Below, piece by piece: positions 1 through 32,000 of a stretch of 32,000 nt of DNA. Location of the stretch: assembly GCF_000019605.1 (NCBI RefSeq), contig NC_010482.1, positions 90,001 to 122,000 on the forward strand, given 5' to 3'. The translations under genes were made by a program, and so were the position numbers. Source of the stretch: Candidatus Korarchaeum cryptofilum OPF8. GTDB lineage: Archaea; Korarchaeota; Korarchaeia; Korarchaeales; Korarchaeaceae. How positions within the stretch are numbered: position 1 is the first letter of the stretch; every line of letters starts with the position of its first letter. The notes under the pieces were generated by a model, which saw only the letters and a program-made list of their open reading frames with translations, searched no databases and was not told where the DNA came from.

Positions 1-1
1 G

Positions 2-259
2 GATAGGACGTCCTTATTCGCCAGATTCCTCAAGGATCTCTCCAAGAGGGATTTCATAGTTAAGATATTCGTCAGTGGATTCGGGGCAAAATCAGTGGCT
101 AGATATGTGGGTGAGAATTGCATCTACGTTGATGAGTGCCCAGATTCTGCTCAGAAAATAATAGAATTCTCGGAGGGAGAGGGGGCCATTCTCATGCTCC
201 TAGCTAACAGAAAAACGAAATTAGTCGATATAATGTTGGAAAAGCTCAGTGAGAAATAG
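2..259 (+). CDS. 3' end of an unidentified protein-coding gene; the 5' part lies outside the window
   Basis: Frame 2 is open from the window edge for 85 codons (...VKIFVSGFGAKSVARYVGENCIYVDECPDSAQKIIEFSEGEGAILMLLANRKTKLVDIMLEKLSEK) and stops at TAG 257-259. It is absent from the ORF track, probably because the start is outside the window. It is convergent with the radical SAM gene and overlaps its 3' end by 14 nt. No family recognised. Confidence 0.45.
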   Translation, partial: DRTSLFARFLKDLSKRDFIVKIFVSGFGAKSVARYVGENCIYVDECPDSAQKIIEFSEGEGAILMLLANRKTKLVDIMLEKLSEK

Positions 260-1679
260 AGATTGCTCTTAACTCATCCCATAGCTTCTCGTTGAACTCG
301 CAACTTGGGTCAGGCCCGAGAGGATCGTTATAGTAAGCCAATGCCCTGGCCCTGCATCCTCCGCATATGTACCTGTAGCCGCATGTTGAGCACGCGTATC
401 CAGAATAATCCCTATCCCTGAGCTTATTCAGGAGCTCATTCTCCTGCCAGACCTTGAGGAAGCCATCCCTCAGCACGTTCCCCACTACTATGGGCATGAA
501 GACGCACGGTTGAATATCTCCATTATGCTCTACTGAGCAATATATCCTTCCAGCCCCGCAGCCACCGAGGAACTCGGCTAGAGCGAATCCCATCGACATG
601 TACTCCTCTGGAATTGCCAGCTCGGCGAAGTGAGTCGGGGTGAGCTTCCCTCCCTTATCGACATGCTTCAGGGAGACTATCGCATATATCGGACTGGTTG
701 AGAAGGCCTGGAAGCCGTTTGAGAGCTCGGAGTAAAGGAGCTCTAGGACTTCCATCCTCTCCTTCGGGCTCAAATCGTACTCAACTATGTCCTTCCCCCT
801 CCCAGTCGGTATGAAGTTGAAGGCTATGAACCTATCAACCCCCAGTTCCTTCGCTAGCTTTATCATATCCGCCACCTCCCTATAGTTCTTCTTAGTTATC
901 GTCATAGCGATTCCCACATCCATTCCAGCACTCTTAGCGTTCTTTATCCCCTCCACCGATCTCTCCCATGCCCCTCTTATCCCCCTGAAGCTGTCGTGAG
1001 ATTCAGGGTTCGGCGAATCCAAGCTCACCTCAACGTACCTAACTCCGATCTCCTTCAGCCTCCTAGCTACCTCCGGCTTTATCAGAGTACCGTTCGTCGC
1101 TATGCTAATGTACATCCCCGCTTGAGCAGCTCTCCTAGCTACCTCCCAGAAATCAGGGACGATTAATGGCTCCCCTCCCGAGAAGGAAATAGCAGCAACT
1201 CCAGCTTCATCAAGTTGACTCAGGACGGAGAGCCTCTCCTCGAGATTCAGCTCATCAGGTGGCGGTAGGTATGAAGCGTTCGCATAACAGTGAAGGCAGG
1301 AGAGGTTGCACCTCTTCGTGAAGTCCCAGACGACCATGAAAGGCGAGTATAATCTCTGAGGCCTCGTTATACCGTAATAAGCGATGCCAAGTAATATATT
1401 AGCTATCCCCCTCCTCATGTAAGGATCCTTGAGCCTCTCCTTCAGGACGGATTCATCGAATCCGAATTTATCGGCTGACTTAGAAAGTATGTAGCTTATC
1501 ATCTCGGAGAGGACCCTCTCCTTCGCGGACGATGGGTCCTCCAATCCGGCATAAATTGAGAGTATCTTCACTATATCAAGGGGCTTTCCTATCATTTTTA
1601 TAAATCTTCTGGTGAGACCATTTCCAAGAATTCTCCTTATATCTAGGATCAGCTCATTAACGTTGATATCGTTGGCCAT
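246..1679 (-). CDS. Radical SAM protein with a C-terminal SPASM domain and an N-terminal helical extension of about 110 aa
   Basis: CNLSCLHCY (CxxxCxxC) radical SAM cluster motif and GGEPL SAM-binding motif. C-terminal Cys-rich region (CGAGRIYCSVEHNGDIQPCVFMP ... CSTCGYRYICGGCRARA) typical of SPASM auxiliary clusters. 477-aa ORF. Confidence 0.9.
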   Translation of the reverse strand: MANDINVNELILDIRRILGNGLTRRFIKMIGKPLDIVKILSIYAGLEDPSSAKERVLSEMISYILSKSADKFGFDESVLKERLKDPYMRRGIANILLGIAYYGITRPQRLYSPFMVVWDFTKRCNLSCLHCYANASYLPPPDELNLEERLSVLSQLDEAGVAAISFSGGEPLIVPDFWEVARRAAQAGMYISIATNGTLIKPEVARRLKEIGVRYVEVSLDSPNPESHDSFRGIRGAWERSVEGIKNAKSAGMDVGIAMTITKKNYREVADMIKLAKELGVDRFIAFNFIPTGRGKDIVEYDLSPKERMEVLELLYSELSNGFQAFSTSPIYAIVSLKHVDKGGKLTPTHFAELAIPEEYMSMGFALAEFLGGCGAGRIYCSVEHNGDIQPCVFMPIVVGNVLRDGFLKVWQENELLNKLRDRDYSGYACSTCGYRYICGGCRARALAYYNDPLGPDPSCEFNEKLWDELRAISISH

Positions 1680-1940
1680 ACCCCTTCATCTCCCACTGAT
1701 ACGCAAGTTCATGATTTTTAATGTTTATCATTTAGGCTCCAGCTAGTTAGCTCATGAATTTAATTTATCTAACATATTGAAATATTAAAAATTAATCAAA
1801 TAATCCCCACTATTGTGATAAGAATTAGAGTTCATGTGGGTCTCAGATCATGATTTCCAACTTTTGTAATGCTGAACGCTCGAGGCATATGTTTAAATAG
1901 CGGAACTTGGGAGTGAGGCAACGCCTTCGAGGCGAGTAGT

Positions 1941-2369
1941 ATGTCGACGAGTCGGAAGGTATTGGATCTGAGACCCGGAGAAAATAGTGTGAACGTGAAG
2001 GTCCGGGTCCTCGAAGTTGGTGAGTCGAGAGTTGTTGAGACGAAGAGGGGTCCTAGGACCCTCTCAGAAGCGACGGTTGGGGACGAGACGGGTAGAGTAG
2101 TCCTAGTTCTATGGGGCGACCATGCAGGGAAATTGAAGGAGGGAAAGGTAGTACAGCTGCAGAATGCTTTCACAACTGTCTATAGGGAGAAGGTCCAGCT
2201 TAACTTAGGGAACATGGGCAGCTTCGTTGAGACGGATGATGAGGGTTTCGTGAAAGCTGAGGAGATACCTGAGGATATGCCCCAAGCTTCAGGAGATTTC
2301 AGGCCCCAGAGAAGGAGGAGGGATTTCAGAGGAAGGGATGATAGTTACAGAGGAAGGCCTAAGTGGTAG
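1941..2369 (+). CDS. ssb: Single-stranded DNA-binding protein, crenarchaeal single-OB-fold type, with an Arg/Gly-rich C-terminal tail
   Basis: VNVKVRVLEVGESRVVETKRGPRTLSEATVGDETGRVVLVLWGDHAGKLKEGKVVQLQNAFTTVYREKVQLNLG closely parallels what I recall of the Sulfolobus SSB OB fold (...SEAIVGDETGRVKLTLWGKHAG...). The tail PQRRRRDFRGRDDSYRGRPKW is basic and RG-rich. Confidence 0.88.
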   Translation: MSTSRKVLDLRPGENSVNVKVRVLEVGESRVVETKRGPRTLSEATVGDETGRVVLVLWGDHAGKLKEGKVVQLQNAFTTVYREKVQLNLGNMGSFVETDDEGFVKAEEIPEDMPQASGDFRPQRRRRDFRGRDDSYRGRPKW

Positions 2370-2420
2370 GGGAATTAATCCCCTAAGGGCGATTTTTAAG
2401 TTAAATTATGTTATTTTTTG
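2369..2420 (+). terminator. Putative terminator after ssb: a short hairpin followed by T-tracts
   Basis: GGGGA-attaa-TCCCC (2369-2383) overlaps the stop codon and is followed by TTTTT (2393-2397) and TTATTTTTT (2411-2419). Archaeal termination is typically at oligo-T. Confidence 0.4.
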
Positions 2421-2550
2421 GGTTTCACGGGGGATTGGCTAAATACTCTCAAAAAAACGACGCAAGTTCTGTTAAATACTTTTCCTAAAATGTGCTCATA
2501 GGATCCCAATACGATTAAATTATTTTCCTGGAGAATAATGAGGTGTAAGC

Positions 2551-3837
2551 TTGCCGTCCGATGTGGAGCTAGCTAAGTGGACTAAGCTGATCCCTGAGTC
2601 GGAGATAAGGCGACTTCTCAGATATAATGTCAAGTATTACTTCGCGGGGGGTAAACCTGGCGTAATACCTACAGGGGCCTTCCCCATGATCCTGATGAGG
2701 TTGGCCCTTCAGGAGCTGGAGAGCGTCTTCTCGGGAAGGGAGATAGATATCATAGAGGATTATAATTACGGTCCTACAGACGGTCTACCGGATGTGAGGA
2801 AAACTCTAGCGAATTTCCTGAGGGAGAGGGATTCAATAAACCTGGATAAGGATGAGGGATGGAAGCAGGTCGTGATTACAACAGGCTCTCAACAGATGAT
2901 CTACTTAACGCTAGATGTCCTCCTGAATCCCGGAGATATAGTGATAGTCCCTGCTCCTGTCTACTTGGGCTTCGTTAACGTAATTACGAAGCTCTATGGG
3001 GATACAATAGCCGTCCCGGGAGATAAAGACGGGATAATACCGGATTACGTTGAGGATGCAATAAAGAAGGCTCAAAGGGATCTCGGAAAGAAGCCGAAAC
3101 TTATCTATGTAATTCCGGATTCCGATAACCCCTCGGGAACAACACTGCCTGAGAGCAGGAGGAGGAAGCTCCTGGAGATAGCTAAGGAGAACGGAATTTA
3201 TCTATTGGAGGATGCAGCCTATAGGGAGATTCAGTTCAGAGGGGAGAGGATAAAGCCTATAAGGGCCTTGGATGAGGAGGGCAGCACCGTGATATATATG
3301 AGGACAACTAGCAAGGAGGTATCTGTCCTGAGAGTAGGATACAACCTGATGCCTCCGGAGATAAGGGAGGAGGTGGTGAAGGCCAAAGGTTATCATGACC
3401 TCTGTACTCCTACAATAACGCAGAAGATGGCTAAACTTTACTACGAGCTCTACTTCCCCAAATTCATAGAGAAAGTCAGGGAGGGCTACAGGAAGAGGTA
3501 TGAGGCCATGGCTAAAGCTATAGATGAGAGCTTCCCAGATGGAACGAGGACAGATCCTACGGGCGGTTTCTTCATATGGTGGGAATCGTCCAGAAAGGAT
3601 TTCGACAGTAAAAAGTTCCTGGAGGAGGTAGCGATACCGAATGATGTTCTTTATGTTCCAGGGGAGGCTTTCTATCCACTTACAGGCCGCATTTACGATC
3701 CATCGGAGGGGAGCTTGGTGGATGTAAGGAAGAGGACGCCTAAGAACGGGATGAGGCTGGGCTACTCTTACAATGACCCGGCGGTGATAGAGGAGGGGAT
3801 AAGGAAGCTCGGATCTCTCCTGTCAAAATCAGTGTAA
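2551..3837 (+). CDS. PLP-dependent aminotransferase, class I/II fold (2-aminoadipate/aromatic aminotransferase-like)
   Basis: Family motifs are present: DSDNPSGT (xNPxG), YLLEDAAY (D..Y) and TTSKEVS (Ser-Lys, the PLP lysine). 428 aa with a TTG start. Confidence 0.88.
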   Translation: MPSDVELAKWTKLIPESEIRRLLRYNVKYYFAGGKPGVIPTGAFPMILMRLALQELESVFSGREIDIIEDYNYGPTDGLPDVRKTLANFLRERDSINLDKDEGWKQVVITTGSQQMIYLTLDVLLNPGDIVIVPAPVYLGFVNVITKLYGDTIAVPGDKDGIIPDYVEDAIKKAQRDLGKKPKLIYVIPDSDNPSGTTLPESRRRKLLEIAKENGIYLLEDAAYREIQFRGERIKPIRALDEEGSTVIYMRTTSKEVSVLRVGYNLMPPEIREEVVKAKGYHDLCTPTITQKMAKLYYELYFPKFIEKVREGYRKRYEAMAKAIDESFPDGTRTDPTGGFFIWWESSRKDFDSKKFLEEVAIPNDVLYVPGEAFYPLTGRIYDPSEGSLVDVRKRTPKNGMRLGYSYNDPAVIEEGIRKLGSLLSKSV

Positions 3838-3948
3838 TATTTTAACTCTTTTCTCCCCTCTCCCCGCCATCCCAAGTTTTCGCTCGAGATCCCTCCCCCC
3901 TGTGAGGGGCGGGAGCGCTATCAGAAAAGTTAATAATTTACACCTGGT

Positions 3949-4845
3949 GTGGTGGAGGGGCTTCCGATGGGAGATCTGAGGGGCTCGATTATAGATGGCA
4001 TCGTTAAGATGATGCGGGAAGCTGCTTTTAATGTCCCTAAGGATGTCAAGGATGCTCTGATAAAAGCATATGAATCAGAGGACAATCCTGTCGCTAGGGC
4101 AAACTTGGAGGCAATTTTGAAGAACATAGATGCCTCTGGCAAGCTTAAGATGCCGATGTGCCAAGATACGGGAACTCCAACTTTCTTCATAGAGTTGGGT
4201 GATGATTTCCCCCTGAGGTCTGAGGTCAAGTCAGTAATAGAGGAAGCTGTGAGAAGGGCTACAGCTGAAATACCCTTGAGGCCCAATACAGTGAATCCTT
4301 GGACCGGTGAGAATCCAGGGGATAACACTGGAAGGCACGTCCCTATAATACACCTAGACCTCGTCCCCGGGGATCAGATGAGAGTTCTCTTCTTAGCTAA
4401 GGGAGGAGGAAGTGAGAACACATCGAAGATATACATGCTAAGTCCTGTGCTCGGTATAAAGGGAATAAAGAAAGCTGTTATAGATGCAATGATCGATGCT
4501 GGCCCGATGCCCTGCCCTCCGATAATAGTGGGCGTTGGCGTCGGGGGGAGCGCAGATCTAGCGATAAAGCTGGCAAAGAAGGCGACCTTCAGGAGGCTTA
4601 ACGAGCCCAATCCCGATCCAAAGCTCAACGAATTGGAGAATGAGCTCTTGGAGATGATAAATTCGCTCGGGATAGGACCGATGGGGCTAGGGGGCAAGAC
4701 TTACGCCCTAGGGGTTAAGGTGGAATGGGCCCACAAGCATCCGGCCAGCCTTCCAGTAGGTATAAGTACACAATGCTGGGCCTTCAGGAGGGCGGAAGGT
4801 ATCTTCGATAAGAACGGTAATTTAAAGATTGTTTTGCCGCCTTGA
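3949..4845 (+). CDS. Fe-S type hydro-lyase alpha subunit (class I fumarate hydratase or tartrate dehydratase family)
   Basis: The CQDTGTP cluster-ligand motif, its size, and the beta subunit gene 12 nt downstream. An AT-rich TATA-like element (aaaagttaataattta) lies just upstream. The start is uncertain: GTG 3949 or ATG 3967. Confidence 0.88.
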   Translation: MVEGLPMGDLRGSIIDGIVKMMREAAFNVPKDVKDALIKAYESEDNPVARANLEAILKNIDASGKLKMPMCQDTGTPTFFIELGDDFPLRSEVKSVIEEAVRRATAEIPLRPNTVNPWTGENPGDNTGRHVPIIHLDLVPGDQMRVLFLAKGGGSENTSKIYMLSPVLGIKGIKKAVIDAMIDAGPMPCPPIIVGVGVGGSADLAIKLAKKATFRRLNEPNPDPKLNELENELLEMINSLGIGPMGLGGKTYALGVKVEWAHKHPASLPVGISTQCWAFRRAEGIFDKNGNLKIVLPP

Positions 4846-4857
4846 GGGGGTGATCTT

Positions 4858-5457
4858 ATGGCGGAGTATAGGTTGAGGACTCCCGTAACTGAGGAGCAGG
4901 TTAGGAAGCTGAAAGTAGGTGATGTCGTATATCTGGATGGGATAATAATAACTGGAAGGGACCAGGTACACAGAAGGGCCTTGGAACTCGCTTCTAAGGG
5001 TGAGAAGGATAAAGTACCGGTTAAGCTGGAGGGAATGGCTTTGTATCACTGCGGACCCATAGTCGGTAAAGTTGATGGGGAGTGGAAGATATACGGCTTC
5101 GGCCCGACTACGAGCGCTAGGATGGAGAGCGTTGAGGCCGATTTCATAAGGGAATTCGGGGTCAGGCTCATAATAGGGAAGGGTGGCTTATTCGAGAGGA
5201 CTACTCAAGCGATGAAGGAGTACGGGGCAGCTTACCTCGCATATCCAGGTGGAGTTTCCGTCCTCGCGACGAATGCTGTGAAAAGGGTAGTGGATGTCCA
5301 CTGGCTCGATTTGGGAGTTCCAGAGGCTATGTGGGTCGTCGAAGTTGAGAACTTCGGCCCGACTATGGTGGCTATAGATTCTCATGGGAACAACTTATTC
5401 CTGGACGTCCTGCAAAACGTCAAGAAGAAGGCTGAGGAGATAAAGGCCAAAATATGA
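4858..5457 (+). CDS. Fe-S type hydro-lyase beta subunit (class I fumarate hydratase or tartrate dehydratase family)
   Basis: 199 aa with ITGRDQVHRR, GPTTSARME and IGKGG motifs typical of the C-terminal/beta domain of class I fumarases. GGGGGTGA lies just before the ATG. Operonic with the alpha subunit. Confidence 0.88.
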   Translation: MAEYRLRTPVTEEQVRKLKVGDVVYLDGIIITGRDQVHRRALELASKGEKDKVPVKLEGMALYHCGPIVGKVDGEWKIYGFGPTTSARMESVEADFIREFGVRLIIGKGGLFERTTQAMKEYGAAYLAYPGGVSVLATNAVKRVVDVHWLDLGVPEAMWVVEVENFGPTMVAIDSHGNNLFLDVLQNVKKKAEEIKAKI

Positions 5458-5619
5458 TCAGACCTTCACATCAACTCTCTCATAGCTCGTCAAAATCTCG
5501 GCTACAGCTAGGAGAGCAGCCACTTCCTCAGGATTTTTTACGTTGAGTTCCCTCAATACCCGCAAATAACTCGCATATTTTTTCTTGAAGGTCTTCTCCT
5601 CCCTGGGCCCTATCGACAT
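5458..5619 (-). CDS. Small hypothetical protein of 53 aa, below the ORF-track size cutoff
   Basis: The minus-strand ORF is MSIGPREEKTFKKKYASYLRVLRELNVKNPEEVAALLAVAEILTSYERVDVKV. A TATA-like ctttttatat (complement of 5641-5650) sits about 26 nt upstream of the ATG at 5619, the spacing expected for a leaderless archaeal mRNA. No homology recognised. Confidence 0.35.
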   Translation of the reverse strand: MSIGPREEKTFKKKYASYLRVLRELNVKNPEEVAALLAVAEILTSYERVDVKV

Positions 5620-5654
5620 CTCCAACACCTTTTCCTCAGCATATAAAAAGGCAG

Positions 5655-5715
5655 GTAAAAACTAATAAAATTTCCCCCGCTGCGATCGCTCAGTCCCTTC
5701 GGAGGATCTCAGCGG
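5655..5715 (-). terminator. Imperfect hairpin plus T-rich tract downstream of the FAD-protein gene
   Basis: CCGCTG (5677-5682) pairs with CAGCGG (5710-5715). Inner pairings are GATC/GATC and CTC/GAG, about 13 bp in total. On the minus strand the hairpin is followed by gggaaATTTTATTAGTTTTT. It lies about 150 nt after the stop codon, so the assignment is tentative. Confidence 0.3.
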
Positions 5716-5864
5716 CCTTTATTCCCCTCCAAGTATGTAATGTGGAGTTCTATATCAATCCTCACAGCATAATTGAGCATCAGGAAAATCAATCCATTTA
5801 CATGGCGAAAGAGACCCTAACTTCACGAAAATTCTCAAAATTGAGGCAGTGGAAGATCCACCGC

Positions 5865-7259
5865 TCAACCGTGGGAGAGCCTCCTAGCTATATCCCTCCC
5901 TATCCATACTCCTGAAGCTGCAGCTTGAACGAGACCCCTCGACACTCCTGCACCATCGCCTCCAGCATAGAGGCCCTCTATAACCTTGGTCTCGAGATTG
6001 GGCTTCAGGTCTATCTTAGCCCCGTATAACTTAACCTCGATCCCGTAGAGGAGGGTGTGATCCGAGTATATTCCGGGCATTATCTCATTCATCGCGCGCA
6101 GCATCTCCAGTATGTCCTTCAGATATCTGAAGGGGAGCACGAAGCTCAAATCTCCCGGTGTGGAGCCCGGAAGGGTAGGCTTCACTATGCTCCTACTCAA
6201 CCTAGCTTCCGTAGATCTTCTCCCTCTCTTCAAATCCCCGAGCCTCTGCACTATCGGTTGATTCCCCGCGATTTCATTCGCCATCTTAGCTATACTCAAA
6301 GCGTAAGAGATCGTATCCCTGTAAGGCGCTGTGAACTCGGTTGTCACTAGGATGGCAAAATTCGTATTTTCCGTCTTGAAATCATTCCTAGAGACACCGT
6401 TGACAGTCACTATCCCCCAGTAAGATTCAGTGACCACCTCCCCTCTAGGGTTAACGCAGAACACCCTGACTTTATCGTCGAAAGTATCGCTGTAATAGAT
6501 GAGTTTCGGCTCGTAGAGGACGTCAGTGTACTCACGCATGACTTCGTAAGGGACTTCAACCCTCACCCCCAGATCAACCTTACCACCGTCCACCTTGACC
6601 CCCAGCCTCCTCATCTCACTGACTAACCATCCCTCCATGACCCTTCCAGTGGCTAGGACGACATATTTAGCCATAATTTCCTCTCCATTCGAGAGAGATA
6701 CCCCTGATACTCTCCCATTCTCCGTTAAAATCCTGCTAGCGGTTGCTCCAAACCTGATCTCTATTCCCATCTCATCCACCAACTTCCTGAGGTTCATCAG
6801 GACCCTGTAACCTCCATCGCTCCCCATGTGCCTTATCCTGAACGGCACTAGGAGGAGGCCCGCTTTCAGGGCCTTCCTCCTCAACCTCTCCACTTCCTCC
6901 TGATCCTCACCATAGACTTCCTTAGGAGCGCCGAGCTTAAGGAAGGAATCATCTACGTAATCTAATAGGTCCCAGAACTCCCTCTCACCTATCAAGTTCG
7001 CTAGATCACCGCCAACATCCTTAGTGAGGTTGAGCTTTCCGTCGCTGAAGGTACCTGCTCCCCCGAAACCTGAGACTATATCGCAGATCTGACAGGTAAC
7101 GCATCTACCGATGGACTTCAGGGGGCACCTTCTCCCCTCCAAATCCTTCCCCATCTCGATCACAAGAACTTTGGCCTCTGGAACTATCTTCTTTATCTCA
7201 ATCGCTGAGAAGAGCCCGGATGGGCCAGCTCCCACAACGACGACATCCCAGCTCTCCAA
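5865..7259 (-). CDS. FAD-dependent oxidoreductase of unknown specificity (COG2509-like uncharacterised FAD-dependent dehydrogenase)
   Basis: N-terminal VVVVGAGPSGLFSA dinucleotide-binding motif and a C-terminal GLYAGGDGAGVSRGLVQAAASG motif. 464 aa. Confidence 0.8.
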   Translation of the reverse strand: MESWDVVVVGAGPSGLFSAIEIKKIVPEAKVLVIEMGKDLEGRRCPLKSIGRCVTCQICDIVSGFGGAGTFSDGKLNLTKDVGGDLANLIGEREFWDLLDYVDDSFLKLGAPKEVYGEDQEEVERLRRKALKAGLLLVPFRIRHMGSDGGYRVLMNLRKLVDEMGIEIRFGATASRILTENGRVSGVSLSNGEEIMAKYVVLATGRVMEGWLVSEMRRLGVKVDGGKVDLGVRVEVPYEVMREYTDVLYEPKLIYYSDTFDDKVRVFCVNPRGEVVTESYWGIVTVNGVSRNDFKTENTNFAILVTTEFTAPYRDTISYALSIAKMANEIAGNQPIVQRLGDLKRGRRSTEARLSRSIVKPTLPGSTPGDLSFVLPFRYLKDILEMLRAMNEIMPGIYSDHTLLYGIEVKLYGAKIDLKPNLETKVIEGLYAGGDGAGVSRGLVQAAASGVWIGRDIARRLSHG

Positions 7260-7351
7260 TATTCCCTCCCCGAAGGGCAGGGATTCGATATATAAGCCTT
7301 TCTAGGTAGCTGAATCGGGCATGGAATAGAGGAGCCGGTGGCCCCCATAAA

Positions 7352-8041
7352 CTACCTATTAGTTAGGAAGGAGAGAGTGCCCAGATATTCCCCATCAAGT
7401 GTTAGTACGTCTGTGGAGTCTGGATCTAGGCATCCCGGGAATATGGGCCCGTAATCTCCGGGATTCAGGATATCTCCATACCCTATCAGGGTATTGAATG
7501 CGGGCATGATCACTATAGTCTCAGGGAGCTTCTCACATATCGAATCCCCTATGACCCAGACTGGGACCCTTCCAACCCCTCTAAGGGATATTGATGGATG
7601 TACGTGACCCATTATCCCGAATTCATATGAAGATGACTCCTCCGCTGGGTATGCATGACCGTGAAAGATCCAAGCATCCCCTAAAGCCGCTCCCCTGCTC
7701 CCATGGACTATGAAATTGCTTCCAGCTAAACTAGGGAGTCCTCCATCATGGTTCCCCTGGACGACCTCGACTCTATCGAAGCTTTTAGAGAGCCTCTCTA
7801 TGAATTCCCTAATCCTGTGGCTGAAGACCAGGCCTATTGAGTGCTTCAAGTCCCCGGCAATGAACAAATTTTTCCCACCCAATGAGATGAGATTTTCCAG
7901 TATTTTACCACTCTGGTCAGGTATGTAAACACCCTGGCTCGCTAGTTCGATCTCGTAGCCCACGTGAAGGTCCGCCACGAGGACCCAGGCTTCACCATCA
8001 AAGTTTATCTCTATAGCGGGCCTCCCCCAGATAGGTCTCAT
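7352..8041 (-). CDS. Calcineurin-like metallophosphoesterase (COG1407 / PdeM-like)
   Basis: Ordered metallophosphoesterase motifs: ADLHVGYE (DxH), GDLKH (GDxxH), GNHD, FHGHAY, GHVHP (GHxH). 229 aa. Confidence 0.85.
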   Translation of the reverse strand: MRPIWGRPAIEINFDGEAWVLVADLHVGYEIELASQGVYIPDQSGKILENLISLGGKNLFIAGDLKHSIGLVFSHRIREFIERLSKSFDRVEVVQGNHDGGLPSLAGSNFIVHGSRGAALGDAWIFHGHAYPAEESSSYEFGIMGHVHPSISLRGVGRVPVWVIGDSICEKLPETIVIMPAFNTLIGYGDILNPGDYGPIFPGCLDPDSTDVLTLDGEYLGTLSFLTNR

Positions 8042-8043
8042 CC

Positions 8044-8418
8044 TTGGATGATGAGGTCAAGCGGATTAAAATACATTCGATGCTCTCCTCTCTCCCATGG
8101 AGGAGCGCGATAAAGGCCCTTAAGTACGCTCTGAGGGATAAGGTTGAGAGACATTCGTTTTCCCCGAGCGGCAGATACTTTTACGTCGTGAGGGGGGAGT
8201 TGAGCGATCATATTGTCCTCGATGATGTGTTCTGCTCCTGCATGGATCACTACTTAAATGTCGTAATCAGGGGGAAGAGGAGAGCTTGCCATCATATCGC
8301 CTCCGTGGTGATAGCTAGAGAATTCGGGAAAATAAGGGAGATAGAGCATAAGGATCAGGAATTCCTCGGGATATTGAGGAAAATAATGTTATCTGAGGGT
8401 ATGGTCATTGATGTGTGA
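8044..8418 (+). CDS. SWIM zinc-finger protein
   Basis: CSCMDHYLNVVIRGKRRACHHI fits the SWIM CxC-x(n)-CxH signature. The TTG start at 8044 lies only 2 nt from the divergent phosphoesterase start. An alternative ATG at 8080 would place the promoter inside the neighbouring gene. Confidence 0.7.
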   Translation: MDDEVKRIKIHSMLSSLPWRSAIKALKYALRDKVERHSFSPSGRYFYVVRGELSDHIVLDDVFCSCMDHYLNVVIRGKRRACHHIASVVIAREFGKIREIEHKDQEFLGILRKIMLSEGMVIDV

Positions 8419-8421
8419 TCG

Positions 8422-9234
8422 TTGAATACCGAAGACTTTATAACTGGGAGCGATATGAAGGCTCAAGTGGTATCGATGGATGCAGGCGATGATATCGACA
8501 GGGAACTTCTATCGAATTACCACAGGAGGATATTGAAGGAAGTAGTAGCGAAGAAGGTGGCTGGGGATATACTCTTCAGCGACAATATAGGACAGGCGAT
8601 GAGGAAGTGGAGGGAGTACTTCGGAGTTAAACAGAGCGAGCTAGCTAGAGCTCTTGGGGTATCAGCTTCAGTCGTCTCCGATTATGAATCGAGCAGGAGG
8701 AAGAGTCCAGGCTCCTCCGTGCTCAAGAGGTTCGTGATGGCCCTTATAGAGGAGGATGAGAAGAGGGGAGGAGCGATACTCAGATCCCTAGTGAGGACGA
8801 CGGGTCTAGTCCCCCTATTATCTAGCGTCATAGATATGAACGAGTACACATTGCCAGTCGAACTGGAGAGGTTCCTCGAGGCGATAGATGGAAGGATAAT
8901 AGTGGAAGCTCCTCAACCGACTTATGTGCATGGTTATACGGTAATAGACAGCCTCAAGGCGATCCTCAATTTAAGTGGATCGGATTTCATGAGGCTCTTC
9001 GGGACTTCCACCGAGAGGGCTCTGATATTCACGAGAGTATCCGCTGGAAGGAGCCCCTTAGTGGCCCTGAAGGTCGTCGATGTGAGGCCGAGCTTAGTGG
9101 TGCTCCACGGCCCTCAGCCGGATAGCGTGGATGAGTTAGGTATAAAGCTAGCTTCCGTGATGAGGGTTCCTCTAGCTGTCACCACTATAAAGGATGTCAA
9201 TGAGATCGTCGGGAGGCTGAGGAGCCTATCTTAA
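8422..9234 (+). CDS. XRE-type helix-turn-helix transcriptional regulator with a C-terminal domain (archaeal COG1395-like)
   Basis: MRKWREYFGVKQSELARALGVSASVVSDYESSRR is a classic XRE HTH. It starts 3 nt after the SWIM gene stop, which suggests an operon. Start is TTG 8422 or ATG 8455. Confidence 0.8.
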   Translation: MNTEDFITGSDMKAQVVSMDAGDDIDRELLSNYHRRILKEVVAKKVAGDILFSDNIGQAMRKWREYFGVKQSELARALGVSASVVSDYESSRRKSPGSSVLKRFVMALIEEDEKRGGAILRSLVRTTGLVPLLSSVIDMNEYTLPVELERFLEAIDGRIIVEAPQPTYVHGYTVIDSLKAILNLSGSDFMRLFGTSTERALIFTRVSAGRSPLVALKVVDVRPSLVVLHGPQPDSVDELGIKLASVMRVPLAVTTIKDVNEIVGRLRSLS

Positions 9235-9506
9235 TGCTATGCCGAGTCTCGGCAGTACGCTGCATTAGGGAGAATATGGAAAAACATTTAAGAGAAGCTT
9301 GGAGAAATTAGTGTTTTTAACGCAGTTTAATTATCTCTATTCTTCTCATATTAGGTTATTTGTGAGAGCCTAGCTCTCGCTTTCACATTCCTTCTCCTAA
9401 GCACCCTGAGGCATAGTTGGACCTATCAGGAGCATCATTCACTCTTAAGAGCGATTAAAAAAAGGAAATTGGTTGATCACCTCTCACTACATTGTTTAAA
9501 TAAAAA

Positions 9507-10376
9507 CTAGGAAGCGCTTATTATCGCGAATTGATGATAGAAGCGGGAGTATAGAATGATCACATAGGGATGACCGAAGCTTCTGGAGGACTTGTCGGGG
9601 TAGGGAAGTGCATAATAAGCGTAACCCACTGAGACCGATAGCTTCTTCCCCCTTATGTAAGAAGCCCCTCCACCAGGATAATTAGGATAACCGTAGAGCC
9701 GCCATTTCGTATTACCCTTATAAAAGTCGGCTTGGCTCCATAACTCAGCCTCAAATCTCGTAATAAGATTCCCAGTATTATCCCTGACTTTCAGTTGTAC
9801 TACTTTCCCGTTCTTGGAGACGTAGTCTGTTAATATAGCCTGTATGAAGTACTTCACATGTATCCTGTAATAATTTGGATATGTTTGCATGGTGTAATTC
9901 CCTATCCAGTTATAGTGCTTATAATCTGAAAATGTCTGTATACCACTGGCACAATTAAGACAATTTCCACTCATATCCCAAACTGAGAAATATGTACCTT
10001 TGAACTGGCTATCTGCTACCTTACCGAATATGAGCTTATCATTCAGATAGACGTAAAAGCTACTCCCATTAATGTCATAGTAGCGGTCAACATCGATGGG
10101 CTCATCCGTCACATTGATTCCTCTTTTGATGAACCTCCCCTGCTCATCCGTAACGTAACCCCTTCCTGGGACGTATACGTTAGGCTCTGGTATCAACTCT
10201 GGCGTCGGCGCGTTCTTTATCTCTTCCCATAATTCCTTTAATTCAGTAATGTTTATCCCCTCATCCACCTCTTTGCCCTCCGGTAGCTCTCGAGTCATAT
10301 TATCCGGTTGAGTCGCTCCATATAGAATGGGTAATAGAAGCACTATGAGTAGGGAAACTAATAGAAGGTCTCTCAT
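9507..10376 (-). CDS. Secreted protein, unassigned family 'A', copy 1
   Basis: Signal peptide MRDLLLVSLLIVLLLPILYGA followed by many N-x-S/T sequons. Family blocks APTPELIPEP, SQFKGTYF, CLNC, IHVKYFIQA, FEAELWS, GGASYIRGK and YSRFYHQFAI are shared with 11912-12787 and 14162-15040. Confidence 0.85.
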   Translation of the reverse strand: MRDLLLVSLLIVLLLPILYGATQPDNMTRELPEGKEVDEGINITELKELWEEIKNAPTPELIPEPNVYVPGRGYVTDEQGRFIKRGINVTDEPIDVDRYYDINGSSFYVYLNDKLIFGKVADSQFKGTYFSVWDMSGNCLNCASGIQTFSDYKHYNWIGNYTMQTYPNYYRIHVKYFIQAILTDYVSKNGKVVQLKVRDNTGNLITRFEAELWSQADFYKGNTKWRLYGYPNYPGGGASYIRGKKLSVSVGYAYYALPYPDKSSRSFGHPYVIILYSRFYHQFAIISAS

Positions 10377-10480
10377 AATCCGAATAGAGAAGGAAAAATA
10401 ATATAGGGATTTTCATGCGATAGCTATATATATACGACGAATGACGAGAAATTTATATTTATGATTTACTGCATCATATA
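10377..10480. promoter_or_regulatory. Bidirectional promoter of cassette 1
   Basis: The 104-bp AT-rich spacer has TATA-like aaaaataatata (10395-10406, about 20-30 nt from the minus-strand ATG at 10376) and aaatttatattta (10449-10461, about 20-30 nt from the ATG at 10481). A central block gattttcatgcgatagc(TA)5cgacgaatgacgag is conserved in cassette 3. Confidence 0.55.
10425..10434. repeat. (TA)5 dinucleotide repeat in the cassette 1 promoter
   Basis: tatatatata sits between the two TATA-like boxes. The orthologous position in cassette 3 carries (TA)7. Confidence 0.9.
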
Positions 10481-11773
10481 ATGATGAATAGGAAGATAAT
10501 AGTCATTACTGTAATCCTCATAGTTATCATATCCGCAGTAATCTCGATGGAAATAACTCAGATTGGCCATTCTAATACGCATGTTCATACCAGTAGCTCT
10601 AACATCAGTAGTTCGGTGACTGAACCTCGCAGCAATATTTCAACGACGGAGTCATTCTCGACTGAAAGAGATGCTATCTTCATAGGAGATGGAGCCCCCG
10701 CCTACGCGCTCCTGAAGATGAAGGATAAGATTTACGCATTAGGGGGAGGAGTCGCCGTCATTTTCTCGGAGGATTTGAGTCCCTTGTGCTATGCGAAGCT
10801 CAAATATAATATATGGAAAGCTGAGAAGTACGATGAGGACCGCTTTGTATCAATGCAGCAGTGGTATTCTCTACCCGGGAGCATAGCGATGTTCGATTCG
10901 GAGCTCAACTTGATATGGTCTGTTGATGGGAACTTCACGGATTTCAGAGTAGCAAATAATAAAATTTATGCAATAGAATCTAGGAGCGGTTTCTTAGAAT
11001 CTAGGAACGGCTCCTATTACCTAGATATATTCGATGGAAACGGTAATTTGATCAGATCATTTAAAGCATTAGATGTTAAGGAGATCGCGGGACGCACGGT
11101 AATACAGTATCTCCTATCTATAGAAGTCAAGGATGGTAAAATATATGTACCATATGTGTCAGGAGAGGCAGAAGGGCCCTACAAACTGACGCTCCTGAGA
11201 TTCGATGAACAAGGTAATTTGGAACTCAAGAAGGTCATATATGAGGCGAAGGAAAACATGGATCGCACTTACATATACAGCTATAAGGATGGGCTCCTCT
11301 TAGCGATCGAAGGCCCTATATGCCGCTATATCTACACAGATAGAGAGGGGAATATAGTGGGGAAGGCTGGGTGGAAGCCCCCACTAGAAGCGGGTTTCAG
11401 GAATTGTTGGGGTCAGGCGAAGGTATTGAATGATAGAGTTTACGTATTCGGTCACGATGAATGTTTATTCGCTGGATTCGTTGGCTTGGTAGATGAATCA
11501 TCACTCTACGTAAATGAGTACAATGAATCGATGTATTACACGAGGGTACAGGAGATAGTCCTTCAGAAGGGTGGTACTTGGCAGGATAACTCCGTCGTAT
11601 ATGATATCCTCTCGGATGGCGATGAGCTCTACGTGATAGGGATTGTTCAGATGAGCCTACCATCTGGTGCTTTCATAGTCAGAGTGGATCCTGATCTTAA
11701 AGTAAATATCAACAATCTCCTAGAACAGGCTGATGTGGTTTACTTGGAGGACATACCCCCATGTAAATCTTAG
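10481..11773 (+). CDS. N-terminally membrane-anchored beta-propeller-like surface protein, family 'B', copy 1
   Basis: One N-terminal TM helix (IIVITVILIVIISAVISMEI) is followed by a 37-aa Ser/Thr-rich stalk. Recurring strand motifs (KDKIYALGG, NNKIYAIES, DGKIYVPYVSG, NDRVYVFGHD, GDELYVIGIV, with D..GN.i turns) resemble PQQ/BamB-type propeller blades. It ends in ADVVYLEDIPPCKS. Confidence 0.85.
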   Translation: MMNRKIIVITVILIVIISAVISMEITQIGHSNTHVHTSSSNISSSVTEPRSNISTTESFSTERDAIFIGDGAPAYALLKMKDKIYALGGGVAVIFSEDLSPLCYAKLKYNIWKAEKYDEDRFVSMQQWYSLPGSIAMFDSELNLIWSVDGNFTDFRVANNKIYAIESRSGFLESRNGSYYLDIFDGNGNLIRSFKALDVKEIAGRTVIQYLLSIEVKDGKIYVPYVSGEAEGPYKLTLLRFDEQGNLELKKVIYEAKENMDRTYIYSYKDGLLLAIEGPICRYIYTDREGNIVGKAGWKPPLEAGFRNCWGQAKVLNDRVYVFGHDECLFAGFVGLVDESSLYVNEYNESMYYTRVQEIVLQKGGTWQDNSVVYDILSDGDELYVIGIVQMSLPSGAFIVRVDPDLKVNINNLLEQADVVYLEDIPPCKS

Positions 11774-11807
11774 TTGAGAACCTAAGACCAGCCGTAACCA
11801 ATTTTTT
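11768..11807 (+). terminator. Hairpin overlapping the stop codon, followed by a T6 tract, after B copy 1
   Basis: TCTTAG (11768-11773, includes the TAG stop) pairs with CTAAGA (11782-11787), and TTTTTT follows at 11802-11807. The same hairpin recurs after B copy 3 (16348-16367). Confidence 0.4.
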
Positions 11808-11911
11808 AAGATCATCATATCTACTGCTAAACATACCTCGAGTGAGCTGCTCCTCGACCGAAGCTCATACAGTTTCAAGAGCGATTGGAGGATCATAGAA
11901 AGGGGAGTAGT

Positions 11912-12787
11912 TCATTCTCTCACTATCGCGAATTGATGGTAGAATCGGGAGTGTAGAGTGATGACATAAGGACGACCGAAGCTCCTGCTCGCTAGGGAAG
12001 GATATTGTGCATAGTAAGAGAGCCCCACTGAGACCTTTACCGTCTTCCCCCTTATGTAGGAAGCCCCTCCATCAGGATAATCAGAATAGCCATAGAGCTG
12101 CCAACCTCTACCCTTACGGAAATTGGCCTCGCTAAATAGCTCAGCCTCGAATAGTGAGATGACCTTTCCCCCGCGGGGGTGCCCGCCCGATCTCAGCAGG
12201 ATACGTACTTTACTCTCATTCCAAGAAACACAAGAAATATAGCCCTGCAGCTCGGCCTGTATGAAATACTTTACATGTATTTTTCGAAAATCTGGATAAT
12301 TTTCTTCAGTATAATTCCCTATCCAGTTGTAATCTTTATAGCTTGAGAACGTTTGAGGGCCATCTTTACAATTTAAACAATGTCCAGTTTCATTAAAGAC
12401 TAGGAAATAGGTACCTTTGAACTGGCTATCGGTCACTCTCTCCAATATGAGCTTCTCATTCCTGTAAACGTAGAGAGTATTTCCGAGTTTGTCGGAGTAA
12501 ATATCCATCTCGTTTATCCTCAGCAGTGTGATGAAATTCAAGTAGGAGTCTGTGACAAATCCCTTCCCTGGAACGTATACGTTGGGCTCTGGTATCAACT
12601 CTGGCGTCGGCGCGTTCTTTATCTCCTCCCATAATTCCTTTAATTCTGTTATATTTGTTTCCTCATCTTCACTCTTCTTCCACTCTATGAATTCCGGGCC
12701 GAACCATTGACTCGAATTATCCGGCTGAGCTATTCCATATACGATAGGGATTATCATCAATGTGAGCAGAGTAGCTAGCGCCCTCAT
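11912..12787 (-). CDS. Secreted protein, unassigned family 'A', copy 2
   Basis: Signal peptide MRALATLLTLMIIPIVYGIA and the same conserved blocks as copies 1 and 3 (ITELKELWEEIKNAPTPELIPEPNVYVPG, identical to copy 1; CLNC; YSRFYHQFAI). Confidence 0.85.
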   Translation of the reverse strand: MRALATLLTLMIIPIVYGIAQPDNSSQWFGPEFIEWKKSEDEETNITELKELWEEIKNAPTPELIPEPNVYVPGKGFVTDSYLNFITLLRINEMDIYSDKLGNTLYVYRNEKLILERVTDSQFKGTYFLVFNETGHCLNCKDGPQTFSSYKDYNWIGNYTEENYPDFRKIHVKYFIQAELQGYISCVSWNESKVRILLRSGGHPRGGKVISLFEAELFSEANFRKGRGWQLYGYSDYPDGGASYIRGKTVKVSVGLSYYAQYPSLASRSFGRPYVITLHSRFYHQFAIVRE

Positions 12788-12875
12788 ACACCGAATTATC
12801 GCTGTGACGAAATATTAAGATTTCCATGGGCGAACATTGAAAAGTATATAAATCTGTTTTAAGTTAATTCGGGCG
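12788..12875. promoter_or_regulatory. Bidirectional promoter of cassette 2 (sequence unrelated to cassettes 1 and 3)
   Basis: The 88-bp spacer has TATA-like aatattaaga (12811-12820, serving the minus-strand gene) and aaagtatataaat (12841-12853, about 25 nt before the ATG at 12876). Confidence 0.5.
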
Positions 12876-14072
12876 ATGAGCATCAGGCTGGCCGTATTAA
12901 TAATCCTTGTCGTGGCAGTAATTTTAGCAATTTCAGTCATGAGAGTACCTCAAGCTGAGCATGGCGGTAGCTCTCACACCAGTAGTTCATCGAAAGAACT
13001 CTCCGTCGGAAGAGATGCTATCTTCATAGGAGATGGAGCCCCGGCCTACGCGCTCCTGAGGATGAAGGATAAGATTTACGCATTAGGGGGAGGAGTCGCC
13101 GTCATTTTCTCGGAGGATTTGAGTCCCTTATGCTATGCGAAGCTCAAATATAATATATGGAAAGCTGAGAATTATGATGAGGACCGCTTTGTATCAATGC
13201 AGCAGTGGTATCCGCCAACGCGGGTCGGGAGCATAGCGATGTTCGATTCGGAGCTCAACTTGATATGGTCCGTTGATGGGAACTTCACGGATTTCAGAGT
13301 AGCAAATAATAAAATTTATGCAGCAGAGCTTAAAGGGGATTACTATTATCTCGATATATTCGATGGAAACGGTAATCTGATTAGATCATTCAGGGTCTTG
13401 GATGCTAATGAAGTCACCGAGTGGATACGAGATTCATTAACTATAGAAGTTAATGATAAAATATATGTACCATACGTTTCGGGAGATAGCAAGCCCTACA
13501 AACTGATGCTCCTGAGCTTTGACGAACAAGGCAACTTGGAGCTCGAGAAGGAAATTTATGAGACCGAGGAAGACGTAGGTCGCACCTACATATACAGCTA
13601 TAGGGACAGTTTCCTTCTGACGATCGAAGGTCCCGCGTGCCGCTACATCTACGTAGATAGGAATGGGAGCATATTGAGGGAGAGTATTTGGGAGCCATTA
13701 TTCGAAACTGGGTTCAGGAATTGCTGGACTAGGGCGAAGGTAGTGAATGATAGAGTTTACGTATTCGGTCACGATGAATGCATATTCGCTGGATTAATAG
13801 GAATAATCGAGACACCCACTCCGGACTCCCCGAGCTTCAAGTACATACAGGAGATATTCGTCAAAAGGGATAGTACTTGGCAGGATAACTCCATCATATA
13901 CGATATCCTCCCGGATGGAGATGAGCTCTACGTTATAGGGCTGGTCCAGATGAATCTACCCTCGGGAGCTTTCATAGTCAGAGTGGATCCGGATATTGAC
14001 ACGGAAATTAGCCCACTCCTGGAGCGAGCTGATGTGGTTTACTTGGAGGACATGCCTCCCTGCAAATCTTAG
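12876..14072 (+). CDS. N-terminally membrane-anchored beta-propeller-like surface protein, family 'B', copy 2
   Basis: TM helix LAVLIILVVAVILAISV, a short Ser-rich stalk, the same blade motifs, and a C-terminus of ADVVYLEDMPPCKS. Confidence 0.85.
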   Translation: MSIRLAVLIILVVAVILAISVMRVPQAEHGGSSHTSSSSKELSVGRDAIFIGDGAPAYALLRMKDKIYALGGGVAVIFSEDLSPLCYAKLKYNIWKAENYDEDRFVSMQQWYPPTRVGSIAMFDSELNLIWSVDGNFTDFRVANNKIYAAELKGDYYYLDIFDGNGNLIRSFRVLDANEVTEWIRDSLTIEVNDKIYVPYVSGDSKPYKLMLLSFDEQGNLELEKEIYETEEDVGRTYIYSYRDSFLLTIEGPACRYIYVDRNGSILRESIWEPLFETGFRNCWTRAKVVNDRVYVFGHDECIFAGLIGIIETPTPDSPSFKYIQEIFVKRDSTWQDNSIIYDILPDGDELYVIGLVQMNLPSGAFIVRVDPDIDTEISPLLERADVVYLEDMPPCKS

Positions 14073-14161
14073 TCTAGGATCTCGGGCCGACTACCAAATT
14101 CATTTTCAAGAATGAAAAAAATAATTTTTATCGACCTTACACTACTTTGTTTAAAAAAACA

Positions 14162-15040
14162 CTAGGAGGCGCTCATTATCGCGAATTGATGATAGAAGCG
14201 GGAGTATAGTTTGATTATGTGCGGGTGTCCGAAAGGCGGTCTCATCGATAGGTAAGGGTAGGGAGTGTAATAGGAGAGCCCCACAGAGACGGATAGCCTC
14301 TTCCCCTTTATGTACTCGGCACCTCCCAATGGAAGATGAGGATAGCCATAGAGCTGCCAACCCACCCAGTTACATTTGACTTTATCGTTTTTCTCCTTGC
14401 AGTAGTTGGCCTCGCTCCATAACTCAGCCTCGAATCTCGTAATGATCTCCGTGCCATCCCTGACTCTCAGTTGTACTTTATTATTCGGGTTTCCGTTCTT
14501 ATAGACAGAACCTGTTAGTATGGCCTGTATGAAGTACTTTATATGTATCTTAACATATTTATCTCTATAAGCCGGATTATTATCAACTTGTGACTTTATT
14601 GATTGATAATCCTTATAAAATCCATATGTTTGATCGCCTTCACGACAATTTAGGCAAGTGTTATCCCTATCGAAGATTGAGAAGTAAGTACCTTTGAACC
14701 AACTATCTGCTACATTAGCGAATACTAACTTATCGCCAACATAGACGTAAAAACTACTCCCGTTAGTATCGAAATAATAATCCCTCTCATTAGTCCCCAG
14801 AGGCGTGATTATTTTTCCCTCCTTTACAATGTAAGGTTCAGGTATCAACTCTGGCGTCGGCGCATCCTTTATCTTCTCCCATATCTCCTTTAGTTCAGCT
14901 GTACTTATTTCCTCATTTATCCTCTTTCGATCCACGTCTCCTGGACTCGGCCCTTGAGTCATATTATCCGGTTGAGCCGCTCCATGCATGATGGGTAATA
15001 AAAGCACTATGAGTAGGGAAACTAATAGAAGGTCTCTCAT
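14162..15040 (-). CDS. Secreted protein, unassigned family 'A', copy 3
   Basis: The signal peptide MRDLLLVSLLIVLLLPIMHGA is nearly identical to copy 1. Conserved blocks include APTPELIPEP, WFKGTYF, CLNC, IHIKYFIQA, FEAELWS and YSRFYHQFAI. Confidence 0.85.
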   Translation of the reverse strand: MRDLLLVSLLIVLLLPIMHGAAQPDNMTQGPSPGDVDRKRINEEISTAELKEIWEKIKDAPTPELIPEPYIVKEGKIITPLGTNERDYYFDTNGSSFYVYVGDKLVFANVADSWFKGTYFSIFDRDNTCLNCREGDQTYGFYKDYQSIKSQVDNNPAYRDKYVKIHIKYFIQAILTGSVYKNGNPNNKVQLRVRDGTEIITRFEAELWSEANYCKEKNDKVKCNWVGWQLYGYPHLPLGGAEYIKGKRLSVSVGLSYYTPYPYLSMRPPFGHPHIIKLYSRFYHQFAIMSAS

Positions 15041-15147
15041 AACGAAGCCAGAGAGTTAAAAATAATATAGAGATTTTCATGCAATAGCTATATATATATA
15101 TACGACGAATGACGAGAAATTTATATTATGATTTACTGCATTATTGG
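15041..15147. promoter_or_regulatory. Bidirectional promoter of cassette 3 (near-copy of the cassette 1 promoter)
   Basis: aaaaataatatagagattttcatgcaatagc(TA)7cgacgaatgacgagaaatttatatt matches 10394-10460 apart from a few substitutions and the TA-repeat length. Confidence 0.55.
15089..15102. repeat. (TA)7 dinucleotide repeat in the cassette 3 promoter
   Basis: tatatatatatata, compared with (TA)5 at the equivalent site of cassette 1. Confidence 0.9.
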
Positions 15148-16353
15148 ATGATGAACAGGAAGGCATTCCTGGTTATAGCAGTTCTACTGGTCCTCATCAC
15201 AGTCCTCATAGCCCTAATCACGATTAAAAGATCCCCTGAACAATCCGGTGGAAGGGATGCTATCTTCATAGATCGAAAGGATCTGAAGAAGAGCCTCGAT
15301 GTACCACAATATGCTATCCTGAAGATTAAGGATAAGATTTATGCGTTAGGCGGTTATGATGAGGGAGTTGCTGTAATTCTCTCCGAGGATCTGAGGCCGA
15401 TATGCCATGCGAAACTCAAGCATGAGTTATGGAGAGCTGAGAAGTACGATGAGGATAGATTTGTAGCAATGTCAATTTGGTACTGGTATTCAGAGACGCT
15501 CGCAGCGGCCGGAAGCAATATAACGATGTTCGATTATAAGTTCAATCAGATATGGTCCGTTAACGGGAACTTCACGGATTTCAGAGTAGCAAATAATAAA
15601 ATTTATGTAATAGAGCACAGAGGGAATTCTAGTTATCTCGATATATTCGATGGAAACGGTAATTTAATCAAATCATTTAAAGTATTAGACGAAAGAGAGG
15701 TAGAGGAAGAATTAAAAAATTATGTATCTATAGAAGCGAAGAATAGTAAAATATACGTAGCCTATATATCGGGAGGGGATAGTGAGCCCCATAAACTGAT
15801 GCTCCTAAGGTTCGATGAACAAGGCAACTTGGAGCTCAAGAAAGCCGTTTATGGAGAATCAGGAACTCTTGGGAGTATACGTAACTATAGAGATGGGCTT
15901 CTCCTACCTCTTTCAACTTCCTCCTGCCGCTTCATATACGTAGATAGGGATGGTAACTTTTTGGGGGAGGCTCGATGGAAGCCCCCGTTCGGGGAGGGAT
16001 GCGCAGCTGATGCGAAGGTGTTCAATGGTAGAGCGTATATATTAGGCTATGATCCCAATTTATTCGCTGGTTACGTGGGCTTAATAAATGAATCGATATA
16101 TGTGAATGGATCATTCTACTACACGAAAGTGCAGGAGATATTCGTCAAAAGGGATAGTACCTGGCAGAGCAACTCTGTCGTGAGGGATGTCCTCCTTAAT
16201 GATGAGCTCTACGTTATAGGGCTGGTCCAGATGCATCCGCCATCCGGCGCTTTCATAGCTAGAGTGGACCCTTACCTAAATGAGGATATCAGCTATCTCC
16301 TCGAGCGAGCTGATGTGGTTTACTTGGAGGACATACCTCCCTGCAAATCTTAG
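15148..16353 (+). CDS. N-terminally membrane-anchored beta-propeller-like surface protein, family 'B', copy 3
   Basis: I place the start at ATGATG 15148 (MMNRKAFLVIAVLLVLI...), by analogy with copy 1 (MMNRKIIVITV...) and the conserved upstream promoter. The track ORF starts at 15109, inside that promoter. It has almost no stalk (SPEQSGG) and ends in ADVVYLEDIPPCKS. Confidence 0.85.
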   Translation: MMNRKAFLVIAVLLVLITVLIALITIKRSPEQSGGRDAIFIDRKDLKKSLDVPQYAILKIKDKIYALGGYDEGVAVILSEDLRPICHAKLKHELWRAEKYDEDRFVAMSIWYWYSETLAAAGSNITMFDYKFNQIWSVNGNFTDFRVANNKIYVIEHRGNSSYLDIFDGNGNLIKSFKVLDEREVEEELKNYVSIEAKNSKIYVAYISGGDSEPHKLMLLRFDEQGNLELKKAVYGESGTLGSIRNYRDGLLLPLSTSSCRFIYVDRDGNFLGEARWKPPFGEGCAADAKVFNGRAYILGYDPNLFAGYVGLINESIYVNGSFYYTKVQEIFVKRDSTWQSNSVVRDVLLNDELYVIGLVQMHPPSGAFIARVDPYLNEDISYLLERADVVYLEDIPPCKS

Positions 16354-16592
16354 TTGAGGATCTAAGACCAGCTACAAATTCATACTTCCCTTTTCACTTA
16401 GCATAATTATCTCACTAAGATAGAATCGTTTTCTCAAGCCCTGAATATCTACCGAAGGCCCCCGGCAAGTCGAGGTAAGCGTATGAGCTTGCGTTGAATG
16501 AATATGGAAAAAATTCAGAAAAACTTATAAAAATTAGCATTTTTAACATAACATTTATACGGTAATTCCTCTTCCATAGCAAGGGGTTATTT

Positions 16593-18752
16593 ATGAGAGC
16601 TGTAACCCTCGCCCTCATATCCCTCCTCCTCTTAAGCCTCCTCCCCGCCTCAGCCGAGGAGGAGAAAGTCATCGGGAAAATAGATATAGAGTACGCGAAG
16701 TACATCGAGAATAAGTTAACGAGCATCGGATCATACAAAGAGCCTAAATTCTTGGGTTTTAGAGTGGCAGGGACTCCTGAGGACCTAGAAACAGCTAATT
16801 TCATCGCTGAGGAGATGAGGAAGATGGGTTTAGTCAACGTCTCCTTGGAACCCGTCCCATTAGATGCTTGGGAATTCAAGGGGGCTAGATTGGAGCTCAG
16901 CAACGGCAAGGTGATCATAGCCTCCTCCTTCGGGGGCGTCCCGGGGACTGGGAGTGAGGGGATAAGCGGCGAGATCGTGTACGTGGGAGATGGTACTAGA
17001 GGCAATTACGAAGGTTTGAATGTCAGTGGGAAGCTCGTCCTCGCGTACTGGAATCCTGATATCAGCTGGTTCAATATGATAGCTCATGAAGCGATGATCC
17101 ACGGGGCCAAAGGCGTGATCCTCTTCAATCCGCCTAATGGAAGTTACGCTCAGCACCCCAATGCTTTACATTCTTTCGATGGTCTCTACAGCTCGGATTT
17201 CATTCCGATGATAGTCATAAGTAAGGAAGACGCTCAGGAAATAATTGAGATGCTGAAATCAGGTCCTGTAGAGGCTAAGATGGTGAACCTCGCTACTTTG
17301 AAGCGTGGTACTGGATGGAACACTATAGGCTACATCCCCGGGAGGAGGGCTGATGAGTACATACTGATAGCGGCGCATCACGATGCTTGGTTCTATGGAG
17401 CTATGGATGATACTGGTGCTGTGGCTGCGCTTCTAACTTTAGCTAAAGCCATAAAGGAGAGCGGTTACGTCCCGGAGAGGACTTTAGTATTCATGACACA
17501 CACAGCTGAGGAGTACGGGATTGTAGATGCTTATCACGATTGGCTCATAGGTGCTTGGTGGCGTATAACTCAAGCTCATCCCGAGTGGAGGAAAAAGGCA
17601 ATAGCATACATAAATCTCGAGGGGATGGCAATTAAAGGCGTTCCCTTAGGTGTAGATGCCTCCCCAGAGCTCTCCACATTTATCTCGGAGATCCTCGATG
17701 AGAGCAAAGAGCTCCTGCCTTACGGAAGGGGGGAATTGGAAGATGTTTATTGCTGGACCGAAGCATGGCCTTACGCAGCTGCAGGCGTTCCCAGCATAAA
17801 CTTGGATACATTCTCCCCCTGGTTCCGTCAGAACCTATATCATACTCAGTTCGATTCCCCCGAGATAATTGATTGGGATTACTTAGGGAAGATAGTCTCC
17901 CTGACAGCTAAGATCCTCATAAGGCTGGATAAGTCCGAGCTTCTACCCTATGACTTCAGCGCGAGGGCTGCTCACTTGAGGGAGAATTTGAATGAGACTA
18001 GGATGAAGCAACTCGGAGCTGAGCCTGAAGAACTCATGAAGGGAGTTGAGGAACTTGAGAAAGCATTCTCTGAGTTCAAGAACTTGAGTAAGAATGCATC
18101 ATCGGATGTAATAGTGAAAGTGAATTCAAAGCTGAGGGAAGCTGCTTATATCATGCTATCGGAACTTACAGCTCTCGATCCCTGGGATAACACGATATAC
18201 CCGCATCAGCAAGTTGAGTCCGATGCGCTCTTCCTGAGCTCCGCTTTAGATGCTTTGAAGGGAGGCGATGTCAATGAAGCCCTATCGATGATAGAATCCG
18301 TGAGCATAAACTGGTACGATTCGTTCTACAGTTACGAAGTATTCAAGAGGGAGCTCCTGCACAAATCCCCGAATTATGAGAGGATAACTTGGGGAGGCCT
18401 GGGCCATTTAGCGCCACCAATAGACCTCTGGAAGGAGTATAACTCCCTAAGGGAGAAGTCCATGGCCAATATCACGAACTACGATGCTGAAATTAGATCT
18501 ATCGAGAACCACCTGAAGGAGACGAAGGCCCTCTATCAGGAGAGGCTGAGAGATATAGCTAAAGCACTGAGTTCAGCTAGCTCCCTCATAAGGGAGGCGA
18601 ACTCAATCCTCAAATCGACCACGACTCAGAAGACAGAGGTCAGGGAGGAGACCGTAACACCGCAGGAGGCTATCTCACTAATACCAGCTGTACTGATCTC
18701 GATCTTAGTGATCGTAATATTGCTCGTGATCTACTTGAGGAGGCGTAAATAA
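16593..18752 (+). CDS. M28-family metallopeptidase with an inserted PA domain and a C-terminal helical domain (glutamate carboxypeptidase II / transferrin-receptor-like architecture), membrane-anchored at the C-terminus
   Basis: Signal peptide MRAVTLALISLLLLSLLPASA. Zinc-ligand-like motifs AAHHDAW, MDDTGAVAA, AEEYG and YHTQFD. A PA-like insert (KLVLAYWN...GAKGVILFN). A long helical C-terminal region followed by the TM helix LIPAVLISILVIVILLVIYL-RRRK. Confidence 0.8.
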   Translation: MRAVTLALISLLLLSLLPASAEEEKVIGKIDIEYAKYIENKLTSIGSYKEPKFLGFRVAGTPEDLETANFIAEEMRKMGLVNVSLEPVPLDAWEFKGARLELSNGKVIIASSFGGVPGTGSEGISGEIVYVGDGTRGNYEGLNVSGKLVLAYWNPDISWFNMIAHEAMIHGAKGVILFNPPNGSYAQHPNALHSFDGLYSSDFIPMIVISKEDAQEIIEMLKSGPVEAKMVNLATLKRGTGWNTIGYIPGRRADEYILIAAHHDAWFYGAMDDTGAVAALLTLAKAIKESGYVPERTLVFMTHTAEEYGIVDAYHDWLIGAWWRITQAHPEWRKKAIAYINLEGMAIKGVPLGVDASPELSTFISEILDESKELLPYGRGELEDVYCWTEAWPYAAAGVPSINLDTFSPWFRQNLYHTQFDSPEIIDWDYLGKIVSLTAKILIRLDKSELLPYDFSARAAHLRENLNETRMKQLGAEPEELMKGVEELEKAFSEFKNLSKNASSDVIVKVNSKLREAAYIMLSELTALDPWDNTIYPHQQVESDALFLSSALDALKGGDVNEALSMIESVSINWYDSFYSYEVFKRELLHKSPNYERITWGGLGHLAPPIDLWKEYNSLREKSMANITNYDAEIRSIENHLKETKALYQERLRDIAKALSSASSLIREANSILKSTTTQKTEVREETVTPQEAISLIPAVLISILVIVILLVIYLRRRK

Positions 18753-18760
18753 CCTCTTTT

Positions 18761-19609
18761 TTATCTCCTCCAACTCACTATAATTGCGCTCGATATTATT
18801 AGAGCCGACCCTAAGAATCCAAGTAAACCGGGCTGCTCCCCGAGAAAGATACCCAGAATTAACGCAGATATCGGCTCTAAGTTCGATATTATGCTAGCTG
18901 GACCAGCTTCGATCCTCTTGAGCCCCATCGCATGCAAGTAATAAGCTAAGAAGGATGGGAAGATACCCAAATAAACAATTGAGATCATAGAATCGAGATT
19001 GAGGCTTCCTCTGGAGAGAGATAAGAGGGGGAGGAGCTCTAAAGCTGCCCAGACCTGCGGGCCCAGGCCGAGCTCTATCTCATCGTATCCGGAAACGGCA
19101 AGTTTCCGGACACCCAAGATTATGCCCGAGTAGGATAAGCTGCTCCCCAATCCCAGGGCTATCGCAACTAAGTCCAGATTTCCTCCTCCCCTCAATCCCA
19201 CGGCAACTATTCCAGAGAAGGATAAGATGAGGGCTATGAGCTTCCTCGTGTTCAAGCTCTCATTCAGCAAGAATTTCGCGAGTATTATCACTATGACGGG
19301 GGCTGTGTAGAGGAGCACGGCGGCTATCCCCATGCCAGAGTGCATGACGCTGAAGACATATATCAGATAGAGGGGGCCCGTGAAGAAGATGCCTATGAGG
19401 GCCAACTTAAAATCGAGCACCCTCCTCCTCAGGAAAATCAGGGAGAGTACAGCGCTGACTCCAGCCCTCATCCCTCCTATCCAGAAGGCATCCGAGCCTG
19501 CATTCAAGGCGCGCTTAGTCGCTAAACCTATAGTGCTCCAGAGGAATGCCGCTAATAGAAGTGGTATTACGCCGCTCTTGGAACTCACATCTCTCACCTG
19601 GCAATTCAA
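18761..19609 (-). CDS. EamA/DMT-superfamily transporter
   Basis: 282 aa with about 10 predicted hydrophobic helices arranged as two similar halves, typical of EamA-repeat permeases. Confidence 0.8.
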   Translation of the reverse strand: MNCQVRDVSSKSGVIPLLLAAFLWSTIGLATKRALNAGSDAFWIGGMRAGVSAVLSLIFLRRRVLDFKLALIGIFFTGPLYLIYVFSVMHSGMGIAAVLLYTAPVIVIILAKFLLNESLNTRKLIALILSFSGIVAVGLRGGGNLDLVAIALGLGSSLSYSGIILGVRKLAVSGYDEIELGLGPQVWAALELLPLLSLSRGSLNLDSMISIVYLGIFPSFLAYYLHAMGLKRIEAGPASIISNLEPISALILGIFLGEQPGLLGFLGSALIISSAIIVSWRR

Positions 19610-19907
19610 ACTATCGGAGTCAGCTTATGTATTCAGAGATCTTTAAATGTTATCTCGAACCCGATGTGTATTATAATAGTGCTTGGGCTCCGGAGCTGCC
19701 GCCTCTTCTGCGATGAAGATGCGGCTCAGCATTCCATCAGGGGGGTATCGTGATAGCTCCTGGATTCCCTATTCAAGATCTAAAAATTCGCTGGTAAGGG
19801 GGATGGATCAATTATAGTTGATCATCGCTCAGCGCGTTATAAAAACATATCCTTTCTCCGCTATCGATATCCTTATAAAAGATTATTTCCCAGTAAATAG
19901 TAGAGGG

Positions 19908-20732
19908 ATGAAGATGCGTCCATCAGTAGCTGTACTACTTCTCATCTTATTTCCGATCTTACAGCCCCTTGCAGCCCCAATAAAAATAGATGTCCCAATT
20001 TATGTCCCAGCTGAGCTTCCTGTCAGTGGGAGTGTTTGTTTAACATCTCCAATCGCGAGAAATTTGACAGCAAAGCTCTACGTAGATGGATCATTCTTCC
20101 AGGAAGGCGTGGCCGATGAGATGGGCTGCTATAAAGTGACGATAAGACCTTTGAGCCCTGGAGCACATAAGCTCCATGCTGAGATATTCAAGGACGGCGA
20201 TAAAGTAGCGGAGATCGAGGCTAATGTTATAGCCATAAGGGGGATGATAATAGTGAAACCTCAGCCTCTAGCGGAGATAATGAGGGGAGAAACTAAGAAT
20301 GTAACTTTGACCATAGAGAATAGAGCTCCCCTGAACCTAAGCAATGTCGCCCTAGAGATAGAGGCTCCTTTCTCCATATTCGGGGAGAGGATGATGAGGG
20401 TAAGGGAGTTCGCTATCTACGGGAAGATAGGAGATCTTCCTATGAATGGCTCCAAGGATTTGAAGCTAATTTTAGCTGTCCCAGTCAACTTCAGGCCAGG
20501 TAGTTACGATCTCAAGATAAACATGACTTATGAGATCACTTCATCGAAGTACAGCATCCTCCTGAAGGATAATGTTGTGGTACTGAATGAAACATATGTT
20601 AAGCCAACTCAACCTCCTTCCAGTATTGAAAACATATTGAGTCAGATGGCTCTCCCCATTATAGCTGTAATAGTCGTTATAGTAGCCGCGATCCTCCTCT
20701 ACATCTGGAGGAGGGGGAGGGGTAAAGCGTAA
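19908..20732 (+). CDS. Surface protein with a signal peptide, Ig-like and CARDB-like beta-sandwich regions, and a C-terminal TM anchor
   Basis: I place the start at ATG 19908 (MKMRPSVAVLLLILFPILQPLAAP), with a TATA-like cttataaaag (19872-19881) about 30 nt upstream. The track's TTG 19818 start adds a non-signal extension. NVTLTIENRAPLNLSNVALEIEAP is CARDB-like. The C-terminus is LPIIAVIVVIVAAILLYIW-RRGRGKA. Confidence 0.75.
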   Translation: MKMRPSVAVLLLILFPILQPLAAPIKIDVPIYVPAELPVSGSVCLTSPIARNLTAKLYVDGSFFQEGVADEMGCYKVTIRPLSPGAHKLHAEIFKDGDKVAEIEANVIAIRGMIIVKPQPLAEIMRGETKNVTLTIENRAPLNLSNVALEIEAPFSIFGERMMRVREFAIYGKIGDLPMNGSKDLKLILAVPVNFRPGSYDLKINMTYEITSSKYSILLKDNVVVLNETYVKPTQPPSSIENILSQMALPIIAVIVVIVAAILLYIWRRGRGKA

Positions 20733-20764
20733 AAATCTACTCAAGACGTTAGATCGGTGAGCGG

Positions 20765-22111
20765 ATGGAGATAGAGGAGATAGGAGGAGTTAAGGTAGAG
20801 AGGATAGGTGCTCATAGCCACATAAAGGGATTGGGCCTCGATGAGAGGGGGAAGGCTAAGTTCGCTGCAGACGGCCTAGTGGGTCAGCTCAGGGCTAGGG
20901 AGGCCGCTGGACTAGTAGTTAAGATGGCGAAGGAGGGGAGGCTGAGCGGGAAAGCGGTACTATTAGCTGGCCCCCCTGGGACGGGGAAGACAGCTATAGC
21001 TGTCGCTATAGCTAGGGAGTTGGGAGAGGGGGTCCCGTTCATCCAGCTCAGTGGCTCTGAGATATACAGCGCTGAGAGGAAGAAGACTGAAGTGCTCATG
21101 GAGGCGATGAGGAAGGCTATAGGGGTGAAGGTAAGGGAGATGAGGAAAGTATATGAGGGGGAAGTGACTGAGATAGATATAAAGACGGGATCCAGCCCAT
21201 ACAATCCTTTTGTTAAAGTCCCTCAAGAGGCCGTAATAACTCTGAAGACTACTAGCGAGGAGAAGAAGCTTAGAGTTGGCCCTAACGTTGCCAGGCAGCT
21301 CGTGGAGTTCGGGATAAGCGAGGGAGATGTCATAATGATAGATGCGGAGAGCGGGAGGGTATCCAAAATAGGGAGGACTCAGGAATCTTACACATACGAC
21401 CTGGAAGCTGAGCAGATAGTTCCAAGGCCGGATGGGACTGTGCTGAAGGAGAAGGAGTTCGTCTATGTGATGACACTCGATGACCTCGATAATATGTACG
21501 CTAGGAGGAGAGGCGGATTCTTCTCCCTCCTCTTCGGGGTCGGGGAGAGGGAGATAGACCCTGAGGTGAGGGCAGCTGTCGATCAGCAAGTCAAGGAGTG
21601 GGTGGAAGCGGGAAGGGCTGAGATAATCCCGGGTGTTATGTTCATAGACGATGCCCATATGATGGACATAGAGGCTCTAAGCTTCATAAGCAGGGCTATG
21701 GAGAGCGAGCTAGTCCCGATAATAATACTGGCTACGAACAGGGGTATAACGAGGATAAGGGGGACTGAGATAGAGGCCCCGTTCGGGATGCCCTTAGATC
21801 TTTTGGATAGGCTCGTCATAATAGTGACTGATAAATACAATGGGGATGAGATAGAGCATATACTCAGGATAAGAGCGAAGGAGGAGGGGATAGAGGTCAG
21901 CGAGGATGCTCTCAAGTCCCTCAGGAAACTGGGTGAGGAGAGGTCTTTGAGATACGCTGTCCAGATACTCGGTATAGCTGGCGTCAAAGCTAGGTCCGAG
22001 GGGAAGAAGGCAATAGGAATTGAGGACGTTGAGGAAGTCTCATTGAGGTTCAGCGATGTTAAAGAAGCTGTAGATCACCTCAGGAAGTATGAGGAAGAGC
22101 TCCTCAAGTGA
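20765..22111 (+). CDS. TIP49 / RuvB-like (Pontin/Reptin-type) AAA+ ATPase
   Basis: GAHSHIKGLGLDE N-terminal signature, Walker A GPPGTGKTAIA, an insertion of about 150 aa (domain II) before Walker B MFIDDAHMMD, then sensor regions. 448 aa, the size of eukaryotic RuvBL1/2. Confidence 0.88.
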   Translation: MEIEEIGGVKVERIGAHSHIKGLGLDERGKAKFAADGLVGQLRAREAAGLVVKMAKEGRLSGKAVLLAGPPGTGKTAIAVAIARELGEGVPFIQLSGSEIYSAERKKTEVLMEAMRKAIGVKVREMRKVYEGEVTEIDIKTGSSPYNPFVKVPQEAVITLKTTSEEKKLRVGPNVARQLVEFGISEGDVIMIDAESGRVSKIGRTQESYTYDLEAEQIVPRPDGTVLKEKEFVYVMTLDDLDNMYARRRGGFFSLLFGVGEREIDPEVRAAVDQQVKEWVEAGRAEIIPGVMFIDDAHMMDIEALSFISRAMESELVPIIILATNRGITRIRGTEIEAPFGMPLDLLDRLVIIVTDKYNGDEIEHILRIRAKEEGIEVSEDALKSLRKLGEERSLRYAVQILGIAGVKARSEGKKAIGIEDVEEVSLRFSDVKEAVDHLRKYEEELLK

Positions 22112-22191
22112 TTTAACTTGTGCCTAACTTATCAACGACGGGCCCGAGGGGTCCTTTTTATTTGAAGTATCTTGAATCCGGAGGTGAGTTC

Positions 22192-23652
22192 ATGAAGAGA
22201 TACTTGACTCTCCTAATGCTGCTCCTACTCACATTCGCTACTGTAGAGGGGAGCCCGGCTAAGGCGTGGTACGATCCGCTGGAGCTCAGATTCGCACCGC
22301 AAGCTGACGTGAAATCACTGGAAGCTAAACTTGAGGGACAGAGCATGATCTTCCAGGTCAGTACCTATTCAGGCCTTGATGATAGGATAGATTACTACAC
22401 TGGAAGGATATTCTTGGATTTGAAGGAAGGAGGTTCGACTTCAGGGGAGGCGAAAGGCGCGGACTATCAACTAGCGTTCTACATGAGTCCTAAGAACATG
22501 AGCGGGAGCTGCGCCGTCCTCGCATTCAACGACGTCAAGCTGCAATGGGAGGAGACGAAAGCGGCTTCTTGCTCGATAAAGGCATCGGGGGGCAAATTAG
22601 TGATCGATACTGACCTTGGGAAATACGTCAAGGGATCCTTCAGATTCAAAGCTTACTTCGATATCTTGGCTAAGGATATCATAAAGATCTCTTATCTCCT
22701 CTCTAACAGCGGTAGGGCGTCTATAGATGGGGATTACGCGGAGTACAAGATACCCCAGATCTCGGGGCAGCAGGGGAATGCCATAGCTCCCATAGATTAT
22801 AAGGAAGTTTACGTGCTGGATGACCTCTCCAGGGTCTACTTGGCCCTAGTCCCCTCGAGCCAGGATGGTGTCAAATGCGAGTTGGGAGGACCGGGAGCGA
22901 AGCTAACTAGGAACTACTTCGTGGATATAGATGTTGATATGAACGAGACGAACGGAGTTGACCTCACAGGTGGTTACAGCTACGAGTGCACCTTCAATGG
23001 TAGGAAATGGTTCCCCTTCACGGTTTACGCGGGCACTGGCTCTGGGATAATGATAGGCAAGGCTGTGGAATTCGATATAAAACTACTACCGGTTTTAAGT
23101 CAGATCTCCAGTCGAGGAGGGAAGTTCGACATTATAGTTAGGGCATCGATGATATACAGGGATTACGTCCCCGATACCGGATGGTTGCTTTACGATGGTA
23201 TGCCCGATGCTAGTTCCTTCGAGGTGGTAGGTCCCAATACAGACGTGAATATGAACGAGGATCTCTCGATCTTCAAGTCGATCGGTTCTGCATCTGGTAT
23301 CTACAGGATAGCTCTAGGGGGACCTGGGGCTGATCCGTCTTATCAGGGAGATCCTTCCTTCAAGTTCCTTAAGAGGAAGGACGGGCTGTATGGTGGCGTA
23401 GAATTCAACGGGAAGGAGTTCTGGGCTAGTTACGGTCGCATAGATTATGCTGTGATAAAGATATCTAGGATAGGAGAGGGTTACTACTGCTCAGTAGCCG
23501 GGGTCACGAGATATGGGACCAGAGCAGGCCTCATCTGGCTCTCCCAGAACATGGGAATGCTCTCGACAGGGACTTACTTAATAGGGTGGATAGATAATGG
23601 AAACGGCATCGTTGAGATGAGTGAGATAAGCCTCTTGGCCGGGGGCTCTTGA
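22192..23652 (+). CDS. Secreted protein of unknown function (486 aa)
   Basis: GGAGGTGA (22180-22187) precedes ATG 22192. Signal peptide MKRYLTLLMLLLLTFATVEGSPAKA. No TM anchor and no family recognised. The track ORF begins at 22120, but that extension lacks signal-peptide character. Confidence 0.75.
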   Translation: MKRYLTLLMLLLLTFATVEGSPAKAWYDPLELRFAPQADVKSLEAKLEGQSMIFQVSTYSGLDDRIDYYTGRIFLDLKEGGSTSGEAKGADYQLAFYMSPKNMSGSCAVLAFNDVKLQWEETKAASCSIKASGGKLVIDTDLGKYVKGSFRFKAYFDILAKDIIKISYLLSNSGRASIDGDYAEYKIPQISGQQGNAIAPIDYKEVYVLDDLSRVYLALVPSSQDGVKCELGGPGAKLTRNYFVDIDVDMNETNGVDLTGGYSYECTFNGRKWFPFTVYAGTGSGIMIGKAVEFDIKLLPVLSQISSRGGKFDIIVRASMIYRDYVPDTGWLLYDGMPDASSFEVVGPNTDVNMNEDLSIFKSIGSASGIYRIALGGPGADPSYQGDPSFKFLKRKDGLYGGVEFNGKEFWASYGRIDYAVIKISRIGEGYYCSVAGVTRYGTRAGLIWLSQNMGMLSTGTYLIGWIDNGNGIVEMSEISLLAGGS

Positions 23653-23656
23653 GAGC

Positions 23657-24283
23657 TTGAAGGACCCGAGGTTATTAGCGGTCGAGATAGCTGCTGCATA
23701 CCTGAAGGAAGTCCCGGATAAGATGATCAAGGGCTTGGACTTGAGGTATGTTAGCAGTGAGGTCCAGAGGGTAGTTTACAGCTTCTTACCCCTCGAGGAA
23801 CTGGAGGCTAACGGGATGCTCGAAGGGATCGAGAGAATAGGGGAGGATCTGAGGGGAGCATGGCTTCAAGCTAGAGGGTCATGCCGCTCACCTAACGATT
23901 TTCTGAATGCAGCTAGGATTAGATTCGCATCAATAATTTTTTCAGGTCTTAGGAAGAGGATAGGGAGGGAGAAGAGAATTTATAGTGGTACTGATTGCTT
24001 CTGGGGGACGATAGTCAGATCCGAGGGGTTCGATGGTCTTAAAGCATTGCTGATCGATGCTAAAGATAGATACGATATTGTCACGAACTTGGATGTGAGG
24101 GGGAGGGTGGCTTTCGCAATACTACCTCCGAGGAGGTTCGATAAGTTCGTGAGCGAGGGGATGCTGATAGAGGCTGAAGGCCAGGGCAACCCCGGCGAGC
24201 CAGCTAAACCGACTGAGAGGGGCAAGGGGGCGATAGAATCCGTCCTAAGGGAGGAAGCTGGAAAACTGAACATAAAGCTATGA
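23657..24283 (+). CDS. Hypothetical cytoplasmic protein (208 aa)
   Basis: The ORF begins 4 nt after the preceding stop (TTG start), which suggests translational coupling or an operon with 22192-23652. No recognisable motif. The start codon is uncertain. Confidence 0.55.
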   Translation: MKDPRLLAVEIAAAYLKEVPDKMIKGLDLRYVSSEVQRVVYSFLPLEELEANGMLEGIERIGEDLRGAWLQARGSCRSPNDFLNAARIRFASIIFSGLRKRIGREKRIYSGTDCFWGTIVRSEGFDGLKALLIDAKDRYDIVTNLDVRGRVAFAILPPRRFDKFVSEGMLIEAEGQGNPGEPAKPTERGKGAIESVLREEAGKLNIKL

Positions 24284-25888
24284 GATATCAATTAACTTCA
24301 TGAAGTAAGACGAGAGAGGACATACTTCATTACAGAGCCCGCATCCATTGCAGGAATCATCGACTGAGGCCTTCTCTGAGAGCTTTATAGCTTTCCTCTC
24401 ACAATATTCTAAGCAGACACCGCATCCTGTACAAAGATTGGCCCTGGCCAATATTCTCAGGGCCTCAATAGGATCCTCGCTGAGAATTAGCCTATCCTCC
24501 AGGACCTTCATAGCGCTCCTTGAGGTGCGGGAGAGGTTAATGAATCTCTCGTAGTCTAGTTCACTCACCGAGATCGTTCCATCTATAGAAGCCTTTATCG
24601 GCTTCTCCCTGACAGTTCCGCAGAGCTTCCTCATCCTCTCAGGAGGATCAACCCATCTCCACATCCCGTAGGTCAGCCAGCAAGTATCGTAACCCCTCTC
24701 CCTCGAGTATTTCATCAGGAATTCCTCCCACCTCTCCCAGAGGGAGCTGTACCTCTCCCTCAGCCTCATGTAATCCGATAGTCGTGATGCTGGACATAAG
24801 TAGCATCCCAACCTCTCAAATCCCTCGAAGTAGAGCGGATTTACCCTCAAGTTCCTTACCCTTATGTATAACCATGTCTGCAGGTTGCTCCAATCGTTCA
24901 GTGGGGCGGCTGTCAGGAAGCCGGGGAGCCAATCGTTCCTCCACATATATGGGCTGCGCATCCTAGCAGAGGATTCATACCTCCTCTGACCCACCAAAGT
25001 TAAGCCCGGTCTGAGGTGTTTAAGGGCCCTATATGTCGGCATGAGCTTTATCACTTTACAGCACCACCTGTAATCCCTCGCAGGTGGACCGAAGCGGTCG
25101 AGGCTCCTCCAGAATGAATCGCCAGCGTCTCCGATTATATCGCAACCTGTACTCTCAACGAAGCTGATGGTCTCAGGGAGCTCCAATCCGGTATCGTTGA
25201 AGTAAGTCAGGAAATTGATATCGCTTCTCCTCGCTAGTTCCAACAGCACAGAGCTGTCCTTACCTCCAGAGAAGGACACTATGGCCCTCTTTCCTTTCGT
25301 CAATCGCCAAATCATTCTAATGGATTCGAACTCCTTGGATAGAACTGAAGGCTCATTCACCGAAATTACCTTACTCCAGTTATTTTTAACATCCAATGGC
25401 TCCTTAGTCTTCTTAAATTCCTTAATAACCACGTATTTATTCCCGATCCTTTCGGCAATTCCATTCTCGAGCACTAAGTACTTCGGATCCCCCGGCTCAG
25501 CTTCCCCTATCTCCTCCCCTCTCCTGCCTTGGATGGTCCTCCTCTCGATCCTATGTCCTATCCTGATTAGAGAGGGGAGATTGGGCCTGAAGTACCACTT
25601 GAACTCGTATATATCGAAGAAGAGGTGCCCTAATACAGTCCCATCGGCTATTACTTCATAGGATGTATCCAAGTAGGGTGCCCTTCCCAGAAGAACCACT
25701 TCATTGATTATTAGATCCTCATAAGCTCCCGCACCGAATTGATCCTCAAGGACCCTCTTCAATAGTTTGAGGTCCCAATCGAATGCTGGCCTGGGATCGC
25801 TGACCTTGGATATGGGGACAGTAAAGGCTTCCCTCGAGCGTCTAGAGACCAGCGGGACATTTTCCAGCGGATCCCAGTAGAGCCTCAT
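24278..25888 (-). CDS. PAPS-reductase-family PP-loop protein with an N-terminal domain of about 190 aa and a C-terminal 2x[4Fe-4S] ferredoxin domain
   Basis: SFSGGKDSSVL (SGGxDS PP-loop). C-terminal CTGCGVCLEYCERKAI and CNGCGLCNEVCP (two CxxCxxCxxxC(P) motifs). 536 aa. Confidence 0.82.
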   Translation of the reverse strand: MRLYWDPLENVPLVSRRSREAFTVPISKVSDPRPAFDWDLKLLKRVLEDQFGAGAYEDLIINEVVLLGRAPYLDTSYEVIADGTVLGHLFFDIYEFKWYFRPNLPSLIRIGHRIERRTIQGRRGEEIGEAEPGDPKYLVLENGIAERIGNKYVVIKEFKKTKEPLDVKNNWSKVISVNEPSVLSKEFESIRMIWRLTKGKRAIVSFSGGKDSSVLLELARRSDINFLTYFNDTGLELPETISFVESTGCDIIGDAGDSFWRSLDRFGPPARDYRWCCKVIKLMPTYRALKHLRPGLTLVGQRRYESSARMRSPYMWRNDWLPGFLTAAPLNDWSNLQTWLYIRVRNLRVNPLYFEGFERLGCYLCPASRLSDYMRLRERYSSLWERWEEFLMKYSRERGYDTCWLTYGMWRWVDPPERMRKLCGTVREKPIKASIDGTISVSELDYERFINLSRTSRSAMKVLEDRLILSEDPIEALRILARANLCTGCGVCLEYCERKAIKLSEKASVDDSCNGCGLCNEVCPLSSYFMKLIDIS

Positions 25889-26004
25889 AAGATCCCTCTA
25901 TCTGAGCTCTTCATGGATACGTTATATAGAATCGTATCATGCGGTGCGAGTTGACGTGGACGGACTTCATCTAACTTAAACTTTTCCTTAATGGATAAAA
26001 AAAG

Positions 26005-26244
26005 TTAAGGAAGCTTGTATGTTCCCTCTTCAGCTTTCTTGACCAATCCGGACTTGACGAGGGATCTCATCTTCCCGGTTACCTGTTGTACAGGCACTCC
26101 CAGCTCCTTCGCAATTTCTCCGCATTTAACAGGTCTTCCCAGCTTCTTCATAGCATCTAATATCTTTTTAGATAAATCGTCTAGTTTTACCTCCTCCTTC
26201 TCCTTGACTTCCTTCTTAGCTGAGGACTTCCTACTGCAGGGCAT
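26005..26244 (-). CDS. Small winged-helix DNA-binding protein with a Lys/Glu-rich N-terminal tail
   Basis: 79 aa. KILDAMKKLGRPVKCGEIAKELGVPVQQVTGKMRSLVKSGLVKKAEEGTYKL has a wHTH pattern, and the tail is SSAKKEVKEKEEVK. A TATA-like aaatatttataag lies upstream on the minus strand. Confidence 0.65.
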   Translation of the reverse strand: MPCSRKSSAKKEVKEKEEVKLDDLSKKILDAMKKLGRPVKCGEIAKELGVPVQQVTGKMRSLVKSGLVKKAEEGTYKLP

Positions 26245-26439
26245 ACGCTCCCCAGACTTCCGGGTGAGAATTTACTTATAAATATTTCAAGGGCAGGAGT
26301 ATTAGAGCGGGCGCAGGGGAAGAAAAATTAAAATTTTTTATCATTCGATGAGCTCCGCAATCAACTCCCCATTAGATACGTCAATTGTTGAATTATGATT
26401 ATAATATACTACTTGGCTGAAACTTCGGTGATAGCTGTG

Positions 26440-26691
26440 ATGGTGATCGATTGGACCGATTTCCCCAATCCCCCCAGAGGTATGAGGAGCCTCGATATCA
26501 CAGAGGTGAGGAGAGTATACGACTACGAACTGCCCCCTCTCGTCATCTACGCTGGCGTGGCTGAGGACGAAACTGGGAGGGTCATCCCAGTTGTAGCTAT
26601 CCTCGAGGAAGGCACTAATGTGGCTAAGCTCTACCTCTTCGAGGAGAAGGACAGGGTGAAGGAGAAGGAACTCATAGCTTCCTTCGCTTGA
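26440..26691 (+). CDS. Hypothetical small protein (83 aa)
   Basis: GGTGAT lies 8-13 nt before ATG 26440. The track start at 26395 adds an implausible hydrophobic leader. It sits immediately upstream of the dehydrogenase/hydratase gene. No family recognised. Confidence 0.5.
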   Translation: MVIDWTDFPNPPRGMRSLDITEVRRVYDYELPPLVIYAGVAEDETGRVIPVVAILEEGTNVAKLYLFEEKDRVKEKELIASFA

Positions 26692-26736
26692 ACGAAAACA
26701 TTTTTCTTGAAATCCCCTCTCTCACTCGGGGATATC

Positions 26737-28671
26737 ATGAGGATAGCGGTTTTAGGAGCCGGAACGATGGGTCATGGGATAGCTCAGGTAGCTGCGATGG
26801 CAGGTTATGAGGTCTACTTAAGGGATGTGAGCGATGAATTCGTCCAAAGAGGGATAGAGAGAATAAGAGCGAGCTTAAGTAAATTCTTAGAGAAGGGAAA
26901 AATCAGCAGGGAGGAGATGGAGTCTGTTTTAAGCAGGATACACGGAACCACGGACCTGGGATCGGCCGTAAAGAATGTGGATTTCGTTATAGAGGCCGTT
27001 CCGGAAGTATTCGATATTAAAGCGGAGATATTCAGGGAGATAGATCGGATAGCTCCTCCTAATACAGTATTCGCGACTAATACCAGCAGCTTACCGATAT
27101 CGGAGCTAGCATCAGTAACTTCAAGGCCAGATAGATTCGTAGGGATGCACTTCTTCAATCCCCCTCAGTTGATGAGGCTCGTTGAGGTCGTCAGGGGAGA
27201 TAGGACTTCCGAGGAGACCGTGAGGAAGACGATCGAGTTAGCTAAATCGATGGGGAAGGAGCCCATATTGGTGAAGAAGGACGTCCCGGGATTCATAGTG
27301 AACAGGATACTAGTTAGGTGGCTCAATGAAGCTTGTCTAATAGCTGAGAGGGAAGGGAAGGATATGAAACTCATAGATAGCTCCCTAAAGGGGAGAGCAG
27401 GGCTTCCCATGGGAGCCTTCGAGCTCTCCGATTACATAGGCTTGGATGTGATGAGGGATATAATAGATGCTATGGTGGGGAGGGGCTTCGCTCTCAAGCC
27501 CTGCTCTAAGTGGTACGAATTAGTAAGCAAGGGGATGCTAGGCGCTAAGACAGGCCAGGGTTTCTATGACTGGAGTAAGGGAAGGCCTCAGATTCCACCT
27601 AATCCTGATGCTGATTTCGATCCAATGGAAGTGCTCTGCATGGCAGTGAATGAAGCTGCCTGGCTCCTCAGGAACGATGTAGCTTCCGCTGAGGAGATAG
27701 ATAAAGCTGTGATCCTGGGTTTGAACTTTCCGAAGGGCCCCCTCAGGATGGGTGATGAGTACGGATTGGATAAGATAAAGGGCATAATAGAGAGGAAAGC
27801 TAAGGAATTCGGACTCCCTGAATACGCTGTCGACCCTCTGATAAGCGAGAAAGTAGCTAGAGGGGAGTTAGGTATCAACTCGGGCAGGGGGTTCTTCGAT
27901 TACAGCATCAAGCAGAAGGAGTTCGGCCCAGTTATCTATAAAGAGAGCCCTCCGATCGCCTGGATAAAGCTGAATAGACCGGAGAAATTGAACGCATTGG
28001 ATGATGATATGGTCAGAGGGATCCTATCGGCGCTTGAGGAAGCGAGGAAGGAGGAGATAAGGGTAGTAGTGATAACTGGTGAGGGCAAGGCTTTCTGCGC
28101 GGGAGCTGATATAAGGGGCTTCAAGGGGATCGGTCCCATAGATGCTTTTAATCTATCTAAACGGCTAAACAGTGCTTTCAGGGAGATATATGAATTTCCG
28201 AAGCCCGTTATAGCTATGATAAATGGATTCGCCCTCGGAGGGGGGCTGGAGCTGGCTATGGCATGCGATCTGAGGGTGGCAAGTGAGAGGGCTCAGTTCG
28301 GTCAGCCCGAGATAACTCTGGGAATAATAACCGGGGCCGGAGGGTCTTTCAGGCTCCCCGAATTAGTTGGGATCCCCAAGGCCAAGGAGCTCATGTTCAC
28401 TGGGGATATGATAACTGCTGATGAGGCCCTGAGGATAGGCCTGGTCAATAGGGTCGTTAAGCATGATAATCTAGAGGAGGAAACTAGGAATCTAGCTATG
28501 AAGATAGCTGAGAGGCCTCCAATAGCTATCTCAATATATAAGGCGTTACTAAACGGTCAAAAATATGATGCCGAGGCCCTGGCCTTCGGCCTCGTCTTCT
28601 CAACTGAGGATTCGGGGGAGGGGATAAACGCCTTTTTGGAGAAGAGAAAACCGGAGTTTAAGGGGAGGTAA
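26737..28671 (+). CDS. Bifunctional 3-hydroxyacyl-CoA dehydrogenase (N-terminal) / enoyl-CoA hydratase (C-terminal)
   Basis: MRIAVLGAGTMGHGIAQ NAD Rossmann motif and HFFNPP in the dehydrogenase half. ITGEGKAFCAGADI and INGFALGGGLELAMACD crotonase motifs in the C-terminal half. I prefer ATG 26737 over the track's TTG 26707. Confidence 0.9.
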   Translation: MRIAVLGAGTMGHGIAQVAAMAGYEVYLRDVSDEFVQRGIERIRASLSKFLEKGKISREEMESVLSRIHGTTDLGSAVKNVDFVIEAVPEVFDIKAEIFREIDRIAPPNTVFATNTSSLPISELASVTSRPDRFVGMHFFNPPQLMRLVEVVRGDRTSEETVRKTIELAKSMGKEPILVKKDVPGFIVNRILVRWLNEACLIAEREGKDMKLIDSSLKGRAGLPMGAFELSDYIGLDVMRDIIDAMVGRGFALKPCSKWYELVSKGMLGAKTGQGFYDWSKGRPQIPPNPDADFDPMEVLCMAVNEAAWLLRNDVASAEEIDKAVILGLNFPKGPLRMGDEYGLDKIKGIIERKAKEFGLPEYAVDPLISEKVARGELGINSGRGFFDYSIKQKEFGPVIYKESPPIAWIKLNRPEKLNALDDDMVRGILSALEEARKEEIRVVVITGEGKAFCAGADIRGFKGIGPIDAFNLSKRLNSAFREIYEFPKPVIAMINGFALGGGLELAMACDLRVASERAQFGQPEITLGIITGAGGSFRLPELVGIPKAKELMFTGDMITADEALRIGLVNRVVKHDNLEEETRNLAMKIAERPPIAISIYKALLNGQKYDAEALAFGLVFSTEDSGEGINAFLEKRKPEFKGR

Positions 28672-28878
28672 TCATATCTCCACTATGTATATGTCCTTGC
28701 AGGCCTTTACCGAATCGTAAGGGATCCTCCTCTTCTCCCCCCTCCTCCCCGTGTTTATCTCTATTTCAACGAGCTTTCCCTCCACATCATCGAAAGTGAA
28801 GTCCTCCGTTACGCCTAAGAAGACGCCATCGCTCGAATACACCTGCATCTCATATAGCTCAGATATCTTCCTCGCCAA
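28672..28878 (-). CDS. PRC-barrel domain protein (68 aa)
   Basis: MQVYSSDGVFLGVTEDFTFDDVEGKLVEIEI follows the PRC-barrel pattern. It starts 4 nt downstream of the ATP-grasp gene, so the two are probably co-transcribed. Confidence 0.6.
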   Translation of the reverse strand: MARKISELYEMQVYSSDGVFLGVTEDFTFDDVEGKLVEIEINTGRRGEKRRIPYDSVKACKDIYIVEI

Positions 28879-28882
28879 GCCC

Positions 28883-29575
28883 TCACCTCAGGATTATCCT
28901 GGCATCAACCACTTTAATACCTTTGGGGTATGCTATCACTGGGTTGAGGTCCATCTCAGCGATCTCCTCGTTCTCAACACCTATCCTCCCTGCCCTTATC
29001 AGAGCGTCCTTTATCGCCTCTATATCGACTGGTTCCATCCCCCTGAAGCCAGTGAGGAGCTTGTATGCCTTCACCTCCTTTATCATTGATTCAGCATCCT
29101 GCTCCGATAGAGGGGCGACTCTGAATGAGACGTCCCTGAAGAGCTCGACGAAGACCCCTCCGAGCCCGAACATGACAGTGGGTCCGAACTGCGGGTCCCT
29201 CAGGAGACCTATTATCAGCTCAACACCCGGAGGTGCGAATTCCTGAACTAGGATACCTTCTATCTCAGCATTTGGAACGTTCCTCTTGACGTTCTCGATT
29301 ATCTCCCTGTAAGCCTTCCTCACCTCCTCCTCGCTCCTCAAGTTCACCTTCACACCGCCCACATCGCTTTTATGGACCACTTGAGGGGATACTATCTTGA
29401 GGACGACCGGGAAACCTATCTCCCTTGAAAAATTGACGGCCTCTTCCTCACTCTTCGCCAATCTTATATTAGTCACCGGAATCCCATAGCTGGAGATGAA
29501 ATACTTGGCCTCGTGCTCCAGGAGGGACTTCCTCCCGTTCTCCTTAGCTTTAAGCAATAGGTCCCTTGAGCTCAT
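28883..29575 (-). CDS. ATP-grasp protein, ADP-forming acetyl/acyl-CoA synthetase beta-subunit type
   Basis: LLEHEAKYFISSYGIPV and VVLKIVSPQVVHKSDVGGVKVNL are typical of ACD beta / succinyl-CoA synthetase beta-like ATP-grasp folds. I place the start at ATG 29575 (MSSRDLLLKAKE...), preceded by GGTGATC. The track start at 29638 adds 21 unlikely residues. Confidence 0.8.
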   Translation of the reverse strand: MSSRDLLLKAKENGRKSLLEHEAKYFISSYGIPVTNIRLAKSEEEAVNFSREIGFPVVLKIVSPQVVHKSDVGGVKVNLRSEEEVRKAYREIIENVKRNVPNAEIEGILVQEFAPPGVELIIGLLRDPQFGPTVMFGLGGVFVELFRDVSFRVAPLSEQDAESMIKEVKAYKLLTGFRGMEPVDIEAIKDALIRAGRIGVENEEIAEMDLNPVIAYPKGIKVVDARIILR

Positions 29576-29653
29576 GAGATCACCGCCCCATGCTACATAC
29601 AAAAAATTTAAACAATTTGTTCGAGCCCCTAGAATCAATAAAACATCTTCTCA

Positions 29654-30922
29654 TTAAAAGAAGCTTCTTCTAGCTCTCTTCAGCCTCAATATGCTCTTTG
29701 GTATCCCCCTTTGCCTTTCTTCCTTCTTCTCTACATCTATTTTTGGCTCCTCCTTCCTCTCGATTCTCATAGCTTCCCTAGGTACGTAGTACCTCCCGGC
29801 CCTGTCCTTCTCGAGGAGGCCAGCGACCACTAGGGCCTCGAGCCTAGAGTATGCTATAGATACGGGCGTCTCAGCTTCTATAGCGACCTTCTCTAGGATA
29901 ACGGGTCCTCCGTTAAAGTTCCTGATTATTATCTCGAGCTCCCTCCTCATCTTGGGAGGGGCTCTCTTTATGTAGTCCAGGATCTCGGCCTCAGAATCCA
30001 TTACCTTATCGAAAACATACATATCAACTCTGCTCCTCCCCAGAATGGTCGCAACCTCTAAGCTCTTAGCTAGGAAATCCAGGAGCTTCCCAGGTATGCC
30101 CTCAGCTAGCCTGTTGGCAGCGATGATGACTTCCTCAGTCAGGGGCTCCAGTGGAGCCTCTGGGATCTTGCTCCTGAAAGCGCTCAACCTCCTGGATACG
30201 AGGTTTATCGCTTCATCATCGGTCAGGGGCGGGATAGTTATCCTCTCATGAACCCTCGATGTCAGGGCGGGAAACCTCTTGTCGACCTCATCATAGGCCT
30301 CGTCGCTCATAGCTGTAACTATGAGGATACCCTCGGGCATCACGGAGACTATCTCCCTCAACATCTCGAAGAAGAAGAAGGACCACCTCTCATCGGTGTA
30401 GAGCATGTTGTGCACATCATCTAGGAGCAGCGCTGTGGGAGCTATTGAGTTCAAAGATTTAACTATCATGTCACCAGCATCTGCCGGGGAAGCCTTCAAG
30501 TTCAGGAGCTCCTCCTCCGTCAAGGTATCGGGCATCCCGAGGAACAGTTTCTTCAGTGTCTTCGATATCCCCCTGGATCTCTCATATACAGTAGATAGTA
30601 TGCTATCTATGGCATCAGGCCCCTCTACAGCGGATATCTCCTGGTATATTCCATCTAACTCAGCCCTATGGTAAGAATACCTGAGGAGATGAAGTCTGAG
30701 GCTTCTCCCGGATCCCGGAGGTCCTGTTATCGTTACGAAAGCGGATGCTACTCCCGACATAGTTTCGGCAGCCAGCGAGTCTAAAACGTCATCAACCCAC
30801 TGTTTACTGAATATCGAGGTAGGATCCTCAAGCTCGACGAGAGAAGACCTAAGAAAGGGATTTCTAGTCAGCCCGAAGAGCTTCTGATAGTAGCTTGGGC
30901 TCACCGATCTCAATTTCACCAC
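29654..30922 (-). CDS. AAA+ (ExeA/ORC-like, AAA_22-type) P-loop protein with a C-terminal winged helix and a basic tail; atypical Walker A
   Basis: N-terminal FGLTRNPF (ExeA-like motif). P-loop GPPGSGRS, with Arg where the Walker A Lys is expected. Walker B LLLDDVH. C-terminal wHTH (YSRLEALVVAGLLEKDRAGRYYV) followed by a K/E/R-rich tail. Confidence 0.75.
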   Translation of the reverse strand: MVKLRSVSPSYYQKLFGLTRNPFLRSSLVELEDPTSIFSKQWVDDVLDSLAAETMSGVASAFVTITGPPGSGRSLRLHLLRYSYHRAELDGIYQEISAVEGPDAIDSILSTVYERSRGISKTLKKLFLGMPDTLTEEELLNLKASPADAGDMIVKSLNSIAPTALLLDDVHNMLYTDERWSFFFFEMLREIVSVMPEGILIVTAMSDEAYDEVDKRFPALTSRVHERITIPPLTDDEAINLVSRRLSAFRSKIPEAPLEPLTEEVIIAANRLAEGIPGKLLDFLAKSLEVATILGRSRVDMYVFDKVMDSEAEILDYIKRAPPKMRRELEIIIRNFNGGPVILEKVAIEAETPVSIAYSRLEALVVAGLLEKDRAGRYYVPREAMRIERKEEPKIDVEKKEERQRGIPKSILRLKRARRSFF

Positions 30923-31029
30923 TCCCTGTCATGTCGATGGGATCGATTTAAAACCGTTAGTCGGATGGGACCCCCCTCATGATAAACCTTTTTAACCCGT
31001 GGGGGCAAGCTGATCCCGGTGATTAAGCG

Positions 31030-32000
31030 TTGCAGAAGTATAAGAAGGTGATAGACCATCTTCAGGAGCTGATGAGAGATCCCAGAAACATTAGAAATAT
31101 AGGGATAATAGCGCACGTCGATCACGGGAAGACGACGCTCTCCGACAATCTATTGTCGGCCGCCGGGATGATAAGCGATAAGATGGCGGGGGAGATGAGG
31201 GCCCTGGACTATCATGAGATAGAGCAGCAGAGGGGGATAACGATAAAGGCAGCCAACATATCGCTTTACTACCAGAGAGATGGGAAGGAATTCGCGATAA
31301 ATCTCGTCGATACCCCGGGCCACATAGACTTCACCGGCCACGTCACAAGATCCCTTAGAGTCATAGACGGTGCTATAGTAGTCGTGGACTCTGTGGAGGA
31401 AGTGATGGTCCAGACCGAGACTGTGACGAGGCAGGCGCTAGAGGAGAGAGTGCGGCCCCTGCTCTTCATAAATAAGATAGATAGGCTCATAAAGGAGCTC
31501 AAGCTGACTCCTCAGGAGATACAGCAGAAGATACTCAGGATAATAAGGGATTTCAATGGATTGATAGAGGCTTATGGCGAGCCGGAGTTCAGGGAGAAGT
31601 GGAAGGTGAAGTGGGACAATGATAGCGTTGCCTTTGGCTCTGCTCTACATGGATGGGGTTTAACGAACTCTATAGCTGCGAAGAAGGGGATAAGGTTCTC
31701 CGATATAGTGGATATATATAATGAGGATCCCGAAGGCCTGGCCCTAAGGAGGGACATACCTGTTCATGAAGCATTGCTCGATATGGTCGCCCTGCACGTC
31801 CCAGACCCTATCGAGGCTCAATCCTATAGGGTTGAGAGGCTCTGGAGGGATAAACAGGATGAGGAGCTCTTCAATGCGCTTAAAAATTGCGATCCAAATG
31901 GTCCCCTCATAATGGGGGTTAATGCGGTTAGGATAGATCCGCACGCAGGTATAGTGGTGACAGGTAGAGTCTTCAGCGGAACTCTGCGTGAGGGTGAGGA
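31030..32000 (+). CDS. fusA: Translation elongation factor 2 (aEF-2), N-terminal part; continues beyond the window
   Basis: The frame is open from the TAA at 31024-31026 to the window end. It translates as ...DPRNIRNIGIIAHVDHGKTTLSDNLL (G1), DTPGHIDF (G3), NKIDR (G4). It is not in the ORF track, probably because the stop is outside the window. Start is probably TTG 31030 (MQKYKKVIDHLQELM...), alternatively GTG 31048 or ATG 31072. Confidence 0.9.
   Translation, partial: MQKYKKVIDHLQELMRDPRNIRNIGIIAHVDHGKTTLSDNLLSAAGMISDKMAGEMRALDYHEIEQQRGITIKAANISLYYQRDGKEFAINLVDTPGHIDFTGHVTRSLRVIDGAIVVVDSVEEVMVQTETVTRQALEERVRPLLFINKIDRLIKELKLTPQEIQQKILRIIRDFNGLIEAYGEPEFREKWKVKWDNDSVAFGSALHGWGLTNSIAAKKGIRFSDIVDIYNEDPEGLALRRDIPVHEALLDMVALHVPDPIEAQSYRVERLWRDKQDEELFNALKNCDPNGPLIMGVNAVRIDPHAGIVVTGRVFSGTLREGE

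What the first reader, a model, noticed from the sequence alone, without database searches (positions are those of the whole stretch)
9444..16370. Tandem triplication of a divergent gene pair: an unassignable secreted 290-aa protein plus a membrane-anchored beta-propeller protein (candidate novel two-component surface system)
Three consecutive units of 2.2-2.4 kb each carry two genes. On the minus strand is a protein of about 290 aa with a cleavable-looking signal peptide. On the plus strand, 88-107 bp away, is a protein of about 400-430 aa with one N-terminal TM helix, a Ser/Thr stalk of variable length and repeated xxKIY[AV]...D..GN.i strands that look like PQQ/BamB-type propeller blades. 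Both families carry many N-x-S/T sequons and conserved Cys, which points to an extracytoplasmic location. I cannot place the 290-aa family in any family I know. Strict pairing, a shared bidirectional promoter and co-amplification of both genes as one unit argue that the two proteins act together. Possible roles are a receptor/ligand or adhesin module, or an exported effector with its cognate binder. Amplification with patchy divergence is the pattern expected for surface systems under diversifying pressure, such as virus attachment or cell-cell recognition. The function is pure inference.
Basis: partly seen in the sequence, partly recalled or inferred. Interest (0 to 1): 0.9.

Follow-up and report, generated by a model that had tools for sequence, protein, structure and literature searches.

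The report
Paired secreted protein and anchored propeller
A hot-spring archaeon (Korarchaeum cryptofilum) carries three tandem copies of a two-gene cassette, encoding an exported protein whose predicted fold matches nothing known and a membrane-anchored beta-propeller; the two genes always travel together, but their function is still unknown.

Summary
Window 9507-16353 holds three 2.25-2.4 kb units, each a divergent pair. A is about 290 aa with an N-terminal signal sequence. B is about 400-430 aa with one N-terminal TM helix, a Ser/Thr stalk and a beta-propeller. The window matches Ca. Korarchaeum cryptofilum: B3 is 100% identical to its NCBI protein.

A has no match in Pfam, NCBIfam, PHROGs, PADLOC or PDB sequences. 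Its confident AF2 model (pLDDT 86) has no Foldseek match in PDB or BFVD. Only 25 clusters exist among 1.84 billion representatives. B is a generic 7-8-bladed propeller by fold only.

Every korarchaeal A with readable upstream flank sits next to a divergent B (24 distinct pairs). Partner divergences correlate (r=0.89). A roughly 75-bp intergenic core is far better conserved than synonymous sites. Euryarchaeal A relatives (Geoglobus, Methanobacteriota, Pyrococcus yayanosii) are usually followed by a co-directional N-terminally anchored partner, sometimes a PQQ_2/BamB-like propeller.

Copy number at this locus ranges from 1 to 3 between strains. dN/dS is 0.1-0.35, which is purifying rather than diversifying selection.

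Best reading: B tethers secreted A at the cell surface, and A's invariant H/K/E/R/S/Q cluster is the functional site. Function remains inferred.

The parts
9507..10376 (-). A1: 289-aa exported protein of the A family. It has an N-terminal signal-like hydrophobic segment and no C-terminal anchor.
   Evidence: ORF; hydropathy and sequons; AF2 pLDDT 85.8, pTM 0.80; no Foldseek match in PDB or BFVD; no family match
10377..10480 (.). Divergent control region of unit 1. TATA-like boxes sit about 24-27 nt upstream of each start codon. The conserved central core is TTTCATGCGATAGCTATATATA-CGACGAATGACGAGAAATTTATAT and contains the palindrome ATAGCTAT.
   Evidence: Sequence; 84-95% identical to the intergenic regions of paralogous units whose coding synonymous sites differ by about 50%; the motif occurs only here and at 15075-15126 in the window
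10481..11773 (+). B1: 430-aa protein with an N-terminal TM anchor, a Ser/Thr-rich stalk (about residues 27-61) and a 7-8-bladed beta-propeller.
   Evidence: AF2 pLDDT 78.3, pTM 0.78, all-beta; 472 Foldseek PDB hits at E<=1e-3, all propellers
11912..12787 (-). A2: 291-aa A-family paralog.
   Evidence: orthologs 98-99% identical in L021 and L027, with dN/dS 0.09-0.12
12788..12875 (.). Divergent control region of unit 2. It has diverged (52% identical to unit 1) but keeps GATTTCCATG and TATA-like boxes.
12876..14072 (+). B2: 398-aa B-family paralog with a short stalk.
14162..15040 (-). A3: 292-aa A-family paralog with an extra Cys pair (C214, C223).
15041..15147 (.). Divergent control region of unit 3. 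Its core is nearly identical to that of unit 1.
   Evidence: (family D18)
15148..16353 (+). B3: 401-aa B-family paralog with almost no stalk. The true start is 15148, not 15109.
   Evidence: 100% identical over 401 aa to the NCBI Ca. Korarchaeum cryptofilum protein P0034
10666..10867 (+). Gene-conversion tract in B1, 98% identical to 13010-13211 in B2.
   Evidence: Repeat family D5; in B1/B2 codons about 46-135, pS is 0.05-0.19 against about 0.5 elsewhere

Best explanation
Each unit encodes a two-protein extracytoplasmic module.

B is inserted in the membrane by an uncleaved N-terminal helix. It holds a 7-8-bladed beta-propeller away from the membrane on a Ser/Thr-rich stalk that is probably glycosylated.

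A is exported by the Sec pathway and has no anchor of its own. It is captured and held at the cell surface by its cognate propeller.

A's conserved polar cluster is proposed as the working site, either catalytic or ligand-binding. Its residues are H173, K175, E211, R265, S277 and Q282, with S214 nearly invariant; they lie on neighbouring beta-strands of a fold with no known relative. One possibility is a hydrolase acting on an extracellular polymer, with the propeller as scaffold or substrate gate.

The two genes are fired from back-to-back promoters that flank a conserved operator-like core, so both products are made together.

The three units are old paralogs with different loops. They are most simply read as specificity variants, gained and lost between strains by unequal recombination.

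Shown here: the anatomy, export signals, propeller fold, strict adjacency, co-inheritance, conserved control region, purifying selection and copy-number variation. Inferred: physical A:B binding, the tethering role, and any catalytic or ligand-binding activity.
For: - A has a signal-like N-terminus and no C-terminal TM segment. B has a single N-terminal TM helix.
- B is a propeller: AF2 pTM 0.78 and 472 Foldseek hits, including Fbw7 at E 8e-10, CylK at TMq 0.58 and BamB at E 1.5e-7.
- A has a confident model with no structural or sequence relative.
- Ten columns are invariant over 19 sequences down to 25% identity: H173, K175, F177, E211, L212, S214, G251, R265, S277 and Q282.
- Adjacency: 24 distinct divergent A-B pairs with gaps of 68-168 bp. 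These cover every korarchaeal A that has readable flank, including lineages where A is 40-50% and B only 24-30% identical to the window copies.
- Distance matrices of partners correlate: r=0.89 overall and 0.78 within the close set, with 0 of 2000 Mantel permutations reaching the observed value.
- Euryarchaeal A relatives are followed co-directionally, often with overlapping stop and start, by an N-terminally anchored beta-rich protein. This partner is PQQ_2/BamB-like in L015, L016, L017 and L039. A different family fills the position in L035, L044, L045, L049 and P. yayanosii.
- hhalign of the B family against those euryarchaeal propellers gives probability 75%, E 2.6e-5, over 177 columns.
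- The intergenic core is 84-95% identical where coding pS is 0.5-0.6.
- dN/dS is 0.09-0.35.
- Variation lies mainly in coil and indel segments. B's C-terminal tail YLEDIPPCKS is among its most conserved stretches.
Against: - No A:B complex was modelled or measured. Adjacency and correlated divergence would also follow from simple linkage of two co-regulated but independently acting surface proteins.
- A's signal peptide could remain uncleaved (the -3 residue is Y or H), in which case A would anchor itself.
- The invariant residues could be structural.
- S214 is replaced by N in one very remote member, P0056.
- Some euryarchaeal loci (L006, L036, L046) have an LRR surface protein rather than a recognisable propeller next to A.
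- There is no consistent third gene that would point to a substrate. Neighbours range from an M28 peptidase to pyr genes, sucCD and the L40e gene.
Confidence: 0.45

Rival explanations
1. The two are co-regulated but independent surface proteins. A and B are both envelope or secretome components that share a promoter region for regulatory economy and stay adjacent through linkage, without forming a complex.
For: All the linkage evidence is equally explained by tight physical linkage. The region also encodes other exported proteins: an M28/PA peptidase, hyp304 and hyp510. No interface has been shown.
Against: The pairing survives re-orientation of the genes, from divergent in Korarchaeia to co-directional and overlapping in Euryarchaeota. 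It also survives relocation to unrelated loci and divergence of B to about 25% identity. That is hard to explain without a functional dependency.
Confidence: 0.2
2. This is the first reader's model: a variable adhesin or receptor module under diversifying selection, for example virus attachment or evasion, or cell-cell recognition. Under this model A is a non-enzymatic ligand and the paralogs are antigenic or specificity variants.
For: There are tandem arrays with strain-to-strain differences in unit number and content. L026 has 1 unit, L009 and L027 have different unit orders, and the window has 3. Variation is concentrated in loops and indels. Local windows in A1/A3 codons 121-165 have pN about equal to pS. 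GC3 is lower than in the flanks.
Against: Gene-wide dN/dS is 0.24-0.35 between paralogs and 0.09-0.26 between orthologs. Orthologous units are 96-99% identical across samples. The ten invariant residues, mostly polar, look more like an active or binding site than an antigenic surface. No viral or defence-library matches were found.
Confidence: 0.15
3. The pair is an antagonistic system: A is a secreted toxin or effector (for example pore-forming) and B is its membrane-bound immunity protein or receptor. The tandem array would then be like polymorphic toxin-immunity clusters.
For: It is a two-gene cassette in tandem diversified arrays with strict cognate pairing. A's model has long, twisted beta-strands. 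Very weak Foldseek rows include Cry78Aa and a fungal toxin.
Against: Those Foldseek rows have E>1 and TM about 0.1, so there is no real similarity. There are no PADLOC or PHROG hits. Known polymorphic toxins have a conserved delivery region with a variable toxin tip, whereas A varies in scattered loops and keeps its core. Single pairs sit inside housekeeping operons.
Confidence: 0.05
4. The cassette is cargo of a mobile or viral element that has spread within Korarchaeia, with no host function.
For: GC3 is 0.46-0.53 against 0.53-0.61 in the flanks. Pairs occur at several unrelated loci, one of them splitting a pyr gene cluster.
Against: There are no integrase, transposase or tRNA genes nearby and no match in 2.9 million viral contigs. 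Selection is purifying. The neighbourhood next to EamA and hyp304 is conserved even in a distant Korarchaeum (L004). The family is old enough to span several archaeal classes.
Confidence: 0.05

Closest known systems
BamB/YfgL and other PQQ_2-type membrane-tethered beta-propellers (bacterial envelope scaffolds)
   Same: B is a membrane-tethered propeller of about 350 aa facing the extracytoplasmic side. BamB structures are among its Foldseek matches (E 1.5e-7, TM 0.4-0.5). The propellers next to euryarchaeal A relatives reach the Pfam PQQ_2 cut-off (L016: 36.5 bits against 27.6) and align weakly with B (hhalign probability 75%).
   Different: B itself matches no Pfam propeller model. It is anchored by a TM helix, not a lipid. 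It is archaeal, with no outer membrane and no BAM. Its partner is an unrelated secreted protein.
TolB-Pal (adjacent genes for a periplasmic beta-propeller and a small envelope partner it binds)
   Same: Both are two-gene arrangements in which a propeller binds the product of the neighbouring gene in the envelope. This is a functional analogy only.
   Different: There is no sequence or domain relationship. TolB is soluble and has an extra N-terminal domain. Pal is a lipoprotein that binds peptidoglycan, which Korarchaeum lacks. This comparison comes from general knowledge and was not tested here.
Propeller-gated peptidases (prolyl oligopeptidase/DPP-IV family, archaeal tricorn protease)
   Same: The concept is a beta-propeller controlling access to a catalytic module. 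A keeps candidate catalytic residues (His, Ser, Glu, Lys). An exported M28 peptidase lies next to the array, and a reprolysin-like peptidase lies near the Geoglobus homolog.
   Different: In those enzymes the propeller and the alpha/beta-hydrolase domain are in one chain. A shows no similarity to alpha/beta hydrolases or to any peptidase family. The peptidase neighbours are not consistently present.
Two-component archaeal S-layers (SlaA/SlaB of Sulfolobales)
   Same: An exported, unanchored protein is held on the cell by a membrane-anchored partner encoded next to it. This is an analogy from general knowledge.
   Different: SlaB is anchored at its C-terminus and built of beta-sandwich and coiled-coil domains. 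SlaA is more than 1000 aa. There is no homology. Several A-B paralogs exist per genome.

Membership tests
Beta-propeller fold (B) | Circular array of 4-stranded antiparallel blades | tested here: met
   The AF2 model is all-beta with about 32 strands and pTM 0.78. There are 472 Foldseek PDB hits at E<=1e-3, all propellers, with best TMq 0.58. The FDxxGN blade motif recurs about every 50 aa.
PQQ_2 / BamB-like propeller family (Pfam PF13360) (B) | Sequence match to the family HMM above the gathering score | tested here: not met
   No Pfam hit for B1-B3 at E<=1 other than noise. None for the remote B homologs L001, L004 and L005.
PQQ_2 / BamB-like propeller family (B) | Remote homology detectable by profile-profile comparison to bona fide members | tested here: inconclusive
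   hhalign of the B family (A6) against the euryarchaeal A-adjacent propellers (A7, one of which passes the PQQ_2 cut-off) gives probability 75%, E 2.6e-5, over 177 columns.
WD40 / Kelch repeat proteins (B) | Repeat HMM matches | tested here: not met
   Only a Kelch_1 hit at E 0.25 for B3, and no WD40 hit.
Any curated protein family (A) | HMM match in Pfam-A, NCBIfam, PHROGs or PADLOC, or a profile match to any PDB sequence | tested here: not met
   Searches gave nothing below E 0.01. PDB profile searches with A3 and A5 gave a best E of 0.15.
Any solved or viral predicted fold (A) | Foldseek match with E<=1e-3 or TM>=0.5 | tested here: not met
Sec-exported / membrane-anchored proteins (A and B) | N-terminal hydrophobic signal or anchor segment, and no other TM segment | tested here: met
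   Kyte-Doolittle 19-residue windows above 1.6 occur only at the N-termini. No dedicated signal-peptide predictor was available, so cleavage of A's signal is inferred.
Polymorphic toxin-immunity cassettes | Recognisable toxin or delivery domain plus a cognate immunity gene, with variability concentrated in the toxin tip | tested here: not met
   There is no toxin, delivery or defence domain. The A core is conserved and variation lies in scattered loops. dN/dS is below 0.35.
Functionally linked gene pair (conserved neighbourhood criterion) | Adjacency kept across distant genomes, across loci and across gene orders | tested here: met
   There are 24 distinct korarchaeal pairs. Euryarchaeal A relatives have a co-directional N-terminally anchored partner.

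The most novel reading that the evidence does not exclude
A founds a new-fold family of extracellular archaeal enzymes (or ligand-binding proteins). Its members work only as a complex with a membrane-anchored beta-propeller encoded next door. This would be an ancient two-protein surface machine shared by Korarchaeia, Archaeoglobi, Thermococci and a Methanobacteriota lineage, with its own dedicated operator-controlled bidirectional promoter in Korarchaeum.
Probability: 0.25. Interest if true: 0.75.

Novelty: categorically new. Interest (0 to 1): 0.5.

Why it matters
If A and B form a surface complex, this would define a previously undescribed archaeal envelope module. It would also add a protein fold with no solved or annotated relative.

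The organism is an uncultivated-in-pure-culture hyperthermophile whose cell-surface biology is essentially unknown. The family is tiny (25 clusters in 1.84 billion representatives), yet it spans several archaeal classes and always keeps an anchored partner. That makes it a clean, testable case of a conserved gene pair of unknown function.

The very strongly conserved divergent control region also offers a handle on korarchaeal transcription regulation.

Against that, lineage-restricted exported 'hypothetical' families are common in archaea, and nothing here points to a specific activity. The present value is as a well-defined target, not a mechanism.

Tried and rejected
- Pfam, NCBIfam, PHROGs and PADLOC scans of A, B and remote A members gave nothing usable.
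- PDB sequence-profile searches with three alignments gave noise only.
- Foldseek of the A model against PDB and BFVD gave no match. Rows such as UNC119, galectins, alginate lyases, SPLUNC1 and Cry78Aa have TM about 0.1 and were rejected.
- I considered a resemblance between A's motifs (HVKYFIQ, ELWSE, HQF) and the PL7 alginate-lyase motifs recalled from memory. I dropped it because the fold search gives no jelly-roll match.
- A viral-contig scan for A found no relative.
- Rfam and tRNA scans of the window found nothing.
- Literature searches for Korarchaeum plus beta-propeller, PYCH_12870, and Korarchaeum plus S-layer plus signal peptide found nothing about these families.
- The upstream proteins in L006 (351 aa and 197 aa) were tested as B relatives and are not.
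- The Thermococcales-type partner (A8) could not be shown to be a propeller: hhalign against B gave nothing and against the PQQ_2-like group gave probability 23%.
- The ORF starting at 15109 was rejected as the B3 start.
- Antisense ORFs 11397-11663, 13450-13698 and 16415-17005 are treated as spurious because they are embedded in conserved genes on the other strand.

Full report
**1. What is in the sequence**

The region 9507-16353 contains six long ORFs arranged as three divergent pairs:
- A1 9507-10376(-) and B1 10481-11773(+)
- A2 11912-12787(-) and B2 12876-14072(+)
- A3 14162-15040(-) and B3 15148-16353(+)

Direct-repeat analysis finds more than 20 repeat families. Most of them recur at 2250-2417 bp spacing across the whole interval, with identities from 60% to 98%. 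The A paralogs are 52-62% identical and the B paralogs 59-69%.

The divergent intergenic gaps are 104, 88 and 107 bp. The convergent gaps are 138 and 89 bp.

B3 read from its second in-frame Met cluster (15148) is 100% identical over 401 aa to an NCBI protein of Candidatus Korarchaeum cryptofilum carried on a 1,590,757-bp contig. The window is therefore from that organism or an identical strain. The longer ORF from 15109 begins inside the conserved intergenic sequence, and the same stretch is interrupted by a stop in unit 1.

The flanks are ordinary chromosomal genes:
- Upstream: fumarase, an FAD-dependent oxidoreductase, a metallophosphoesterase and an HTH protein.
- Downstream: an M28/PA peptidase, EamA and TIP49.

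There is no tRNA or Rfam match in the window.

**2. The two proteins**

*Protein A.* A has one hydrophobic segment at the extreme N-terminus, followed by a conserved AQPDN-x-T/S motif, and has no other TM segment or C-terminal anchor.

*Protein B.* B has one N-terminal TM helix and then a Ser/Thr-rich linker of about 35 residues in B1, about 20 in B2 and almost none in B3. The rest is about 340 residues that AF2 models as an all-beta domain (pLDDT 78, pTM 0.78). Foldseek against PDB gives 472 hits at E<=1e-3, all beta-propellers. They include Fbw7 WD40 (8e-10), CylK (TMq 0.57-0.58), designed 8-10-blade 'Cake' proteins, BamB (1.5e-7), a Photorhabdus lectin and neuraminidases. So B is a generic 7-8-bladed propeller. 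At sequence level it matches no Pfam or NCBIfam model.

*Fold of A.* A's AF2 model is confident (pLDDT 85.8, pTM 0.80, 193 residues at or above 90). It is a mixed fold dominated by long beta-strands with two short helices. Foldseek finds nothing at E<=1e-3 in PDB (best E 0.057, all TM <=0.15) or in BFVD. None of the following give a credible hit, for the window proteins or for remote family members:
- Pfam
- NCBIfam
- PHROGs
- PADLOC
- PDB sequence-profile searches

**3. How rare and how old the families are**

The indexed search of 5.8 billion clusters found 20 A clusters and 16-17 B clusters. All the named ones are Korarchaeum.

An exhaustive HMM search with the A profile over 1.84 billion 50%-representatives found only 25 proteins at E<=1e-3. 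The remote members come from:
- a Korarchaeota MAG
- Pyrococcus yayanosii CH1 (PYCH_12870)
- a 'Euryarchaeota' MAG
- unnamed metagenome contigs

A scan of one genome for each of 185,579 species found 9 loci. These are Korarchaeia-like MAGs, a Geoglobus MAG and a Methanobacteriota MAG. A metagenome scan added 30 loci. No viral contig carries the family.

Across 19 sequences down to 25% identity, ten columns are invariant: H173, K175, F177, E211, L212, S214, G251, R265, S277 and Q282 (A1 numbering). They lie within the motifs H[IV]KYF[IV]Q, ELWSEANY, GYPD..GG, R.FG and S...HQ. The CLNC cysteines are specific to Korarchaeia.

**4. Are A and B linked?**

I translated all ORFs of the 50 fetched loci and searched them with HMMs of both families. 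Every korarchaeal A gene with readable upstream sequence has a B gene immediately upstream on the opposite strand. This gives 24 distinct pairs with gaps of 68-168 bp.

The pairs include lineages in which A is 40-50% identical but B only 24-30% identical to the window copies. They also include pairs at unrelated loci:
- one inside a pyrimidine-biosynthesis cluster (L001)
- one between the succinyl-CoA ligase and L40e genes in a 1.63-Mb genome (L018)
- one next to an Opp transporter and EamA (L004)

Pairwise identity matrices of partners are strongly correlated. Overall r=0.89, and r=0.78 among the 15 closely related pairs. In both cases 0 of 2000 Mantel permutations reached the observed value. 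Unit types stay together: A2-like copies are with B2-like copies, and so on. Linkage alone could produce this result, so it demonstrates co-inheritance. Whether there is co-adaptation remains untested.

**5. The same partnership outside Korarchaeia**

Euryarchaeal A relatives carry an extra N-terminal helical region. They are followed on the same strand, often with overlapping stop and start codons, by a protein with one N-terminal TM helix and 320-450 beta-rich residues.

In the Geoglobus MAG (L015), the Methanobacteriota MAG (L016, L017) and L039, this partner is a recognisable propeller:
- PQQ_2 scores 36.5 bits against a cut-off of 27.6 for L016.
- DUF5711 is above its cut-off for L015.

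These propellers align with the B family by hhalign at probability 75%, E 2.6e-5, over 177 columns.

In L035, L044, L045, L049 and P. yayanosii (L050) the partner belongs to another family with the same architecture, whose fold I could not determine. In L006, L036 and L046 the next gene is an LRR surface protein.

The rule 'unanchored exported A next to an N-terminally anchored beta-rich partner, often a propeller' thus holds across gene orders and phyla. This is the strongest argument that the two act together.

**6. Regulation**

The divergent intergenic region has TATA-like boxes centred about 24-27 nt upstream of each start codon. This would give leaderless or near-leaderless transcripts (read from the sequence).

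Between the boxes lies the core TTTCATGCRATAGCTATATATA(TA)CGACGAATGACGAGAAATTTATAT, which contains the perfect palindrome ATAGCTAT. Units 1 and 3 are 84% identical over the whole intergenic region, and the core is nearly identical. Intergenic regions from other paralogous lineages (L023, L024, L028) are 88-95% identical to unit 1. In contrast, synonymous sites of the flanking genes differ by about 50-60%.

The two halves of the motif occur nowhere else in the window. Unit 2 has a diverged version. Distant pairs (L004, L005) keep a TATATATA and GACG-like arrangement.

This pattern indicates selection, or repeated conversion, on a shared control element. It supports co-regulation.

**7. Evolutionary dynamics**

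- *Selection.* By the Nei-Gojobori method, dN/dS is 0.24-0.35 between paralogs with dS 0.6-1.2, so the triplication is old. Between orthologous units in other samples it is 0.09-0.26. One near-identical comparison is uninformative.
- *Gene conversion.* Tracts are visible in B1/B2 codons about 46-135 (DNA 98% identical) and in the A1/A3 signal-peptide region.
- *Where variation lies.* It is concentrated in predicted coil and indel segments. B's C-terminal tail YLEDIPPCKS is among its most conserved parts.
- *Codon composition.* GC3 of the six genes is 0.46-0.53, against 0.53-0.61 for the flanking genes.

The orthologous locus between the HTH gene and the M28 peptidase differs between strains:
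- The window has three units.
- L021 has the same units 1-2.
- L009 has M28, then a unit-2-like copy, then a unit-1-like copy (82%).
- L027 has flanks 97-99% identical, with unit 2 directly next to M28 followed by a B that is only 59.5% identical to B1 and 77% to B3.
- L026 has a single unit next to a 5'-truncated M28.

A distant Korarchaeum (L004) has a single pair beside EamA and a homolog of hyp304, which suggests an ancestral single copy at this neighbourhood.

Copy-number and content variation is therefore real. Only short windows (A1/A3 codons 121-165) have pN about equal to pS.

**8. Interpretation**

The best-supported model is a two-protein surface module. B is a membrane-anchored propeller on a stalk that captures the otherwise unanchored, exported A. 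A's invariant polar cluster is the catalytic or ligand-binding site. Paralogous units are specificity variants. Both genes are co-fired from a regulated bidirectional promoter. I put this at about 0.45.

The enzymatic version, for example a split, propeller-assisted hydrolase, is suggested by two things. One is the kind of residues conserved. The other is exported peptidases near some loci. It is not otherwise supported.

The rivals, each argued in its own section, are:
- co-regulated but independent surface proteins (0.2)
- an effector-immunity pair (0.05)
- mobile-element cargo (0.05)

**9. Novelty and score**

B is a new member of a known fold. A is unplaceable with every library available. 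The A plus anchored-partner module is not a described system, so I rate the finding as categorically new in kind.

Noticed in passing
window 16593-18752 (+): Directly downstream of the array lies a 719-aa M28 peptidase with a PA domain, an N-terminal signal sequence and a C-terminal TM anchor. It is another surface-displayed protein. In one metagenome contig (L026) it is 5'-truncated right next to a single A-B unit.
   Followed up: partly
window 19818-20732 (+), likely true start near 19908: This is a protein with no Pfam match. It has a signal peptide, several sequons, a C-terminal TM helix and an RRGRGKA tail. Its GC3 (0.48) is as low as that of the A/B genes. A homolog (82% over 62 aa) sits right next to the single A-B pair of a distant Korarchaeum (L004 9519-9704).
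   Followed up: partly
window 22120-23652 (+): This is a 510-aa protein with a signal-peptide-like start (MKRYLTLLMLLLLTFATVEG) and no Pfam match. It is a third unassigned exported protein in this neighbourhood.
   Followed up: no
window 7352-9234: Three genes are tightly packed. A metallophosphoesterase gene (-) abuts a 124-aa protein with a SWIM-like CxC...CxH motif (8044-8418, no Pfam hit), which is followed 3 nt later by an HTH_3/HTH_31 protein (8422-9234). This trio is conserved next to the array in L020, L021 and L026. The HTH protein is an untested candidate regulator.
   Followed up: partly
L017 1098-3827: In a Methanobacteriota MAG, the gene after the A homolog is one 909-aa ORF. It joins an LRR surface domain, a TM segment and the PQQ_2-like propeller. 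This is either a real fusion or two genes merged by an assembly or frame artefact.
   Followed up: no
L050 5730-6861 (Pyrococcus yayanosii CH1): The A homolog PYCH_12870 appears split. An 86-aa ORF with the signal peptide and N-terminal region (5730-5990) sits just upstream in another frame. This suggests a frameshift, either a pseudogene or a sequencing error.
   Followed up: partly
L001 6726-8873: A single A-B pair sits in the middle of a pyrimidine-biosynthesis gene cluster, between pyrI and a pyrK-like gene. This suggests the pair moves as a unit.
   Followed up: no
L015 4217-5500; L006 6292-7993: Euryarchaeal A loci are embedded among other exported proteins. These include a reprolysin-like M12 metallopeptidase, LRR proteins, and unassigned proteins with a signal peptide and a C-terminal TM segment.
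   Followed up: partly
window 11397-11663, 13450-13698, 16415-17005, 16860-17156 (all -): These are long antisense ORFs lying inside B1, B2 and the M28 gene. They have low-complexity, Arg/Ser/Pro-rich translations and are almost certainly not genes.
   Followed up: no

Follow-up and report, generated by a model that had tools for sequence, protein, structure and literature searches.

A secreted protein held by a membrane-anchored partner that is encoded next to it is known from the SlaA/SlaB surface layer of Sulfolobales. Bacterial variation loci such as Neisseria pilE/pilS and Borrelia vlsE work by segmental gene conversion, and in Haemophilus influenzae the divergent hifA/hifB promoter holds a (TA)n tract. 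Korarchaeota are deep-branching archaea that have never been in pure culture, and to our knowledge almost nothing is known of their cell surface. We describe here a locus of Candidatus Korarchaeum cryptofilum OPF8 that probably represents a diversifying cell-surface module. It lies within a 32,000-nucleotide stretch of the genome (‘the window’, numbered from its first letter), where positions 9507-16353 form a tandem array of three two-gene cassettes; in each, a family A gene and a family B gene are transcribed divergently from a spacer of ~100 bp that is common to both, and the A/B pair duplicates as one unit.

The A genes are on the minus strand and the B genes on the plus strand: cassette 1 consists of A1 (9507-10376, 289 residues) and B1 (10481-11773, 430 residues); cassette 2, of A2 (11912-12787, 291 residues) and B2 (12876-14072, 398 residues; the copy used for the structure model); and cassette 3, of A3 (14162-15040, 292 residues, with an inserted loop, CKEKNDKVKC, that adds a Cys pair) and B3 (15148-16353, 401 residues counted from MMNRK). 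The B3 reading frame is open further upstream, to an ATG at 15109, and that stretch overlaps conserved promoter sequence. All three spacers have the character of divergent promoter regions. That of cassette 1 (10377-10480) contains a central (TA)5 at 10425-10434 and an AT-rich TATA-like element ~20-33 nt 5' of each start codon; that of cassette 3 (15041-15147) is about 90% identical to it, and carries (TA)7 at 15089-15102; that of cassette 2 (12788-12875) is a shorter variant with no (TA)n tract. The likeness to hifA/hifB lies in a (TA)n tract, of four, five or seven units in the cassettes, placed between two divergent promoters; the difference is that any effect of tract length on expression is conjectural in the cassettes, which belong to an archaeon with TATA/BRE promoters. 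Also encoded among the neighbours in the window is a surface M28/PA peptidase.

The pairing of A with B recurs at other loci. A divergent B gene is found 88-132 bp from every Korarchaeal-type A gene for which upstream sequence is present, and the complete Korarchaeal-type pairs are all adjacent and divergent (17 of 17), an arrangement that holds in relatives in which A is only 45%, and B only 27%, identical. Tandem arrays are also present at loci L005, L017, L023, L025 and L027, and the genomic neighbourhood of the cassette differs between genomes (at L004, the neighbours include an Opp-type peptide ABC transporter). A distant clade has A-like genes that precede genes for a membrane-anchored propeller and/or an LRR protein, the latter being the sole neighbour at L012; by hhalign (probability 0.3), the propeller next to A in this clade is not similar to B in sequence.

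Family A copy 1 begins with a signal peptide and a disordered N-linker, after which come a helix with a Pro-rich APTPELIPEP segment and a core. In A1, the signal peptide MRDLLLVSLLIVLLLPILYGAT (residues 1-22; 10311-10376, minus strand) is followed by a conserved QPDN, and its nucleotides are near-identical between copies 1 and 3. The original prediction that A is exported agrees with its N-terminal hydrophobic helix (residues 2-18), the disordered stretch that follows, a conserved AQPDN and N-glycosylation sequons: by these features, A is a predicted Sec-type exported protein with glycosylation sequons and without a membrane anchor. A rigid, aromatic-rich beta scaffold had also been anticipated. 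Phe, Trp and Tyr make up 18% of the mature part, and the AlphaFold model (pLDDT 85.7, pTM 0.80; built on only 20 sequences) is mostly beta-strand, with two short helices. The conserved core domain of A1 (~195 residues, 95-289; 9510-10094, minus strand) is modelled at pLDDT >90 and is the sole part that distant relatives have in common.

Those relatives are few: only about 25 among 1.84 billion representative proteins, all of them archaeal. That A is an orphan without a known domain, as first proposed, is upheld by every library searched. The best Pfam E-values were 0.057-0.96, far short of cut-offs, and none of 24 family A members has a relevant Pfam match at E<=0.01; there was no match in NCBIfam, PADLOC, PHROGs or the PDB sequences. 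For a fold match we looked for Foldseek E<0.001 or a TM above about 0.4; nothing was returned at E<=0.001 from either PDB (best E 0.11) or BFVD, and the best TM was about 0.15-0.2 in these two libraries (TMq at most 0.16 in PDB). A known enzyme or lectin fold, named beforehand as one outcome contrary to the original prediction, did not appear among significant matches in PDB or BFVD. On the strength of the model, the core of A is a high-confidence fold, mainly of beta-strands, for which no relative of known structure could be detected.

Jelly-roll enzymes and lectins (GH16, PL7/PL18, galectins) share with A long antiparallel strands along one face of which acidic, aromatic and basic residues are conserved, and some (5t9x, 1j1t, 4q8k and galectins) are among its weak Foldseek matches; these matches, however, are not significant (E 0.2-1, TM 0.08-0.11, rmsd about 17 Å). 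We rejected A as a GH16/PL7-type glycan enzyme, an assignment that calls for both a jelly-roll fold match and a catalytic motif (ExDx(x)E in GH16; RxELR/QIH/YFKAG in PL7): 5t9x, 1j1t and 4q8k align at TM 0.08-0.09 with E 0.3-0.7, there is no Pfam match, and in place of the GH16 motif A has only an E211-x3-E215 pair. A TasA-like or donor-strand filament subunit (AbpA bundling pili, ‘threads’) was likewise rejected, being absent from the best 50 PDB matches, with none at E<0.001.

The A copies are 61-62% identical to A1, with a mean column identity of 72% among the three window paralogs. Their alignment contains the conserved blocks that had been read by eye, namely ..ELKE.WE.IK.APTPELIPEP, FKGTYF, CLNC, IH[VI]KYFIQA, FEAEL[WF]S[EQ]A, LYGY, GGA[SE]YI[RK]GK and [YH]SRFYHQFAI; of a further block, ‘SVSVG’, the VSVG is invariant and A2 reads KVSVG. 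Divergent, indel-bearing segments lie where they had been placed (A1 residues 23-44, 66-96, 143-171, 181-207 and 217-226). In 10,000 shuffles, the invariant columns cluster beyond chance: they fall into 51 runs (P<1e-4), the longest is 10 columns (P=0.009), and five runs are at least 5 long (P=0.008).

Not every block belongs to the family as a whole. The CLNC motif (A1 residues 139-142, 9951-9962; A2, 12368-12379; A3, 14645-14656; all on the minus strand) is conserved in the three paralogs, as predicted, and in the Korarchaeal clade, and extends no further than the nearest relatives of that clade; it does not define the family, as it is missing from most distant members (P0044, P0046, P0047, P0048, P0051, P0052, P0053, P0056 and P0057), and the close homolog P0009 has CLNY instead. 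Korarchaeal A resembles thioredoxin-like redox proteins in carrying a C-x-x-C in an exported protein, but it lacks the thioredoxin fold and the motif is gone from most distant members. A thioredoxin-like oxidoreductase was rejected on these grounds, the model being mostly beta and Foldseek against PDB giving no thioredoxin match; the CxxC is more likely a local, clade-specific disulfide.

Over 24 sequences, down to 23% identity, nine residues are invariant: H173, K175, F177, E211, L212, G251, R265, S277 and Q282. Most fall in three blocks of A1 (minus strand): the IHVKYFIQA strand (residues 172-180; 9837-9863), in which Q179 is near-invariant; the FEAELWSQA strand (208-216; 9729-9755), in which W213, S214 and E215 are near-invariant; and the C-terminal YSRFYHQFAI (276-285; 9522-9551), in which H281 is mostly conserved. 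Since H173, K175, F177 and Q179 occupy alternate positions, they point from one face of their strand. Together with the E211/W213/E215 face of the other strand, R265, S277, H281 and Q282, they may constitute a working site, either ligand-binding or catalytic.

A catalytic site is the substance of one rival explanation, in which A is a secreted enzyme and B a separate extracellular protein, co-regulated with it, that would capture or process substrate in the same pathway (e.g., peptide or glycan scavenging), the two forming no stable complex. The invariant residues are mostly polar and potentially catalytic (H173, K175, E211, R265, S277, Q282), and the E211-x3-E215 spacing on one strand face, which we take to recall the acid pairs of jelly-roll glycosidases, offers a lead and nothing firmer; surface propellers such as BtuG are among the structural matches of B, and the peptidase in the window and the transporter at L004 would suit such a pathway. 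Yet no enzyme family resembles A in profile or fold, H281 falls short of strict invariance, and fast mosaic evolution of big exposed segments would be unusual in a housekeeping scavenging enzyme. We judge this explanation unlikely.

Family B proteins begin with a transmembrane helix, from which a Ser/Thr-rich linker leads to a beta-propeller; in B1, the conserved C terminus reads VVYLEDIPPCKS. In the B2 model (pLDDT 81.5, pTM 0.80), the transmembrane helix spans residues 3-21 and disorder residues 20-43; about 29 strands follow, consistent with ~7 blades, and the short membrane helix is predicted to leave almost no cytoplasmic part. Foldseek against PDB returned 701 matches at E<=0.001, with probability 1.0 for all of the best 50 of the 701; the matches are beta-propellers (TMq 0.5-0.6, E down to 8e-10), the best including CylK (7fh7; E 8e-10, TMq 0.59), Fbw7 and BtuG (8okv). 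As modelled, the extracellular part of B is a beta-propeller of about seven blades. Sequence searches did not place it in any propeller family (WD40, Kelch, PQQ, NHL, YVTN; Pfam repeat profiles), with no match above threshold; the sole profile match was Kelch_1 (E 0.25 in one window copy; best E 0.0052, in one of 17 members), and PDB sequences gave none. B is comparable to surface or membrane-tethered propellers (BtuG of Bacteroides, PDB 8okv/8bmz; the CylK C-terminal domain, 7fh7) in having ~7 blades predicted to lie outside the membrane, and differs from them in standing outside every propeller sequence family, in possessing its own conserved C-terminal YLEDIPPCKS tail plus four invariant Cys, and in being tethered by an N-terminal transmembrane helix rather than a lipid anchor.

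We hypothesize that B serves as a membrane anchor or docking platform that would keep the otherwise free A on the cell surface, a proposal for which the support is genomic; that A is held there by its propeller partner we consider a serious possibility, a little short of an even chance. The logic is that of SlaA/SlaB, in that the gene for an anchorless exported glycoprotein sits beside that for a membrane-anchored partner. There is no similarity of sequence or fold, and A, at about 30 kDa, is small; B combines a propeller with an N-terminal anchor, whereas the SlaA/SlaB partner is a coiled-coil stalk with a C-terminal anchor; and the A/B genes are divergent, not co-directional, and number one to three diversified copies. 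Counting against the proposal are the distant-clade propeller, which does not resemble B in sequence, the lone LRR neighbour at L012, and the small set of 20 sequences behind the A model. In some cases, A and B also disagree as to their nearest neighbours: between L020 and L021, the B genes are identical and the A genes very different, which argues against strict one-to-one co-adaptation, and metagenome assembly chimeras could contribute to such cases.

Another aspect of A is the way in which it varies. Among the three paralogs, pS is 0.37-0.45 and pN 0.04-0.08 within blocks, against 0.60-0.72 and 0.34-0.42 elsewhere, values that mark the blocks as kept mainly by purifying selection, and not by recent copying alone. 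The patches between them had been called hypervariable, a term that proved too strong: in close orthologous pairs with enough substitutions for an estimate, variable segments mostly have a pN/pS of 0.3-0.7, and over no whole segment is it above 1. In the predicted model, these segments map to low-pLDDT linkers, loops, the distal half of a long hairpin and indels, and they contain 10 of the 12 N-glycosylation sequons, which fits surface exposure; we picture them as exposed loops and a hairpin tip.

Such a pattern may be ordinary: core strands under purifying selection, loops under relaxed constraint, and tandem paralogs, encoding unexceptional envelope components, that undergo gene conversion. 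The ratios accord with this (dN/dS <1 in every variable segment, mostly 0.3-0.7, vs 0.05-0.3 in conserved segments), as does the modest difference in conservation between predicted strands and loops (0.81 vs 0.70), and gene-conversion tracts account for some of the identical stretches. What fits less well is that within the genus the divergence of A equals or outpaces that of B (A is the less similar member in 71% of pairs, and two cassettes with 100% identical B have A only 90-91% identical), yet at long range A is far better conserved (45% vs 27%), a combination that points to a strongly constrained core plus unusually labile segments. Also against it, discrete segment types are swapped between A backbones. 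We regard the ordinary reading as rather improbable.

That swapping is seen in sequence comparisons. A Sawyer-type runs test for mosaicism gave P<=0.0006; B1 and B2 reach 93-100% nucleotide identity along about 170 bp, the background being about 70%; and the A allele of L020 has an L015-like backbone in which residues ~138-170 are 98-100% nucleotide-identical to window A1 (about 90 nt). By these comparisons, paralogs and alleles exchange segments by recombination, which moves variable patches between copies. This mosaicism, the fixed pairing with B and the tandem cassette layout all go beyond the original prediction. We propose that segmental gene conversion reshuffles the divergent segments between cassettes, with the invariant blocks as putative homology arms.

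Mosaic alleles, a secreted protein in close linkage with a membrane protein, repeated in tandem and diversified, differing genomic neighbourhoods, and a GC content (0.40-0.455) below that of the flanks (about 0.46-0.51) are also what a conflict module might display, with A as a secreted toxin (archaeocin) and B as a membrane-anchored extracellular immunity protein or receptor decoy, the pair having diversified in tandem as bacteriocin or polymorphic-toxin loci do. Neither PADLOC, PHROG nor toxin-domain searches gave a match, however, and no recognisable toxin, immunity or defence domain or mobile-element link emerged; searches of phage, plasmid and IMG/VR viral contigs turned up no copy. The surroundings contain no dedicated genes for export or processing; dN/dS as a whole comes to 0.26-0.38 in A and 0.23-0.35 in B; B, at about 400 residues, is much larger than typical immunity proteins; and the pairing is kept over deep divergence, more like a stable cellular function. 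A conflict module is, in our estimation, very unlikely.

Returning to a displayed A protein, its cassettes resemble pilE/pilS and vlsE in that segment exchange between paralogs, by segmental gene conversion, yields mosaic expressed genes. They differ from these contingency loci as follows. The window copies and those seen at other loci, contig-end cuts aside, are full-length with a promoter spacer, so there are no promoterless silent donor cassettes, and omega >1 was not found in the variable regions. In its fullest form, our proposal is of an archaeal surface-variation system, an analogue of a contingency locus, in which a new-fold A is displayed on an anchored propeller, its exposed segments are reshuffled between cassettes by gene conversion along invariant homology arms, and expression is tuned by (TA)n length, all driven by virus or partner-cell recognition in Korarchaeota; we advance this version as speculative, and decidedly doubtful in its entirety.

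The analysis defines a rare family (about 25 clusters among those 1.84 billion representatives), the predicted fold of which is unmatched in the libraries searched (PDB, BFVD). If its pattern is ordinary core-versus-loop conservation, A is still a good structural-genomics target, with no wider consequence. If the fold is new and A docks on B, the pair would constitute a two-component archaeal surface module of a new kind, and the candidate functional residues of A would be clear targets for mutation. Segment swapping, with a variable TA tract, would be among the few signs of programmed or recombination-driven surface variation in Archaea, and such variation, if real, would bear on how Korarchaeota deal with viruses and with the partner organisms on which they depend.

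The three A genes, which encode secreted paralogs, each form one half of a divergent gene pair. The interval 9507–16353 consists of three tandem copies of a cassette in which an A gene on the minus strand (A1, 9507–10376, 289 aa; A2, 11912–12787, 291 aa; A3, 14162–15040, 292 aa) lies head-to-head with a plus-strand gene from another set of paralogs, family B (B1, 10481–11773; B2, 12876–14072; B3, 15148–16353). The original prediction had described the A genes accurately but had seen neither the B partner nor the cassette array. A2 and A3 are 61–62% identical to A1 over full-length alignments; the B proteins have 398–430 aa, and B2 and B3 are 61–69% identical to B1. When all of the fetched loci from other genomes and metagenome bins were scanned with HMMs of A and B, a divergent B gene was found beside every Korarchaeal-type A gene for which upstream sequence is present, with a start-to-start distance of 88–132 bp in 17 complete pairs. 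This pairing extends to relatives whose identity to the window copies has dropped to 45% for A and 27% for B, and further tandem arrays occur in L005, L017, L023, L025 and L027. The A–B pair is obligately linked, duplicates as a unit, and recombines.

Such tight linkage brings to mind a secreted toxin (A) and its membrane-bound immunity protein (B), a reading that we consider quite improbable: searches with PADLOC and PHROGs, and of phage, plasmid and viral contigs, found no viral, plasmid or defence association. In one locus (L014, 3607–4630), an intact A homolog (P0037) has beside it a B homolog that is broken into two ORFs (149 and 163 aa), each matching the B profile; a frameshift or pseudogene is possible, in which case A may be retained where full-length B is not.

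The neighbourhoods of the cassettes are unrelated between genomes: one lies inside a pyrimidine operon (L001), another adjoins succinyl-CoA ligase and L40e (L015), and a third adjoins EamA and Opp (L004). The flanks of the window array are ordinary, comprising genes for an HTH regulator, a metallophosphoesterase, a surface M28/PA peptidase, an EamA transporter and a TIP49 ATPase; GC content across the array (9000–16000) is 0.40–0.455, as against ~0.46–0.51 in the flanking housekeeping genes. The peptidase, directly downstream of the array (16593–18752), is 719 aa long, begins with a signal peptide and is anchored by a C-terminal TM segment. It is followed by the EamA transporter gene (18761–19609); EamA also stands beside the B homolog in L004 (5147–5983), and its presence in both settings may be a remnant of an ancestral neighbourhood. 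On the other side, a 124-aa ORF at 8044–8418 carries a CxC...CxH pattern (FCSCMDHYLNVVIRGKRRACHH) that resembles a SWIM-type zinc finger, with no Pfam match at E<0.001; it is directly upstream of the HTH_3/HTH_31 regulator gene (8422–9234).

The A–B spacer is conserved and ~100 bp long, with TATA-like elements ~20–33 nt upstream of either start codon. At its middle is a (TA)n tract that reads (TA)5 in cassette 1 (10425–10434) and (TA)7 in cassette 3 (15089–15102), and is missing from cassette 2; the spacer of L015 has (TA)4. In L005b and L022, the B genes are 100% identical and the tracts are (TA)7 and (TA)5, respectively. From the sequences, these differences give the appearance of slipped-strand variation in the length of a tract set between two promoters, and recall the (TA)n switch of Haemophilus hifA/hifB. 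The A signal-peptide region and the entire spacer are ~90% identical in nucleotide sequence between cassettes 1 and 3 (10307–10480 versus 14970–15147), whereas the parts encoding mature A are only about 50–75% identical; 5′ ends and regulatory region have been homogenised across otherwise divergent cassettes. The same type of signal peptide is found in L015, L019, L020 and L024. The ORF of B3 extends 13 codons (MTRNLYYDLLHYW, 15109–15147) upstream of the homologous start MMNRK at 15148; the latter is the likelier start, because the extension overlaps conserved promoter sequence. Two database entries for A1 (P0007 and P0008, 263 aa) appear conversely, judging from their length and a 91% query coverage, to start 26 codons late and so to lack the signal peptide. 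It is conceivable, if unlikely, that the two proteins are co-regulated yet work separately, A as an extracellular enzyme and B as a binding protein.

That A contains no known domain, as had been surmised, held throughout our searches of curated families, PDB sequences and PDB and BFVD folds. No A member has a match in Pfam, NCBIfam, PHROGs or PADLOC, nor does A match any PDB sequence profile. A word-indexed search of 5.8 billion proteins returned 20 A clusters, every one named ‘hypothetical’; an exhaustive profile search of 1.84 billion representative proteins yielded only 25 relatives, and a second, broader profile search added no further named ones. A full-text literature search found nothing on A or B proteins. 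The close relatives of A are Korarchaeal (the database matches carry the label Candidatus Korarchaeum); distant relatives (23–35% identity) were found in metagenome bins of other archaea, one of which is labelled Methanobacteriota. In this distant clade, the A-like gene is followed by a co-directional surface-protein gene, which encodes a TM-anchored propeller in L009 (1289–2518), an LRR-TM-propeller protein in L008 (1098–3827), and an LRR-TM protein only in L012 (6305–7822). The L008 and L009 propellers are homologous to each other (E 5e-26); their homology with B is unsupported (hhalign probability 0.3–1.1%). Additional secreted proteins with the same type of signal peptide are encoded in L009, a reprolysin-like metalloprotease among them.

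The conserved blocks of A that had been picked out by eye are all recovered in the three-protein alignment, the sole correction being that ‘SVSVG’ reads KVSVG in copy 2. The invariant columns cluster more than expected by chance (51 runs, P<1e-4; longest run 10, P=0.009). Among the window paralogs, pS is 0.37–0.45 and pN 0.04–0.08 within the blocks, versus 0.60–0.72 and 0.34–0.42 outside them. Since synonymous divergence inside the blocks is substantial and non-synonymous divergence is near zero, they are kept mainly by purifying selection and are not merely recent copies. Two of the blocks are local: APTPELIPEP is present in the closest Korarchaeum copies and only there, and CLNC (residues 139–142; numbering of A1 throughout), taken originally for a conserved CxxC, reaches the nearest relatives (P0037, P0041), is CLNY in one close homolog, and is missing from more distant members. 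A redox or metal CxxC site is thereby ruled out as the key feature of the family, because outside the Korarchaeal clade the motif occurs only in the nearest relatives; nor does A qualify as a thioredoxin-like CxxC protein. What is shared family-wide is only the C-terminal ~195 aa (residues 95–289). Here, H173, K175, F177, E211, L212, G251, R265, S277 and Q282 are invariant; D97, G127, Y152, Y176, V193, W213, S214, E215, W225, G229, G237, S249, P260, F267, G268 and L275 are near-invariant; H281 is mostly conserved.

An AlphaFold2 model of A, built from a 20-sequence alignment, has a pLDDT of 85.7 and a pTM of 0.80, with all five models agreeing at 83.8–85.7. It predicts a signal-peptide helix (2–18), a disordered stretch (19–41), a short helix (43–53) with an extended Pro-rich segment C-terminal to it, and a core (pLDDT >90) of long strands (114–133, 171–188 and 208–219), shorter strands and one 11-residue helix. 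Foldseek returned no match at E<0.001 in either PDB (best E 0.11, TMq ≤0.16) or BFVD; the modelled fold has no known relative within these two collections. Candidate assignments of A as a jelly-roll glycan enzyme and as a donor-strand filament subunit likewise failed. In strand 171–180, the invariant H173, K175 and F177 and the near-invariant Q179 (in the alignment of the family) occupy alternate positions and would therefore share one strand face, as would E211, W213 and E215 in strand 208–219. We infer that this conserved polar and aromatic surface is a putative working site.

In the model, the variable segments fall as follows: residues 23–44 are disordered; 66–96 hold a low-confidence stretch (87–93) and a 9-residue indel; 134–138 and 143–171 comprise a loop and a helix after CLNC; 181–207 form the distal half and turn of a long hairpin; and 217–226 form a loop in which an indel of up to 11 residues introduces a Cys pair in some members. 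Ten of the 12 N-glycosylation sequons of the three paralogs fall inside variable segments; A is exported, anchorless and probably glycosylated. Conservation is 0.81 in strands versus 0.70 in non-regular regions. All of these features fit variable segments that are exposed and tolerant of change, borne on a rigid scaffold. The distribution might instead be ordinary core-versus-loop conservation that serves no display function, which we rate as a minority possibility.

Nei–Gojobori counts for the three A paralogs and 22 close ortholog pairs bear on how these segments evolve. Whole-gene dN/dS among the window paralogs is 0.26–0.38 for A and 0.23–0.35 for B. In A ortholog pairs with enough substitutions, pN/pS is mostly 0.3–0.7 in variable segments and 0.05–0.3 in conserved ones. 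Positive selection on the patches that had been called hypervariable was not borne out, as no segment in paralogs or ortholog pairs has dN/dS >1; in A1/A3, pN exceeds pS in a single 20-codon stretch, on tiny counts. With pN/pS mostly in this range, the variable segments are fast and relaxed, and positive selection is not demonstrable.

In sequence, A and B are mosaic. The ~90% identity of A1 and A3 in the signal-peptide region and spacer stands against about 50–70% over the remainder of A, B1 and B2 share ~170 bp at 93–100% nucleotide identity, and a Sawyer-type runs test is significant for several tracts (P≤0.0006). When segment types were checked for four-combination incompatibility, 0 of 28 segment pairs were flagged; the evidence for mosaicism is therefore the runs test together with individual alleles. 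Mosaicism shows more clearly between genomes, and the A allele of L020 is a case in point: its backbone is L015-like (96–100% nucleotide identity over residues 1–77 and 91–100% over 172–289), residues ~138–170 are 98–100% identical to window A1, and residues 91–133 resemble L022. Across a 3.1-kb stretch that includes B, L020 is 100% identical to L021, until the two diverge abruptly inside A; in L005b and L022, which have identical B genes, the A genes are only 90–91% identical. Such mosaic alleles across genomes indicate, at the sequence level, that the variable patch after CLNC is transferred between backbones in one piece, flanked by conserved blocks. Assembly chimeras could contribute to some of the metagenomic cases, but mosaicism is also found within the window, and two junctions falling within ~100 nt are improbable as an artefact. 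The module resembles bacterial variation loci in its dynamics without being a member of that class. Over long distances, A has kept far more identity than B (45% versus 27%); within the genus it is slightly the less conserved of the two, being the less similar member in 71% of pairs. A therefore has a core under strong constraint alongside segments that change readily.

The AlphaFold2 model of B (pLDDT 81.5, pTM 0.80) predicts an N-terminal TM helix (3–21) with virtually no cytoplasmic part, a disordered Ser-rich linker and ~29 strands. All 701 of its Foldseek matches in PDB at E<0.001 are beta-propellers, among them CylK, Fbw7, tetrathionate hydrolase, BtuG and semaphorins. B is thus modelled as a membrane-tethered extracellular propeller without a cytoplasmic domain; it belongs with the beta-propellers by fold only, since at the sequence level it is a member of no known propeller family. 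Four cysteines are invariant (C86, C255, C283 and C396 in B2 numbering), and all B proteins of Korarchaeum-type cassettes end in a conserved tail, ..VVYLEDIPPCKS, with the C-terminus YLEDIPPCKS (plus strand, 11738–11773, 14037–14072 and 16318–16353); this tail might be a propeller lock or a partner contact.

We tentatively favour, at somewhat less than even odds, a mechanism in which A would be docked on the cell surface by B, the working site of A would be its conserved polar face, and the exchanged segments, being exposed, would tune specificity or recognition. In its logic this arrangement is like the SlaB/SlaA anchor-plus-canopy surface pair, of which it is not a member. The sequences are already deposited as ‘hypothetical protein’. 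The module is confined to a narrow lineage; as a target it is solid and well delimited, its fold may be new, and the way in which it evolves is unusual.

Follow-up and report, generated by a model that had tools for sequence, protein, structure and literature searches.

Neisseria pilE/pilS, Borrelia vlsE and trypanosome VSG are programmed antigenic-variation cassette systems, and in Helicobacter pylori babA/babB and Neisseria opa gene conversion gives rise to chimeric outer-membrane adhesin paralogs. The Korarchaeota are a deep-branching and barely studied archaeal lineage, and we know of no pure culture and no genetic system for Korarchaeum. Elsewhere in the archaea, partial gene conversion between adjacent paralogs has been described for mtrA-1/mtrA-2 of the Methanococcales and Methanomicrobiales (PMC4632066), and intermolecular gene conversion equalises the genome copies of polyploid Haloferax volcanii (PMC11276520). 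Trypanosome VSG has been treated in a RAD51 context (PMC3170485).

Here we analysed a 32,000-nt stretch of DNA (the window) that matches the record of the closed reference genome of Candidatus Korarchaeum cryptofilum OPF8, as opposed to a bin from a short-read metagenome, and that contains three divergently transcribed pairs of genes, A and B, in a tandem array. A near-identical tract shared by B1 and B2 was very probably left by ectopic gene conversion, a non-reciprocal form of homologous recombination, acting on these tandem paralogs. As in mtrA, neighbouring archaeal paralogs are homogenised in one region and divergent in another, the divergent part being the transmembrane domain in mtrA and the stalk and later blades in Korarchaeum B. 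However, in mtrA a whole enzyme-subunit domain evolves in concert over very long times, whereas the Korarchaeum patches are short (about 25-160 nt), bidirectional, polymorphic among about 97%-identical strains, accompanied by copy-number change and located in predicted surface proteins. The H. volcanii case likewise represents efficient non-reciprocal homologous recombination in archaea, but between allelic chromosome copies rather than between diverged paralogs.

The array also resembles babA/babB and opa, in that full-length, separately promoted paralogs, here of predicted surface proteins, appear to swap internal segments non-reciprocally, with strain-specific mosaics and occasional fusions or deletions. 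Those systems are bacterial and host-associated and their phenotypic switching has been demonstrated, whereas Korarchaeum is a hot-spring archaeon, and its duplicating and recombining unit is a divergent two-gene pair. With pilE/pilS, vlsE and VSG it has in common segmental conversion among arrayed paralogs, in Korarchaeum of a predicted surface protein, and junctions that recur within conserved islands. Conversion between tandem paralogs is a known, textbook mechanism and it is the lineage that is unusual; the array contributes a clean, polarised and dated case from Korarchaeota that is polymorphic in natural populations.

Organisation of the A/B array

The ORF list of the window places the three A and three B copies as complete ORFs with start codons (Table 1), and every A/B unit has its own divergent intergenic region. 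The B1 protein is identical to ACB06860.1 (Ca. Korarchaeum cryptofilum OPF8). A cassette system of the pilE/pilS or vlsE type was considered and rejected: all copies being complete, there are no silent promoterless or truncated donors and no single expression site, and transfer is not unidirectional, as B2-to-B1 and B1-to-B2 patches adjoin. No dedicated cis element or enzyme was detected. A diversity-generating retroelement was rejected as well, since the window ORFs scanned contain no reverse transcriptase domain and the tract differences (C/G, A/G, G/A, G/T, C/T, T/C) are not adenine-specific.

Table 1. Positions in the window of the A/B genes and of the segments discussed in the text.
Feature	Position	Strand	Remarks
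A1	9507-10376	-	ORF; 289 aa
A1 side of A1/A2 tract	10171-10244	-	encodes ELKELWEEIKNAPTPELIPEPNVY; A1 putative recipient
Promoter-proximal block, unit-1 copy	10286-10483	.	repeat families D13 and D17
B1	10481-11773	+	430 aa; mosaic, putative recipient gene
Putative recent B2-to-B1 conversion tract	10666-10827 (maximum); 10685-10813 (minimum)	+	minimum set by discriminating sites
Paralog-specific patch	10868-10876	+	still B1-type TCTCTACCC, encodes SLP; divides recent from older tract
Older homogenised segment, B1	10877-10972	+	96 nt; ortholog comparison
A2	11912-12787	-	291 aa; putative donor type for A1/A2 tract
A2 side of A1/A2 tract	12573-12646	-	near-identical to A1
B2	12876-14072	+	398 aa; putative main-tract donor
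Putative donor segment in B2	13010-13164	+	matches B1 tract core; same as B2 orthologs
Putative reverse (B1-to-B2) patch	13181-13205; maximum 13176-13211	+	B1-type sequence inside B2
Older homogenised segment, B2 counterpart	13227-13322	+	codon alignment
A3	14162-15040	-	ORF; 292 aa
B3	15109-16353	+	longest ORF, start 15109

B1 and B2 share a near-identical tract

A preliminary description of this DNA had reported, from a hand alignment, a near-identical tract of some 300 nt within otherwise diverged B1 and B2. The alignment was upheld once computed: by codon alignment, 10666-10972 and 13010-13322 differ by exactly six substitutions (at B1 10699, 10716, 10786, 10828, 10831 and 10921) and one indel patch (TCTCTACCC at B1 10868-10876 versus CCGCCAACGCGGGTC at B2 13212-13226), and a separate repeat search paired 10666-10867 with 13010-13211 at 98%. 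The strong divergence described on either side is likewise present, with 57 differences over 134 aligned sites plus 51 gap positions in the upstream stalk, and only 53% identity in the next 40 nt downstream. Divergence between B1 and B2, which are 77% identical gene-wide, is thus not uniform, with 6 differences in 297 sites within the tract and 190 in 747 outside it (Fisher p=1.5e-23). The best B1-B2 fragment covered alignment columns 228-581, where 66 of 78 polymorphic sites were concordant; its p=1e-4 is the lowest value that 10,000 permutations can give. This site-permutation test was our own GENECONV-like implementation, not GENECONV, RDP or GARD. Chance is excluded as the cause of the tract.

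Had the paralogs never recombined, strong selection, whether on the protein or on some nucleic-acid element, would have to have preserved ancestral identity in the tract as its flanks drifted apart. The tract does encode well-conserved strands of the first blade, with a low dN/dS of about 0.2 against B3. However, synonymous sites are homogenised between B1 and B2 only, with a dS of 0.10 in the tract compared with 0.77 in the remainder of the gene, and a dS to B3 of 0.85-0.94 in the same tract, so protein-level constraint cannot explain the identity. With B1 orthologs of close strains differing in this region (43/155; see below) and no Rfam match in the whole window, we consider such selective maintenance extremely improbable.

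Comparison with related strains and direction of transfer

Outside 10666-10820, window B1 is 99% identical to its orthologs in strains L004 and L001; inside, these orthologs show 43-45 differences in 155 positions plus a 21-nt gap. For L004_B1 this amounts to 43/155 inside versus 10/798 elsewhere (Fisher p=2.7e-27), whereas B1 and window B2 differ at only 3/155 of the same positions. Identity of B1 to L004_B1 and L001_B1 drops from 95-100% elsewhere to 45-83% at 10681-10820, a stretch in which B1 resembles B2 genes at 95-100%. B1 groups with its paralog B2 inside the tract and with its orthologs outside it, a clear phylogenetic incongruence. All B2 orthologs, from five other strains, have the tract sequence; over the core, window B2 differs at 1/155 from L001_B2, L007_B2 and L018_B2, at 4/155 from L004_B2 and at 9/155 from B2 of the more distant L006. 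Since B1 departs from its own orthologs while B2 matches its orthologs, parsimony makes B1 the probable recipient and B2 the probable donor, and the unchanged B2 core suggests that the transfer was non-reciprocal. The ancestral B1 segment that would have been displaced was 21 nt longer. Somewhat against this polarity, the more distant ortholog L006_B1 has a third, divergent version of the segment (44/176 differences from L004_B1), although it has the B1-specific residues CHVE and QQWYS.PGS in common with L004-type B1.

The tract had been described as a gene-conversion footprint. Conversion stands, but the tract is not one footprint and consists of at least three pieces differing in age and direction. 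In the segment corresponding to B1 10821-10866, window B2 differs from B2 orthologs at 7-8/46 positions, compared with 2/46 from window B1 and 0/46 from B1 and B2 of L018, consistent with a patch transferred from B1 into B2. The short indel is a paralog-specific island between tract pieces, and is convertible in both directions (strain L018, protein P0003). Beyond this island, at 10877-10972, B1 and B2 differ at 0-2/96 in OPF8, L004, L001 and L018 versus 17/96 in the distant L006 lineage. Judged from these orthologs, this segment is an older conversion common to the close strains.

B2 alleles differ here at only 0-4/155, too few sites to tell donor genomes apart, and the incoming sequence could have been the B2 allele of a different cell, acquired by uptake and recombination. 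The B1 core differs at 2/155 from B2 of L001, L007 and L018 and at 0/155 from a fusion gene in L019, versus 3/155 from its own B2, and near-identical segments are common to both chromosomal loci and to different strains, as expected if DNA of another Korarchaeum strain with a B2-type segment had entered B1. A gap of 1-3 sites is nevertheless within noise; the resident B2, whose start lies 2.3 kb from that of B1, is the simplest donor, and the adjoining reverse patch in B2 argues that the two resident copies paired together. We therefore regard a donor other than the resident B2 as quite improbable.

Chimeric contigs classically arise where paralogs are repeated, and our comparison loci are mostly metagenome contigs, some of whose mosaics could be assembly chimeras. 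A paralog switch at shared k-mers could in this way create a false B1/B2 mosaic. For the window itself such an artefact is highly improbable in view of its agreement with the closed OPF8 record, and a simple path switch would not give a B1 tract that is 3/155 off the resident B2 and keeps a B1-type patch. In addition, converted B1 was found in L018 and in nine proteins of independent assemblies, with contigs of 46 kb and 300 kb among them.

The 3' end of B2

The preliminary description had taken B2 to be a chimera whose 5' end resembles B1 and whose 3' end resembles B3. The observation behind this was correct: a 33-mer is identical in B2 (13920) and B3 (16201), and B1 has the quoted variant at 11621. 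Eight consecutive B2=B3 informative sites (run-length p=9e-4) and a change in the mix of informative sites over the last 240 nt (chi-square p=0.028) also point in this direction. However, these last 240 nt contain 23 B1=B2, 19 B1=B3 and 26 B2=B3 sites, and the B2-B3 fragment with the highest score does not reach significance (p=0.16). Members of the second chromosomal locus (L003, L008-L011) also carry the B2/B3 motifs, among them the terminal segment and the greater part of the 33-mer, which makes these motifs ancestral states and the B1 clade derived, rather than marking the 3' end of B2 as B3-like. At the 5' end the tract occurs in B2 orthologs of the five other strains and is absent from B1 orthologs. 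A chimeric B2 is accordingly very unlikely, and it is B1 that is the mosaic, B2 matching its own orthologs.

The A1/A2 tract and the promoter-proximal block

Hand counting had also found 2 differences in 74 nt between parts of A1 and A2, and the computed value is the same; the best A1-A2 fragment has p=1e-4 in the site-permutation test. This tract is 100% identical between L004_A1 and L004_A2, and because L004 thus has it too, it is older than the B1 tract. In A1, the sequence on either side of the tract matches the second-locus gene L009_A at 97-100%, compared with only 57% for the tract. The promoter-proximal block runs from the 5' end of A, with its signal peptide, across the divergent intergenic region to the start of B. 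Between its unit-1 copy and unit 3 (14950-15150) or second-locus units, identity is about 90-97%, whereas unit 2 is different; 13 A1=A3 informative sites lie in a row (p=2e-4).

Variation among strains

The earlier proposal of recurrent recombination or gene conversion among the copies, as opposed to simple divergence after duplication, is strongly supported, and comparison of orthologous arrays shows that the process is ongoing. Array size ranges from 1-3 units across strains. Half of 18 B1-backbone proteins from independent assemblies have a B2-type tract and the other nine (L004, L001 and seven others) are ancestral-type; the nine with the B2-type tract show 4 distinct 3' endpoint states, and there are four or more conversion-endpoint haplotypes of B1. 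A converted B1 is present in L018, an independent contig from JGI that is 97.4% identical to, and collinear with, window 10454-15305, and L019 has a B1-stalk::B2 fusion with its junction within the tract and one unit deleted. In family gene pairs that are at most 90% identical overall, we counted 84 near-identical segments of at least 80 nt. Breakpoints in the family cluster at 10637-10700, 10814-10880 and 10967-11060, the tract ends lie in family-wide conserved islands (RDAIFI codons; WKAE.YDED), and other strains reuse the same junctions with differing endpoints.

Proposed mechanism

The comparisons above show, with polarity judged by parsimony, that B2 sequence of about 130-160 nt, the recent tract, replaced the first blade of B1 (10666 to about 10820) in the lineage of OPF8, and that a patch of about 25 nt was transferred in reverse, into B2. 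The adjoining 96 nt were homogenised earlier, in an ancestor of the close strains, and A1 gained its A2-type patch in a separate, older event. As to mechanism, we propose that the exchange was confined to a single chromosome or involved sister or multiple copies of it, probably through the general archaeal RadA-dependent recombination and mismatch-repair machinery working on short identical stretches, with no dedicated diversification device involved. The net effect would be patchwork concerted evolution and copy-number change (1-3 units) in a lineage-specific cell-surface family. Natural populations of Korarchaeum undergo short-patch ectopic recombination, which also gives rise to fusions and deletions and probably to the junction between two chromosomal loci. 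The A/B genes are unsuited as strain markers or for single-tree phylogenies.

The encoded proteins and their possible role

The A/B gene pair is found only in Korarchaeum, and A and B belong to no known protein family. The A family comprises 20 clusters among 5.8e9 proteins and 25 representatives among 1.84e9. Pfam and NCBIfam searches with A1 gave no match, and its AF2 model (pLDDT 85.8) found no structural match in the PDB; A has an N-terminal signal-type helix in the model and is predicted to be secreted. The AF2 model of B (pLDDT 78.6) begins with a transmembrane helix, followed by a disordered Ser/Thr-rich stalk and then a beta-propeller, and is all-beta from residue 65. Foldseek retrieved WD40, BamB and designed propellers (E about 1e-9, TM about 0.45-0.5), and AF2 and Foldseek together describe a toroid of 4-stranded blades, as in a beta-propeller fold. 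No propeller family in Pfam or NCBIfam matched the B copies at E<=0.1, the sole Pfam line among them being a sub-threshold Sigma_reg_N for B1 (E 0.024). One UniRef record labels a B ortholog 'WG repeat-containing protein'. Several N-x-S/T sequons are present in the A/B proteins, the B stalk is predicted to be glycosylation-prone, and A and B are both predicted surface proteins.

As the most dynamic part of an otherwise syntenic region, this unannotated, genus-restricted pair is a reasonable first candidate for studies of virus-host or cell-cell interaction. We suggest tentatively, and consider rather unlikely, that the array may serve as a contingency locus, encoding a two-component surface complex specific to Korarchaeum and targeted by viruses or partner cells, with the membrane-anchored propeller B and the secreted partner A, of a fold unseen in the PDB, acting as receptor or adhesin. 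If this were true, recurrent exchange of the first blade as a module at fixed junctions, variation in unit number (1-3), fusions and repeated independent nonsense mutations would be selected outcomes. Their joint result would be a combinatorial diversity of surfaces, comparable to the shuffling of surface antigens in bacteria but archaeal and without dedicated machinery.

The annotated start of B3 may need shifting, as a conserved MMNRK start at 15148 gives a protein of 401 aa that is identical to the deposited K. cryptofilum protein P0014.

Organization of the A/B array

Candidatus Korarchaeum cryptofilum OPF8 carries three tandem units of the genes A and B within 9.5-16.4 kb of the window, and in each unit the two genes are transcribed divergently. 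B1 is identical at every residue to ACB06860.1 of this strain. The longest B3 open reading frame begins at 15109; all relatives and the deposited protein begin at a conserved MMNRK at 15148, from which B3 equals the deposited 401-residue protein, and the first 13 codons (15109-15148) are probably untranslated. Four genes downstream of the array, a position kept in the related Korarchaeum locus L001, lies a gene encoding a full-length TIP49/RuvBL-type AAA+ ATPase (20765-22111, forward strand; Pfam TIP49, E = 4.7e-140, and TIP49_C). The open reading frames at 19818-20732, 22120-23652, 23657-24283 and 29654-30922 (208-510 residues) had no Pfam match at E ≤ 1e-5.

Genes of the A/B array and its flanks (window positions)
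Gene	Position	Strand	Arrangement
XRE-type HTH gene	8422-9234		Flanks the array
A1	9507-10376	-	Divergent pair with B1
B1	10481-11773	+	Divergent pair with A1
A2	11912-12787	-	Divergent pair with B2
B2	12876-14072	+	Divergent pair with A2
A3	14162-15040	-	Divergent pair with B3
B3	15109-16353	+	Divergent pair with A3
M28/PA peptidase gene	16593-18752		Flanks the array, opposite side from the HTH gene

B1 and B2 share a near-identical tract

Codon-aware alignment of B1 10666-10972 with B2 13010-13322 reproduced exactly the hand count of differences in the preliminary description, giving six substitutions and one patch, TCTCTACCC in B1 versus CCGCCAACGCGGGTC in B2. Across the whole gene B1 and B2 are 77% identical; the stalk region directly upstream of the tract differs at 57/134 sites with 51 gap positions, and identity is 53% in the 40 nt directly downstream. 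The corresponding claim for A1 10171-10244 and A2 12573-12646, that 2 positions differ in 74 nt, was likewise borne out. Tract identity exceeded chance by three measures. A GENECONV-like permutation of polymorphic sites gave p = 1e-4 for the B1-B2 fragment and the same value for A1-A2, dS between B1 and B2 was 0.10 in the tract versus 0.77 elsewhere, and their differences were unevenly distributed between the tract and the remainder (Fisher p = 1.5e-23). In-tract dS to B3 was 0.85-0.94 for both genes.

Selective retention of the tract is contradicted by the data, and we regard it as scarcely credible. Since dN/dS was approximately 0.2-0.3 within the tract region as well as outside it, positive selection across the whole segment was rejected. 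Scanning the window for Rfam families and tRNAs yielded no matches, so an embedded RNA element cannot account for the conservation.

The preliminary description had also proposed that the 3' end of B2 is B3-like. B2 and B3 do carry the same 33-mer on which this proposal drew. Over the final 240 nt the informative sites are divided 23/19/26, and the best B2-B3 fragment was non-significant (p = 0.16). Motifs common to B2 and B3 recur in genes of a second chromosomal locus with a single A/B unit, which makes the B1 clade derived. A B3-like 3' end of B2 was rejected once these outgroups were added.

Direction of transfer

We compared window B1 with its orthologs in two related loci, L004_B1 and L001_B1. 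Identity was 95-100% outside 10666-10820 (10-11/798 nt differing at 10973-11770), and 43-45/155 sites plus a 21-nt indel differed within this core, a contrast with Fisher p = 2.7e-27. In the same interval window B1 differed from B2 genes at 0-3/155 sites, or 8/155 for the more distant L006_B2. Window B2 was unchanged in the equivalent interval, differing from close-strain B2 orthologs at 1-4/155. As B2 is unchanged in the core and B1 departs from its orthologs, the transfer was non-reciprocal: B2 was the donor, and B1 received the sequence. In this recent event at least 10685-10813 and at most 10666-10827 of B1 were overwritten. The alternative given in the preliminary description, that B2 is the chimera, is contradicted by these counts and is very unlikely. 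The polarity rests on parsimony and on B1-specific residues common to the L004 and L006 B1 types (CHVE and QQWYS.PGS, where B2 has CYAK and QKWYPPTRV instead); as a nucleotide-level outgroup L006 B1 is partly usable, its segment being a third divergent type.

At the equivalent of B1 10821-10866, window B2 differs from B2 orthologs at 7-8/46 sites and from B1-type sequence at 0-2/46; here a short patch, B2 13181-13205, was converted the opposite way, from B1 to B2. The apparent indel (B1 10868-10876, B2 13212-13226) is a paralog-specific island that was left unconverted. Over 10877-10972, B1 and B2 differ at 0-2/96 sites in OPF8, L004, L001 and L018 and at 17/96 in the more distant L006 lineage. 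Here B2 is conserved (4/96 against L006_B2) and B1 is not (16/96 against L006_B1), and this segment records an older conversion from B2 to B1.

The A1/A2 tract is 100% identical in L004 also, and is therefore older than the B1 event. In A1 the sequence on either side of it matches the second-locus gene L009_A at 97-100% identity and the tract itself at only 57%, which marks A1 as the recipient here too. In unit 1 the divergent promoter, signal-peptide codons and B start codons match their counterparts in unit 3 and the second-locus units at approximately 90-97% identity; the same region of unit 2 is distinct from all of these.

Recombination among related loci

We retrieved 19 related loci and mapped their layouts. 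The number of array units varied from 1 to 3 among strains. L004 has the left flank of the window followed by A1 B1 A2 B2 and the contig end; L018 (B1 A2 B2 A3 B3') is collinear with window 10454-15305 at 97.4%; L013 has B2' A3 B3; L001, L007, L006 and L015 have two units adjoining the M28 gene; L005 has a single unit; and L019 has the HTH gene, a B1-stalk::B2 fusion, A3, B3 and M28. L002, L003 and L009-L012 have one unit at the second locus (ribosomal L40e ... sucCD).

Among 18 B1-backbone proteins from independent assemblies, the tract was of B2 type in nine and of ancestral type in nine. The converted proteins had four distinct 3' endpoint states (...EKYDEDRFVSMQQWYSLP, ...EKYDEDRFVSMQQWYSQP, ...ENYDEDRFVSMQQWYSQP and ...ENYDEERFVSMQKWYPPTRV), the related protein P0075 was a further, different mosaic, and in L018 B1 and B2 were 100% identical over approximately 300 nt, patch included. 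These comparisons uphold the earlier proposal that conversion among the A/B copies is ongoing. The OPF8 reference genome is closed (1.59 Mb), and the possibility that the B1/B2 mosaic is an artefact of assembly, contradicted by the data, is extremely unlikely.

In L019 and the related protein P0004 the B1-stalk::B2 fusion has its junction inside the homogenised tract, the product expected of unequal crossing-over there. In L019 (9684-11245, equivalent to window 9275-13008) the body of A1 is lost, and its first ~62 nt and the promoter are left. Family-wide, 84 near-identical segments of at least 80 nt were found in gene pairs no more than 90% identical overall. Breakpoints of these segments concentrate in 10637-10700 (the RDAIFI junction), 10814-10880 and 10967-11060, a clustering that is qualitative as the gene pairs are non-independent. 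First-blade modules recombine with differing backbones: L011 and L012 have a B2-type module on a second-locus backbone, L007_B1 has one of B3 type, and B3 of both L013 and L019 has one of L016 type.

L001 (8993-13601, compared with L003 and window 9235-16592) is bordered on the left as the second locus is (ribosomal L40e side) and on the right as the window's array is (M28 peptidase), and in L001_B1 the RDAIFI junction joins a second-locus-type stalk with a B1 body. Two readings fit this: a chromosomal rearrangement by inter-locus recombination, or a chimeric metagenome contig. L004_B2 (L004:10414-11610) has an in-frame stop at codon 20 (Ser to stop). L013_B3 (L013:1311-2492; ...NGSFY*TK) and L019_B3 (L019:12280-13500; ...NG*FYYTK) have in-frame stops two codons apart, yet the two contigs are 99.8% identical. 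B copies could have been inactivated repeatedly, or these three different stops in close relatives could be sequencing errors.

Mechanism and precedents

Transfer between these tandem paralogs is non-reciprocal, short-patch and bidirectional and ends in conserved islands, with crossover products in relatives. All features of ectopic gene conversion that were open to testing were found; the silent donors and unidirectional transfer of a programmed cassette system were looked for and not found. DGR-type mutagenesis was rejected, as no reverse transcriptase gene was found among the window ORFs scanned and the differences have no adenine bias. General RadA-type homologous recombination with heteroduplex repair, in one chromosome or between chromosome copies, would account for the transfers. 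That foreign B2-type DNA was instead taken up and then recombined into B1 seems unlikely.

The closest functional analogy is provided by chimeras of bacterial adhesin paralogs, for example babA/babB. Conversion between mtrA-1 and mtrA-2 is the closest archaeal precedent (PMC4632066). Literature searches on Korarchaeum gene conversion or S-layers found nothing about the A/B family, and a search on Sulfolobus conversion tracts found no papers. Within the literature searched, the mechanism is already known, and the lineage and gene family are new for it. The value of the case lies mostly in its population-level resolution and in an uncharacterised, highly dynamic, genus-specific gene pair of predicted surface proteins.

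Predicted properties of the A and B proteins

Both families are restricted to Korarchaeum, with 16 clusters for B and 20 for A among 5.8e9 proteins. Scans of all six proteins against Pfam, NCBIfam, PADLOC and PHROGs identified no family, including no defence or phage family. The AF2 model of A (pLDDT 85.8, pTM 0.80) begins with a signal-type helix at the N-terminus and has a beta-rich domain; a second, short helix (43-53) falls within the A1/A2 tract. A Foldseek search of the PDB gave no credible match to A (best E = 0.057, TM ≤ 0.15). Because the model is confident and has no credible PDB match, and the A family has only 25 representatives (in 1.84e9 proteins), the predicted A fold may be undescribed.

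The AF2 model of B (pLDDT 78.6) has a transmembrane helix at 4-26 and, at 24-60, a disordered stalk rich in Ser/Thr that bears N-x-S/T sequons. An all-beta propeller follows, whose Foldseek matches were all generic propellers (WD40, BamB and designed ones; E ~1e-9, TM ~0.5). In B, the first blade (residues ~63-113) is the part encoded by the tract. From these models, A and B would be located at the cell surface. Proteins of the whole B family end near-invariantly in ...(V/I)YLED(I/M)P(P/S)CK(S/P) (window 11750-11770, 14049-14069 and 16330-16350). The Cys of this motif lies three residues from the C-terminus, and the motif may act as a signal for modification or anchoring.
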